From positions 244 to 45,737 of the forward strand of contig CAJTMQ010000005.1 in the NCBI GenBank assembly GCA_910577215.1: DNA of 45,494 bases, read 5' to 3'. Below the pieces are notes generated by a model. It saw nothing but the letters and a program-made list of their open reading frames with translations, did not search any database and was not told where the DNA came from. This stretch comes from an uncultured Eubacterium sp. (GTDB lineage: Bacteria > Bacillota > Clostridia > Oscillospirales > Acutalibacteraceae). Below, in pieces: positions 1 to 45,494 of this stretch; position 1 is the first letter of the stretch; every line of letters begins with the position of its first letter. The position numbers and the translations under genes were made by a program.

Positions 1-1077
1 GCCGAGGGACTTCCCGGCAAGCGCTATTACGGCGGATGCCAGTATGTTGATATCGTTGAGAAAATTGCTATAGACAGAGCCTGTGAGCTTTTTGGTGCAA
101 ATTATGCCAATGTGCAGGCACATTCAGGTGCGCAGGCAAATACGGCAGTTTATCTTGCTCTTCTTAAACCGGGCGATACCGTTATGGGTATGAGCCTTGA
201 TAACGGCGGTCATTTAACGCACGGCTCACCTGCAAATATCAGCGGTAAGTATTTCAATTTTGTGCCTTATGGTGTTAATGATGAAGGCTATATTGATATG
301 GCAGAATTTGCAAAGCAGGTTAACAGAGTTAAGCCAAAACTTGTTGTTGCTGGTGCTTCTGCTTACCCGCGTGCAATAGATTTTAAAACAATGGCTGATA
401 TTGCACACGCAAACGGTGCAATGTTTATGGTTGATATGGCGCATATAGCAGGTCTTGTGGCAGCAGGTCTTCATCAGAGCCCTGTTCCTTATGCGGATGT
501 TGTTACAACAACAACTCATAAAACCTTAAGAGGTCCGAGAGGCGGTCTTATTCTCTGCAATAATGAATATCTTATTAAAAAGCTTAATTCTGCTGTGTTC
601 CCGGGTACTCAGGGCGGTCCTTTAATGCATGTTATTGCGGGTAAGGCTGTTTGTTTCGGTGAGGCTCTTAAGCCTGAATTTAAGGAATATCAGCAGAGAG
701 TTATAAATAATACCAAGGCACTTGCAAAGGGTCTTACAAGCAGAGGTCTTAACCTTGTTTCAGGCGGAACCGATAACCACCTTGTGCTGCTTTCACTTAT
801 CGGCACAGGTGTTACGGGAAAAGAACTTGAAGCAAGACTTGATGAGGTGCACATCACGCTCAACAAGAATACGGTTCCTAATGAGCCGCTTTCTCCGTTC
901 GTTACATCAGGTGTACGTATCGGTACGCCTGCTGCAACAACAAGAGGTCTTAATGAAGAAGATTTTGAAAAGATTTCAGAGTTTATTTATCTTGCAGTTA
1001 CTGATTTTGAAAATCAGAAGGATTATATCAATAAGGGTGTTGCAGAAATCTGTGCAAAATATCCTCTTTATGAATAA
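1..1077 (+). CDS. glyA: Serine hydroxymethyltransferase (5'-truncated by window edge)
   Basis: Frame 1 is open from base 1 ([13 protein letters not shown]...). Contains [17 protein letters not shown] and the PLP-lysine motif [14 protein letters not shown], plus SGVRIGTPA. Confidence 0.98.
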
Positions 1078-1110
1078 TTAATTTAACTTTCGGTAAAGGA
1101 GTGAGAAAAA

Positions 1111-2301
1111 GTGACCGTATTGTTCGCAAAAATATTCGGCGTAATTATGGGCTGTATTTATTCTGTTTTTAAGCTTGGTAAAACAGAGAATAAGGTTACT
1201 TTTATCTCACGCCAGAGCGAAACTCCGTCAATGGATTTCCGATATATTATTGATGAACTGAAAACAAATTATCCGCAGTATAAAGTTGATGTATTATGTA
1301 AAATGATACCGTCGGGAATTTTCGGAAAGGCTTTATATTTATTTGAAATGCTTCGGCAGATGAAGGCTCTTGCAACATCAAGGGTTGTTGTACTTGACGG
1401 ATATTGCATTCTTGCCTGTATGCTGAAGCATAAAAGTGATTTGAAAATCATTCAGCTCTGGCATGCACTTGGCTCGTTCAAACGCTTCGGCAAGTCCATA
1501 CTTGATATGGAGGGCGGAAGCTCAAGCGTGGTAGCCAATGCGTTTAAAATGCATAATAATTATGATTTGATTGCCGCTAGCGGTGATGAATGTGTTAAAT
1601 ACTTTTCACAGGCGTTTGGGCAGCCAAAGGAAAAATTCATTCCTATCGGCATACCGAGGATGGATTATTTAACAGACGAAAATGAAACACAGCGTTTAAA
1701 AATCGATATTTATAAGGCTTATCCTGAACTGGATAACAGCAAAAAGAATATTCTGTATGTGCCTACCTTCAGAGATACTGATGAGGATACGGCAGAGCTC
1801 CGCAAGGCAACACAGGAGCTTATTTATGCGGTAGATTATTCAGAATATAACCTTATAGTTAAGCATCACGTTGTGGATACAAACAAGGAAGAAATCTATA
1901 TTGACTCACCTGATAATGAAAAGGTAAGTGAGCAGTTTACAGGTATGGATTTTATGGCAGTTGCAGATGCAGTTGTAACCGATTACAGCTCTATAATTTA
2001 TGAAGCACTGCTTAAAAATCTGCCGATATATATTTATTGCTTTGACAGTGATAAGTATCTTGATGAACGCGGCTTTTATATTGATTTCTGGAATGATATT
2101 CCTGCGGCATATTCAAAAAATGCGCAGGGAATTATTAAAGAAATCGTGTATAAAAATTCCGTTTCTGCCGAGATAACAGAGCAGTTTAAAAAAGATTATG
2201 TAAATAAAAAATTCCCTTCAATAACAAAAGTTTACGGTGAAATTATTGATGAGCTTATAAAGGGGACATATGATAACCGTTATAATTATAAGGACGTATA
2301 A
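1111..2301 (+). CDS. CDP-glycerol/ribitol:poly(polyol-phosphate) phosphotransferase, TagB/TagF/TarL family
   Basis: Motifs QLWHALGSFKRFG, GIPRMD, LYVPTFR, VKHH, VTDYSS. GTG start after an AAGGAG RBS. Confidence 0.88.
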   Translation: MTVLFAKIFGVIMGCIYSVFKLGKTENKVTFISRQSETPSMDFRYIIDELKTNYPQYKVDVLCKMIPSGIFGKALYLFEMLRQMKALATSRVVVLDGYCILACMLKHKSDLKIIQLWHALGSFKRFGKSILDMEGGSSSVVANAFKMHNNYDLIAASGDECVKYFSQAFGQPKEKFIPIGIPRMDYLTDENETQRLKIDIYKAYPELDNSKKNILYVPTFRDTDEDTAELRKATQELIYAVDYSEYNLIVKHHVVDTNKEEIYIDSPDNEKVSEQFTGMDFMAVADAVVTDYSSIIYEALLKNLPIYIYCFDSDKYLDERGFYIDFWNDIPAAYSKNAQGIIKEIVYKNSVSAEITEQFKKDYVNKKFPSITKVYGEIIDELIKGTYDNRYNYKDV

Positions 2302-2303
2302 AA

Positions 2304-3431
2304 ATGAATAAGCTTTTATCTTCGTTTTACCCTATGCTTCAAAGGGCAAGATTTTTTAAGTTTATATCACTGTTTAATAAGGCGAAAAGAGCACCGCTTG
2401 AAGAAAATAAAATTCTTATGTTCACAACCTCGCGCGGAAAGCTCGGCGGAAACCTTATTGCCATAAAAAATTATATTGAAAATAACAATATACCGTGTCA
2501 AGTAACTGCCTTTACAAGCGTTGATATGCCTGATGATAAAGCAGTTGCATATGAAATGGCAACAAGTAAGTTTATTCTTGTTGATGATTTTGAACCGATT
2601 GTTTACGTTCTCAAGCTTCGTGAAAATCAGCATCTTGTGCAGGTTTGGCACGCTATGGGTGCATTTAAAAAATTCGGTTACAGCAGAAAATCTGCAGAAA
2701 AAAATTCTTTAACACATAAAAATTATACAGAAGCAATTGTTTCTTCTCCCGAAATCTCTGCCGTTTATGCACAGGCGTTTGGCATTGATGAAAGCAGAAT
2801 AAAGCCTGTTGGTGTTCCGAGAACGGATATGCTTTTTGATGAAGATTATAAGGCAAAAACCATTGCAAGGCTTTACGAAAAGGAACCAAGGCTTAAAGAT
2901 AAAAAGATATGCCTTTTTGCACCAACCTTCAGGGGAAGTAATGTTCACGATGCTTATTATCCCAATGATTTTCTTCATATAGAAAAGCTTTTAAATGAGC
3001 TTGGTGATGATTGGGCAGTCATTGTAAAATATCATCCGTTTATAAAAAATCCTCCCGAGATTCCCGAAAGTGTTAAAAACAGCGTGTTTGATTTCGGTGA
3101 TGAACGTGAGATTAATGATATTCTTTTTATAACAGATGTGCTTGTAACAGATTATTCATCTGTTATTTTTGAAAATGCAATTTTGAATAATCCGCTGGTG
3201 CTCTATGCTCCCGATTTGGAGGAGTATGACGGCGAGCGTGGATTTTATTTTGAATATAATGCCTATTCCTGCGGGCAGATTGTTAAAAGGGAAAGTGACC
3301 TTGCTGCGGCAATCAGAAATGCAGGAAGCAATAATGAAAAAATGGAAGAATTCAGAAAACGCTTTGTTTCTTTGTGTGACGGAAATTCGTGCAGGCGTTT
3401 TGCTGAAGAAATTTTAAAGGCGAAATCATGA
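2304..3431 (+). CDS. Second CDP-glycerol/ribitol phosphotransferase, TagF/TarL family
   Basis: Motifs QVWHAMGAFKKFGYSR, GVPRTD, LFAPTFRG, VKYHP, VTDYSSV, YAPDLEEY. Starts 2 nt after the upstream paralog. Confidence 0.9.
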   Translation: MNKLLSSFYPMLQRARFFKFISLFNKAKRAPLEENKILMFTTSRGKLGGNLIAIKNYIENNNIPCQVTAFTSVDMPDDKAVAYEMATSKFILVDDFEPIVYVLKLRENQHLVQVWHAMGAFKKFGYSRKSAEKNSLTHKNYTEAIVSSPEISAVYAQAFGIDESRIKPVGVPRTDMLFDEDYKAKTIARLYEKEPRLKDKKICLFAPTFRGSNVHDAYYPNDFLHIEKLLNELGDDWAVIVKYHPFIKNPPEIPESVKNSVFDFGDEREINDILFITDVLVTDYSSVIFENAILNNPLVLYAPDLEEYDGERGFYFEYNAYSCGQIVKRESDLAAAIRNAGSNNEKMEEFRKRFVSLCDGNSCRRFAEEILKAKS

Positions 3432-4615
3432 GTTACGAGTTATCAAAAAAGTATGCAAATCTGAAGCCATCTGCAGTAAGGGAAATACTTAAAGCAACAA
3501 GCCAGCCGGGGATGATTGCCTTTGCCGGCGGTTCACCTGCGGTTGAAGCGTTTCCGTGCGAAGAGGTGCAGCTTCTTTCAAATAAAATATTAAGTGAAAA
3601 CCCAGTTGCAGCACTTGTTTACGGTGTTTCGGAAGGGTATGAGCCGTTAAGAAATCACGTTAAGCAATGGTTGAAAGAAAGAGAACATGTCGGCAGTGAG
3701 GATGATGTTGTTTTAATTACCTCGGGCGGTACACAGGTTATGGATATTGCCACTCGCGTACTTACTTCGGAGGGAGATGCCGTTATCTGCGAGGATCCGT
3801 CATTCATAGGCTCTTTGAACTGTTTTCGCTCCCATGGCTGTGAGCTTGTAGGTGTTCCGATTGATGCGGATGGTATGAATATTGAAGCACTTGAAAAGGC
3901 AGTTAAAAATACGCCGAATGCTAAATTTATTTATACAATTCCTAATTTCCAGAACCCGGGCGGTACAACGCTGAGCCTTGAAAAACGCAGAAAAATGTAT
4001 GAAATTGCAAAGGAAAACAATCTTGTTATTCTGGAAGATAATCCTTACGGCAATTTAAGAGTTGAGGGTGAGGATGTGCCGTCAATCAAAAGTATGGATA
4101 CAGACGGAATCGTAGTTTACGCAGGCTCCTTTTCAAAAATTCTTGCACCCGGTATAAGAGTTGCCTATGCGGTTGTTCCAAAAAAAATGGCAGGTGCGTT
4201 CACAATCGGAAAGCAGGTTTCGGATGTTCATTCGGGTGTGCTTAATCAGATGATTGTTTCACGCTGGTTTGATGAGTATGATGTTGATGTGCATATTGAA
4301 AATATCAGGCAGATTTACCGCAGAAAGCTGAATCTTATGTGTGACTGCCTTGATAAATACTGCGGTGATTTTATATCATATGTAAGGCCGCAGGGTGGTT
4401 TATTCATCTGGGCAAGATTGCCCGAAAATGTTGATATGCTTGAATATGTAAATAAACTTATAGAACGCAGGGTTGCAGTTGTTCCCGGTACAGCTTTTAT
4501 GACGGATGACACTGCACCATGCCATTACATCCGCCTTAATTTTTCAACACCTGCCGATGAGGATATTATTAAAGGAGTTGAAATTATGGGTGAAATTGCA
4601 AAAGAATATAATTAA
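3428..4615 (+). CDS. PLP-dependent class I aminotransferase (LysN/Aro8/MocR-type, 2-aminoadipate transaminase-like)
   Basis: PSAVREILK, FAGGSP, IPNFQNPGG, ILEDNPY, GSFSKILAPGIR (PLP Lys), PQGGLFIW, IRLNFS. No N-terminal HTH. Confidence 0.88.
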   Translation: MSYELSKKYANLKPSAVREILKATSQPGMIAFAGGSPAVEAFPCEEVQLLSNKILSENPVAALVYGVSEGYEPLRNHVKQWLKEREHVGSEDDVVLITSGGTQVMDIATRVLTSEGDAVICEDPSFIGSLNCFRSHGCELVGVPIDADGMNIEALEKAVKNTPNAKFIYTIPNFQNPGGTTLSLEKRRKMYEIAKENNLVILEDNPYGNLRVEGEDVPSIKSMDTDGIVVYAGSFSKILAPGIRVAYAVVPKKMAGAFTIGKQVSDVHSGVLNQMIVSRWFDEYDVDVHIENIRQIYRRKLNLMCDCLDKYCGDFISYVRPQGGLFIWARLPENVDMLEYVNKLIERRVAVVPGTAFMTDDTAPCHYIRLNFSTPADEDIIKGVEIMGEIAKEYN

Positions 4616-4628
4616 AAGGTGAAATATA

Positions 4629-5636
4629 ATGGAAGAAAATAAAACAGAAAGAAAGAAAAGAAGCCTGTCACTCATTCAGCCTACATCAGTTCCGACTCTT
4701 GGAAATTATCTTGGAGCAATGAAGGGATGGCCGTCCTTTCAGGAGGAGTTTGATACGGTTTACGGTGTTGCCGATCTGCATTCAATAACTGTTCGTCAGG
4801 AACCAAAGAAGTTAAGACAGCAGACACTTGAGCTCTATGCAATGCTGCTTGCAGTAGGTCTTGATCCTGAAAAGGGAATCGTTTTTGTTCAGTCACAGGT
4901 GCCTGCACATTCGCAGCTTGCTTGGTTGCTTAACTGCTATACCCAGTTCGGCGAACTCAGCAGAATGACGCAGTTTAAGGATAAATCCTCACAGCACAGT
5001 GATAATGTTAATGCAGGTTTGTTTACATATCCATGCCTTATGGCTGCCGACATTCTTCTTTATCAGGCAGATATTGTTCCTGTAGGTGCGGATCAAAAGC
5101 AGCACGTGGAAATCTGCCGCGATATTGCAAACCGCTTCAACGGAGTTTACGGGAATGTATTCACAGTTCCTGAGCCTGTTATTCAGAAGAATGGTGCAAG
5201 AGTTATGAGCCTTGCAGACCCAACAAGAAAAATGAGCAAGTCAGATCCTAACCCTAAGGGTACTGTATACCTGACCGACGAACCGAACGTAATTATGAAG
5301 AAGTTCAAGTCTGCTGTTACGGACAGTGAAATGAGCGTTCGTTATGCAGAGGGTAAGGACGGAATAAATAATCTTATGACGATTTATTCTGCAATAACCG
5401 GTGACAGCTTTGAAAAGATTGAAGCAGATTTTTCAGGCAAGGGCTACGGTGATTTCAAAACCGCAGTGGGCGAGGCTGTTGTTGAAGAACTCAGACCTGT
5501 TCAGGAAAAATTCAAGCAGTATATGAATGATAAGGCATATCTGACCGAATGCCAGAAAAACGGTGCTGAATTTGCTTCCCGCATTGCCGGCAGAACTCTT
5601 AATAAGGCAATGAAGAAAATAGGATTTTTGATTTAA
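4629..5636 (+). CDS. trpS: Tryptophanyl-tRNA synthetase
   Basis: QPT..TLGNYLGA (HIGH variant), ADLHSIT, YPCLMAADIL, VPVGADQKQH, KMSKS. Confidence 0.97.
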   Translation: MEENKTERKKRSLSLIQPTSVPTLGNYLGAMKGWPSFQEEFDTVYGVADLHSITVRQEPKKLRQQTLELYAMLLAVGLDPEKGIVFVQSQVPAHSQLAWLLNCYTQFGELSRMTQFKDKSSQHSDNVNAGLFTYPCLMAADILLYQADIVPVGADQKQHVEICRDIANRFNGVYGNVFTVPEPVIQKNGARVMSLADPTRKMSKSDPNPKGTVYLTDEPNVIMKKFKSAVTDSEMSVRYAEGKDGINNLMTIYSAITGDSFEKIEADFSGKGYGDFKTAVGEAVVEELRPVQEKFKQYMNDKAYLTECQKNGAEFASRIAGRTLNKAMKKIGFLI

Positions 5637-5644
5637 TAAAGACA

Positions 5645-5671
5645 AGGGCGGATATTATCCGCCCTGTTTTT
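5645..5671 (+). terminator. Rho-independent terminator after trpS
   Basis: AGGGCGGAT-att-ATCCGCCCT stem followed by GTTTTT, 8 nt after the trpS stop. Confidence 0.8.
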
Positions 5672-5700
5672 GTTGTAAATATTCAGATTTTTAAATGCTT

Positions 5701-5780
5701 GTAGGGAGCGATGACCACATTGCTCCGCTTTTTTGTATTTTTTATTTATACATTCGGTACGATGTGATTATTGTACCTCG
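5701..5780. repeat. Degenerate inverted pair of GTAG-type REP-like hairpins
   Basis: GTAG-GGAGCGATG-acca-CATTGCTCC (5701-5726) and an oppositely oriented related hairpin GGTACGAT-gtgatt-ATTGTACC (5756-5777). Confidence 0.5.
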
Positions 5781-5954
5781 AAAAAATTTATATCATAAAA
5801 TTTTTATACACTTAAACCTACGGAATTTTGTAAAATATTCAATAATGTTACATGGATTTTTCTACAAACTTCTAATTTTTATAATGTTATTATGTTTTTA
5901 CTTACTTTCATATTAAAAGTCTTTTGATTAAACTTCAAGAGATAAAAAGAAATC

Positions 5955-5983
5955 TTGTATAAATTAATCTTTTGTGGTATTAT
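5955..5983 (+). promoter_or_regulatory. sigma-A promoter for the small ORF/zeta-like kinase pair
   Basis: TTGTAT-17 nt-TATTAT with an extended -10 TG. AAAGGAG RBS at 5995-6001. Confidence 0.65.
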
Positions 5984-6011
5984 CTACTAGTTTGAAAGGA
6001 GTACTTTTTAT

Positions 6012-6188
6012 ATGTGTGAAAGAAAAACTATTAAAGAAGATGAGCTTGATATAGTGTTTGCTAAAGCAGCAGATTTAGTTATACAAAAAAAGAAGTTAAA
6101 AGGTGTTCCTATTTCCAGATATGATATAAAAACAAAAAGAGCTTATTTGGAATATCCGGACGGAAGGGTCGTTTATGCCGAAGCCTGA
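6012..6188 (+). CDS. Small 58-aa protein absent from the ORF track, putative antitoxin/partner of the downstream kinase
   Basis: Manually translated: MCERKTIKEDELDIVFAKAADLVIQKKKLKGVPISRYDIKTKRAYLEYPDGRVVYAEA*. Has a good RBS and promoter, and its stop overlaps the start of 6175 by 14 nt. Confidence 0.8.
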   Translation: MCERKTIKEDELDIVFAKAADLVIQKKKLKGVPISRYDIKTKRAYLEYPDGRVVYAEA

Positions 6189-6756
6189 AATTGTTGTAAT
6201 TGCCGGTCCGAATGGTAGTGGAAAAAGCACTTATACAGAATTTATCGTAGGACCAAATCAATTTGCTGATGAATCATTTGAGTACATTAATGCTGATGAT
6301 ATTCAGAAATCCACAAATTGCGATGCATTAGATGCGGCTGTTTTAGCAACCGAAAAAAGAGAAACTGCATTAAAAGAAAAAAGAAACTTTGCTTTTGAAA
6401 CAGTTCTTTCGACCAGAAGGAATTTAGACCTTTTGATAAAAGCAAAGGAGCAGGGATATTTTATAAGATGTTTTTACTTTCTTACCGCAAACGCTTCAAT
6501 TAATGTTCACAGAATTAATTCAAGAGTTGAGGAAGGTGGGCATGGAGTACCCGAAGAAAAAATCAGATCCAGATATGCCAAGGCACTGTCCTTAATTCCG
6601 GAATTAGTGAATGTGTGTGATTCATTAAATGTTTGGGATAACTCAACTGAAAAGCCGTACAGAATTTTTAGAAAGAAAAAAGATTGTATTGATATTTTTG
6701 AAAATCCTATTTGGGATATGGATGAGATTGAAAAATTAACAAGAATTAATGATTAA
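6175..6756 (+). CDS. Zeta-toxin-like / AAA_33 P-loop kinase (COG4185-like)
   Basis: Walker A AGPNGSGKST, INADDI, FAFETVLS, RVEEGGHGVPEEKIRSRY, WDNS. Confidence 0.85.
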   Translation: MPKPEIVVIAGPNGSGKSTYTEFIVGPNQFADESFEYINADDIQKSTNCDALDAAVLATEKRETALKEKRNFAFETVLSTRRNLDLLIKAKEQGYFIRCFYFLTANASINVHRINSRVEEGGHGVPEEKIRSRYAKALSLIPELVNVCDSLNVWDNSTEKPYRIFRKKKDCIDIFENPIWDMDEIEKLTRIND

Positions 6757-6791
6757 AATAGTGTTGGAGTGATTTCTCCAACACTATTTTT
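6755..6791 (+). terminator. Rho-independent terminator after the kinase gene
   Basis: Perfect 15-bp inverted repeat AAAATAGTGTTGGAG-tgattt-CTCCAACACTATTTT. Confidence 0.85.
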
Positions 6792-6976
6792 GTATAATCT
6801 GTATCATGAGAAAGGATTACAGTATTTACCAATCTGCAGATTAAAACTATACCGCAAGATTGAACTCATATGTAAGATGCTGTGGTTGATTTGGATTCTC
6901 CAATATGATTTTGCTAAATATACTGATAGTACAGAACACATTATATATAATATGGTATGCTTAATGTCGCAAAAGT

Positions 6977-7007
6977 AAAAAGGCTTTAACCCAAATAGTT
7001 AAAGCCT
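6977..7007 (-). terminator. Terminator of the minus-strand HTH gene
   Basis: AGGCTTTAAC-ccaaata-GTTAAAGCCT 10-bp stem with an A-run on its left (U-tail on the minus strand). Confidence 0.75.
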
Positions 7008-7009
7008 GT

Positions 7010-7210
7010 TTAATCTTCAATATATTCTAAAATATCTTCAACTCTGCATTTTAAAATTTTGCATAAATCATCAATTGTGAGAGTGCTTATACCTTGATTT
7101 TTTCTTAGTCTGTTAATTGTTGCACTACTTACATTATGTTTTTGAATCAGCGCATATGTGCTGATTTCTTTTTCTTTTATTGTATTCCAAAATGGTTCAT
7201 AAGTTATCAT
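7010..7210 (-). CDS. Cro/C1-type (HTH_26/XRE) transcriptional regulator, 66 aa
   Basis: MITYEPFWNTIKEKEISTYAL...VSSATINRLRKNQGISTLTIDDLCKILKCRVEDILEY. Start re-set to the ATG at 7210, preceded by a GGTGA RBS. Confidence 0.88.
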   Translation of the reverse strand: MITYEPFWNTIKEKEISTYALIQKHNVSSATINRLRKNQGISTLTIDDLCKILKCRVEDILEYIED

Positions 7211-7235
7211 TTTTATCACCATTTTAATATTAAAA

Positions 7236-7303
7236 TATAGTCTGATACTTGACAATAGTACAGATTATGACTATAATTAAATATGGTCACAAAGCTGACT
7301 ATA
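7236..7303. promoter_or_regulatory. Three palindromic operators, consensus TATAGTC-N8-GACTATA
   Basis: 7236 TATAGTC-tgatactt-GACAATA; 7254 AATAGTA-cagattat-GACTATA; 7282 TATGGTC-acaaagct-GACTATA. Confidence 0.75.
7249..7277 (+). promoter_or_regulatory. Consensus sigma-A promoter for the GLUG-repeat gene
   Basis: TTGACA (7249-7254)-17 nt-TATAAT (7272-7277), a perfect consensus. Confidence 0.88.
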
Positions 7304-7330
7304 AAATACTAAAAGTATGGAGAAAGAAGA

Positions 7331-8761
7331 ATGAAAAGAAAAAATATTGTTTTAGCTGGAATAGTTATATTTGTTGCTTTGGTTTTAGTTATATTTATTG
7401 TTATCAATAGTCGTCCGAAAACTTATAATAGTAATACAATAAATGGAGCGAATGTTGAACATATTAGTAATGTTGATGTTGAGATTACAACCCAGATTCA
7501 TAAAACAGAAGTTCCTGATGGATATATCGGAATATATACAGTTGATGATTTTGAATACATTAGAACAAATCCGTCTTATAATTATATCTTAATGAATGAT
7601 TTGGATTTTTCGGATGTTACAGATTGGAAATCTCCTAATATTAAAAGTATGTTTGATGGTAATAATTATTCAATAATGAATTTTATGCAAAATACATCAT
7701 TGTTCAGTGTTTGCTATGGAACAATACAAAATTTGAATATGCAAAACATTGAAATCAGTGGTAAATCCATACTTTGTAGAGAGTTGTCAGCATACTACCA
7801 TGATGATGAGAATCATTTATATCCAGGAACATTGAAAAATTGTAATATTGAAGGAAAAATAAATTATGCAGTAACGGATGCTGAAAGTGACGTAGTCAAT
7901 GTTGGAGGAATCATTTCATATGCAAAAGGTGATCCTTCTAATTCGGAAATAAGCCCAATAATAGACGATTGTATTTTCAATGGTACTATAAGTGTAACAT
8001 ATGCATTCGATAATTATTTCCAGAATAATAGCACCCATTTATTAATAGGCGGTATTGTTGGATTTATTGATGAGGGCACAATTTCTAATTGTATAACTGG
8101 TGGAAAAATAACATATAACGAAACTAACATGGAAAACAACTGGGACAATCTTTTGGCAAATATTGGTGGAATTGCAGGAAGTACTGGATACGGAACAATA
8201 GAAAATACCAAAAATGAAATTAACATTGTATCAAATAGTGAATCTATAAATGCGGCTGGAATTGTTGGACTTGTAGGTAAGCAATTAAAATCAACTGTAA
8301 TTAGCGGATGCTGCAATTTAGGAAACATAACTTTGCAAGAAAAGTATAGTGGATCGGTTATAGATTCGTCTATAAAAGCAGGTGGAATTATTGCGAATTA
8401 TGATTATCCGTATTTGCCTACTATTTACAATTGTTATAATTCGGGAAGCATAACAGCTAATAACGTTGGAGGATTGTCATGTTGTTCAGCAAATTTAAAA
8501 TTCTGTTATAATATTGGTGAAATTAAAGGAACAAATAAAGCGGGAGCTTTGCTTTGTGATAAAAATGAAAATATTGAATATTGTTATTCTCTCAATAATG
8601 GTGTTGATGTTACAAGTGATGGCGGCAAATATCCTTATGTTAAAGTACTTTCGGAAGAAGAAATGAAAAATCAATCTTCGTTTGAATGGTTGAATTTTAA
8701 TGATGTTTGGACTTTTTCAGACGGCGAATATAAGTATCCCACATTAAAAAATTGTCAATAG
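7331..8761 (+). CDS. Membrane-anchored extracellular GLUG-motif (beta-helix-like) repeat protein
   Basis: N-terminal MKRKN plus a hydrophobic anchor. YILMNDLDFS...FDGNNYSI head motif. Repeated (V/I/A)GGI(V/I/A)G units with I.NC.N.G.I spacers. C-terminal EEMK..SSFEWLNFNDVW...YPTL. Confidence 0.75.
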   Translation: MKRKNIVLAGIVIFVALVLVIFIVINSRPKTYNSNTINGANVEHISNVDVEITTQIHKTEVPDGYIGIYTVDDFEYIRTNPSYNYILMNDLDFSDVTDWKSPNIKSMFDGNNYSIMNFMQNTSLFSVCYGTIQNLNMQNIEISGKSILCRELSAYYHDDENHLYPGTLKNCNIEGKINYAVTDAESDVVNVGGIISYAKGDPSNSEISPIIDDCIFNGTISVTYAFDNYFQNNSTHLLIGGIVGFIDEGTISNCITGGKITYNETNMENNWDNLLANIGGIAGSTGYGTIENTKNEINIVSNSESINAAGIVGLVGKQLKSTVISGCCNLGNITLQEKYSGSVIDSSIKAGGIIANYDYPYLPTIYNCYNSGSITANNVGGLSCCSANLKFCYNIGEIKGTNKAGALLCDKNENIEYCYSLNNGVDVTSDGGKYPYVKVLSEEEMKNQSSFEWLNFNDVWTFSDGEYKYPTLKNCQ

Positions 8762-8770
8762 TATATAACT

Positions 8771-8800
8771 AAAAGAATCCCTCTGTGAGGGATTCTTTTT
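8771..8800 (+). terminator. Rho-independent terminator
   Basis: AAAAGAATCCCTC-tgt-GAGGGATTCTTTTT. Confidence 0.88.
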
Positions 8801-8863
8801 ACATTTAAAACCATTTTGGCGAATATGCCCAAAAACAATTTTTATTTTTGTTGCCAATATTGA

Positions 8864-8892
8864 TTGCGATAAATTTCATACTATGTTATAAT
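8864..8892 (+). promoter_or_regulatory. sigma-A promoter of the SCP2/aminotransferase/transketolase operon
   Basis: TTGCGA-17 nt-TATAAT with an extended -10 TG. AAGGAGG RBS precedes the TTG start at 8939. Confidence 0.72.
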
Positions 8893-8938
8893 TTTATCAA
8901 ATATAAAATTTTTATAAACTGCACAAGGAGGAATTAAT

Positions 8939-9703
8939 TTGAAAGAAGCAAAAGCAATGGCATATGTGAATATGTATGGCGTACTTGCAACTCTTGAAAA
9001 CCTTTGTGAAATAGATGATGAGGCGAAAGCAGTATTAAGCACCCTTAAAAAGCCTGTTTCACTTTGCTTTGATGTTGCAGGCGGTCCTTGCTGCACATTT
9101 AATTTTACGAAAGACGGATGTAAAATGACAGAAGGTACTGTTGGTTGTACCTGCAAAATGAATTTTGCATCACCCGAAAAGTTCAATGCTCTTATTGACA
9201 ACAGCAAGCCGGGTGTTCCTGTAAAGGGAATAGCTCAGGTACTGTCCTTCCTTTTAGGTCCGTTCACGAAGCTTACAGACAGGCTCACAAAGCTTTTAAT
9301 GCCGAATGAAGAGGATTTGAAGGACAGAGCATTCTTTGAGGAATCCACTGTTTTAACATTTTACACAATTGCAGGTGCAATTTCTGCTCTTGCAAATTCA
9401 GATTCTATATCTATGTTTACGGCACAGAGCACGGTAGACGGCTCCGTTTTAATGGGTATTAAGGATACCTGCTATGCAACAATCACCGTAAGAAATCATG
9501 AGTTCAAAACAATTAAGGAAAAAACAGCCGCTCCAAGAGCAATTATGGAATTTGCCGATATTGATTTGGCATATGGATTGTTTACAGGCACCGTGTCAAC
9601 GATTGCCGAGCTTTGCAAGGGCAATATACATATGGCAGGCATGATTTCCATGGTAGATAATCTGAACCGTATATTAGACAGAGTTGCCGCTTATCTTGGT
9701 TAA
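8939..9703 (+). CDS. Hypothetical protein with two SCP2 (sterol carrier/lipid-binding)-like domains
   Basis: TTG start with AAGGAGG RBS. The C-half pattern (ATITVRNHEF...IMEFADIDLAYGLFTGTVS....LCKGNIHMAG..SMVDNLNRIL) resembles the SCP2 fold, and the N-half has a similar pattern. Paralogous to 12974-13771. The fold call is by eye. Confidence 0.55.
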   Translation: MKEAKAMAYVNMYGVLATLENLCEIDDEAKAVLSTLKKPVSLCFDVAGGPCCTFNFTKDGCKMTEGTVGCTCKMNFASPEKFNALIDNSKPGVPVKGIAQVLSFLLGPFTKLTDRLTKLLMPNEEDLKDRAFFEESTVLTFYTIAGAISALANSDSISMFTAQSTVDGSVLMGIKDTCYATITVRNHEFKTIKEKTAAPRAIMEFADIDLAYGLFTGTVSTIAELCKGNIHMAGMISMVDNLNRILDRVAAYLG

Positions 9704-9720
9704 TGTTGGAGGATGATAAT

Positions 9721-11001
9721 ATGAGTAAATTTCCTGAATATAAACACGAAAAAAGCCAGGAATGGTTTAACAGAGCACTTGATGCCATTCCGTCAGGTGT
9801 ATATGGTCATTTAGGTCCGAGTGAGGGCTTGTTTCTCCCCATCACCAAATGGCCTTTAATGTCACAGAAAGCTAAGGGTACATATTTCTGGGATGTAGAC
9901 GGTAATAAATATCTTGATTTAATGTGTGCTTACGGTCCCAACGTTCTCGGCTACTGCGATGATGATGTTGATGCTGCTGCTATGGAGCAGCTCCGAATCG
10001 GAAACTGCACAACCTCACCATCATATAAAATGGTAGAATGTGCAGAAATGCTTAAGGATACCGTTGCAAGTGCGGATTGGGCATTCTTTATGAAAAACGG
10101 CTCTGATGCAACAACCTTCTCCGTTATGTGTGCAAGAGCACATACGGGCAAGAAGAAAATGCTGTTTCTCAAGGGCTACTATCACGGTGATTTCCAGTGG
10201 GCGCAGAAGATGGACTATCCGGGTATTCTTCCTGAGGATGTTATGCATAATGTTGTAGTTCCGTGGTTTGATATTGAAGCACTTAAGAAGGCTTATGATG
10301 AATGCGGCGGAGATGTTGCAGGTCTTATTGCACAGCCTTATGACCACGGCAACTTTAAGGATAATGAGTGCGCTACAAAGGATTATTGGCAGCAGGTTCG
10401 CAAATTCTGTGACGAACGCGGAATAGTTCTTATTTTTGATGATGTACGTACAGGCTTCCGCCTTGATATTGCAGGTTCGGATCATTATTACGGAATCAAG
10501 GCAGACCTGATCTGCTTCTGTAAAGCTCTTGCAAACGGATACAATATGTCTGCCGTTTGCGGCGGTGAGCATATGAAGGCAACTGCATCATCTGTTACAT
10601 ATACAGGCTCTTACTGGATGAGTGCTGAGCCGTTTGCGGCTTGTCTTGCATGTATTCCGAAAATGAAAAAACTTGATATTCCTAACCTCTTCCGTAAGGT
10701 CGGAACAAAGCTTACACAGGGCTTTGTTGATGCAGGTAAGGAGCACGGCTTTAATCTTGTTGTTTCGGGTGAACCCGCACTGTTTTATTTAAGAATAGCG
10801 AATGATGACAGCTTAATGCTTCATCAGGAATGGATTGCGGAATGTGTTTCAAGAGGTCTTTTCCTTGCATCGCACCACAATCACTTTATTAATGCTGCAA
10901 TCACAGACGAGGATGTGAAGCTTGCGATTGATATTGCTGAGGATGCTTTCAGCGTTGTTCAGGCGAACCATCCGGAGCTTGATTTATCACCAATCAAATA
11001 A
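9721..11001 (+). CDS. Class III PLP aminotransferase (glutamate-1-semialdehyde aminotransferase-like fold, probably a different substrate)
   Basis: AKGTYFWDVDGNKYLD, YGPNVLG, KNGSDA, GYYHG, LIFDDVRTGFR, ADLICFCKALANG (PLP Lys). A GGAGG RBS supports the ATG at 9721; an alternative ATG at 9703 overlaps the upstream stop. Confidence 0.85.
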   Translation: MSKFPEYKHEKSQEWFNRALDAIPSGVYGHLGPSEGLFLPITKWPLMSQKAKGTYFWDVDGNKYLDLMCAYGPNVLGYCDDDVDAAAMEQLRIGNCTTSPSYKMVECAEMLKDTVASADWAFFMKNGSDATTFSVMCARAHTGKKKMLFLKGYYHGDFQWAQKMDYPGILPEDVMHNVVVPWFDIEALKKAYDECGGDVAGLIAQPYDHGNFKDNECATKDYWQQVRKFCDERGIVLIFDDVRTGFRLDIAGSDHYYGIKADLICFCKALANGYNMSAVCGGEHMKATASSVTYTGSYWMSAEPFAACLACIPKMKKLDIPNLFRKVGTKLTQGFVDAGKEHGFNLVVSGEPALFYLRIANDDSLMLHQEWIAECVSRGLFLASHHNHFINAAITDEDVKLAIDIAEDAFSVVQANHPELDLSPIK

Positions 11002-11019
11002 TTTTTAGGAGGAAATCTT

Positions 11020-11913
11020 ATGCCAGCAAATTTTAAGCCGTTTGATAAGGAAGAATGGCTTCGTCTTGAAAAAAAGGCAGATGAATTAAGGCGCCTTACC
11101 GTTAAAACAGCAGTTTGGGGCGGTTCGGGTCACATCGGCGGTGCAATGAGTGCCATGGATGCCATGACAATTCTTTACCACCGTTTTATGAAATTGGATG
11201 TTAATAATCCCGATATGGAGGACAGAGATCGTTTTGTTCTTTCAAAGGGTCATTCGGCAGTAGGATATGCTCCCGTAATTGTTGATTACGGCTTTATGCC
11301 TGAGGAAGAGCTCCATATCTTTAATCTTACAGGTGCAAAAATCGGTATGCATCTTGACTGCAATAAGGTTAAGGGTGTTGACTGCTCAACGGGTTCACTC
11401 GGTCACGGAATTTCTCTTGCAGTTGGCTTTGCTCTTGCAGGCAGAGTAAACGGCATAGACTATATGAATTATGTTATTACAGGTGACGGCGAGCTTAACG
11501 AGGGCTCCAACTGGGAGGCTGCTATGAGTGCCGCTCAGTTCAAGCTTTCAAATGTTGTTGTTCTTTGTGACATCAATAAATGTATGATTGACGGCAGGGT
11601 TGACGATGAAATGAAGGTTGAACCTGTTGATAAAAAGTTTGAAGCATTCGGCTTCAACGTTATCCGTGTTAACGGTCACAATATGAAGGAACTCAATGAT
11701 GCAATTGAGGCTGCAATCAAAAATCATCAGGACGGCGGAGATAAGCCTACTGCTATTGTTATGGATACAATCAAGGGTGCAGGTGTTGACTTTATGGAGG
11801 ATAATTACCTCTGGCATTACGGCTCACTTGACGAAGCAATGGTAGAAAAAGCAACCGCATCACTTGATCATTATTATAAGGCTCGTTGCGAGCGTGCAGA
11901 AAAGGAGGCATAA
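11020..11913 (+). CDS. Transketolase-like enzyme, N-terminal (ThDP-binding) subunit
   Basis: SGHIGGAMS, DRFVLSKGH, STGSLGHG, ThDP motif GDGELNEGSNWEA...DIN, VNGHN, TIKGAGV..ME...WH. Confidence 0.92.
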   Translation: MPANFKPFDKEEWLRLEKKADELRRLTVKTAVWGGSGHIGGAMSAMDAMTILYHRFMKLDVNNPDMEDRDRFVLSKGHSAVGYAPVIVDYGFMPEEELHIFNLTGAKIGMHLDCNKVKGVDCSTGSLGHGISLAVGFALAGRVNGIDYMNYVITGDGELNEGSNWEAAMSAAQFKLSNVVVLCDINKCMIDGRVDDEMKVEPVDKKFEAFGFNVIRVNGHNMKELNDAIEAAIKNHQDGGDKPTAIVMDTIKGAGVDFMEDNYLWHYGSLDEAMVEKATASLDHYYKARCERAEKEA

Positions 11914-11917
11914 GAAT

Positions 11918-12928
11918 ATGGGCGGAATGACATATACTATGACAGATACAACCAAACTCTCAACAGCTGAGTGTTATGGTATTGCACTTTGCGAGCTTGG
12001 TGAAGAGCACAAGGATGTTGTTGCTCTTACTGCGGATCTTGCAAAATCAACCAAAATCGGTATGTTCGGCGAGCAGTTCCCTGAGCGTTTCTTCAACGTT
12101 GGTATTGCGGAGCAGAATCTTTTCGGTGTTGCGGCAGGTATGGCTAAAAACGGTCTTGTGCCTTTTGCTTCAACATTTGCTATTTTTACAGCAGCCCGTT
12201 CTTTAGACCAGATTCACACGGACATCTGCTATCAGAATGTTCCTGTTAAAATTATTGCAACACACGCAGGCACCTCCTTCGGTCAGGCAGGCTCAACGCA
12301 CCATTCGCTTATTGATATGGCTTGTATGAGAAGTTTGCCGAATATGACCGTAATCTGCCCCTGTGACGGTGCGGAAACATATCATGCAGTTAAGGCTGCA
12401 TATGACATTGAAGGTCCTGTTTACATTCGTATTAACCGCGGCTTTGATCAGGTTATTTATAAGAATGTTGAGGACTGCAAATTTGAATGGAATAAATCCA
12501 CCCTTATGAATGACGGTACGGATATTACCGTTATTGCCTGCGGCTCCTGTGTGTTTGAAGCAATGCAGGCTGCACGTATAGCTGAGGCAGATGCAGGTCT
12601 TAAGGTTAGAGTTATTAATATGCATACAATCAAGCCTGTTGATGAAGAGGCAATTATGAGTGCAATTATGGATACACGCCGTATCATAACTGCAGAGGAT
12701 CACGAGGTTATGGGCGGTCTTGGCTCTGCCGTTGCAGAGGTTGTTGCAAAGTCAGGCAAGGCTTGCGCATTTAAAATGCTCGGCCATCAGAATGCATTTT
12801 CAACAATCGGTCTGCAGGAGGATTTGCTTGCTATGGCTAAAATTGATGCAAACGGTATTGCCGAAGCAATTCAGGAAATGATGCATGCCGATTTTGAAGC
12901 AGATGATGCTTGGGATGACGAATTCTAA
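11918..12928 (+). CDS. Transketolase-like enzyme, C-terminal (pyrimidine-binding + C-terminal) subunit
   Basis: ADLAKST, FPERFFNVGIAEQN, PFASTFAIF, GPVYIR, MHTIKPVD, EDH..GGLGSAVAE. Start re-set to the ATG at 11918 after AGGAGG. Confidence 0.92.
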   Translation: MGGMTYTMTDTTKLSTAECYGIALCELGEEHKDVVALTADLAKSTKIGMFGEQFPERFFNVGIAEQNLFGVAAGMAKNGLVPFASTFAIFTAARSLDQIHTDICYQNVPVKIIATHAGTSFGQAGSTHHSLIDMACMRSLPNMTVICPCDGAETYHAVKAAYDIEGPVYIRINRGFDQVIYKNVEDCKFEWNKSTLMNDGTDITVIACGSCVFEAMQAARIAEADAGLKVRVINMHTIKPVDEEAIMSAIMDTRRIITAEDHEVMGGLGSAVAEVVAKSGKACAFKMLGHQNAFSTIGLQEDLLAMAKIDANGIAEAIQEMMHADFEADDAWDDEF

Positions 12929-12973
12929 ATTTTCAGTTTCAGTATTATTTGTTTATGAAAGGAATGTGTTATT

Positions 12974-13771
12974 ATGTCTTCTGATGAAGCTCGTTACACC
13001 AATAAGGTGTTTATGGCAGGCGCTCTGCCGCTTATGAAAACTATTGCAACCGATGTTCCTGAGCTTGCTAAGAAATTTGCGGGTGTTCATGCTGTTTATC
13101 AGGTTTCCGCAAAGGTAAATGCACAGGATAAGGAGGCCGTTCACTTTATTGTTGAGGACGGTGAATGGTCCTGCAAGCTTGGTGAATACTTCGGTCAGCA
13201 GAAAATTGATGCAGAGCTTGAATTTTCATCAATTGAAAAGATGAACGCTTTTATGAAGGGCGATATGTCTAAGCTTCCGAAAATGAAAATTAAGTCTTTA
13301 TCTAAATTTGTTAAGTTTATGGCTGTGCTCCTTAAAATGAGCAGCCTTCTCGGCATTAAAGAACCTCCTGAAAATGATGAGGAAACTTCGGTGCTTCTTT
13401 GTAAGCTTTATTTCTATCTTCTTTCAAGCGGTATCAGCCAGCTTAACAAATTAGGTCATCCTGCTATTCATGAATGGACTCTTAAATCGCCCGACCGCTG
13501 TTATCAGTGGGAGGTTGTGGGTCATCCCGAATGCACAGCGTATATCCGCATTAAAGCAGGAAAATCACGTGCAGGCAGGGGAGAATACAAAAGAGCAAAG
13601 CCGTTTTTCTGTATGAAATTTGATACACCTACGTCGGCTCTTAAAATTCTTCTCGGTACAGGCGATATGTTCCAGATGACTGCTGATAAGCAGCTTATGA
13701 TGGAGGGTGGTCCTGAGTTTGGTGTTCAGATTGGTGACTATATGATGGTTGTAGGCGATCTTGCAAAATAA
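12974..13771 (+). CDS. Hypothetical protein with two SCP2-like domains (paralog of 8939-9703)
   Basis: VHFIVEDGEWSCKLG...DAELEFSSIEKMNAFMKG and AYIRIKAGK...CMKFDTPTSALKILLG.GD.......QLMMEG, both SCP2-like patterns. AAAGGA RBS. The fold call is by eye. Confidence 0.55.
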   Translation: MSSDEARYTNKVFMAGALPLMKTIATDVPELAKKFAGVHAVYQVSAKVNAQDKEAVHFIVEDGEWSCKLGEYFGQQKIDAELEFSSIEKMNAFMKGDMSKLPKMKIKSLSKFVKFMAVLLKMSSLLGIKEPPENDEETSVLLCKLYFYLLSSGISQLNKLGHPAIHEWTLKSPDRCYQWEVVGHPECTAYIRIKAGKSRAGRGEYKRAKPFFCMKFDTPTSALKILLGTGDMFQMTADKQLMMEGGPEFGVQIGDYMMVVGDLAK

Positions 13772-13826
13772 AAATAAGAGCCTGACTTACCATAGGCAAG
13801 TCAGAATCCCGATAACCGATAAAATT

Positions 13827-13858
13827 AACACCGTTGTTTTTAAAACAACGGTGTTTTT
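13827..13858 (+). terminator. Rho-independent terminator closing the five-gene operon
   Basis: AACACCGTTGTTT-tta-AAACAACGGTGTT-TTT. An extra imperfect hairpin (CTGACTT..AAGTCAG) lies at 13782-13804. Confidence 0.85.
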
Positions 13859-13861
13859 ATG

Positions 13862-13889
13862 TTGATTTTATTCTAATAATTGGTATAAT
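13862..13889 (+). promoter_or_regulatory. sigma-A promoter for pyk operon
   Basis: TTGATT-16 nt-TATAAT with an extended TG. GAGGTG RBS precedes 13921. Confidence 0.65.
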
Positions 13890-13920
13890 AACATTGTCTG
13901 ACAAACTATGAGGTGAAAAA

Positions 13921-15354
13921 ATGGATAAATACAAAAGAAAAACTAAAATAATTTGCACAGTCGGTCCGGCATCCTGTGAAAAGGATGTGCTTGAAGAGCT
14001 TATGCTTTCAGGAATGAATGTTGCACGTTTTAATTTCTCTCACGGAGAATTTGAAACCTTCAGCAGGTGGTATAACAATGTAGTTGAGGTTCGTGAGAAA
14101 CTCGGTCTTCCCGTTGCAACTCTGCTTGATACAAGAGGACCTGAAATTCGTCTTGGAAAATTTGCGGATTCCAACGGCGTAACAGTCAAAAAAGGAGATA
14201 CCTATATTCTTACGGCTGATGATGTTGAGGGCAATTCGCAAAGATGCTCAATTTCTTACAAAAGACTGCCGCAGGAAATTAAGAAGGATACAAGAATTCT
14301 TATTAATGACGGTCTTGTTTCTATGACGGTAACTTCAATTCAGGATAAAGATATTGTTTGTGTGGTTGATGACGGCGGCGTGCTTTCTAATCACAAGGGT
14401 GTTAATGTGCCCAATGTCTCACTTGCTATGCCGTATCTTTCCGAAAAAGATATGCAGGATTTGAAATTCGGTGCGGAAATGGGCTATGATTTTATAGCTG
14501 CTTCATTCTGCAGAACAGGTGCAGATATTGCTTATCTTCGTGATTTCTGCCATGCTCTCGGCTGGAATGATGTAAAAATTATTGCCAAGATTGAGAATCA
14601 CGAGGGTGTAGATAATATAGACGGCATTATTAAAGAGGCAGACGGAATAATGGTTGCCCGCGGTGATATGGGTGTTGAAATTCCGTTTGAAAAAATACCG
14701 TCACTTCAGAAAATGATTATTCATAAAGCATTTGAGGCGGGAAAAATTGTTGTTACGGCAACGCAGATGCTTGAATCGATGATAAATAATCCTCGTCCTA
14801 CAAGGGCGGAAATTACAGATGTAGCAAATGCAATTTATGACGGTACTTCAGCCATTATGCTTTCGGGTGAAACCGCTATGGGTGCACATCCTGTTGAGGC
14901 AGTTAAAACAATGGCATCAATTGCCGAAACAACGGAGCAGGATATAGATTATATTGATGCATTTGAAAAGGATGTGCCAAGGCATGGGAAAAGAGATATT
15001 ACCTCTGCTATTTCACATGCAACGGTTACAACGGCTCACGATTTGAATGCTAAAGCAATTATTACGGTTACGAAAAGCGGTACAACCGCTAGGCAGATTT
15101 CAAAATACAGGCCAACCTGCCCGATTATTTCCGCAACAACAAGTGATAAGGTACGCAGGCAGAATAATCTTTCATGGGGTGTTATTCCCGTTATGTGTGA
15201 TGAAAAATCAAATACAGATGAGCTTTTTGAACACGCTGTTGAGGTTGCACTTGAGACGGGTATAATCAAAAAAGGGGATATAGTTGTCATTACGGCGGGT
15301 ATTCCGCTCGGTCAGAGCGGCACAACAAATATGCTGAAAGCACACGAGGTTTAA
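13921..15354 (+). CDS. pyk: Pyruvate kinase
   Basis: RKTKIICTVGPAS, ARFNFSHG, DTRGPEIR, IIAKIEN, DGIMVARGDMGVE, ATQMLESM, PTRAE. Confidence 0.98.
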   Translation: MDKYKRKTKIICTVGPASCEKDVLEELMLSGMNVARFNFSHGEFETFSRWYNNVVEVREKLGLPVATLLDTRGPEIRLGKFADSNGVTVKKGDTYILTADDVEGNSQRCSISYKRLPQEIKKDTRILINDGLVSMTVTSIQDKDIVCVVDDGGVLSNHKGVNVPNVSLAMPYLSEKDMQDLKFGAEMGYDFIAASFCRTGADIAYLRDFCHALGWNDVKIIAKIENHEGVDNIDGIIKEADGIMVARGDMGVEIPFEKIPSLQKMIIHKAFEAGKIVVTATQMLESMINNPRPTRAEITDVANAIYDGTSAIMLSGETAMGAHPVEAVKTMASIAETTEQDIDYIDAFEKDVPRHGKRDITSAISHATVTTAHDLNAKAIITVTKSGTTARQISKYRPTCPIISATTSDKVRRQNNLSWGVIPVMCDEKSNTDELFEHAVEVALETGIIKKGDIVVITAGIPLGQSGTTNMLKAHEV

Positions 15355-15357
15355 GTT

Positions 15358-16389
15358 ATGAAAAAAACGGTTAAAATAGCAATAGGAGCAGTTGTTGCTA
15401 TAGTAGTAATTGTTGTGGCAATATTGGGATATAATGCCATTATGAAAGATATTAACGGTAGCGATAACGGTGATAAACAAGAGTATACTCTTGTTATTAA
15501 AAACGAGGATTTTCAGTATCAGGTTGCTGCAAGTTTAAAGCAGGGCGGAATCGTTATTGATGATTCAATATGGTCATTATGGATGGATAAGCATTATCCT
15601 GATTTTACTTATATAAACGGCGAATATTATCTTAATTCCGCAATGAGCTATGAAGAGATTGCACAGAAGTTGCAAAATCCCGATATAAGCCACAAAAATG
15701 TGTCCGTTTGCATTCCTGAGGGTTATAATGTGTTTGATATAGCAAAGGTGCTTGAGGAAAACGGAATCTGCGCTGCGGATGATTTTTATAAGGCTGTTTC
15801 AACAACAGAGGGCTATAATTACAGCTGGATTGAGGAGTTGCCAAAGGGTAATGACAAAATCGGTTTTATTTTAGAGGGCTTTCTTTTTCCTGCAACATAC
15901 GATATAGGTGAAAACACACCTGCAAATGAGGTTGTTGATAAAATGCTTAATGCGTTTGATAACAGGCTCAGCAATGAAATGCTTGCCTATTGTGCAGATA
16001 ATAATATGACGCTTTATGAGTTTGTTACACTCTGTTCAATCGTTCAGGAGGAGGCATTAACACTTGAAAGTGCTGAAAATATTGCTTCTGTGCTTATAAA
16101 CAGACTCAATAAAGGCAGTATGCTTCAGTGTGATGTAACACATTTTTATGCTAAAAATCTTCTTGATCACGGTTTTTCAAAGGCTGTGTACGATTCGTAT
16201 TATACCTACAGATGTCCTGCACTTCCGTCCGGACCTATAACAAATTCCGGTATGGATATTATTGATGCAGTTATAAATCACCCGGATACAAATTATCTTT
16301 TCTTCTTTTCGGATCTTAAAGGTGAATTCCATTTTGCATCAACAGGTGAGGAGTTTGAAGCGTTAAAGCAGAAATACCCTTGGCAGTAA
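15358..16389 (+). CDS. mltG: Endolytic murein transglycosylase MltG (YceG)
   Basis: N-terminal TM anchor, IPEGY, LEGFLFPATY, SIVQEEA (catalytic Glu), VLINRL, LQCDVT, LPSGPITN. Confidence 0.92.
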   Translation: MKKTVKIAIGAVVAIVVIVVAILGYNAIMKDINGSDNGDKQEYTLVIKNEDFQYQVAASLKQGGIVIDDSIWSLWMDKHYPDFTYINGEYYLNSAMSYEEIAQKLQNPDISHKNVSVCIPEGYNVFDIAKVLEENGICAADDFYKAVSTTEGYNYSWIEELPKGNDKIGFILEGFLFPATYDIGENTPANEVVDKMLNAFDNRLSNEMLAYCADNNMTLYEFVTLCSIVQEEALTLESAENIASVLINRLNKGSMLQCDVTHFYAKNLLDHGFSKAVYDSYYTYRCPALPSGPITNSGMDIIDAVINHPDTNYLFFFSDLKGEFHFASTGEEFEALKQKYPWQ

Positions 16390-16410
16390 ATCAGAAAGGA
16401 CGCAGAATTT

Positions 16411-17313
16411 ATGTCTAAGTTTGACAGAGATTATTTAGACCTTTGCCGCAGAATTCTAAATGAGGGCACTGAGGTTGAAAACAGAACAGGTGTTAACACA
16501 ATCAAGGTTCCTTCACATCATTTTCATTTTGATTTATCAAAGGAATTTCCGATTTTAACAACGAAGCAGGTGTTTATCAGGCAGGCAGTGCTTGAAATGC
16601 TGTGGATATATCAGGCACAGTCAAATGATGTAAGATGGCTTCAGGAACGAAATGTTAAAATATGGAATGAATGGGAAATAGATGAAAACGGAATCTGGAC
16701 AGCAACGCAGATGCTTCCCGATGACAACGGCGGACTTGTTAAGAAAACCATACATAAGGATTTCGGCAGGGAATATGCCCACACTATAGGCACTGCCTAT
16801 GGTTACATTGTTAATAAGTTTCAGATGACGCAGAATCTGATTGATAAGCTGAAAAATCACCCTGAGGACAGAAGGATGCTTATGACCTTATGGCAGAATG
16901 ATTATCTTGAAACAGCCGTGCTTCCAAGCTGTGTGTGGAGCAGTGAATGGGATGTAACAAACGGAAAGCTGAATTGCTGGGTGCATCAGAGAAGCTGTGA
17001 TGTGCCGCTTGGTCTGCCGTTTAATATAACGCAGTATGCAGTGCTTCTGTGTATGCTTGCACAGGTCTGCGGTCTTGAGCCGGGAACGATTGACTGGAGC
17101 ATTAAGGATGCACATATTTATGTTAATCAGGTAGACGGCATTAAAGAGCAGATACGCAGAATAGATGAGGAGGGTGATTTGCCGGCACCAAAGTTATGGC
17201 TTAACCCCCATATTGATGATTTCTTTAAGTTTGATAACAGCAGGGATTGCCTTGATGTTAAGCTGATCGATTATAAGCATTTAGGAAAAATTTCTTTTCC
17301 TATTTCACAGTAG
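16411..17313 (+). CDS. thyA: Thymidylate synthase
   Basis: NRTG, FPILTTK, EMLW, IWNEW, LPSC (catalytic Cys), QRSCDVPLGLPFN, DAHIYVNQ. Confidence 0.97.
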   Translation: MSKFDRDYLDLCRRILNEGTEVENRTGVNTIKVPSHHFHFDLSKEFPILTTKQVFIRQAVLEMLWIYQAQSNDVRWLQERNVKIWNEWEIDENGIWTATQMLPDDNGGLVKKTIHKDFGREYAHTIGTAYGYIVNKFQMTQNLIDKLKNHPEDRRMLMTLWQNDYLETAVLPSCVWSSEWDVTNGKLNCWVHQRSCDVPLGLPFNITQYAVLLCMLAQVCGLEPGTIDWSIKDAHIYVNQVDGIKEQIRRIDEEGDLPAPKLWLNPHIDDFFKFDNSRDCLDVKLIDYKHLGKISFPISQ

Positions 17314-17322
17314 GAGGGAATT

Positions 17323-17805
17323 ATGACCATTTCAATGATTGCCGCGGTAGGCAGAAATAATGAAATAGGCAAGGGGAATGATCTTGTTTTTCATTTTAAA
17401 AATGATATGAAATTCTTTAGAGAAACCACAACAGGGGGAACTGTTGTTATGGGCAGAAAAACCTTTGAATCTCTTCCCAAGGTGCTTCCCAACAGAAGAA
17501 ATATTGTTATTTCGCGAAATGAAAAGCTTGAAATAGACGGCGCAGAGGTCTGTGGCAGTGTTGAAGCGGCTGTTGAGCTGTGCAAAAATGATGAAAAGGT
17601 TTTCATTATAGGCGGCGGTAATATTTACAGTCAGTTTCTTGAATTGGCAGACAGGCTTTATTTAACAGAGGTTGACGCTGTTTGCGATGATGCAGACACC
17701 TTTTTTCCTGAATTTGATAAATCAGCATGGAAAAAAGAAGTGCTTGCAGAGCATAATGAAAACGGAATTGATTATCGGCATATTTTATATACAAAAAGTT
17801 GTTGA
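17323..17805 (+). CDS. folA: Dihydrofolate reductase
   Basis: MIAAV..N.EIG, DMKFFRETT, VVMGRKTFESL, LPNRRNIVISR, IIGGG.IY, DTFFP. Confidence 0.96.
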   Translation: MTISMIAAVGRNNEIGKGNDLVFHFKNDMKFFRETTTGGTVVMGRKTFESLPKVLPNRRNIVISRNEKLEIDGAEVCGSVEAAVELCKNDEKVFIIGGGNIYSQFLELADRLYLTEVDAVCDDADTFFPEFDKSAWKKEVLAEHNENGIDYRHILYTKSC

Positions 17806-17830
17806 CAAATTATGGCGGGTGTGTTACTAT
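17802..17830 (+). promoter_or_regulatory. sigma-A promoter of infC-rpmI-rplT
   Basis: TTGACA (overlapping the folA stop)-17 nt-TACTAT with an extended TG. Confidence 0.8.
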
Positions 17831-17837
17831 ATCTTCA

Positions 17838-17946
17838 CAACAAAGAAGAACACAGCTCGTTCTCCCCTTAAGCACAGGCAAAAAGGGCAATATTCAATTA
17901 TGATTGTTGAAGTGCGGGCATTTGTGTTCGCACTTTTAATTTTTTA
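17838..17946 (+). ncRNA. Ribosomal protein L20 leader (cis-regulatory attenuator)
   Basis: Lies between the promoter and infC. AGAA..GCTCGTTCTCCCCTT...AAGGG pairing pattern, then the terminator hairpin AAGTGCGGGCA-tttg-TGTTCGCACTT-TTAATTTTTT. Matches the Firmicutes L20 leader architecture. Confidence 0.75.
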
Positions 17947-17962
17947 CAAAGAGGTGTTTTTT

Positions 17963-18481
17963 ATCAGTAAGGAAGCTCCACAGCTTAATGGCGAAATCAG
18001 AGATAAGGAAGTTCGTGTAATCACTGCAGACGGCGAGCAGCTTGGCATTATGAGTGCGAAAGAGGCCCAGAATGAGGCAGATAAAAGAGGTCAGGATTTA
18101 GTTAAAATTGCTCCTCAGGCAAAGCCTCCCGTTGTAAAGATTATGGATTACAGCAAATTTCGTTATGAGCAGGCTAAGCGCGAAAAGGAAAATCGCAAAA
18201 AGCAAAAAACTGTTGAAACAAAAGAAATTCGCCTTTCGCTCAATATTGATATAGGAGATTTCAACACAAAGGTTAACCAGGCAAAGAAGTTTCTTGCAAA
18301 GGGTGATAAGCTTAAGGTTTCTATACGACTTCGCGGTCGTGAAATGGCGCATCCTGAAATCGGCACAGCGAATATGGAAAGATTTGCTGCTGCGCTTGGT
18401 GAAGATATTAATGTTGATAAAGCACCGAAGCTTGAAGGCCGTCAGATATTGATGTTTGTGTCTTCAAAATTAAGCAAGTAA
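17963..18481 (+). CDS. infC: Translation initiation factor IF-3 (non-canonical ATC start)
   Basis: NGEIRDKEVRVI, DLVKIAP.AKPPV.KIMDY.KF.YE, KEIRL, RGRE. GAGGTG RBS lies 6 nt before an in-frame ATC. The ORF-track start at 17672 is an artefact. Confidence 0.95.
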   Translation: MSKEAPQLNGEIRDKEVRVITADGEQLGIMSAKEAQNEADKRGQDLVKIAPQAKPPVVKIMDYSKFRYEQAKREKENRKKQKTVETKEIRLSLNIDIGDFNTKVNQAKKFLAKGDKLKVSIRLRGREMAHPEIGTANMERFAAALGEDINVDKAPKLEGRQILMFVSSKLSK

Positions 18482-18503
18482 TTTTTATATGGAGGAATAA
18501 ATT

Positions 18504-18701
18504 ATGCCTAAGATTAAAACTCACAGCGGCGCTAAAAAGCGTTTCAAAACAACTAAAAACGGCAAGGTAAAGCGTGCACATGCTTATACCTCACACATTC
18601 TTACAAAGAAAACAACAAAACGTAAGAGAAATCTTCGCAAAACTACTGTAGGTGATGTTACAAACCAGAAGCAGATGAAGAGACTTGTTCCTTATAAATA
18701 A
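18504..18701 (+). CDS. rpmI: 50S ribosomal protein L35
   Basis: [32 protein letters not shown]. Confidence 0.98.
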
Positions 18702-18773
18702 AAACATTGCCTGAGGCAGAATTAAGGAAATTTTATTTTACGGTTTAACAATAAATTCGGAGGTATTTAAGTT

Positions 18774-19127
18774 ATGGCAAGAATTAAAGGCGCTTTAGCC
18801 ACTCGCAAAAGAAGAAAAAAAGTATTAAAGGCTGCTAAAGGTTATTACGGCAGCAAGCATTGCCTTTTCAAAACTGCTAAGCAGGCAGTTATGAAGAGCG
18901 GTCAGTATGCATATATCGGAAGAAAGCAGAAGAAGAGAGAATTCCGCAAGATGTGGATTACCCGTATTTCAGCTGCTTGCAAAATGAATGGTATGAACTA
19001 TTCTTCATTTATGAACGGTCTTAAAAAAGCAGGTATTGATCTTAACAGAAAGATGCTTTCAGAGATTGCTGTAGCAGATGCAGAGGCATTCAAGACTCTT
19101 GTTGATGCTGCAAAGGCCGCTCTTTAA
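18774..19127 (+). CDS. rplT: 50S ribosomal protein L20
   Basis: MARIKG...[16 protein letters not shown]...[21 protein letters not shown]...NRKMLSEIA. Confidence 0.98.
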
Positions 19128-19139
19128 TAGAAATACTTT

Positions 19140-19169
19140 AAAAGGCAAAGAAATTTTCTTTGCCTTTTT
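19140..19169 (+). terminator. Rho-independent terminator after rplT
   Basis: AAAAGGCAAAGAA-att-TTCTTTGCCTTTTT. Confidence 0.85.
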
Positions 19170-19180
19170 ATATTTTTATG

Positions 19181-19209
19181 TTGCACTTTTTTGCTATATA
19201 ATGTATTAT
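19181..19209 (+). promoter_or_regulatory. Probable sigma-A promoter for the TrmH-dprA-topA... run
   Basis: TTGCAC-17 nt-TATTAT directly after the rplT terminator. Confidence 0.55.
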
Positions 19210-19284
19210 AATTTATATCTTAATACTAAAAGTGTGATTTTCTTAAACGTACGTAAAGAAATTTTTGGTTAAGCCGAGGTCGGT

Positions 19285-20067
19285 ATGGATAAAATCACAA
19301 GCAGAAACAATGAACTTATTAAAGGCATAAAAAAGCTTTTCACATCTCGCAAGGCAAGGATGCAGGAATGCAAATTTGTTTTAGAGGGTGCAAGGCTTTG
19401 TTTTGATGTTTTTAATTCAGTTTATAAGGTGAACACATTTTTAATAACTGAAAGTGCAGCAGAAAAATATAAAAAGCAGTTTGAAGATATGCTTAAAATA
19501 GCAGACAGTGCATATTTTATTTCAGAGGATGTTGCAGATAAGCTTGGCGAAACGGAAAATACACAGGGTGTGTTCTGTGTATGTGCAATTCCGCAGGTGG
19601 GTTATAAAATCGCTGCCGGCAAAAAATATATTGCTCTGGACAGTTTGCAGGATCCTTCAAATTTGGGTGCAATTATCAGAACTGCAGAAGCTCTCGGAAT
19701 TGATGGAGGGATATGCTATAACTGCTGTGATCTGTATAATCCTAAGGCGCTGCGTGCTTCAATGGGCAGTATTTTAAGGCTCCCTGTTGTTTTAAGCAAC
19801 AATCTTGTTGATGATATTGAAAAAGCAAAGGCAGACGGCTTTTCGGTTTATGCAACCGTTCCTGCTAAAGATGCGGAGGATATAACAGAAATTGTTTTTC
19901 CTGAATCATCAATCAGCATAATAGGAAATGAGGGCAGCGGAATCTCCGAAGAGGTAAAGGCAGCTGCAACGGAGCTGATTACAATAAATATGCTTGGCAG
20001 GGCAGAAAGTCTTAATGCTTCAATGGCAGGAGCAATAACGATGTGGGAAATGCTGCGGGGAAATTAA
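19285..20067 (+). CDS. TrmH/SpoU family RNA 2'-O-methyltransferase
   Basis: ITSRNN, FVLEG, LQDPSNLGAIIRTAEA, PKALRASMGS, IGNEGSGIS, AESLNAS. Confidence 0.92.
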   Translation: MDKITSRNNELIKGIKKLFTSRKARMQECKFVLEGARLCFDVFNSVYKVNTFLITESAAEKYKKQFEDMLKIADSAYFISEDVADKLGETENTQGVFCVCAIPQVGYKIAAGKKYIALDSLQDPSNLGAIIRTAEALGIDGGICYNCCDLYNPKALRASMGSILRLPVVLSNNLVDDIEKAKADGFSVYATVPAKDAEDITEIVFPESSISIIGNEGSGISEEVKAAATELITINMLGRAESLNASMAGAITMWEMLRGN

Positions 20068-21273
20068 ATGAGTGATAATGCAATCTATTGGCTTTGGCTG
20101 CAAAAAGCATTGGGTGAGGGTGCAAGGTTCAAGGAAATACTTGAAGATTTCGGCAGTATAAAATCACTGTATGAAGCAAATATTCTTGAATGGAGAATGA
20201 GCCCGTCACTTGTGCCTAAGCAGATAAACAGGCTTGAAAATGTAAAGCTTGATGATGTGCAGGAAATTATATATGCGTGTGATCAGAATCATTGGCAGAT
20301 TATAGATTATGATGATGAAAACTATCCTGTGCGTTTAAAAGAAATACCAAATCCGCCTGCTGTGATTTATACGGACGGCGAACTGCCTGATATTGATAAC
20401 AGTGTTGTAATCAGTATGGTAGGCACAAGAAAAGCAAGTGAATATGCCATTAAGGTAACAGAGCTTATGAGCAGAGGTGTTGCACAAAGCGGTGCGGTTG
20501 TTGTTTCGGGCGGAGCACTCGGAGTTGATTCTGCTTCGCACAGAGGCGCAATTATGTGCGGCGGCAAAACGGTTGCGGTACTTGGCTGCGGCTTTGGCAC
20601 AAATTATCTTATGGGCAATAAAGCTTTAAGGGATTCAATTAAAAATAACGGTGCCCTTGTAACGGAGTTTCCGCCGTTTACACCGGCAACAAGATATACC
20701 TTCCCGCTCAGAAACAGAATTATAAGCGGTTTGGCACTCGGTGTGCTGGTTGTTGAAGCAAATGTTAAAAGCGGAAGTCTTATAACGGCGAAATTTGCTT
20801 TGGAGCAAAACAGAGATGTTTATGCTGTTCCTTGTTCAATACTTGCGCCGCAGTTTGCAGGCACAAATAAGCTTATTGAGGACGGTGCCTGTGTGGCAAC
20901 GAAACCTGTTGATTTGCTTTATCCGTATGCAGAGCAATATGATATAGATTTATCAAAGGTTAAGTCAATTGATGAGCTTATGAATGAAACAAAGGACAAT
21001 AGTGCCAATATAAATTTAAAGGCAGAAGATAAGCTGTCATTTGAAAATCTTGAAAGCGGCAGAGCGCAGAGAGAAAAACGCGAAAAAACAATGCTTGGCT
21101 TAAGCGGAAATAACCTTTTGGTTTATGAGGCTTTAACAGACAGCCTGCAGCATATAGATATTATTGCAGAAAAATGTTCGCTCAGTGTTTCGGTGGTTCT
21201 AAGTGCATTAACGGCACTTGAAATTGCAGATATAGCCGAAAGTGCAAGCGGAAAAAGATATAAACTATCCTGA
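20068..21273 (+). CDS. dprA: DNA-processing protein DprA
   Basis: YP.RLKEIPNPP, MVGTRKAS.Y, VVSGGALGVDSASH, FPLRNRIISGL, VVEA..KSGSLITA, C-terminal winged helix. Lies upstream of topA. Confidence 0.95.
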   Translation: MSDNAIYWLWLQKALGEGARFKEILEDFGSIKSLYEANILEWRMSPSLVPKQINRLENVKLDDVQEIIYACDQNHWQIIDYDDENYPVRLKEIPNPPAVIYTDGELPDIDNSVVISMVGTRKASEYAIKVTELMSRGVAQSGAVVVSGGALGVDSASHRGAIMCGGKTVAVLGCGFGTNYLMGNKALRDSIKNNGALVTEFPPFTPATRYTFPLRNRIISGLALGVLVVEANVKSGSLITAKFALEQNRDVYAVPCSILAPQFAGTNKLIEDGACVATKPVDLLYPYAEQYDIDLSKVKSIDELMNETKDNSANINLKAEDKLSFENLESGRAQREKREKTMLGLSGNNLLVYEALTDSLQHIDIIAEKCSLSVSVVLSALTALEIADIAESASGKRYKLS

Positions 21274-21291
21274 AAGGAATAAATTTTAGAT

Positions 21292-23394
21292 ATGTCAAAA
21301 CTTGTTATAGTTGAGTCGCCTGCAAAGGCAAAAAATATTAAAGGCTATTTAGGAAAGGGCTATGAGGTTGTTGCTTCTATGGGGCACGTTCGTGATCTTC
21401 CTGCGGCACGCCTTTCCGTTGATATAAATAATAACTTTGCACCGAAATATGCGGTTATAAAGGGCAAAGAAAGCTTTGTTAAAGATCTTCAGAAAAAAGC
21501 AGAAGCAGCAGATTATGTTTATCTTGCAACTGACCCTGATAGAGAGGGAGAGGCAATAAGCTGGCATCTTGCAACACTGCTTGATCTTGATATGAACGAG
21601 AAAAACCGTGTAACATTCAATGAAATAACAAAGCACGGTGTAACCGAGGGAATGGCTTCTCCCAGATCAATAGATATTGATTTGGTTGATGCACAGCAGG
21701 CAAGAAGAATTTTAGACCGCTTAATCGGCTATAAATTATCACCGTTCATCAGCCAGAAAATCAGAAGGGGACTTTCTGCAGGCCGTGTTCAGTCTGTTGC
21801 ACTTCGTCTTATTGTTGACAGGGAGGAGGAAATCCGTGCATTTGTTCCTCAGGAATATTGGTCAATAGATGCGAAGTTCACAAATCCTCCGAGCAAAAAG
21901 GTTTTTGCCGCTGCTATTTACAGCAAGAACGGGGAAAAACTTAAAATAACAAATAAAGAGCAGAGTGATGCTGTTCTTTCTGATTTGGAAAATGCAGAAT
22001 TTACGGTTAACTCAGTTAAAAAGGGTACAAGAAAGAAAAGCCCTACACCGCCGTTCATTACCTCAACACTTCAGCAGGAGGCTTCACGCCGCCTTTCATT
22101 TCAGGCAAGAAGAACAATGAAAGCCGCTCAGGAATTATATGAGGGTGTTGATGTTGCAGGTATGGGCACAGTCGGTCTTATTACCTATATGAGAACAGAC
22201 TCCCTTCGTATTTCGGAGGATGCACGTGCGGCAGGTAATCAGTATATCATTGATACCTACGGTGAAAAATATCTTCCGAAAACGCCGAGATATTTTAAAT
22301 CCAAAGGCAATGTGCAGGACGGTCACGAAGCTATCCGCCCGTCAATGCCTAATGTTACACCTGATTCAGTTAAGGCTTCACTTACCTCGGATCAGTATAA
22401 AATATACAAGCTTGTATGGGAACGCTTCATTGCTTCACTTATGGAAAACTGCCTTCAGGAAACGGTTAAGGTTGAAATTGCCGCAGGTGATTATATTTTC
22501 ACTGCTTCGGGATATACGGTTAAGTTTGACGGCTTTACAGCCCTTTATGAGGAGTCAAAGGATGAGGGCAAGGATGATGCATCTGCACCGCTTCCGGAGC
22601 TTGCAAAGGGTGATATGCTTCGCCTTAAATCTATTTTGGGAAATCAGCATTTTACACAGCCGCCTGCAAGATATACGGAAGCGAGTCTTACAAAAGCACT
22701 TGAAGAAAACGGTGTGGGCAGACCGTCTACCTATGTTACAATTACATCAACAATTGTATCAAGGGAATATGTTAAAAGAGAGGGCAAGCAGTTTGTTCCG
22801 ACAGAGCTTGGCGAAACCGTTACAAATCTTCTTAAAGATAAAATGCCGAATATCGTTAACGTAAAATACACCTCTAAAATGGAAACAGACCTTGATAAAA
22901 TAGACAGCGGCGATGAAGATTATATTGAAATGATCCGCCTTTACTATAATGATTTTGAAGAACCCCTTGAGCAGGCAAAAAAGGATATGCAGGGCGTTAA
23001 GCTTAAGCTTAAAGAGGAAGAAACAGATGAAGTCTGTGAAAAATGCGGCAGAAATATGGTTATCAAGGTTGGCAGATTCGGAAAGTTCCTTGCCTGCCCG
23101 GGCTATCCCGAATGTAAAAATACAAAGCCGCTTGTGTTTAAAACAAAGGCAAAATGCCCTGAATGCGGCGGAGATGTTATTGAAAAGAAAACAAAGCGCG
23201 GAACATCATTCTACGGCTGCTCAAATTATCCCGACTGCAATTTTATGACATGGGATTTGCCGAGTGAAGAGGTTTGCCCTAAGTGCGGCAAATCATTATT
23301 CAGAAAAAAAGGTAATGTGCTTTACTGCCCTGATACAGAGGGCTGCGGCTTCACAAAGCCTGTTCCGAGAAAGAAAAAGGGCAGCGAAGAATAA
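21292..23394 (+). CDS. topA: DNA topoisomerase I
   Basis: LVIVESPAKAK, ATDPDREGEAI, SAGRVQS, LITYMRTDS (catalytic Tyr), GRPSTY, three C-terminal Cys4 zinc ribbons. Confidence 0.98.
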   Translation: MSKLVIVESPAKAKNIKGYLGKGYEVVASMGHVRDLPAARLSVDINNNFAPKYAVIKGKESFVKDLQKKAEAADYVYLATDPDREGEAISWHLATLLDLDMNEKNRVTFNEITKHGVTEGMASPRSIDIDLVDAQQARRILDRLIGYKLSPFISQKIRRGLSAGRVQSVALRLIVDREEEIRAFVPQEYWSIDAKFTNPPSKKVFAAAIYSKNGEKLKITNKEQSDAVLSDLENAEFTVNSVKKGTRKKSPTPPFITSTLQQEASRRLSFQARRTMKAAQELYEGVDVAGMGTVGLITYMRTDSLRISEDARAAGNQYIIDTYGEKYLPKTPRYFKSKGNVQDGHEAIRPSMPNVTPDSVKASLTSDQYKIYKLVWERFIASLMENCLQETVKVEIAAGDYIFTASGYTVKFDGFTALYEESKDEGKDDASAPLPELAKGDMLRLKSILGNQHFTQPPARYTEASLTKALEENGVGRPSTYVTITSTIVSREYVKREGKQFVPTELGETVTNLLKDKMPNIVNVKYTSKMETDLDKIDSGDEDYIEMIRLYYNDFEEPLEQAKKDMQGVKLKLKEEETDEVCEKCGRNMVIKVGRFGKFLACPGYPECKNTKPLVFKTKAKCPECGGDVIEKKTKRGTSFYGCSNYPDCNFMTWDLPSEEVCPKCGKSLFRKKGNVLYCPDTEGCGFTKPVPRKKKGSEE

Positions 23395-24686
23395 TGAAGT
23401 TTAAAGTTATTGGTGCAGGTCTTGCGGGTGTTGAGGCTGCGTGGCAGATTGCAGAAAGCGGGCATACGGTTACCCTGTTTGAGCAGAAGCCCGATAAAAA
23501 GTCACCTGCACATAAATCTGATAATTTTGCAGAGCTTGTTTGCTCAAATTCGCTTAAGGCAAGCAGAATAGATTCTGCCGCAGGACTTCTTAAAGAGGAA
23601 ATGGCAAGGCTTGGCTCGCTTACTGTTCCCGTTGCACGTGAATGTGCAGTTGCAGCAGGCGGAGCACTCGCAGTGGACAGGGATATATTTTCGGAAAATA
23701 TCACTCAAAAAATCAAATCTCACTCGAACATCATTATTGTGAATGAAGAGGTTGAAGAAATTCCCGTGTCGGATGATACAGTAACCATTGTTGCAACAGG
23801 TCCGCTTACATCCGGTAAAATGAGTAATGCTATTCAGGCGCTTTGCGGTGACTGTCTTTCCTTTTATGATGCTGCGGCACCTATAGTTACGGCGGAGTCT
23901 GTTGATATGAGTATTGCTTTCGGTGCTTCAAGATATGACAGAGGCGGCGAGGATGATTATATCAATTGCCCGTTTAATAAAGAAGAATACGAAAACTTTA
24001 TAAATGAGCTTGTTCATGCCGAAGGTGCAGTGCTTCACGATTTTGATGTTTATGAAGGCTGTATGCCGATAGAAAAGCTTGCAAAGCGCGGAATGGATGC
24101 ACCAAGATTCGGTCCTATGAAGCCTGTTGGTCTTATCAATCCTGCAACAGGTCATCGTCCGTGGGCAGCAGTTCAGCTCAGAAGAGAAAATGCTGAGGGC
24201 ACAATGTTTAATCTTGTTGGCTTTCAGACTAATCTTAAATTCGGTGAACAGAAAAGAGTTTTTTCAATGATACCGGGACTTCAGAATGCTGAATTTGTAA
24301 GGTATGGTGTTATGCACAGAAATTCATTTCTTGATTCGCCAAGGGTGTTAAATAAAGATTTTAATATGAGAAAATATCCGTCCGTTTTTTTTGCAGGGCA
24401 GATAACAGGTGTTGAGGGTTATATGGAATCCGCGGCATCAGGTATAATTGCAGGTATGAATGCCGTAAGATATGCTGACGGCAAGGAACTTATCAGCCTG
24501 CCGAAAACAACAATGACAGGGTCACTTTCATCATACATAAGTGATAAAACAGTTAAAAACTTTCAGCCTATGGGTGCGAATTTTGGTATTCTGCCGCCTA
24601 TAGAGCCGAAAATAAAGGACAAGCGTGAGCGTTATGCCGCACTTGCAAAAAGAGCACTTGATGCTCTGGATGAGGTAATAAAATGA
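23394..24686 (+). CDS. trmFO: Folate-dependent tRNA (uracil-5-)-methyltransferase
   Basis: IGAGLAGVEAA, AELVCSNS, AGGALAVDR, YDAAAP, FGPMKPVGL, VGFQTNLKFGEQ, YGVMHRN, AGQITGVEGY. Confidence 0.97.
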   Translation: MKFKVIGAGLAGVEAAWQIAESGHTVTLFEQKPDKKSPAHKSDNFAELVCSNSLKASRIDSAAGLLKEEMARLGSLTVPVARECAVAAGGALAVDRDIFSENITQKIKSHSNIIIVNEEVEEIPVSDDTVTIVATGPLTSGKMSNAIQALCGDCLSFYDAAAPIVTAESVDMSIAFGASRYDRGGEDDYINCPFNKEEYENFINELVHAEGAVLHDFDVYEGCMPIEKLAKRGMDAPRFGPMKPVGLINPATGHRPWAAVQLRRENAEGTMFNLVGFQTNLKFGEQKRVFSMIPGLQNAEFVRYGVMHRNSFLDSPRVLNKDFNMRKYPSVFFAGQITGVEGYMESAASGIIAGMNAVRYADGKELISLPKTTMTGSLSSYISDKTVKNFQPMGANFGILPPIEPKIKDKRERYAALAKRALDALDEVIK

Positions 24687-25678
24687 AAATTATAGTTGAT
24701 GCTTTCGGCGGAGATCATGCACCGCTTGAAATTATTAAGGGTGCAATGCTTGCAGTTGAGGAATACGGAATAGACGTTATTCTTACCGGTGACGAAAAGC
24801 AGATTTCCGAATGTGTAAGGCAGAACAATATAGAACTTAAGAATACAGAAATTGTTCATACATCAGGCAAAATTGATATGTGTGATGATGCAAGGGCTGT
24901 GCTTAAAGAAAAAGCCGATTCAAGTATGGGTGTTGGCTTTAAGCTGCTTAGCGAGGGAAAAGGGGATGCCTTTGTTTCGGCAGGAAATACAGGTGCGATA
25001 ACTGTCGGTGCAACCTTTCTTGCAAAAAGAATTAAGGGTGTTAAAAGGCCGTGCATTGCTTCTGTAATGCCAAGTGCCGATAATCCTATTTTACTTATGG
25101 ATTGCGGTGCAAATGCAGAATGCAGAGCTGAATTTTTGTATCAGTTCGGCTTTATGGGAAGCCTTTATATGAAGAATATTTTAAAGGTTGAAAATCCTAA
25201 GGTTGCTCTTGCCAATAACGGTACAGAGGAAACAAAAGGCACTTCTGTTGTTAAAGAAGCGTATGAACTGATGAAAAATGCAGATTATAATTTTGTAGGA
25301 AATATAGAGGGCAGGCAGATTCCGTTTGGCGATGCAGATGTTGTTGTTGCAGACGGATTTGCAGGCAATTTAATTCTTAAAACATATGAGGGTGTAGCAA
25401 AGGTTCTTATGAACGGAATAAAGGATATTTTCAAGAAAAATCTTTTTTCAAAGCTTTGTGCACTTGGTGTTATGGGCGGAATTAATGATATGAAAAAACA
25501 GTTTGACTATAAGGAATACGGCGGTGCAGTGTTGCTTGGTGTTAAAAAACCCGTTGTCAAGGCACACGGCTCTGCAGATGCACGCACGTTTAAAAATGCC
25601 ATTAAACAGGCAGTATGGTTTTTAGATAATAATTTGATTGATGAAATAGAAAAGGCGTTCAGTAAGGAAAATGAGTAA
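24683..25678 (+). CDS. plsX: Phosphate acyltransferase PlsX
   Basis: IVDAFGGDHAP, VSAGNTGA, RIKGVKRP, DCGANAE, GTEETKG, DGFAGN, GGAVLLG, KAHGS. Confidence 0.96.
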   Translation: MKIIVDAFGGDHAPLEIIKGAMLAVEEYGIDVILTGDEKQISECVRQNNIELKNTEIVHTSGKIDMCDDARAVLKEKADSSMGVGFKLLSEGKGDAFVSAGNTGAITVGATFLAKRIKGVKRPCIASVMPSADNPILLMDCGANAECRAEFLYQFGFMGSLYMKNILKVENPKVALANNGTEETKGTSVVKEAYELMKNADYNFVGNIEGRQIPFGDADVVVADGFAGNLILKTYEGVAKVLMNGIKDIFKKNLFSKLCALGVMGGINDMKKQFDYKEYGGAVLLGVKKPVVKAHGSADARTFKNAIKQAVWFLDNNLIDEIEKAFSKENE

Positions 25679-26354
25679 TAATTTCAGTGCCATTGAAGAA
25701 AAAATTAAATACATCTTTAAGGATAAATCGCTTTTAAAGGAGGCGTTAACCCATTCAAGCTATGCAAACGAAGTAAGAGACGGCACCAAGTGCAACGAAC
25801 GTATGGAATTTCTTGGTGATGCAGTGCTTTCAATTGTTGCTGCAGAGCTTCTTTACAGTAAATTTCCGGATATGCCCGAGGGTGAGCTTTCCAAGCTTCG
25901 TTCAAGCCTTGTATGCACGGCAGAGCTTTCCTCATTTGCAAGGGAAATCAGCCTTGGTGATTATCTGCTTCTGGGCAAAGGAGAGGTTAACACAGGCGGC
26001 AGGGAACGTCCTTCCATTCTTGAAAATGCTTTTGAAGCTCTTATAGCGGCAATTTATCTTGACGGAGGTATGGAAAGAGTCAAGGCGCATATTCTGCGTT
26101 TTCTCAACAGTGCACTGGAAAATCAAAGGATTAATTTTAAGGATTATAAAACGGCGCTTCAGGAGGTTATTCAGCAGAATCCCGATGAAACACTTAATTA
26201 TGTTATAGTTGGTGAACACGGACCGGATCACGATAAAAGGTTTGAGGTAGAGGTTCATCTGAATTCAAATGTTATAGGAAAAGGTACAGGCAAAAGCAAA
26301 AAGCAGGCAGAGCAGGAGGCGGCAAAAGAAGCCTTGCTGTTGATGGGAATATGA
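25671..26354 (+). CDS. rnc: Ribonuclease III
   Basis: ALTHSSY, NERMEFLGDAVL signature, FEALIAAIYLD, C-terminal dsRBD (DYKTALQE...SKKQAEQEAA). Confidence 0.97.
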   Translation: MSNNFSAIEEKIKYIFKDKSLLKEALTHSSYANEVRDGTKCNERMEFLGDAVLSIVAAELLYSKFPDMPEGELSKLRSSLVCTAELSSFAREISLGDYLLLGKGEVNTGGRERPSILENAFEALIAAIYLDGGMERVKAHILRFLNSALENQRINFKDYKTALQEVIQQNPDETLNYVIVGEHGPDHDKRFEVEVHLNSNVIGKGTGKSKKQAEQEAAKEALLLMGI

Positions 26355-27340
26355 AAAAAGGAAATATTTCAATTTTTGTTCCGCATATCGGCTGCCCGCA
26401 AAAATGTTCTTTTTGCAATCAGAATACGATAACGGGACAGCATTCGGCTCCAAAACCCGAAGATGTAGTTTATGCGGTTGAAACTGCCCTGAAACGGACT
26501 GAATTTGAATATGAAATTGCATTTTTCGGAGGCTCATTTACAGCAATTAACAGAGAATATATGATTTCTCTGCTCAATGCTGCAAAGCCTTATGTTGAAA
26601 GCGGAGCGGTAAAAGGTGTTCGCTGTTCAACAAGACCTGATGCAATTGATGAAGAAATATTACAGCTTCTTAAAAGCTATGGCGTTACGGCTATTGAGCT
26701 TGGCGCACAGAGCATGAATGATGAAGTGCTTTCGGCAAATTTCAGAGGGCACACATCGGATGATGTCAGGCACGCGTCAAAGCTGATTAGGGAATTCGGT
26801 TTTGAGCTTGGGCTTCAGATGATGACGGATTTATATTTATCATCACCGGATATTGATATGAAAACAGCTCGGGAGCTCATTAAGCTGAATCCGAAAACCG
26901 TAAGAATTTATCCGACGGTTACTTTGAAAAATACATATCTTGCACGGCTTCTTGAGGAGGGAAAGTATTCCCCTGCACCGCTTGAGGATACAGTTAATCT
27001 GTGTGCTCGGCTGGTTGCATTATTTGAGAAAAACAATATAAAAATCATTCGCCTTGGGCTTCACGCAAGCAGGGATATTAAGGATAATATGCTTGGCGGC
27101 GGTTATCACGAATCTCTTGGTGAAATGGTACATTCCAAAATTTTACTGAACAGAATTCTTAAAAATCCCGTTGGCGAATATACGGTTTATGTTAATGAAA
27201 ACACAATTTCAAAGCTGAAGGGTAATAAAAAGGCAAATATTTCGGCACTTCATAATGCCGGTTATAAGATAGAAATTATATTCGATAATTCGCTTAAAGC
27301 GAATGAATTGAGGTTGAAGAATGGTATTAAGAACACTTGA
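26351..27340 (+). CDS. Radical SAM protein (Elp3/HemN-like family)
   Basis: IFVPHIGCPQKCSFCNQ (CxxxCxxC), AFFGGSFT, STRPD, IELGAQS, RIYPT. Confidence 0.88.
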   Translation: MKKGNISIFVPHIGCPQKCSFCNQNTITGQHSAPKPEDVVYAVETALKRTEFEYEIAFFGGSFTAINREYMISLLNAAKPYVESGAVKGVRCSTRPDAIDEEILQLLKSYGVTAIELGAQSMNDEVLSANFRGHTSDDVRHASKLIREFGFELGLQMMTDLYLSSPDIDMKTARELIKLNPKTVRIYPTVTLKNTYLARLLEEGKYSPAPLEDTVNLCARLVALFEKNNIKIIRLGLHASRDIKDNMLGGGYHESLGEMVHSKILLNRILKNPVGEYTVYVNENTISKLKGNKKANISALHNAGYKIEIIFDNSLKANELRLKNGIKNT

Positions 27341-30300
27341 AATGCAGGGCTTTAAATCTTTCCCTGATAAAACAGAGCTTAATTTCGGAAAGGGAATAAC
27401 GGCTATTGTCGGTCCTAACGGCTCAGGAAAAAGTAATATTTCAGATGCGGTTCGCTGGGTGCTTGGTGAAACCTCCACTAAATCACTTCGCGGTTCCAAA
27501 ATGGAGGATGTTATTTTCGGCGGTACGTCATCAAGAAAGGCTATCGGCTTTGCACAGGTTCAGCTTACACTTGATAACAGTGACGGCACACTTAAAGATA
27601 AGGGCGAAATCGTAACGGTTATGCGCCGCTATTACAGAAGCGGTGAAAGTGAATATAAAATAGACGGCGAAAATGTAAGGCGCCGTGATATTCACGAGCT
27701 TTTTATGGATACAGGTCTTGGTGCAGACGGCTATTCAATGGTTGGACAGGGCAAGATTGATTCTATTATTTCCGCTAAAAATGAGGACAGGCGAGAGCTT
27801 TTTGAGGAAGCAGCAGGAATTTCACGCTTCCGTCATAAAAGAACAGATGCACAGCGCAGACTTGATCAGGCACAGGAAAATCTGGTTCGTCTTCTTGATA
27901 TTCTCGGTGAACTTGAGGGGCGTGTGGGTCCTCTTAAGGAGCAGAGTGAAAAGGCAGCTAAATTCCTTGAGCTTTCGGGAGAAAAGAAAACGCTTGAAAT
28001 TGGTGTATGGCTCAGTAAAATCAATAAATTCACAAATGACCTGCGTGAACAGGAGCATAAAATAGATGCGGCAAACGCTTCTTATGAAATCTGTGAAAAA
28101 GACCTTGCGGCTATTGAAACGGAAATAGAGCAGGTGCTTGAAGGTGTTGCAAAAATCAACACTGAAATTGAAGAGGTCAGAGTAAACGGTGCCGCTTATG
28201 AGGAGGAAGCTCTTCGTAAGGACGGTGAAGCCTCTGTTCTTGAAGCAACGCTTAATCATAATAACGAAACGATAGAGCGTCTTAAAAGTGATATTTCGCT
28301 TGCCGACGAGGGTAATCTTTCAATAGATTCACAGATTGAAGAGCGTGAAGCATTTATTGAAAACAGTGCGTTGCAGGCTGTTCAGAAAAAGGAAGAGCTT
28401 GTTTCGGTAACAAATGAAATGGAAGCCCTTGCCTCATCAAATGAAGAATTTTCAAAAATCACCGTTGAGCTTAATCAGAAAATAACAGCCTTAACCTTTA
28501 AGCTTACGGATTGTCATGTTAAATGCTCAAGTGCAAAATCAAGTATTGAGGAAATAGAGGCACGCAGCGGAACAGTTGATGAAAACATCAGTGCAATTGA
28601 TAAGGAACTTGATATTGAAAAATCACGCAAGGATGAAAGTGATGAAAACCTTAAATTCTTAAATGAACGCATTGAAGAGAATAATAATTCAATGGGCGGC
28701 TATCAGCTTAAAGTAAAAAACAAAACCGAAAAGGCAAATAAAGTAAAGGATAGTCTTGAAAAGGCAAACAGAAGCCTTGCAGAAAAGCAGTCAAAGGCAA
28801 GAATGCTTTCTGATCTCGAAAAGAATATGGAGGGCTATTCCGGAGCCGTTAAAGCGGTTATGCGTCAGTCTGATGCAAAAATGCTTGGCGGTATTCATGG
28901 TCCGTTATCTCAGCTTATTCAGGTTGAAAATGAATATTCAACAGCAGTGGAGGTTGCACTCGGTGCGGCAATGCAGAATATTATTACTGCAACTGAGGCT
29001 GATGCAAAAAGAGCAATTTATTATCTTAAAAATAATCATATCGGCAGAGCAACATTTCTTCCGATTTCAAATATCAAAGGCAGAAGGCTTGATGAAAACG
29101 GACTTGATGATAATTTCGGCTTTGTTGCCATTGCGGCGGATCTTGTAAGCTGTGATAACCGATATAAGGAAATCATCAGTAATCTTCTTTCACGTGTTGT
29201 TGTGGTTGAGGATATGGACTGTGCAATCGGAATTGCAAAAAGATACGGCAACAGATTTAAAATTGTTACGCTTGACGGTCAGGTAATCAATCCCGGCGGC
29301 TCAATGACGGGTGGCAGTGCTGCAAAGGGTGCAGGTATTTTATCCCGTGCCAATATGATTGAAGAACTTAATGAGGAAGCAAAAGTGCTTTCAAAGGAGG
29401 TTCAGGAGCTTTCTGCACAGTTTAAAACTGCTATGGAAGAAGCGAACCGTGCAGCAGCAGAAATGCAGGCGGCAGAGGCAGACCTGCAGACAGCAAAAGA
29501 GGATGTTATCCGTGCAGAGGGCGAGGACAAGCTGATTTCAGATAAAATCACTTCTCTTGAAAATCAGAAAAATTTGCTTGTAAGTGAAAAGAACGGTGCA
29601 AAGGGAAGAATTGAAACTCTCTTAAAGGAGCTTGCAGACGGAGAAAAAGAAATCAGTACTGTTCAGTCTGAAATAGATGCTGCGGAAGAAGAACTTTCAT
29701 CTGTTTCAAATAATGCCGAGGGTGTTGCGGAAAAAAGAGAAAATCTCCGCCAGAGAACAGAAGAAATCAAACTTTCAATTGTTTCTCTTGAAAGAGATGT
29801 TGAAGCTGCCAAGCTTGCGGTTGAAGAGCTTAAACTCCGTAAATCTACCCAGAGTGACAGAGTTAAGTCTATTGAAGAAGAAATAGCAGATATTGAAAGC
29901 AAAAACGAAAATCTTATAAAAACGGTTAATGATATTAAGGCGCAGGCTGAGGAATACCGCAAAAAGGCAACCAGCTCAAATGAAGATGTTTCAGATAGAA
30001 TTGAAGCCAGAAACGAGCTTGAAAAACGCTCCGGAGAGCTTCGTTTGCTGGAACGCAATAAAATTCAGGAGCGTGAAGGCATTTCAAGTGAAATCGTTCG
30101 CCTTGATGAGCGCAAAATTGCAATGCGCAAGGAATATGATGAGCTGAATGATATGCTGTTTGAGCAGTATGAATTAACAAAGCGTGAAGCTGAAAATCTT
30201 AATATTGTTATTGAAGATATGACTGCCGCTAAAAGACGTCTTAATGAAATTAAGATATCAATTAAGAAGCTCGGTTCAATAAATGTTGGTGCTATTGAGG

Positions 30301-30890
30301 AATACAAAGAGGTTTCGGAGAGATATGAATTCCTTAAAGAGCAGATAGACGATATTGAGAAATCCAAAGCAGAGCTTGGCAGAATTATTGATGATTTAAC
30401 TGTTTCAATGAGCGAAAAATTCCTTACTCAGTTCAATAAAATAAACGAGGAATTCAAGGTTTCATTTTCTGATTTCTTTGGCGGAGGCAATGGTGAGATT
30501 GTGCTTGAAAATCCAGAAAACTGTCTTGAAAGCCCTATAGAAATCAAAATTCAGCCACCCGGAAAATCGGTTCAGAATATCAATCTGTTTTCGGGCGGAG
30601 AAAAATCACTTGCAGCTATGGCTCTTTTGTTCAGTGTGCTTAAGGTTACGCCTGCACCTTTCTGTATTTACGATGAGGTTGAGGCTGCACTTGATGATGT
30701 AAACGTTGTTCGTTTTGCTAAGTATATGCGTAAGATGACAGATCACACACAGTTCATTTCAATCACCCACCGCCGCGGCACTATGGAAGAAGCGGATGTT
30801 CTTTATGGTGTTACAATGCAGGAAAAGGGTGTTTCAAAGCTGCTTGAGCTGCAGAGTGCAGAGCTTGCAGCGCAGATGGGTCTTGAATAA
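27321..30890 (+). CDS. smc: Chromosome partition protein Smc
   Basis: GFKSF, Walker A VGPNGSGKSN, long coiled coils, hinge (GRATFLP, GGSMTGG), FSGGEK signature, DEVEAALD, ITHR. Confidence 0.98.
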   Translation: MVLRTLEMQGFKSFPDKTELNFGKGITAIVGPNGSGKSNISDAVRWVLGETSTKSLRGSKMEDVIFGGTSSRKAIGFAQVQLTLDNSDGTLKDKGEIVTVMRRYYRSGESEYKIDGENVRRRDIHELFMDTGLGADGYSMVGQGKIDSIISAKNEDRRELFEEAAGISRFRHKRTDAQRRLDQAQENLVRLLDILGELEGRVGPLKEQSEKAAKFLELSGEKKTLEIGVWLSKINKFTNDLREQEHKIDAANASYEICEKDLAAIETEIEQVLEGVAKINTEIEEVRVNGAAYEEEALRKDGEASVLEATLNHNNETIERLKSDISLADEGNLSIDSQIEEREAFIENSALQAVQKKEELVSVTNEMEALASSNEEFSKITVELNQKITALTFKLTDCHVKCSSAKSSIEEIEARSGTVDENISAIDKELDIEKSRKDESDENLKFLNERIEENNNSMGGYQLKVKNKTEKANKVKDSLEKANRSLAEKQSKARMLSDLEKNMEGYSGAVKAVMRQSDAKMLGGIHGPLSQLIQVENEYSTAVEVALGAAMQNIITATEADAKRAIYYLKNNHIGRATFLPISNIKGRRLDENGLDDNFGFVAIAADLVSCDNRYKEIISNLLSRVVVVEDMDCAIGIAKRYGNRFKIVTLDGQVINPGGSMTGGSAAKGAGILSRANMIEELNEEAKVLSKEVQELSAQFKTAMEEANRAAAEMQAAEADLQTAKEDVIRAEGEDKLISDKITSLENQKNLLVSEKNGAKGRIETLLKELADGEKEISTVQSEIDAAEEELSSVSNNAEGVAEKRENLRQRTEEIKLSIVSLERDVEAAKLAVEELKLRKSTQSDRVKSIEEEIADIESKNENLIKTVNDIKAQAEEYRKKATSSNEDVSDRIEARNELEKRSGELRLLERNKIQEREGISSEIVRLDERKIAMRKEYDELNDMLFEQYELTKREAENLNIVIEDMTAAKRRLNEIKISIKKLGSINVGAIEEYKEVSERYEFLKEQIDDIEKSKAELGRIIDDLTVSMSEKFLTQFNKINEEFKVSFSDFFGGGNGEIVLENPENCLESPIEIKIQPPGKSVQNINLFSGGEKSLAAMALLFSVLKVTPAPFCIYDEVEAALDDVNVVRFAKYMRKMTDHTQFISITHRRGTMEEADVLYGVTMQEKGVSKLLELQSAELAAQMGLE

Positions 30891-30920
30891 GATATTACAT
30901 AATTCATTTTAGGAGAAATT

Positions 30921-31838
30921 ATGGGATTATTTGATAAATTCAGAAAAGGTTTAAGAAAAACACGTGAAGAGGGGCTTACCGCACAGATTGAAGATGTAAT
31001 GGAATCTTACGATGAAATTACGGATGAGCTTTTTGAAGAGCTTGAAGAAATCTTAATTATGGGTGATGTCGGTTTTCCGACTGCCGAAAAGGTAATAAAA
31101 AGCCTTAAAGAAAAAATTGAGAATGACAGAATTAAAGATGTTAAGCAGGTTCGTGAAACACTTAAGGATATTGTTTCGGGTATTGTATGGGGCGGAAGCT
31201 ATTTAAAGCTTCGCACAAAGCCGTCTGTTATTCTTGTTATAGGTGTTAATGGTGTTGGAAAAACAACAACAATAGGCAAACTCTCGCTTCGATTAAAGGA
31301 ACAGGGCAGAAGTGTTATTCTCGGTGCTGCGGATACCTTCCGTGCTGCTGCCATTGAGCAGCTTCAGGTATGGGCAGACCGAGCAGAGGTAGACCTGATT
31401 AAGTCCGCCGAGGGCTCGGATCCGGCATCTGTTGTGTTTGATACCATTCAGGCAGGCAAGGCAAGAAATGCGGATGTTATCATTATTGATACTGCAGGAA
31501 GACTTCATAATAAGAAAAATCTTATGGATGAGCTTAATAAAATCAGCCGTGTAATTAATCGTGAGCTGCCCGATGCATCTAAAGAGGTTTTGCTGGTTCT
31601 TGATGCAACAACAGGGCAGAATGCAGTAAATCAGGCAAAGGATTTCAAAGAAGCAGCAGGGATTACGGGCATTATTTTAACTAAGCTTGACGGCACTGCA
31701 AGAGGCGGTGTTGTGCTTGCAATCAATAATGAGCTTGATGTGCCTGTTAAATTTGTCGGTGTAGGTGAGCAGATTGATGATTTGCAGCCGTTTGATGCAG
31801 ATGCCTTTGCCGCAGGACTTTTTGATAATGAGGACTAA
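30921..31838 (+). CDS. ftsY: Signal recognition particle receptor FtsY
   Basis: [43 protein letters not shown]. Confidence 0.97.
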
Positions 31839-31842
31839 TACT

Positions 31843-32430
31843 ATGGATTTTATTTTAGCTACAAACAATATGAAAAAGCTTGCAGAAATGCAAAGAATAT
31901 TATCACCTCTCGGAATTAATGTTGTAACGTCCAAAATGCTCGGAATAGAAATTCCCGATGTAGAGGAAAACGGAACCACCTTTGAAGAAAATGCTAAAAT
32001 CAAGGCAGTTTCAGCCTGTGAGGTAACAAAAATGCCTTCAATTGCTGATGACAGCGGACTTTGCGTTGATTACCTTGACGGTGCGCCGGGTATATATTCG
32101 GCAAGATTTTCCGGCGGTCACGGCAATGATGAAAGAAACAATGATTTGCTGCTTGAAAAGCTCAGCGGTGTTCCTGTGGAGCAGAGAACGGCATATTATG
32201 TTTGTGCTATTTGCTGTGTTTTTCCTGACGGCAGAGAAATTACAGTTCGCGGTGAATGCCACGGCTATATCGGTTTTGAAAGAGACGGCAGCGAGGGCTT
32301 TGGCTATGATCCGTTGTTTATAATCAACGGCAAGGCTTTCGGGAGATACACTGCGGAGGAAAAGGATAAAATAAGTCACAGAGGTAATGCCTTAAGGGCT
32401 TTAACTAAGGAATTGGAGAAAAACATATGA
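31843..32430 (+). CDS. rdgB: Non-canonical purine NTP pyrophosphatase (RdgB/HAM1)
   Basis: LATNNMKKLAE, EENG.TFEENA, ADDSGL, PGIYSAR, GFGYDP, KDKISHRG. Start re-set to the ATG at 31843 after GAGGA. Confidence 0.93.
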   Translation: MDFILATNNMKKLAEMQRILSPLGINVVTSKMLGIEIPDVEENGTTFEENAKIKAVSACEVTKMPSIADDSGLCVDYLDGAPGIYSARFSGGHGNDERNNDLLLEKLSGVPVEQRTAYYVCAICCVFPDGREITVRGECHGYIGFERDGSEGFGYDPLFIINGKAFGRYTAEEKDKISHRGNALRALTKELEKNI

Positions 32431-32855
32431 CATCAAAAGAAAGAGCGGCACTTCGTGCAAAGGCAAATCCGCTTGAACCGATTTTTCAGATTGGTAAGGA
32501 CGGCGTGTCAGATAATCTGACAGCACAGATTGATGATGCACTTGATGTGCGTGAACTTTTAAAAATACGTGTGCATCTTGAAACTGCTCCTGAAAGTCCG
32601 AGAGAATTTGCAGATAAGCTTGCAGAATCACTTAATGCAGAGGTTATTCAGGTTATTGGCGGCGTTATTGTTATTTACAGAAAGATCGATAAGGAAAAGG
32701 TCAACGCAAAAAAGGAAGCACGCTTAAAAGCCTCCGGCAAAAAAGTAACTAAGAAAAAGGTTAAAATCAAGGGACTTCGTCAGCGTCAGAAGGAATATGA
32801 GGAAGCACACCCATGGGCAAAATATAATAAGGCAGACAGAGGTGGCAGGCGTTGA
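32427..32855 (+). CDS. yhbY: YhbY/CRS1 RNA-binding protein with basic C-terminal extension
   Basis: MTSKERAALRAKA..LEPIFQIGKDG...RELLKI...QVIG..IVIYR. Confidence 0.9.
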   Translation: MTSKERAALRAKANPLEPIFQIGKDGVSDNLTAQIDDALDVRELLKIRVHLETAPESPREFADKLAESLNAEVIQVIGGVIVIYRKIDKEKVNAKKEARLKASGKKVTKKKVKIKGLRQRQKEYEEAHPWAKYNKADRGGRR

Positions 32856-33451
32856 GGCTTGGCATCTTCGGCGGAGCCTTTAATCCTGTTCATAACGGCC
32901 ATATCAATCTTGCAAAAAGCTATTTAAACAGCCTTAACCTTGATAAGCTGCTTATTATACCAACTGCCAATCCTCCGCATAGGGATGCCACAGGTCTGGC
33001 AGACAGTAAAAGCAGGCTTGATATGCTTTCACTTGCATTTGACGGGGTGGATAAGATTGAAGTTTCCGACATTGAATTCAAAAGAAAAGAAAAAAGCTAC
33101 ACCTATGAAACAATAAAGGAAATAAGAAAAACATATGCCGATGCAGAGATTTTTCTTATAATAGGTGCAGATCAGTTTTTGAGCTTTGATAAATGGTACA
33201 GGTATGAGGATCTGCTGAAAGAGGTTGTTCTCTGTACTGCGGCAAGGGAAGAGAATATGCGTGATGCCATAAAGGCTTATGCGAAAGTTCTGCTTGGAGA
33301 TAAATGCAATTATTTTCTTGCCGATTTCAGACCTGTAATTGTTTCAAGCAGTCAAATAAGGGAAAAGCTAAAGGCGTATGAAAATATTTCACAGCTGGTG
33401 CCTGAAAAGGTTTATGAATATATAAAAGATAAGGAACTTTACATTGTATAG
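32852..33451 (+). CDS. nadD: Nicotinate-nucleotide adenylyltransferase
   Basis: GIFGGAFNPVHNGH, PPH, SYTYET, IIGAD, W.RY, VSSSQIR. Confidence 0.95.
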   Translation: MRLGIFGGAFNPVHNGHINLAKSYLNSLNLDKLLIIPTANPPHRDATGLADSKSRLDMLSLAFDGVDKIEVSDIEFKRKEKSYTYETIKEIRKTYADAEIFLIIGADQFLSFDKWYRYEDLLKEVVLCTAAREENMRDAIKAYAKVLLGDKCNYFLADFRPVIVSSSQIREKLKAYENISQLVPEKVYEYIKDKELYIV

Positions 33452-34022
33452 TAATGATGAATTTATAAATATAATTAGGCGGCGTTTATCCGAAGCTCGT
33501 TTTGTTCATTCAATGAATGTTGCAAACGCGGCGGCTGAGCTTGCAAAAAAATACGGCGCTGATGAGGAAAAAGCATATACAGCAGGTATTCTGCACGATA
33601 TAATGAAGGAAGAAAGCCTTGATATTCAGTATGAATATATATCCCGGAACAACGAGATAATGACTGTACTTGAACGCTCAAAGAGTCAGGTTGTACATCA
33701 GATGTCAGGTGCAGCATACTGCCGTATTGAGCTTGGTATTGGTGATGAAGAAATTTTAAGTGCAATCAGGTATCACACAACAGGCAAAAGGGATATGACG
33801 CTTTTGCAAAAGATTGTTTATACGGCAGACTTCATTTCAGCGGAAAGAAGCTATCCGGATGTTGAAATTATGCGTGAAAAGGCACACAACAGTCTTGAGG
33901 AAGCAATGCTTTATTCGCTGAAATATACAATAAATGATTTGGCTTCAAAAGCAATGCTTATTCATCCTGATACACTTGAATGCTATAATTCGATATTGGA
34001 AAATTTTATGGAAAAGGAATAG
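33444..34022 (+). CDS. yqeK: HD-domain Ap4A hydrolase YqeK
   Basis: RFVHSMNVA, AGILHDI.K, AIRYHTTG, YTADFI. Lies between nadD and rsfS. Confidence 0.92.
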   Translation: MYSNDEFINIIRRRLSEARFVHSMNVANAAAELAKKYGADEEKAYTAGILHDIMKEESLDIQYEYISRNNEIMTVLERSKSQVVHQMSGAAYCRIELGIGDEEILSAIRYHTTGKRDMTLLQKIVYTADFISAERSYPDVEIMREKAHNSLEEAMLYSLKYTINDLASKAMLIHPDTLECYNSILENFMEKE

Positions 34023-34026
34023 ATAT

Positions 34027-34380
34027 ATGAATTCACTTGATATTGCAAAAATTGCCGTTAAAGCGGCAGACAGTAAGAAGGGGCAGGATATACAGGTTAT
34101 AGGTATAAGAGATATTTCTGTTTTGGCAGATTACTTTGTGCTTGTAACAGGTGATTCCTCAACACAGGTTAAAGCACTTGCCGATGAAATTGAATTTAAG
34201 CTTAAAGAAGCAGGGGAAGAGCCGCATCACATAGAGGGGCAGCAGTCAGGCTGGATCTGCCTTGATTTTTCTACAGTAGTCATTCACGTTTTCTATAAAG
34301 AGCAAAGGCAGTATTTTAAACTTGAGCATCTTTGGGAGGACGGAGATATAGTGAACACGGAAGAACTTTTGGAGGATTAA
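34027..34380 (+). CDS. rsfS: Ribosome silencing factor RsfS (Iojap)
   Basis: KKGQDI, ADYFVLVTG.S.TQVKALAD, EG....WICLDF..VVIHVF...R.YF.LE.LW. Start re-set to the ATG at 34027 after AAGGA. Confidence 0.94.
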   Translation: MNSLDIAKIAVKAADSKKGQDIQVIGIRDISVLADYFVLVTGDSSTQVKALADEIEFKLKEAGEEPHHIEGQQSGWICLDFSTVVIHVFYKEQRQYFKLEHLWEDGDIVNTEELLED

Positions 34381-34383
34381 CAT

Positions 34384-36792
34384 ATGGAATACAATTTTAA
34401 AAAGATTGAAAAGAAATGGCAGGATATATGGTACCGTCAGAATACCTTTGCTGCCAAGGAAGATTATTCACTCCCGAAATTCTACTGCCTTGTAGAATTT
34501 CCTTATCCAAGCGGTCAGGGTCTGCACGTTGGTCACCCGCGTTCATACACCGCACTGGATATAGTTGCAAGAAAGAAAAGGCTTCAGGGCTATAATGTTC
34601 TTTATCCCATGGGCTGGGATGCTTTTGGTTTGCCTACCGAAAACTTTGCAATTAAAAACCATATTCACCCTGCAGAGGTAACAAAGAATAATGTTGCTCA
34701 TTTTAAGCAGCAGCTTCAGTCACTCGGCTTTTCATTTGACTGGACAAGGGAAATTAACACAACGGATCCGTCTTACTATAAGTGGACTCAGTGGATTTTC
34801 CTTCAGCTTTTCAAAAAGGGTCTTGCTTATAAAAAGGAAATGGCAGTAAACTGGTGTACCTCCTGCAAATGCGTGCTTGCAAATGAAGAGGTTGTAAATG
34901 GTGTCTGCGAACGCTGCGGCTCAGAGGTTATCCGTAAAAATCAAAGCCAGTGGATGCTTAAAATCACTGAATATGCAGACCGTCTTGCTGCAGACCTTGA
35001 TGATGTTGATTTTATCGACCGAGTTAAGGTGCAGCAGAGAAACTGGATAGGCAGAAGCACAGGCGCAGAGGTTGATTTCAAGACAACTCTTGGTGATACC
35101 TTAACTGTTTATACCACAAGATGTGACACTCTTTTCGGTGCTACATATATGGTTATTTCACCTGAGCACCCGCTTATTGAGAAATGGGCAGAAAATATCT
35201 CAAATATTGATGAGGTGCGTGCATATCAGAACGAAGCGGCTCATAAGAGTGATTTTGAGCGTACAGAACTTAATAAGGATAAAACAGGTGTTATGCTTAA
35301 CGGTGTTATGGGCATTAACCCTGTTAATGATACTGAAATTCCGATTTTCATTTCAGACTATGTATTAACCTCATACGGCACAGGTGCAATTATGGCAGTT
35401 CCTGCTCACGATACACGTGACTGGGAGTTTGCAAAGAAATTCAATCTTCCTATTATTGAGGTTGTTGCCGGCGGAGATGATGTACAGGCAGAAGCCTTTA
35501 CAGACTGTGCAACAGGTACTCTTGTAAACAGCGGCTTCCTTAACGGACTTTCTGTTGAAGATGCTAAAAAAGCTATGATTGAATGGCTTACAAAAGAGGG
35601 TAAGGGTAAGGAAAAGGTTAACTTTAAGCTTCGTGACTGGGTATTCAGCCGTCAGAGATATTGGGGCGAGCCGATTCCGATTGTTCATTGCGATAAGTGC
35701 GGCTATGTTGCAGTTCCTGAGAATCAGCTGCCTCTTGAGCTTCCCGATGTTGAATCATATGAGCCTACAGATACAGGCGAATCGCCTCTTGCTAAAATAA
35801 CCGATTGGGTGAATACCAAATGCCCGTGCTGCGGCGGAGATGCGAAAAGAGAAACAGATACAATGCCTCAGTGGGCAGGCTCATCATGGTATTTCCTGCG
35901 TTATATGGATCCTCATAATAATAATGCTCTTGCATCAAAGGAGGCTCTTGAATACTGGTCACCTATTGATTGGTACAACGGCGGTATGGAGCATACAACG
36001 CTTCACCTGCTTTACAGCCGTTTCTGGCATAAATTCCTTTATGACATTGGTGTTGTTCCGACTAAAGAGCCGTATCAGAAGCGTACCTCACACGGTATGA
36101 TTCTCGGTGAAAACGGCGAAAAAATGAGTAAGTCACGCGGAAATGTTGTTAACCCTGATGAAATTGTTGATCAGTATGGTGCTGATACAATGCGTCTTTA
36201 TGAGATGTTCATAGGTGACTTTGAAAAGGCTGCTCCGTGGAATTCAGATTCAATCAAGGGCTGCAAGCGTTTTATTGAGCGTTTCTGGAATTTGCAGGAA
36301 ATTGCTGTTGACGGTGACGCTTACAGTGAAGAGCTTGAAGCATTTATGCATAAAACAATTAAAAAGGTAACAGAAGATATTGATAATCTTAAATGCAATA
36401 CTGCTATTGCCGCAATGATGGCGCTTATTAATAAGATTTATGAAAAGGGCAGCATTACAAAGGCAGAGCTTAAAACACTTACAATTCTGCTTAATCCGTT
36501 TGCACCTCACGTTACAGAGGAAATGTGGGATGTAATGGGCTTCGGCGGAATGGCAAACGAAGCACAGTGGCCTGAATATGATGAAGCTAAAACTGTTGAA
36601 AACAGTGTTGAAATTGTACTTCAGATTATGGGTAAGGTACGTTCAAGAATGACCATTCCTGTTGATATGCCTAAAGATGAGGTGCTTGCACTTGCAAAGG
36701 CAGACGAAAAGATTGCCGCTGCAATTGAAGGCAAAACAATCAAAAAGGAAATATATGTACCCGGTAAGCTTGTGAATATAGTTACTATGTAA
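34384..36792 (+). CDS. leuS: Leucyl-tRNA synthetase
   Basis: [55 protein letters not shown]. Confidence 0.98.
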
Positions 36793-36798
36793 AAATGT

Positions 36799-36829
36799 AA
36801 AGGGAGAGCGTACACGCTCTCCCTTTTTT
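36799..36829. terminator. Terminator between convergent leuS and AraC gene
   Basis: AAAGGGAGAGCG-taca-CGCTCTCCCTTTTTT. Confidence 0.88.
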
Positions 36830-36837
36830 ATGCAGTC

Positions 36838-37668
36838 TTATATTTTTAGATGTTCTCTGTATGCCTTAGGGGTTTCATTATATTTGTGCTTAAAGGCAGT
36901 AATGAATGCGGATGCAGATGTATAGCCGCACCGCACGGCACATTCTTGGGCAGATATATTTTCCTGTTCAAGCATTGTTGCTGCCATTGCCATTTTAGCT
37001 TCATATCGCAGCTTTTTAAAGGACGAGCCGTAGTAATCCTTTATTATGCGTTCGGCCTGACGGGGGCTTACACCCATATTTTTTGCAAAATCATCAAGCG
37101 TAACATTGCTGCAATCTTCCAGCAGAAGCTGATCGAGTATCCACGAACGGCTTTCGTTCAAGTCTCCGTCCGACAGTGAGCTTGCGGAGCTTGTTTCATC
37201 AGGAAAATATAAACGTGTTATTTCAACAATCAGTCTTATTGTAAGGGAGGAGAGAATACTCTCCTTCAGAAGTCCGTTACTTTCATTTTCCTCAACCATA
37301 GTTTTAAAGATATGGCGTACAGCGGCATTGCTTTTTCCTATCCAGAAGGCTTTTGAAGTGAATAATTCAACAGCTCTGTCTGTATTTTTAGAATTAGGGA
37401 TTTTCAGATAAATACATATTTCGTGCATAGGATTTTCTGTATCGGGCGTCTGCTTGTGCAGTGTATTCGGTCCTGTAATATAAAAGGTATTTTTAACTAA
37501 ATTGTATTTTTTATCTGCTGTTTCAAGAATACCCTTGCCGTCATCTATTAAATGAAGCTCATATCCGTTTTTAGGGTGCGAATGCATAGGTACAATTTCT
37601 GTCAGTGTGTCGGAGAAAACTTTAAATATCTGTATTTTATTTCCATTGAAATGAAAGGTTATTGCCAT
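36838..37668 (-). CDS. AraC family transcriptional regulator
   Basis: N-terminal cupin (HSH...YELH.I..GKG...GP..LHKQ). C-terminal double HTH (TLDDFAKNMGVSPRQAERII...A.RCGYTSASAF..AFK). Confidence 0.93.
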   Translation of the reverse strand: MAITFHFNGNKIQIFKVFSDTLTEIVPMHSHPKNGYELHLIDDGKGILETADKKYNLVKNTFYITGPNTLHKQTPDTENPMHEICIYLKIPNSKNTDRAVELFTSKAFWIGKSNAAVRHIFKTMVEENESNGLLKESILSSLTIRLIVEITRLYFPDETSSASSLSDGDLNESRSWILDQLLLEDCSNVTLDDFAKNMGVSPRQAERIIKDYYGSSFKKLRYEAKMAMAATMLEQENISAQECAVRCGYTSASAFITAFKHKYNETPKAYREHLKI

Positions 37669-37745
37669 AAAATCACCATTTTTATTAACTCAAAATTATT
37701 TTAACATCAATTATATATATAATCAAGCATTAAATTTATATTAAA

Positions 37746-37809
37746 CGACATTAAAAATGCTTTTTTGTCGGATAAATGTCTTTTCATAATAAGAAAAAAG
37801 CATTATACT
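37746..37809 (+). promoter_or_regulatory. Putative activator-dependent promoter and AraC binding site for the glycosidase operon
   Basis: CGACA-N15-TGTCG inverted repeat (37746-37770) and a second TGTC 11 nt later. Weak -35 TTTTCA-17 nt-TATACT (37804-37809). Confidence 0.45.
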
Positions 37810-37845
37810 GAATGATGAAAGATATTTAACTGATGAGGTGATTTT

Positions 37846-39210
37846 ATGAAGATTGCCGTTATAGGCGGCGGGGGAGTCCGCTCAATGTTTCTGGCAAAAA
37901 GTATTGCCCAAAAGGCTGAAAGGCTTCATATTGATGAGCTCTGCTTTATGGACAATAATGAGAAGAAGCTGAAAATATACGGCGGTATGGCAGCGCACGT
38001 TGCAAGCTTGCTCTGCCCTGCACTCAAATTTACATTAACAACCGATGCTGTTGATGCTGTAAGGGATGCCGATTATGTTATAACCACAATTCGTGTCGGT
38101 GAGGATGATATGCGTGCAAAGGATGAACGTATTGCACTCGGAAAAGGAGTTCTTGGTCAGGAAACAACAGGTGCGGCAGGTTTTTCCTTTGCTATGCGCA
38201 GTGTGCCTGCTCTTGCAGAATACTGTGAGCTTATAAAAAAGTATTCCAAAAGAAATGTAAAGGTGTTTAACTTTACAAATCCCGCAGGTGTAGTTTCACA
38301 GACTTTAAGAGATATGGGCTATGATTTTACCTATGGAATATGTGATGCACCGTCAGGTATGCTTCGTTCCTTTGCTCTTCTTTATAATGAATCACCTGAT
38401 AATATCAGCGGAGAAGTTTACGGGCTTAATCATCTGTCCTATTTTAAAAGTATCATTCTTAACGGCAAAGAAATTATGAATGAGCTTATTGAAAATGATG
38501 ATGCTTATATAAAAACAGATATGCGTTATTTCAGCAAGGAGCTTCTCAGGGACAGAAAGAGTGTTTTAAACGAATATCTCTATTATTTCTATTACAGAGA
38601 GCAGGCAGTTGAAAATATTTTAAAGGCGGAGCAGACGAGGGGCGAACAGATTCGCGACATTAATAAGCATATGACCGCTGAATTATCCGCAATGGATATT
38701 GAAAATGATTTTGAGGGCTGCCTTAAAGTGTTTGAAAGATGGTATGGTATGCGTGAGGGCAGCTATATGGCAAGTGAAACAGGTGTTAAGCGTACGGCTC
38801 CGTGGAAATTTGATATGTATGAGGAGGATGACGGCGGCTACGCAGGTGTTGCTCTTAAATTTATAGAAACTGCGCAGAGCGGTACAACAGGCACAATGAT
38901 TATGTGTATTCCGAACAACGGCTCAATAAACGGACTTCGTGATGATGATGTTGTTGAAATCACCTGTGATGTTAATGCAGATGGCTGCACACCTCATTAT
39001 ATAGGTGATGTTGACGAGCAGAATCTTGAAATGATAAGACGCGTTAAAATTTATGAACGCTTATCATCAAAGGCTATCAGGGAAAAGGATAGGGCTGCGG
39101 CAGTTCAGGCGCTTACACTGCACCCGCTTGTAAATTCCTATTCACTTGCAAAAGAGCTTGTTGATGAATTTATTGAACACAATAAGGCTTACAGTTCGGA
39201 CTGGAAATAA
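37846..39210 (+). CDS. Family 4 glycoside hydrolase (NAD+/Mn2+-dependent, 6-phospho-beta-glucosidase-like)
   Basis: KIAVIGGGG, ADYVITTIRVG, GQETTGAAG, NFTNP, GICD (metal Cys), GLNH, GGYA, N.G.I.GL.DDDVVE, AL.LHPLV. Confidence 0.9.
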   Translation: MKIAVIGGGGVRSMFLAKSIAQKAERLHIDELCFMDNNEKKLKIYGGMAAHVASLLCPALKFTLTTDAVDAVRDADYVITTIRVGEDDMRAKDERIALGKGVLGQETTGAAGFSFAMRSVPALAEYCELIKKYSKRNVKVFNFTNPAGVVSQTLRDMGYDFTYGICDAPSGMLRSFALLYNESPDNISGEVYGLNHLSYFKSIILNGKEIMNELIENDDAYIKTDMRYFSKELLRDRKSVLNEYLYYFYYREQAVENILKAEQTRGEQIRDINKHMTAELSAMDIENDFEGCLKVFERWYGMREGSYMASETGVKRTAPWKFDMYEEDDGGYAGVALKFIETAQSGTTGTMIMCIPNNGSINGLRDDDVVEITCDVNADGCTPHYIGDVDEQNLEMIRRVKIYERLSSKAIREKDRAAAVQALTLHPLVNSYSLAKELVDEFIEHNKAYSSDWK

Positions 39211-39228
39211 AGAAAAGGGGAATTCATT

Positions 39229-42200
39229 ATGGGTAAGAAAAAGATTTATACTGTTGCAACGGCGCATCTGGATACAATCTGGAGCTGGGATTTTGAAACA
39301 ACCGTTTCAAAATATATTTACAATACACTTGTTGATAATTTTAAGATGTTTCAGAAGTATCCAACCTACAAATTCAATTTTGAGGGCAGCTACCGCTATG
39401 AGCTTATGGAGGAATATTATCCTGAGCTTTTTGAAAAGGTGAAGGAATATGTTAAAGAAGGCAAATGGAATATATGCGGTTCTGCTTTTGAAAACGGAGA
39501 TACCAATATTCCTTCTCCGGAAGCACTTTTCAGAAATATTCTTATAGGTAATTCTTATTTTGATAAAACCTTCGGCAAAAGAAGTGTGGATATTTATCTG
39601 CCCGACTGCTTCGGCTTCGGATGGGCACTTCCGTCAATCGCAAAGCACGCAAATCTGAAAGGCTTTACAACACAGAAGCTCGCATGGGGTTCTGCATACG
39701 GAACGCCGTTTGATATAGGCAAGTGGTACGGTGTTGACGGTGAGCACATCTATGCAAGTGTTAATCCGCACGACTATTATTTTACTTTAACAAAGCTTCG
39801 TGATTGGGATTTGGTTCAGAACAAGCTTAAGGAAAATGAAAAGTATGACCTTGACTGGACATATATGTTCCACGGCATAGGTGACAGGGGCGGTGCACCT
39901 AAAGAGAAATCAATTGCCTATGTTGAGGGTGAGGTTAAGAAAAACGATACGGAGGATATTGAGGTTTATGTGGCAACTGCCGATGAAATTTACCACGATA
40001 TAGATAATAAATTAACAGATGAACAGAGGGCTAAGCTTCCTGAATGGAAAACAGAGCTTGTTATGCAGAATCACGGTGTCGGAGGGTACACTTCACGTGC
40101 AGTCGGCAAACGCTGGAACAGACGCTGTGAGGAACTTGCAGATATAGCTGAAAGAAATTCGGTTGTTGCTTCCTATCTTGGTACTGCTGATTACAACAGT
40201 GATGTTCTGAACCGCTCGTGGAAGCGTTTTATTGCACACCAGTTCCACGATGATATGCCGGGCACCTCTGTTCAGCGTGCTTACCGCAGAAGCTGGAATG
40301 ATTATGCAATGTCTGCCAATCAGTTTGCAGGCGAGCTTGAAGCAGCCGCAGCATCTGTATCAACACTGATGAAAACAGATTTCTGCAGCGGTATGCCGAT
40401 TATGGTATCCAATCCTATAGAGGCAGATATTCACGGAGCAGTTACAATCCGTCTTGAGAATATAAAGCAGCCATATGTAAGAATTTATGATGATGCGGGC
40501 AAAGAGGTTAAAAGTCAGATTAAATCAGACAAAAACGGAATTAAGGAAATTGTTTTCATTGCTGATGTTAACAGTCTTGGCTATCGTATTTATGATGCAC
40601 GTCCGAGTGCAGAGCCCTGCAAGGTTAAAAGTGAAATTTCCATAAATTCGGATAATGTTATGGAAAACCAGAAATACATAGTAACTCTCAATAAAAAGGG
40701 AAATATTACTTCAATTCTTGATAAAACACAGGATGAGCTTGAAATCCTGAAAGAGCCTGTGGTACTTGGGCTTTATAATTACACAGGCTCAAAGGATTGG
40801 CCTGCATGGGAAATGAATTATGAAGAGGCAAATAAGGAAGCAGACAGAATACCCGAGCTTGTAACAATCAGCGTTGAAGAAAACGGACCTGCAAGAGTTG
40901 CCTTTAAGGTTGTGCAGCAGGATAATAATAAACGCTCACAGTTTTCAAATATAATTGCATTAACGGACGGTGGCGAATGTGTTGAGGTTTATTCCGAGAT
41001 TGAATGGCAGAATCTCTGCACACTTGCAAAGAACAAATTTGCGTTTACCTGCTCAAATGAAAAGGCAACATTTGATTTGGGCTTCGGTGCAATTCAGCGT
41101 GAGAATATGAATGAAAAGCTTTTTGAAGTTCCTGCACAGAAGTGGGTTGATATAACAGATAAAAGCGGTGATTTCGGTGTTTCCGTAATCAGCGAATGCA
41201 AGTACGGCTGGGATAAGTTCAGTGATAACACACTCAGAATGACTGTTCTGCACACGCCTAAAAAGAATTACAGAATAGATTCGATGCAGTCTATGCTTGA
41301 TATAGGTCTGAACAGATATTCGTTTGCAATCTTCAGCCACAGCGGTCAGGTTGGTGAAGCTACTCAGCTTGAGGCACGAAAGTTTGTTCAGCCTATGACT
41401 GCTTTCCTTGCCGAAAAGCACAGCGGTGCACTTAAGTCACATTACAGCTTCGGCAATGTTTCAACAAATGATGTTATTATCCGTGCAATCAAAAAGGCAG
41501 AGAACAGTGATGAAATTATTGTTCGCCTTAATGAGGGTTCAAATAAAAGCGTAGATCATTTTACACTTGAGCTTGGCAGCGGTATTGAAGCTGCACGTGA
41601 AGTTTTTGCAAGTGAAGAGGAAAAGAGAAGTGCTGTTATTGAAAACGGCAGGCTTGTTACAAGCTTTAAGCCTTATGAAATCAAAACCTTCGCAATCACC
41701 TTAAAAGAAAGTGCTGTTAAGGGCAAAAAGTCTGTTTCCTCTCCTACAGATGTTAAATTTGATAAGAATATAATCACCGCACAGGGTGCGGAAAAATCTG
41801 ATTTTGAGTATAATATTCCTCGTGAAATCACACCTGATCATGTTACTGTAAACGGAATTGATTTTGCAATTTCAAAAACAGATAAAAATGCATTTGTTAT
41901 GAATGGTCAGACAATCCGTATTCGTGAAAATGCAGACAAATTGTGCCTGCTTTGTGCAGCTCTTAATGATGATAGGAAGGTTACCTTTGATGTGGACGGC
42001 ATGGCAGTTTCAAAGAATATTTTAAGTGCTTCACAGGCATTTGCCGCGTGGGATCTGCCGGATCTTGGCGATACGGCATATGTGAAACGGGGAAAGCTCG
42101 GCTTTGAAGCAACGCACAGCCATGTTAACGGAAATGATGCTGTTGCCAGAGGTATGTATTTCTATATTGCAGAAATAGATGTTAAGGGCAAAAAAACAGT

Positions 42201-42423
42201 TACACTTCCGTATGAAAAGGATATTGTTGTTATTTCCGCGGCAGAGTATCACGGAACTGACAGCAAGCTGATTACGCCTGTTTTTGACGAGGTTGACGAA
42301 AACAGAAAGCAGACCTTTTCATTAACACTTAAAGAATATCTTCGGTATGAATATTATAAATGTGTATGGAATTTGAATGACAGGGATAATTTCCTTTCTC
42401 ACAGAAACAAAGGAAGAAAATAA
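39229..42423 (+). CDS. Family 38 glycoside hydrolase (alpha-mannosidase)
   Basis: AHLDT.W.W (Zn ligands), YLPDCFG (nucleophile Asp), G.GDRGG, QFHDDMPGTS, FEVPAQKWVD, KYG, IKKAE. No signal peptide. Confidence 0.92.
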   Translation: MGKKKIYTVATAHLDTIWSWDFETTVSKYIYNTLVDNFKMFQKYPTYKFNFEGSYRYELMEEYYPELFEKVKEYVKEGKWNICGSAFENGDTNIPSPEALFRNILIGNSYFDKTFGKRSVDIYLPDCFGFGWALPSIAKHANLKGFTTQKLAWGSAYGTPFDIGKWYGVDGEHIYASVNPHDYYFTLTKLRDWDLVQNKLKENEKYDLDWTYMFHGIGDRGGAPKEKSIAYVEGEVKKNDTEDIEVYVATADEIYHDIDNKLTDEQRAKLPEWKTELVMQNHGVGGYTSRAVGKRWNRRCEELADIAERNSVVASYLGTADYNSDVLNRSWKRFIAHQFHDDMPGTSVQRAYRRSWNDYAMSANQFAGELEAAAASVSTLMKTDFCSGMPIMVSNPIEADIHGAVTIRLENIKQPYVRIYDDAGKEVKSQIKSDKNGIKEIVFIADVNSLGYRIYDARPSAEPCKVKSEISINSDNVMENQKYIVTLNKKGNITSILDKTQDELEILKEPVVLGLYNYTGSKDWPAWEMNYEEANKEADRIPELVTISVEENGPARVAFKVVQQDNNKRSQFSNIIALTDGGECVEVYSEIEWQNLCTLAKNKFAFTCSNEKATFDLGFGAIQRENMNEKLFEVPAQKWVDITDKSGDFGVSVISECKYGWDKFSDNTLRMTVLHTPKKNYRIDSMQSMLDIGLNRYSFAIFSHSGQVGEATQLEARKFVQPMTAFLAEKHSGALKSHYSFGNVSTNDVIIRAIKKAENSDEIIVRLNEGSNKSVDHFTLELGSGIEAAREVFASEEEKRSAVIENGRLVTSFKPYEIKTFAITLKESAVKGKKSVSSPTDVKFDKNIITAQGAEKSDFEYNIPREITPDHVTVNGIDFAISKTDKNAFVMNGQTIRIRENADKLCLLCAALNDDRKVTFDVDGMAVSKNILSASQAFAAWDLPDLGDTAYVKRGKLGFEATHSHVNGNDAVARGMYFYIAEIDVKGKKTVTLPYEKDIVVISAAEYHGTDSKLITPVFDEVDENRKQTFSLTLKEYLRYEYYKCVWNLNDRDNFLSHRNKGRK

Positions 42424-43805
42424 TGGAAAATCAATTTGAGAAGAATTGGACAAATTACAACAATGGCTGCCCGCTTGAAGATGAAGAGGTAAAGCGTTAT
42501 ATATCTGTTTTGCCATCTGAAAATCAATGCAGGCTTGCACAGAATCCGTTTTACTGCTTTATTCATTTCGGAATGAATACTGCAACCGCAAGAGAATGGG
42601 GCAAAGGAACGGAAAAGGCTGCCGATTTTACAATTAAAAGCATTAAGCCTGAGCAATGGGTAAAGCATATCAAAGCAGCAGGTGCAAGCGGTATTATTTT
42701 AACCTGCAAGCATCACGATGGTTTCTGTTTATGGCCATCGGCTTACACGTCTTTTTCCGTGAAAAACGCAGGCTTTACAGGCGATATTGTTAAAATGGTT
42801 TCGGATGCCTGTAAAGCAGAAAACCTTTACTTTGGTGTTTATCTTTCTCCGTGGGATATGCACGAAGAAACCTACGGAACAGAGGCATATAATGATTATT
42901 TCTGCAATCAGTTAACAGAGCTTTTAACAAATTACGGTGAAATCAACGAGGTTTGGTTTGACGGTGCAAAGGGTGCAAACGCACGTTCCTTTGAATATGA
43001 CTGGCAAAGGTATTATAAGCTGATCAGAGAGCTTCAGCCGAAAGCCAATATAGCAATTTGCGGTCCGGATGTCCGTTGGGTAGGCAATGAAGGCGGCAAA
43101 ACAAGAAAATCTGAATTTTCAGTTGTTCCAAAGTCGCTTTGTATGGCAGAAACCGTAAGCAAGAATAGTCAGCATACGGCGAAAGATACCGCAAAGCTGC
43201 GTAATCTGAAGTCAACCGATGAAGATTTGGGCAGCCGGAAGGTGCTTGCCGAAAGTGAAGAGCTTTGCTGGTATCCTGCTGAGGTTGATGTTTCAATCCG
43301 TAAAGGCTGGTTCTGGTCCAAAAACGAAAATTTTACCGTTAAAAGCGGCAAGCGTCTGTTTAAGCTGTATCTTGATTCAGTGGGCAAAAACTGCACATTT
43401 CTTCTTAATGTGCCGCCAACCGATGAGGGTGTGCTTCATAAAAGGGATGTTAAATCTCTTACCTCCCTCGGCAGAAGAATTGCACAGATGACATCAAAGC
43501 CTATTGCTGTTGAACAGCCGGGCTGTCTTAATCAGGATAATGGCTGCCTTGATTTCAATTTTGATTGTGAGAAAAAGCTTAAATATGTTATTATCAAGGA
43601 GGATATTCAAAAATCTCAGAGAGTTGAAGCCTTTGATATATACATAAAAAAGAAGAACGGAAGGTATAAACAAGCGGCTTCAGAAACAATTATCGGCTCG
43701 TGCAGGATTGTTGCACTCGGCGGCAAAAGGTGCGTTGGTGCAAGAATTGTTATCCGCCAGAGCAGAAGTAATCCTGTTATTTCCGAAATCGGTTTTTATG
43801 CGTAA
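42423..43805 (+). CDS. Family 29 glycoside hydrolase (alpha-L-fucosidase)
   Basis: FIHFG.NT...EWG, LTCKHHDGFCLWPS, GVYLSPWD, QLTELLTNYG, VWFDGA (nucleophile), RWVGNE, YPAEVDVSIR.GWF, SVG.N..FLLNVPP. Confidence 0.93.
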   Translation: MENQFEKNWTNYNNGCPLEDEEVKRYISVLPSENQCRLAQNPFYCFIHFGMNTATAREWGKGTEKAADFTIKSIKPEQWVKHIKAAGASGIILTCKHHDGFCLWPSAYTSFSVKNAGFTGDIVKMVSDACKAENLYFGVYLSPWDMHEETYGTEAYNDYFCNQLTELLTNYGEINEVWFDGAKGANARSFEYDWQRYYKLIRELQPKANIAICGPDVRWVGNEGGKTRKSEFSVVPKSLCMAETVSKNSQHTAKDTAKLRNLKSTDEDLGSRKVLAESEELCWYPAEVDVSIRKGWFWSKNENFTVKSGKRLFKLYLDSVGKNCTFLLNVPPTDEGVLHKRDVKSLTSLGRRIAQMTSKPIAVEQPGCLNQDNGCLDFNFDCEKKLKYVIIKEDIQKSQRVEAFDIYIKKKNGRYKQAASETIIGSCRIVALGGKRCVGARIVIRQSRSNPVISEIGFYA

Positions 43806-43814
43806 TTAATATTA

Positions 43815-43842
43815 AAGCGGTCTGAAATTTTTCAGACCGCTT
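43815..43842. terminator. Hairpin terminator between convergent GH29 and radical SAM genes
   Basis: AAGCGGTCTGAAA-tt-TTTCAGACCGCTT, with T/A-rich flanks. Confidence 0.8.
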
Positions 43843-43850
43843 CAATTTTA

Positions 43851-44720
43851 TCATAAAGCCTTGTTTATTTTATTTAAAACATTTTTCTTGTCTGCACTCC
43901 AGAGCGGTGCAATCAAATCTTTTTTTGCTCCGTCACCTGTTAAGCGGTGAATAACAACATTTTTCGGAATTATATCAACGCATGCCTTAAGAATATCAAT
44001 ATATTCATCAAGTGCAAGCACTTCAAATTTTCCGCACTTGTACTCAGCTTCAAGGTCTGTTCCTTTCAGCACGTGAAGAAGCTGCAGCTTAATCCCGTCA
44101 GTTCCTGCTTTGCAAACGTAGTTAACAGTTTCAAGCATATCTGCCTTAGTTTCATTCGGCAGTCCTATTATAATGTGCGTTACAACATTAATGCCTGCAT
44201 TTTTCAGCCGTTCTACTGCGTTGTCATAAACATCAAGCGTGTATCCGCGGCGTATGTATTCAGCCGTTTTTGCGTGAATCGTCTGCAAGCCGAGTTCAAC
44301 AAAAACAGGCTTGATTTTGTTCAGCTTTTCAAGAAGATTAATCACATCATTCGGCAGGCAATCCGGTCTTGTTGCAATGGAAAGGGCGGCAATATCAGGA
44401 TGCTTTATTGCTTCTGTAAGTTTCCTTTCAAGCACATGGGCAGGGGCATATGTGTTGGTGAATGCCTGAAAATAAGCAATATACTTTCCGCTTTTTATTT
44501 TCTTTTCAACTCGGTGTTTGCCGCTTTCAATTTGCTCAGTTATTGATTTTTCCGAACTTTCGGCAAAATCTCCGCTGCCGCCTTTGGAACAGAAGATACA
44601 TCCGCCTGTTGCGATTTTTCCGTCTCTGTTTGGGCAGGTGAAGCCTGCATTTATACTTATTTTGTAAACCTTACAGCCGAAGGTATTGCGCAGATACTGA
44701 TTAAAGCTATAATATTTCAT
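43851..44720 (-). CDS. Radical SAM protein, TIGR01212 (YhcC/YtqA) family
   Basis: KVYKISINAGFTCPNRDG...GGCIFC, YIAYFQAFTNTY, IATRPDC, VELGLQT, IRRG, HRLTGD. ATG at 44720 preferred over the TTG at 44726. Confidence 0.92.
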   Translation of the reverse strand: MKYYSFNQYLRNTFGCKVYKISINAGFTCPNRDGKIATGGCIFCSKGGSGDFAESSEKSITEQIESGKHRVEKKIKSGKYIAYFQAFTNTYAPAHVLERKLTEAIKHPDIAALSIATRPDCLPNDVINLLEKLNKIKPVFVELGLQTIHAKTAEYIRRGYTLDVYDNAVERLKNAGINVVTHIIIGLPNETKADMLETVNYVCKAGTDGIKLQLLHVLKGTDLEAEYKCGKFEVLALDEYIDILKACVDIIPKNVVIHRLTGDGAKKDLIAPLWSADKKNVLNKINKAL

Positions 44721-45477
44721 CTGCAATTCTGAAAAATTCCTCTATATTTTTATTGCTTCCGCATACGTACGATTGGATGTGCTCACAGTCCACTTCCTTC
44801 TTATCAAGTGTACGGCAGATTCCGCCGGCTTCCTTAAGAATCATTGTTGCTCCTGCCATATCCCACGGACGCAGAATAAGCTCATAATACAAATCAGCCT
44901 TGCCTGCGGCAACATAGCAGATGTCAAGTGCAGCACTGCCGCTGCGCCTTACCTCAAGGCAGTTGTAAAATACCTGCTCGGTAAGTGCAAAGGTTTTCCT
45001 GGCAAGCTCGTGCTCGTAAGGGCAGGTGCCGAAAAGCACAAGGCTGTTTTGCAAATCACAGTCAGAAACGTGAATTCTTTTGCTGTTAAGGTATGCACCT
45101 TTACCTCTTTCGGCATAGTAAATGTTATCTAAATCAGGGTCTAAAACAACACCAAGAATAAGCTCCTTGTCTTTTGCAAGACCTACGGAGATGGCACTGT
45201 GCTGAAAACCCTTTATAAAGTTTGTTGTGCCGTCAATCGGGTCAATAATAAAGCAATAGCCGTCTGAAAGTTCCTTGTTGCCGTCGCCCTCTTCGCCAAG
45301 GAAAGAGCAGCCGGGTACAATTTTTGAAAGCTCTTCAAAAAGAAAATCCTGTATCTTTTTATCATATTCCGTAACAAGATTAACGGCAGAGCCTTTATTT
45401 TCAATGCCTAAATTTCCTGCGGCGCTTTTGTAAATTTCGCCTGCTTTTTTTACAGCTTCAATTATTTTATTCAACAT
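44707..45477 (-). CDS. Inositol monophosphatase family protein (SuhB-like)
   Basis: NLVT.YD, FLGEEG, IIDPIDGTTNF, RRSGSAALD.CYVA.G, PWDMAG. ATG at 45477 preceded by GGTG. Confidence 0.92.
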   Translation of the reverse strand: MLNKIIEAVKKAGEIYKSAAGNLGIENKGSAVNLVTEYDKKIQDFLFEELSKIVPGCSFLGEEGDGNKELSDGYCFIIDPIDGTTNFIKGFQHSAISVGLAKDKELILGVVLDPDLDNIYYAERGKGAYLNSKRIHVSDCDLQNSLVLFGTCPYEHELARKTFALTEQVFYNCLEVRRSGSAALDICYVAAGKADLYYELILRPWDMAGATMILKEAGGICRTLDKKEVDCEHIQSYVCGSNKNIEEFFRIADEIL

Positions 45478-45494
45478 TTTAATCACCACAGCTA

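Follow-up and report, generated by a model that had tools for sequence, protein, structure and literature searches.

The 45,494-nucleotide stretch of DNA analysed here (the window), from an uncultured Eubacterium sp., carries a five-gene operon for two SCP2-like proteins (carriers A and B), a class III PLP aminotransferase and the two subunits of a split transketolase, and we put the probability at roughly one half that these proteins form a dedicated two-step pathway in which a hydrophobic 2-amino-1,3-diol of the sphingoid-base type would be deaminated and then cleaved, yielding a fatty aldehyde together with a C2 unit. What we establish below is the gene structure, the transcription of the genes as a block, the predicted folds and family relations of their products, the residue changes in the transketolase and the modular synteny.

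Features of the operon and its boundaries (positions in the window)
Feature	Position	Strand	Remark
Terminator hairpin of upstream GLUG-repeat gene	8771..8799	+	13-bp stem; upstream boundary
Sigma-70-type promoter TTGCGA-17-TATAAT, TG-extended -10	8864..8892	+	10/12 matches to consensus
Carrier A, tandem SCP2-like protein, 254 aa	8939..9703	+	TTG start
Class III (FumI-like) PLP aminotransferase, 432 aa	9703..11001	+	PF00202; 1-nt overlap with carrier A
Split transketolase N subunit (ThDP/PP domain), 297 aa	11020..11913	+	PF00456
Split transketolase C subunit (Pyr + C-terminal domain), 336 aa	11918..12928	+	PF02779 + PF02780
Carrier B, tandem SCP2-like protein, 265 aa	12974..13771	+	AF2 fold
Intrinsic terminator, downstream boundary	13827..13855	+	13-bp stem then T run; terminator scan

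The five genes are co-directional (8939-13771), with intergenic spacings of -1 to 45 nt, and are flanked by a GLUG-repeat protein upstream and by pyruvate kinase, YceG, thymidylate synthase and DHFR downstream. The start of carrier A lies 7 nt past AAGGAGG (8925-8931), and ATG 11918 is the likely start of the C subunit because the orthologues are 336 aa long, a TTG at 11864 being the alternative in the ORF listing. The upstream hairpin folds at -17.3 kcal/mol (z -5.2, with none of 200 shuffles equally stable) and the downstream terminator at -16.4 kcal/mol (z -3.6); the former was not picked up by the terminator scan. The promoter motif is weak by itself because the region shows no excess of promoter-like sites (24 versus 19.4 +/- 4.8 in shuffles); it is backed by its position and by the RNA data.

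The five genes are transcribed as one block. RNA contigs from four metatranscriptome runs of mouse gut, belonging to three studies, gave cover limited to the operon block (8944-13820; 8955-13825, in two overlapping contigs; 8930-13788; and 8936-13811, in pieces), with starts at 8930-8955 and ends at 13788-13825. In all four runs cover over 7300-8925 was zero, and the depth over the downstream pyruvate kinase was far below that of the block. Gene calls, hairpin folding and RNA cover thus confirm the original prediction of a five-gene unit with its own promoter and a terminator on either side, and its statement that the unit lacks a sugar transporter, kinase, isomerase or regulator was borne out, no transporter of any kind nor any of the other three being found among the genes of 8939-13771.

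The arrangement recurs elsewhere, as had been anticipated. Among 87 loci taken as the best matches to carrier B, 76 hold all five genes together, 71 of them in the order A, aminotransferase, N subunit, C subunit, B, four reordered as N subunit, C subunit, B, A, aminotransferase, and one as two modules; seven others are interrupted by contig ends. These counts overstate independence, given that the loci are mostly close kin chosen by their match to B, but two further genomes across the phylum also hold all five genes together, and the synteny extends over several families. In the nine more distant genomes in which homologues of A or B were located, each A homologue adjoins an aminotransferase, and B adjoins a transketolase in all but one (G342), where B stands alone. 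The operon is thereby resolved into two mobile modules, one pairing carrier A and the aminotransferase, the other the transketolase and carrier B. Neighbouring genes in other genomes concern aldehyde handling or the response to hydrophobic ligands: a Zn-alcohol dehydrogenase and a MerR regulator near operon genes in G144 and G427, where the dehydrogenase follows the transketolase-B module; an aldehyde:ferredoxin oxidoreductase, a glyoxalase and a TetR regulator in G383; and TetR beside operon genes in G773 and G611. The family is very widespread, with at least 584 relatives confirmed in the 600 matched stretches listed. The host itself is a mouse-gut relative of Eubacterium coprostanoligenes, whose strain ATCC 51222 also has the operon, and its genus includes that cholesterol reducer.

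Neither carrier is matched by Pfam, its SCP2 model included, and NCBIfam gave no match to carrier A. The AF2 models of A (pLDDT 95.2, pTM 0.92) and B (pLDDT 93.5, pTM 0.90) nevertheless predict, with high confidence, two SCP2-like domains in tandem in each: VIA aligned residues 132-252 of A with 3bn8 (Z 11.1) and human SCP2 (10.8), residues 137-263 of B with human SCP2 (Z 11.2) and residues 11-126 of B with 2cx7 (Z 8.7), and Foldseek matched B to SCP2, UbiJ and the SCP2 domains of alkylsulfatases. The SCP2 fold proposed originally for the flanking proteins is therefore the one adopted in both predicted structures, while the single domain proposed for each has to be replaced by two. The carriers are distant paralogues of each other (BLASTP E 5e-5, 27% identity). 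The family of A comprises 1164 homologues and 376 clusters at 50% identity, and the Atlas clusters closest to it carry the automatic name 'putative SCP2 domain-containing protein'. Lipid binding does not follow from the predicted fold.

The aminotransferase (PF00202, 125.9 bits) finds its best PDB match, and by sequence its closest solved relative, in the aminopentol aminotransferase FumI (6hbs; E 6.8e-82, 279 bits, residues 22-430), the best glutamate-semialdehyde aminomutase scoring 156 bits. The PLP lysine of the operon enzyme, K274, is invariant in 12 orthologues. According to PMC3136697, FumI deaminates hydrolysed fumonisin B1 with pyruvate as acceptor, and the authors liken this substrate to sphinganine. 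The substrate, hydrolysed fumonisin B1, is a sphinganine-like 2-amino-3-ol, so that the kinship with FumI points the same way as the original prediction of an operon for a hydrophobic 2-amino-1,3-diol, which we regard as supported. Identity to FumI is about 37%, counted on the alignment match line, and the operon enzyme is thus further from FumI than the validated fumonisin transaminases are from one another (61-75%, PMC9858248).

Complex prediction supports docking of carrier A on this enzyme, its C-terminal SCP2 domain being placed on aminotransferase residues 22-48 and 169-173. The ipSAE of 0.61 (runs 0.61, 0.60 and 0.64; best of three controls 0.00), a mark attained among solved complexes by 58 of 80 and among mismatched pairs by 2 of 110, is the predictor's self-confidence from self-built alignments; contact agreement was at least 78% and partner pLDDT at least 89.

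The transketolase subunits are closest in the PDB to split transketolases, the N subunit (PF00456, 157.9 bits) matching 6yak at 220 bits and the C subunit 6yaj at 277 bits. In E. coli TktA numbering the N subunit keeps H26, H66, H100, H261, D155 and N185, and the C subunit keeps H461, H473, E411, R520 and S385. Residue mapping on TktA placed A17 of the C subunit at R358 and A124 at D469, with further changes P27I, P101L, G262Y and L466F. Of the 88 C subunits compared, 81 share this replacement pattern, with Ala or Gly for R358 and D469 in the aminotransferase-linked copies of eight lineages. Since both residues are Ala here and the other split transketolase of the genome, a canonical one, has R at 358 and D at 469, the operon enzyme is by its sequence not an ordinary transketolase; it keeps all the catalytic histidines but has a remodelled, greasier pocket. 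H100 and H473 we take to read the C1 hydroxyl, so that a 1-hydroxy ketol would be preferred to a methyl ketone. D469 is reported to hydrogen-bond to sugar hydroxyls and select stereoisomers, H100 and H473 being among the other residues that bond to them (PMC11387542), and mutations at R358, S385, D469 and R520 to make E. coli transketolase more accepting of non-natural aldehydes (PMC7661550).

From this we infer a substrate, a chemistry and a direction. Carrier A, presumably cytosolic, would hold the greasy amine and dock on the FumI-like aminotransferase, which would transfer the amino group at C2 onto a keto acid, leaving a 1,3-dihydroxy-2-ketone, whose HOCH2-CO-CHOH-R head group is of the transketolase donor type. 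The split transketolase, having lost both the Arg that clamps sugar phosphates and the Asp with which the next hydroxyl is read while keeping its catalytic histidines, would then cut C2-C3 on ThDP to give a long-chain aldehyde and a C2 glycolaldehyde unit, the latter going to an acceptor that is probably a sugar phosphate; carrier B may handle the ketol or the aldehyde. Natural D-erythro sphingoid bases have a C3 hydroxyl opposite in configuration, by CIP-rule reasoning, to that of transketolase donors. This mismatch counts against sphingoid cleavage, as does the (S)-selectivity that all ten wild-type split transketolases retained in PMC13663882. The distance from FumI also counts against the pathway, as do the retained R520, H461 and S385, because of which sugar phosphates may remain the main transketolase substrates, and the lack in the operon of an enzyme for the aldehyde product; the one strong aldehyde dehydrogenase that the genome encodes belongs to the methylmalonate-semialdehyde type.

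In principle either reaction can also run in reverse, and the operon might instead join a scavenged fatty aldehyde to the C2 unit of xylulose-5-P, fructose-6-P or hydroxypyruvate, the resulting (3S)-1,3-dihydroxy-2-ketone being aminated to a sphingoid-like 2-amino-1,3-diol. The selectivity of split transketolases and the FumI substrate, which is 3S, would suit such a threo product better than they would the breakdown of natural erythro bases, the aldehyde:ferredoxin oxidoreductase and alcohol dehydrogenase neighbours could equally supply aldehyde, and RNA cover in vivo with no regulator in the genus suits a housekeeping lipid function. We nonetheless think this direction unlikely: acyl reductase, N-acyltransferase and head-group enzyme are absent in or beside the operon, the TetR or MerR genes beside it in four other lineages resemble inducible detoxification, and FumI, the closest characterised aminotransferase, is catabolic. 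If true, it would be an amino-diol route independent of serine palmitoyltransferase. Those same TetR and MerR neighbours would also fit a different hydrophobic amine as substrate, either an aminopolyol of 1-deoxy or polyhydroxylated type, of which hydrolysed fumonisin and the AAL-type mycotoxins of feed are examples, or some other amino alcohol with a long chain; the operon would then serve chiefly to detoxify dietary toxins or xenobiotics. Hydrolysed fumonisin B1 is a known FumI substrate, and carrier organisms came, by the titles of the matches listed, from rumen, deer, goat, rabbit, chicken and mouse samples. This reading too we think unlikely: the family is very widespread, the laboratory-mouse gut in which the operon is transcribed is no obvious fumonisin habitat, and the retained H100 and H473, as we read them, favour a 1-hydroxy ketol.

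The amine could also be soluble, an amino sugar or aminopolyol, with the tandem SCP2-like proteins as structural or regulatory enzyme subunits. This would accord with the retained phosphate-site residues R520, H461 and S385, with the silence of the Pfam SCP2 model and with G730, where an amino-acid permease precedes the A-aminotransferase pair and genes for GH1, GH2, an SDR and an AraC regulator lie nearby. It is made rather improbable by the loss of one phosphate-binding Arg and the next-hydroxyl Asp and the gain of bulkier hydrophobic residues, by best fold matches of A and B that are all lipid-binding SCP2 domains, by a nearest aminotransferase relative that acts on a lipid, and by the absence of kinase, isomerase and sugar transporter from the 71 conserved loci, where scoring covered homologues of the six query proteins. 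A steroid side chain, the main alternative in the original prediction, is now disfavoured. DesAB is likewise a split transketolase, hypothesised in PMC3735941 to cleave cortisol, and a like enzyme would cut a 17-hydroxy-20-keto-21-hydroxy side chain with the SCP2 proteins carrying sterol; the genus has its cholesterol reducer, and the Zn-dependent dehydrogenase of G144 and G427 follows the transketolase-B module as desC follows desAB. Cortisol-type substrates would give an aminotransferase nothing to do, yet 76 of the 87 loci have one adjacent, and HSDH and symporter are absent from the operon, which leaves this reading very improbable. A chance pairing of HemL with a pentose-phosphate transketolase we consider barely credible. 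Pfam names both subunits transketolase and HemL models are the second-best NCBIfam matches to the aminotransferase, but far under their cut-offs (192.8 versus 398; 178.6 versus 527.3); a search of the 98.4% complete genome turned up no ALAD gene, whereas 11 of 14 control genomes have one; and the canonical split transketolase elsewhere in the genome and the cohesion of the five genes across families contradict it further.

Sphingoid bases are membrane-active antimicrobials, and the sphingoid-cleaving pathway would therefore detoxify them. No match to FabF/B, FabZ/A or FabH was found in the host genome (98.4% complete), in which PlsX is present; as the host encodes no fatty-acid synthase, the pathway would let it gain an acyl chain, along with an amino group and a C2 unit. 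No prior description of such a pathway was found in the literature searched, and if our reading is true, removal of the sphingoid amine followed by transketolase cleavage would be a route not yet described.

Gene calls placed the five genes on the forward strand between 8939 and 13771 of the window, tightly packed and co-directional as the original prediction had held, with the class III aminotransferase (AT) and the N and C subunits of a split transketolase (TKN and TKC) lying between two flanking proteins, A and B, that are putative carriers. The gene and domain calls also agreed that the unit is without a transporter, a kinase or a regulator, and the predicted promoter and hairpins were recovered by motif scan and by folding energies. 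The start codon of A is TTG and lies seven bases 3' of AAGGAGG. The promoter motif by itself proves little, since such motifs are no commoner in the region than in shuffled sequence (24 against 19.4 +/- 4.8), and the upstream hairpin was not reported by the terminator scan, probably because its stem swallows the T run. A GLUG-repeat protein is encoded upstream of the operon, and pyruvate kinase, YceG, thymidylate synthase and DHFR are encoded downstream.

Coordinates of the operon genes and of the predicted signals around them
Feature	Position	Strand	Size or basis
Upstream hairpin	8771-8799	+	-17.3 kcal/mol, z -5.2
Promoter TTGCGA-17-TATAAT, extended -10	8864-8892	+	motif scan
A	8939-9703	+	254 aa
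Class III aminotransferase	9703-11001	+	432 aa
Split transketolase N subunit	11020-11913	+	297 aa
Split transketolase C subunit	11918-12928	+	336 aa
B	12974-13771	+	265 aa
Downstream terminator, 13-bp hairpin then T run	13827-13855	+	-16.4 kcal/mol, z -3.6

Between 81 and 93% of the stretch's sampled words were present in six metatranscriptome runs from three studies, mouse-gut or faecal by their records, and for four of the six (X15, X16, X17 and X19) RNA contigs were compared with the window. A single RNA contig spans 8944-13820 in X15 and 8930-13788 in X17, two overlapping contigs span 8955-13825 in X16, and 8936-13811 is covered in pieces in X19; contigs of this kind can prove neither a single transcript nor its exact ends. 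Cover was zero over 7300-8925 in all four runs, which argues against DNA carry-over, and the depth of pyruvate kinase was much below that of the operon (8 against 68 in X15, a depth that was not used for ranking expression because the runs were chosen for containing this stretch). The operon is transcribed in vivo, and its RNA-contig boundaries match the predicted promoter and terminator in the three studies.

None of the four runs had RNA contigs over the 476-aa GLUG-repeat protein that adjoins the operon upstream (7331-8761). At 6175-7255 a zeta-toxin/AAA-like P-loop protein (193 aa) stands beside a divergent Cro/C1-type HTH protein (81 aa), and the two may be a toxin-antitoxin or phage-remnant pair. 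An X16 RNA contig of 3028 nt matches the window over just 30 bases (9679-9708), where A meets the aminotransferase, before continuing into unlike sequence, and may represent a strain variant or an assembly chimera.

The operon is widespread in gut and rumen Clostridia. Within the genus, A occurs in 20 of 24 further genomes; among single genomes of the order's other families it occurs in none of 16, while a profile of B matched 7 of 399 genomes sampled across the class and a profile of A matched 16 of 401 across the phylum, seven of them strongly. The cultured Eubacterium coprostanoligenes ATCC 51222 carries all five genes at 70-90% identity. In a species-genome collection at least 584 relatives of B were confirmed among the 600 matched stretches listed, and the best 80, strain ATCC 51222 among them, were taken for locus comparison. 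The synteny on which the original prediction was to be judged was found, with all five genes together in 76 of 87 loci, which are mostly kin given that 80 of them were picked as closest matches. The order A-AT-TKN-TKC-B occurred in 71 of these loci and TKN-TKC-B-A-AT in four, and in one the two modules lay on opposite strands; seven loci were cut by contig ends, two had TKN-TKC-B only, one A-AT only and one B only. The phylum search added five further loci, two with all five genes, two with A and the aminotransferase only, and one with A, the aminotransferase and the N subunit followed by the contig end. From these arrangements, A always accompanies the aminotransferase, and B accompanies the transketolase save in one genome (G342), where it occurs alone.

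The surroundings of these loci vary. TetR neighbors the cluster in two genomes (G773 and G611), and in another (G383) the neighbors are a glyoxalase, an old-yellow-enzyme-type reductase, TetR and an aldehyde:ferredoxin oxidoreductase. In G144 (locus L024, 2445-6329) and G427 (L025, 1134-5017) the transketolase-B module lacks an aminotransferase and is followed by a 405-aa Zn-dependent alcohol dehydrogenase and MerR, a layout that recalls desAB-desC of Clostridium scindens with an SCP2 protein inserted. An A-aminotransferase pair without transketolase in G730 (L136, 3507-10826) has an amino-acid permease directly upstream and an AraC regulator, GH1, SDR and GH2 nearby, and may reflect a glycosylated amine substrate or a deamination-only variant. 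The lone B-like protein of G342 (L027, 2108-7263) is distant (25% identity) and sits amid lipid genes, namely those for a DUF4474 protein, a metallophosphoesterase and glycerol-3-phosphate dehydrogenase, together with a protein having a phosphatidylglycerol lysyltransferase C-terminal domain.

Neither A nor B matched a Pfam family up to an E-value of 10, PF02036 included, or any NCBIfam model. Each has more than 1000 homologous protein clusters, of which the named ones are all "hypothetical protein", and the homologues of A comprise 376 representatives at the 50% cluster level. A and B align with each other by BLASTP (E 5e-5, 27% identity) and, judged from this comparison, are distant paralogues. 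Confident AlphaFold models of B (pLDDT 93.5, pTM 0.90) and A (pLDDT 95.2, pTM 0.92), built from alignments of 26 and 47 sequences, contain a helix-sheet-helix unit twice in each protein; the alpha/beta SCP2 fold is defined by a five-stranded sheet packed by helices. In a VIA structural search against all PDB representatives, residues 137-263 of the B model matched human SCP2 (Z 11.2, rmsd 2.8, 112 aligned residues) and residues 11-126 the SCP2 structure 2cx7 (Z 8.7), and the C-terminal half of A matched 3bn8 (Z 11.1) and human SCP2 (Z 10.8). Foldseek gave a probability of 1.00 to SCP2 and UbiJ chains and also listed the alkylsulfatase SCP2 domain; the nearest ESM Atlas clusters are auto-named "putative SCP2 domain-containing protein", and in one of them 10% of the members carry PF02036. 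Given the agreement of model, VIA, Foldseek and Atlas matches, the label "SCP2-like" in the original prediction was right as to the fold, which both AlphaFold models display (best Z 11.2 and 11.1), and has to be amended as to number, as each flanking protein holds two such domains in tandem.

In UbiJ and in alkylsulfatases the SCP2 domain assists an enzyme with a hydrophobic substrate. SCP2, UbiJ and the C-terminal domain of SdsA1 share the alpha/beta fold of A and B (Z 8.3-11.2), but A and B differ from them in having two SCP2-like domains per protein of ~260 aa and in being a pair of paralogues, one linked to each enzyme. Longer, fused versions of A were searched for and none was found, which is weak evidence. 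A predicted complex of A with the aminotransferase, made from author-made input alignments, reached an ipSAE of 0.61 (0.61, 0.60 and 0.64 in three runs), as against 0.00 for the best of three controls; 58 of 80 solved complexes come up to that mark, and so do 2 of 110 mismatched pairs. Contacts agreed by at least 78% between runs and partner pLDDT was at least 89, the predicted interface joining the C-terminal SCP2 domain of A (157-247) to aminotransferase residues 22-48, 169-173, 217-218, 369-375 and 391. We know of no solved SCP2-aminotransferase complex that the prediction model could have remembered. The prediction supports, but does not show, the binding of A to the aminotransferase.

The aminotransferase matched PF00202 at 125.9 bits (cut-off 30.5) and has the PLP-binding lysine of class III enzymes, K274, which does not vary among 12 orthologues and lines up with FumI's lysine. 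Its top PDB match was 6hbs, an aminopentol aminotransferase (E 6.8e-82, 279 bits, residues 22-430, ~37% identity counted from the alignment match line), and the best glutamate-semialdehyde aminomutase in the PDB scored 156 bits. The 6hbs enzyme is FumI from Sphingopyxis sp. MTA144, which takes the amino group from C2 of hydrolysed fumonisin B1 (2-amino-12,16-dimethylicosane-3,5,10,14,15-pentol, likened by the authors to sphinganine) and transfers it to pyruvate, leaving a 2-ketone (PMC3136697). FumI and the window enzyme are both class III PLP enzymes, and FumI deaminates C2 of a sphinganine-like 2-amino-3-ol. As the validated transaminases of fumonisin are 61-75% identical to each other (PMC9858248), the window enzyme is a more distant relative of FumI and not a demonstrated member of that group. 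The FumD/FumI system includes a carboxylesterase, whereas the window has none, and the portions of the FumI account that we drew on mention neither a transketolase step nor an SCP2 partner (PMC3136697).

The best NCBIfam models for the aminotransferase were GntE (206 bits) and HemL (193 bits), both far under their cut-offs. Identity as HemL was rejected (scores of 192.8, 178.6 and 156.9 against NCBIfam cut-offs of 398, 527.3 and 637), and a HemL role is unlikely given that ALAD had no match in the host genome, which is 98.4% complete, and was found in 11 of 14 control genomes.

PF00456, PF02779 and PF02780 all scored above their cut-offs in the transketolase subunits, whose best PDB matches were to the split transketolase of Carboxydothermus hydrogenoformans (6yak/6yaj; 220 bits for the N and 277 bits for the C subunit), an enzyme of the same alpha2-beta2 split architecture. 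In numbering taken from alignment to the E. coli tktA product, H26, H66, H100, H261, D155, N185, E411, H461, H473, S385 and R520 are kept, and the ThDP and Pyr domains, the activating Glu and the catalytic histidines are all present. The sugar-phosphate pocket retains S385, H461 and R520 but has lost R358 and D469, both now Ala where the C. hydrogenoformans enzyme has R and D; the changes comprise R358A, D469A, E468Q, P27I, P101L, G262Y, L466F and Q474H. A second split transketolase of the genome, on another contig, has the canonical R, E-D and G. The window pattern was found in 81 of 88 C subunits compared, all 81 of them B-linked. In two distant genera the aminotransferase-linked C subunits carry Gly or Ala at both 358 and 469, and the C subunits of G144 and G427, with no aminotransferase nearby, keep R358 and have Ala at 469.

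Mutations at R358, S385, D469 and R520 alter the acceptance of non-natural aldehydes by E. coli transketolase (PMC7661550; PMC5073344), and D469 is among those that form hydrogen bonds with the sugar hydroxyls and discriminate between stereoisomers (PMC11387542). Given these roles, the loss of R358 and D469 makes the pocket look adapted to a donor or acceptor without the phosphate and the next hydroxyl, such as an alkyl chain.

In G049 (L026, 1636-3392) a third type of split transketolase adjoins the cluster, with a pocket more divergent still than that of the operon enzyme (H461 Asp, D469 Asn and E468 Ala). In a long-read-style assembly of a MAG chromosome (L097, 6943-10328) TKC is in two pieces and pyruvate kinase in three, probably through frameshift errors and not because these are real pseudogenes.

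We propose that A would hold a sphingoid-type 2-amino-1,3-diol, which the FumI-like aminotransferase would convert to the 1,3-dihydroxy-2-ketone. The specialised transketolase would then cleave this ketol to a long-chain aldehyde and a ThDP-bound C2 unit and hand the latter on to an acceptor, and B would deal with the ketol or the aldehyde. We infer every chemical step of this pathway, and put the probability of the substrate class and chemistry at about 0.5; sphingoid bases specifically, and the catabolic direction, are held with less confidence than that. The five-gene unit of the original prediction is confirmed, and its interpretation draws support from sequence and fold as well as from synteny and transcripts.

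The host genome (98.4% complete) had no match to FabF/B (PF00109), FabZ/A (PF07977) or FabH (PF08545), and therefore apparently relies on outside acyl chains; PlsX is present (24683-25678 of the window). A full-length FabF-type match was found in none of 24 genomes of the genus, five having short thiolase-like matches only, and fatty-acid auxotrophy seems to extend to all of the E. coprostanoligenes-like genus. However, a full FabF match is also missing from 8 of 16 non-carrier genomes of the order and is present in the carrier G383, and thus the loss of FASII is context, not proof, for the operon. The strong aldehyde dehydrogenase of the genome was considered as a fatty-aldehyde enzyme and rejected, as it is of the methylmalonate-semialdehyde type.

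By analogy, the operon would work like a fusion of FumI-type lipid-amine deamination with the lipid-ketol cleavage of DesAB. DesAB, the C. scindens steroid-17,20-desmolase, has been proposed to split a lipid's HOCH2-CO-C(OH) ketol and to pass the C2 unit into the pentose-phosphate pathway (PMC3735941), and, going by that description, it and the operon transketolase are each a second, divergent split transketolase in a gut Firmicute. In the operon, the ketol must first be produced by transamination, while desABCD, as far as that source describes it, also encodes a Zn-dependent 20-alpha-HSDH and a symporter but neither an aminotransferase nor SCP2 proteins (PMC3735941). The operon enzyme is split as DesAB is, but its unit has neither a dehydrogenase nor a transporter, and a steroid desmolase is a very improbable reading.

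The main objection to sphingoid-base cleavage is stereochemical. Natural erythro sphingoid bases give a (3R) ketol. Transketolases, ten split ones included, are (S)-selective (PMC13663882), and the loss of D469 may or may not change that selectivity. Cleavage of the natural erythro bases fits less well than would a threo substrate or the synthetic direction; the same chemistry run in reverse is, even with this advantage, unlikely. Its fullest form, in which gut Clostridia that encode no fatty-acid synthase make sphingoid-like 2-amino-1,3-diols by joining fatty aldehydes that they scavenge to a C2 unit from sugars, is a shade less likely again; as transketolases are (S)-selective, threo (safingol-like) products would be expected. 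So far as we know, such Clostridia have no serine palmitoyltransferase. If true, synthesis would give sphingoid bases a second biosynthetic origin, unrelated to the first, and would supply the gut with unusual bioactive lipids. Other hydrophobic amines, such as hydrolysed fumonisins, are as doubtful a substrate as synthesis is a direction, a soluble aminopolyol is somewhat more doubtful, and a housekeeping role is scarcely credible. Cleavage of a lipid amino-diol is the reading that we prefer.

Engineered one-pot aminodiol synthesis has reportedly been published, and transketolase-transaminase cascades, among them engineered biocatalytic routes to 2-amino-1,3-diols, interconvert aldehyde, alpha-hydroxyketone and amino-alcohol, as the operon would. 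Neither the engineered cascades nor the AniP/AniQ pair of anisomycin biosynthesis is, to our knowledge, known to run towards cleavage, and both are without carrier proteins. In the anisomycin pathway AniQ transaminates the product of the AniP transketolase; AniP is described as a single chain without the histidine-rich motif, with aromatic keto acids as its substrates (PMC11387542), whereas the operon transketolase is split and keeps all the histidines. We found no description of the five-gene set or of the pathway in the literature, with subscription journals and supplements lying outside the search. Transketolase-aminotransferase pairs are known from biocatalysis and anisomycin biosynthesis, with different enzymes and aims, and the operon brings in a new family of tandem-SCP2 partner proteins.

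Sphingoid bases are antimicrobial and signalling lipids that derive from the host, the diet and Bacteroides, and their disposal by bacteria is an open question. Pseudomonas aeruginosa, for example, turns sphingosine into an unknown product (PMC11893366). The operon offers a chemically complete and testable route, from amine to ketol to fatty aldehyde and C2 unit. If confirmed, this route would introduce a sink for sphingolipids into models of lipid signalling in the gut, account for the harvesting of acyl chains by bacteria that have no fatty-acid synthase, provide a wild-type transketolase for long aliphatic aldehydes that would be useful in biocatalysis, and assign a function to a large family now annotated as "hypothetical proteins".

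Follow-up and report, generated by a model that had tools for sequence, protein, structure and literature searches.

Transketolases divided between two chains are known from Carboxydothermus hydrogenoformans (6YAJ/6YAK), in which, according to the accessible part of the report, the PP domain is carried by one chain and the Pyr plus TKC domains by the other (PMC7661550). In canonical transketolase, phosphate is described as being bound by R358, S385, H461 and R520, and the sugar hydroxyls by H26, H100, H261, D469 and H473 (PMC11387542). His100 is reported to separate hydroxymethyl-ketol donors from pyruvate donors, being Phe or Tyr in DXS, and the H100L change leads E. coli transketolase to take pyruvate (PMC13663882, PMC10787763). 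Engineered variants of E. coli TktA carry changes at D469, R358 and R520 (D469T and others), and a natural split enzyme, pQR2809, has the equivalents of L382A and D469L; a small or hydrophobic residue at Asp469 is said to provide a hydrophobic surface with which non-hydroxylated aliphatic and aromatic aldehydes are better accepted (PMC10787763, PMC7661550, PMC13663882). D469T, for example, gives such a surface and accepts propanal (PMC10787763). According to these reports, such enzymes were either made as mutants in the laboratory or, where natural, screened singly and apart from their genomic context.

In the anisomycin pathway, a transketolase-like ThDP enzyme and an aminotransferase (AniP/AniQ) act on a non-phosphorylated substrate, and AniP has Trp at the Asp469 position and has lost the phosphate ligands; it is a single chain that decarboxylates an aromatic 2-oxoacid and, by the published account as far as it is accessible, has no His-rich motif and carries Asp in place of Arg520 (PMC11387542). 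A further aminotransferase, FumI, acts with FumD in fumonisin catabolism in Sphingopyxis sp. MTA144 (6hbs), and is described as removing the amino group at C2 of a sphingoid-like amino-polyol and transferring it to pyruvate (PMC3136697). In a literature search that did not cover subscription journals, none of the papers listed linked FumI to a transketolase, and we found none on the operon described here or on a lipid transketolase.

The window (the whole stretch of DNA analysed, 45 494 nucleotides from an uncultured Eubacterium sp.) contains an operon with the gene order unkA, FumI-like aminotransferase, transketolase N subunit (TK-N), transketolase C subunit (TK-C) and unkB. Its features are as follows.

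8864..8892, + strand: promoter-like site 5' of the operon, TTGCGA-17-TATAAT with TG (consensus match only)
8939..9703, + strand: unkA, SCP2-like protein and unkB paralogue, 254 aa from TTG 8939 (alternative start ATG 8957)
9703..11001, + strand: class-III aminotransferase, FumI-like, 432 aa (Pfam Aminotran_3, E 2.1e-36)
11020..11913, + strand: TK-N, PP domain, 297 aa (Pfam Transketolase_N, E 4.3e-46)
11918..12928, + strand: TK-C, Pyr and TKC domains, 336 aa (Pfam Transket_pyr, 1.5e-43; Transketolase_C, 2e-24)
11966..11968, + strand: Ala17 codon (gct) of TK-C, at the Arg358 position, which is phosphate-binding in the canonical enzyme
12281..12304, + strand: GQAGSTHH motif of TK-C (Ala124 codon, 12287-12289)
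12890..12925, + strand: acidic C-terminal tail of TK-C with Trp332, family-specific
12974..13771, + strand: unkB, SCP2-fold protein by its AlphaFold2 model, 265 aa, apparently two SCP2-like halves
13827..13855, + strand: terminator-like hairpin 3' of unkB, 13-bp stem and T run

The TK-C reading frame begins at ATG 11918, with GGAGG 8 nt upstream, and ends with the stop codon at 12926-12928. RNA-library contigs from mouse-gut metatranscriptomes (four studies) span the operon from end to end and stop at its borders. They start at 8930-8945 in the four studies and end at 13788-13820; they give no cover at 8400-8800, 5' of the operon, and RNA-library depth falls on the pyruvate kinase gene that follows unkB. 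The operon appears to be expressed in vivo.

As in C. hydrogenoformans, the PP domain is on a separate N chain and the Pyr and TKC domains are on the C chain, and the fold is that of 6YAJ; TK-N matches the N chain of 6YAK with E 4.4e-64, and NCBIfam transketolase equivalog models match only below their full-length cut-offs. The cofactor and His residues of the two enzymes are identical, whereas the Arg of IATREAYG and the Asp of GEDGASHQ in C. hydrogenoformans are both Ala in TK-C. The latter reads ...KLSTAECYG..., with Ala at 11966-11968, and ...THAGTSFGQAGSTHH..., with GQAGSTHH at 12281-12304 and Ala at 12287-12289 where Asp would be expected. The first-pass annotation had read these motifs correctly (STAECYG and GQAGSTHH, with ADLAKS, THAG, GIAEQ and YIRINR all found), and its equation by eye of the two alanines with R358 and D469 holds in sequence alignments and in a structural superposition. 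A phmmer alignment with 6YAJ (E 1.4e-81) pairs STAECYG with IATREAYG and GQAGSTHH with GEDGASHQ, the counterparts in human transketolase being IATRKAYG and GEDGPSQ. MAFFT alignment with E. coli TktA (K-12 record) gives A17=R358, A124=D469, H116=H461, H128=H473, R174=R520 and E65=E411. Finally, the AlphaFold2 model of TK-C (pLDDT 83) superposes on 6YAJ with TM 0.89-0.92 and rmsd 2.3-3.1 A, and on donor-bound human transketolase with rmsd 2.0-2.1 A over about 312 columns.

The losses of R358 and D469 are no chance event and go together in syntenic homologues from many phyla. Among 159 syntenic orthologues, the Asp469 site is Ala in 157 and Gly in two, with no Asp, and the Arg358 site is Ala in 148, Ser in four, Asn in three, Gly and Thr in one each, and Arg in two. 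Asp is likewise absent at the 469 site in all 19 further cassette-type loci, so that 0/178 orthologues overall have it, and Arg at the 358 site is retained in 4/178; both residues are present in 30/30 canonical split transketolases of the same class. By alignment of these orthologues, both substitutions are fixed across at least seven phyla.

When 85-90 family rows are set against 30 canonical ones and TktA of E. coli, the remodelling is seen to exceed the two residues first noted: Arg91 is lost, and hydrophobic residues take the place of Gly99, Pro101, Ser188, Gly262 and Leu466. The family-specific changes in TK-N (TktA residue and codon in brackets) are N102 (R91, 11323-25), M110 (G99, 11347-49), L112 (P101, 11353-55), H129 (Q118, 11404-06), M189 (S188, 11584-86; Gln in split transketolases) and Y267 (G262, 11818-20). 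In the TK-C motif, Phe121 (12278-80) replaces Val/Leu466, Gln123 occupies the Glu468 position and His129 replaces Gln474, and LA is changed to GF after R520. The pocket changes beyond R358 and D469 are fixed across phyla in the sequence comparison of orthologues. The operon enzyme is thus set apart from that of C. hydrogenoformans by about a dozen family-specific pocket changes, by an N-terminal extension and by an acidic, Trp-containing C-terminal tail (D325 F326 E327. D329.. W332. D334 E335), in which Trp332 is invariant and which canonical split transketolases do not have. In the TK-C monomer model, pLDDT is <50 at residues 334-336 and averages 66 over 321-330. A sequence-level check found no new conserved basic residue among the family-specific positions of the PP or Pyr domains; a compensating side chain may come from another chain or from the C-terminal tail, the pocket being known from sequence and a monomer model.

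The catalytic residues are retained. In TK-N, H38, H78, H111 and H266 (H26, H66, H100 and H261 of TktA) are kept and invariant, as is H128 (H473) in TK-C, and the family rows show no variation in the Mg/ThDP motif G155-D156-G157...N186 of TK-N, in the cofactor-activating Glu of TK-C (E65, E411 of TktA), or in His461, Ser385 and Arg520. The phosphate-binding set R358, S385, H461 and R520 is therefore incomplete in TK-C, with R358 replaced by Ala and the other three kept, and Ala124 takes the place of the canonical Asp469, the residue that contacts the hydroxyl adjacent to the reacting carbon and discriminates between stereoisomers. With its cofactor and catalytic residues invariant, the enzyme is predicted to be catalytically competent. 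A DXS-like function was rejected on account of the retained His100 and the two-chain architecture, and an AniP-like function because, unlike AniP, the operon enzyme keeps the whole His cluster and Arg520.

It is very improbable that the operon enzyme is a decaying or non-catalytic paralogue in which the two substitutions are plain loss of function. Two canonical substrate-binding residues are indeed missing, but none of the operon's proteins is as well conserved as TK-C (its median identity is 93% across 80 close loci and 59% across 79 distant ones), the cofactor and catalytic residues do not vary, the substitutions themselves are fixed across phyla, the reading frames are intact and RNA-library contigs cover TK-C. 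A pseudogene was rejected on the same grounds of conservation and RNA cover.

The aminotransferase is by fold and closest similarity a FumI-like class III enzyme: among solved structures, aminopentol aminotransferase FumI (6hbs) is by far the closest, with E 6.8e-82 over residues 22-430, and the next best, glutamate-1-semialdehyde aminomutase, gives 1.5e-44. Its setting differs from the FumI/FumD system: it is partnered by a transketolase and two SCP2 proteins, in anaerobic hosts. Pfam gives nothing for the window's own unkA and unkB, whereas 24/40 unkA orthologues (best E 1.5e-10) and 16/37 unkB orthologues match Pfam SCP2. Profile-profile comparison shows unkA and unkB to be full-length paralogues (99.4% probability, E 3.2e-21, 248 columns). 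Against PDB sequences, the unkA profile finds SCP2 below threshold (E 0.2-0.4) and the unkB profile nothing meaningful. The AlphaFold2 model of unkB (pLDDT 93.2, pTM 0.89) has 18 Foldseek PDB matches at E <= 0.001; the matches listed comprise SCP2 proteins, UbiJ-SCP2 and the SCP2-like domain found in alkylsulfatases, and their target TM reaches 0.62. From the unkB model, the profile match between the two proteins and the Pfam hits of their orthologues, unkA and unkB are SCP2-fold paralogues and putative lipid carriers.

These neighbours bear on a further possibility, namely that the substrate is small, polar and not a lipid (an amino-sugar, amino-polyol or sulfonated ketose) and that the SCP2-like proteins do not carry it. 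The retention of Arg520, His461 and Ser385 would suit such a compound. We nevertheless judge it decidedly unlikely, given that the two SCP2-fold genes are strictly linked to the transketolase across phyla, that the aminotransferase is FumI-like, that the pocket changes are all towards hydrophobic residues, and that no sugar kinase, isomerase or transporter is recurrent in 80 distant loci.

The loss of Asp469 has a wider distribution than the operon. Among the 150 nearest cluster representatives, 54 have no Asp at this site, and 29 of those 54 retain Arg358; Asp469 loss marks a large clade of non-canonical transketolase-like subunits, and the loss of Arg358 is the more specific change. Because Asp469 loss is common among such proteins, unrelated families included, it is weak as independent evidence for a lipid, and the first-pass annotation claimed too much in treating the motif changes as independent support for that hypothesis. 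Its proposal of a lipophilic substrate is supported instead by the FumI-like aminotransferase, the two SCP2-fold proteins and the hydrophobic pocket positions, and the suggestion that the substrate is non-phosphorylated accords with the loss of Arg358; however, the whole family keeps His461, Ser385 and Arg520 unchanged, which leaves room for a co-substrate that is anionic or a sugar phosphate. The idea that the enzyme could be a useful biocatalyst was overstated, in that natural Asp469-substituted split transketolases have, according to the accessible part of one report, already been tested as biocatalysts (PMC13663882). The operon enzyme naturally bears an Asp469 replacement resembling the engineered ones in TktA, but differs from the engineered variants in that the remodelling involves many residues, is fixed and belongs to a dedicated operon, and in that Arg520, which in the accounts available is often mutated in engineered enzymes, is kept.

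The operon transketolase probably cuts or builds sphingosine-like lipids rather than sugars, because residues for sugar phosphates have been lost and the conserved, transcribed operon also encodes a candidate lipid-amine aminotransferase and two putative lipid carriers. Our preferred reading, to which we assign a probability of roughly 0.45, is that it is a ThDP transketolase paralogue whose substrate channel has been reshaped to take a long, uncharged alkyl chain and which cleaves the C2-C3 bond of deaminated sphingoid-type bases. The aminotransferase would take the C2 amino group off a lipid of the sphingoid 2-amino-1,3-diol type (sphinganine, sphingosine or a related compound), giving a 1,3-dihydroxy-2-ketone, the exact ketol-donor motif of transketolase. 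The SCP2-fold proteins would hold the lipid while ThDP attacked at C2 and the C2-C3 bond was broken, releasing a fatty aldehyde (a 2-enal from sphingosine); the dihydroxyethyl-ThDP unit would be kept and then handed to an aldose acceptor, which may be a sugar phosphate bound through the retained His461, Ser385 and Arg520. A hydroxymethyl-ketol donor is suggested by the retention of His100. Ala at the Asp469 site would fit a donor without a C4 hydroxyl, and the Ala that replaces Arg358, the Asn that replaces Arg91 and the newly gained Met, Leu, Tyr and Phe side chains would fit an alkyl chain in place of the sugar-phosphate tail.

Sphingosine-1-phosphate lyase also breaks the C2-C3 bond of sphingoid bases, with a C16 aldehyde or 2-enal as product; it depends on PLP, acts on bases already phosphorylated at C1 and sets phosphoethanolamine free, whereas the route proposed here would proceed by transamination and then ThDP-dependent ketol cleavage. 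The natural D-erythro sphingoid bases have the (2S,3R) configuration, against (3S) for the donors and products of canonical transketolase. Either this enzyme has a changed stereospecificity, or its real substrate is a threo or other lipid. The threo C3 of the FumI substrate agrees with the canonical transketolase preference, which favours some other hydrophobic amine or ketone as substrate, be it a 1-deoxy (methyl-ketone) sphingoid, an aminopolyol of the fumonisin or AAL type, the base of a sulfonolipid or another long-chain 2-amino-3-ol; the compound cleaved would then be an acyloin and not a 1-hydroxy ketol. The substrate of FumI itself is reported to be a 1-deoxy aminopolyol (PMC3136697), and an anionic group at the far end of the substrate could be bound by Arg520 and His461, which are kept. 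Moreover, locus L143 has SDR and DUF362 genes in the aminotransferase's place and L212 adds an alpha/beta hydrolase, which suggests several routes of entry to the 2-ketone. We consider this reading unlikely, because the residues that bind the C1 hydroxyl of ketol donors (His100, His26 and His261) are invariant, and His100 is described as replaced in methyl-ketone or pyruvate-donor enzymes (PMC13663882, PMC10787763).

The least certain step of the sphingoid-cleavage mechanism is its direction. The operon is near-core in the genus (68/80 other species; 52/57 high-quality genomes, including the window's own) and patchy within the order (2/200 other genomes), and cultured carriers include Lutispora saccharofermentans and Desulfosarcina widdelii, both with the TetR-linked version, and Draconibacterium aestuarii. 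As far as the contigs extend, the five genes stand in the same order in the 80 close and the 80 distant loci, the distant loci having the aminotransferase in 64/80 and unkB in 77/80. The distant loci also carry TetR (41/80), a glyoxalase-family protein (26), an OYE/FadH-type enoate reductase (16), aldehyde:ferredoxin oxidoreductase (AFOR, 7/80) and aldehyde dehydrogenase (ALDH, 7/80), which match the needs of a 2-enal or fatty-aldehyde product. In the close loci, TetR, VOC, OYE and AFOR are linked in 0/80 and ALDH in 1/80.

The chemistry might run in reverse: the transketolase would add a C2 ketol unit, drawn from hydroxypyruvate or a ketose phosphate, to a fatty aldehyde, and amination of the resulting 2-ketone by the aminotransferase would yield a sphingoid-type base with no need for serine palmitoyltransferase. 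Both the transketolase and the transaminase reaction can run either way, so that synthesis is equally compatible with the pocket changes, and the kept His461, Ser385 and Arg520 would hold a ketose-phosphate donor. The near-core status in the genus, the lack there of a linked repressor or aldehyde-oxidising gene and the apparent expression in vivo point the same way, as does the pairing of a transketolase-like enzyme with an aminotransferase in the anisomycin pathway as reported (PMC11387542). We regard synthesis as rather unlikely, since the nearest characterised aminotransferase, FumI, is catabolic, since TetR, aldehyde oxidoreductases and enoate reductase travel with the cassette in other phyla, and since the patchiness within the order suggests an accessory, transferable trait. 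To our knowledge, no sphingolipid is known from the carrier organisms.

Taking breakdown as preferred, it is possible, though somewhat more tentative than the assignment of the enzyme, that anaerobes from many phyla, in gut and sediment, break down sphingoid bases along a hitherto undescribed route, by C2 transamination followed by ThDP-dependent C2-C3 ketol cleavage by an SCP2-fed lipid transketolase, giving a fatty aldehyde and a two-carbon unit for sugar metabolism, without phosphorylation or sphingosine-1-phosphate lyase. In a labelled-sphinganine feeding study, as far as its available text reports, the label-negative gut cells were Firmicutes, Tenericutes and Deferribacteres, which lends no support to uptake by Firmicutes (PMC7910519).

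If our proposal is correct, transketolase chemistry would reach from sugar phosphates to membrane-lipid backbones, and a microbial sink, or source, would be named for sphingoid bases, which are gut signalling lipids. Because the operon is near-core in a large gut genus and transcribed in the mouse gut, it could constitute a major sink for sphingolipids from the diet, the host and Bacteroides, and its presence in cultured strains makes it directly testable. The enzyme would also be a natural, selection-fixed scaffold for carboligation with long aliphatic aldehydes, which engineers have pursued through Asp469, Arg358 and Arg520 mutants. The family signature (Ala at 358 and 469, Asn at 91, Tyr at 262, Phe at 466 and the Trp-containing acidic tail) may serve as a genome marker for the pathway.

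The window's own genome has an unlinked ALDH and an OYE/FadH homologue 45.5% identical to a cassette-linked one; AFOR was not found in it. A ceramidase family search gave no match in this genome but carries no weight, since control genomes gave none either. A canonical split transketolase for sugar metabolism is present elsewhere in the genome, the operon enzyme being an extra paralogue, and there are also a separate DXS (L003) and a DXS-like gene (L004).

The motifs that the first-pass annotation had read in TK-C, the C subunit of the split transketolase encoded by the five-gene operon (unkA, aminotransferase, TK-N, TK-C and unkB), are all present in its translation: STAECYG and GQAGSTHH, and also ADLAKS, THAG, GIAEQ and YIRINR. 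The features of this subunit are as follows.

11918-12928, plus strand: TK-C open reading frame, from ATG at 11918 to the stop codon at 12926-12928; 336 amino acids, Pfam Transket_pyr and Transketolase_C
11966-11968, plus strand: Ala codon in STAECYG, the Arg358 site
12281-12304, plus strand: GQAGSTHH motif of the TK-C translation, holding the Asp469 site
12890-12925, plus strand: acidic C-terminal tail of TK-C with an invariant Trp332, not found in canonical split transketolases

That annotation had equated Ala17 and Ala124, by eye, with Arg358 and Asp469 of Escherichia coli TktA, and phmmer, alignment with TktA and structure superposition establish that both equivalences are correct. In phmmer alignments, IATREAYG and GEDGASHQ of 6YAJ, a solved split transketolase from Carboxydothermus hydrogenoformans, pair with the two TK-C motifs (E 1.4e-81), and STAECYG and GQAGSTHH pair likewise with the Arg- and Asp-bearing motifs of human transketolase. 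The E. coli tktA reference was taken from the K-12 record, in which residues 356-362 (ASRKASQ) and 465-474 (GLGEDGPTHQ) were verified. In an alignment of this reference with 90 family members and 30 split transketolases of the canonical type, the correspondences are A17 = R358, A124 = D469, S44 = S385, E65 = E411, H116 = H461, H128 = H473 and R174 = R520. The AlphaFold2 model of TK-C (pLDDT 83.1) superposes without rearrangement on 6YAJ (TM 0.89-0.92) and on donor-bound human transketolase (rmsd about 2.1 Å).

The Arg358 and Asp469 losses co-occur in syntenic homologues. A first scan, with one genome per species, returned >590 relatives, and in the best 80 of these (the close set) the order unkA, aminotransferase, TK-N, TK-C, unkB is constant as far as the contigs extend, with variable flanks. 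Seeding a second scan with a representative of 55% identity yielded 80 loci (the distant set), spread over Actinomycetota, Spirochaetota, Bacillota, Bacteroidota, Desulfobacterota, Myxococcota and others; here the order is unchanged, with unkB in 77, the aminotransferase in 64 and unkA in 61 of the 80, and the aminotransferase and unkA are both missing in five loci that have a complete upstream flank. Among 159 TK-C sequences with coverage of at least 85%, the Asp469 site holds Ala (157) or Gly (2) and never Asp, and the Arg358 site holds Ala (148), Ser (4), Asn (3), Gly (1), Thr (1) or Arg (2). A third scan, seeded with a sister-group representative, served as a control. Its 19 cassette-type loci (18 with unkB) include none with Asp (Ala 16, Gly 3) and two with Arg; its 61 other split transketolase loci retain Asp in 54 and Arg in 59 (two unread), and no match to unkA, unkB or the aminotransferase was found in these 61. 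TK-C is the most conserved protein of the operon (median identity 93% across the close loci and 59% across the distant ones; unkA, 78% and 31%).

Remodelling of the enzyme extends beyond the two reported residues. Positions that differ between the family and canonical enzymes at ≥80% conservation include, in TK-C, I47, L80, T101-D102, Q106, I113, F121 (Leu466 site), H129 (Gln474 site) and G175-F176 directly after Arg520. In TK-N, the N subunit, they include N102 (Arg91), M110 and L112 on either side of His100, H129 (Gln118), M189 (Ser188 site) and Y267 (Gly262). Invariant in the family are H26, H66, H100, H261, H473, E411, the GDG...N motif, H461 and R520. A conserved N-terminal G-x-T-x-T (G3/T5/T7; 11918-11941) has no counterpart in canonical split transketolases; this extension and the acidic tail, both of low confidence in the monomer model, may contact the partner chain or the SCP2-like proteins. 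Published accounts name R358, S385, H461 and R520 as ligands of the substrate phosphate and H26, H100, H261, D469 and H473 as those of the sugar hydroxyls (PMC11387542). They also describe contact of R91 with a substrate carboxylate, acceptance of propanal by D469T, which forms a hydrophobic surface (PMC10787763), and a link of His100 to hydroxylated donors versus pyruvate (PMC13663882, PMC10787763). Judged by their sequences, TK-C and TK-N form a new, widely conserved split transketolase subfamily with a predicted rebuilt acceptor/donor channel, encoded in an apparently undescribed operon.

The substitutions differ in specificity. When the nearest 150 cluster representatives (clusters at 50% identity) were quickly aligned, 94 had Asp at the Asp469 site and 54 did not, 29 of these 54 retaining Arg358; only 18 of the 150 lack both Asp and Arg/Lys. 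In a FastTree phylogeny of 140 rows (the query, 22 cassette sequences out of the 159, eight canonical ones out of the 30, and 109 of the 150 representatives, namely those 295-350 aa long), the cassette enzymes form a single clade (26 rows, support 94), nested in a 59-row clade (support 99) of non-canonical subunits, mostly without Asp469. Because of this nesting, and with 54 of 150 representatives lacking Asp, loss of Asp469 is old and common, and loss of Arg358 is the change that marks the cassette clade and its sister groups more specifically. Assays have already been reported for a natural split transketolase with Leu at the Asp469 equivalent (PMC13663882). A further cassette variant is locus L197 (Proteobacteria MAG), that of the sister-group representative P0122, in which the Asp469 site is Gly and the His461 site is Leu. 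TK-N, TK-C and an unkB-like gene are present there, and the only aminotransferase match, downstream, is weak.

The aminotransferase is nearest to FumI (6hbs, E 6.8e-82; next family 1.5e-44), which is described as deaminating hydrolysed fumonisin at C2, pyruvate being the amino acceptor (PMC3136697). UnkA and unkB are paralogous over their full length (hhalign 99.4%, E 3.2e-21); Pfam SCP2 is matched by 24 of 40 unkA and 16 of 37 unkB orthologues, and the unkB model (pLDDT 93.2) has 18 PDB matches at E ≤ 0.001, those listed being SCP2 proteins, UbiJ-SCP2 and the SCP2-like domain of alkylsulfatases. C2 deamination of a 2-amino-1,3-diol lipid would give a 1,3-dihydroxy-2-ketone, the transketolase donor motif, and cleavage of this ketone would yield a fatty aldehyde, or a 2-enal in the sphingosine case. 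Asp469 binds the C2 hydroxyl of an aldose and the C4 hydroxyl of a ketose. Ala at this site would suit a chain lacking the C4 hydroxyl; loss of Arg358 and Arg91, with the new Met, Leu, Tyr and Phe residues, would suit an alkyl tail, and the retained His461, Ser385 and Arg520 may serve a second substrate. The earlier proposal of tuning for a lipophilic, non-phosphorylated substrate is thus partly supported: the residue losses are real, and the pocket and partners fit, but Asp469 loss is common beyond the operon.

A fatty aldehyde or 2-enal product would fit the linked enoate reductase and aldehyde-oxidising genes of other phyla. Of the 80 distant loci, 41 also carry TetR, 26 a glyoxalase-family protein, 16 an OYE/FadH-type enoate reductase, 8 a cNMP-type regulator, 7 aldehyde:ferredoxin oxidoreductase and 7 aldehyde dehydrogenase; of the 80 close loci, one has aldehyde dehydrogenase and none has any of the other five. 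The glyoxalase-family gene and a ~700-aa OYE plus FAD/NAD enoate reductase lie 3' of unkB in 16 to 26 loci of the distant set. Both an aldehyde dehydrogenase and an OYE/FadH homologue are encoded in the window's genome, unlinked to the operon; the OYE/FadH homologue has 45.5% identity over 691/693 residues to a cassette-linked reductase.

Loci L090-L128 and others, 7.8-10.6 kb in locus coordinates: glyoxalase-family and enoate reductase genes
G000:C17:7086-8219 (another contig of the window's genome): coordinates noted with the unlinked enoate reductase homologue

Short cassettes (L143, L150, L152, L161 and L212) have TK-N, TK-C and unkB without an adjacent aminotransferase or unkA. Upstream of aminotransferase-less cassettes are SDR and DUF362, AFOR and ferredoxin, a sigma-54 activator, a sodium:alanine symporter or an alpha/beta hydrolase, which suggests alternative routes to make or use the ketone.

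Within the genus, unkB occurs in 68 of 80 other species and in 52 of 57 high-quality genomes (the window's own included); in a sample of 200 other genomes from across the order, only two have it. Of the operon's sampled words, 83-95% are present in six metatranscriptomic runs from four studies (mouse or faecal). When RNA-library contigs were mapped on 8400-14400, run X15 gave one contig spanning 8944-13820 at depth 68, with pyruvate kinase at 8 and upstream sequence at 0; run X17 also gave one (8930-13788), and the pieces from X19 and X20 end at the same borders. Across the four studies deep cover is limited to the five-gene cassette, with pyruvate kinase far lower and none upstream. Sequence matches mark both borders.

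8864-8892, plus strand: promoter-like site at the 5' border of the RNA-covered span
13827-13855, plus strand: terminator-like hairpin at its 3' border

Contigs ending at the operon borders in separate studies hint at, but as contigs do not prove, a single five-gene transcript, DNA carry-over being another possible source.

The remainder of the window consists of housekeeping genes. Immediately 5' of the operon (7331-8761, plus strand) lies the gene for a 476-aa protein that carries a GLUG motif and, at its N terminus, a membrane anchor; this gene showed no conservation with the operon in the 80 close loci. A 193-aa ORF (6175-6753, plus strand) weakly matches the kinase-like Pfam families Zeta_toxin / AAA_33 (E 7.7e-8). 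At 36841-43802 an AraC-type regulator adjoins GH4, GH38 alpha-mannosidase and alpha-L-fucosidase genes; together they resemble a cluster for degrading host glycans or N-glycans.

Four Transket_pyr matches occur in the 1.73-Mb genome: TK-C, a canonical split transketolase, DXS and a divergent DXS-like gene. The canonical enzyme, on a separate contig, has TRDSYG and GEDGASHQ; TK-C is an extra paralogue alongside it. The DXS-like protein (590 aa; L004, G000:C20:12642-16100, ORF 628-2400) has FGMNDVTHLG in place of the DXS motif GxDGxTHxG, and so likewise lacks the Asp; the normal DXS (L003) is on a different contig.
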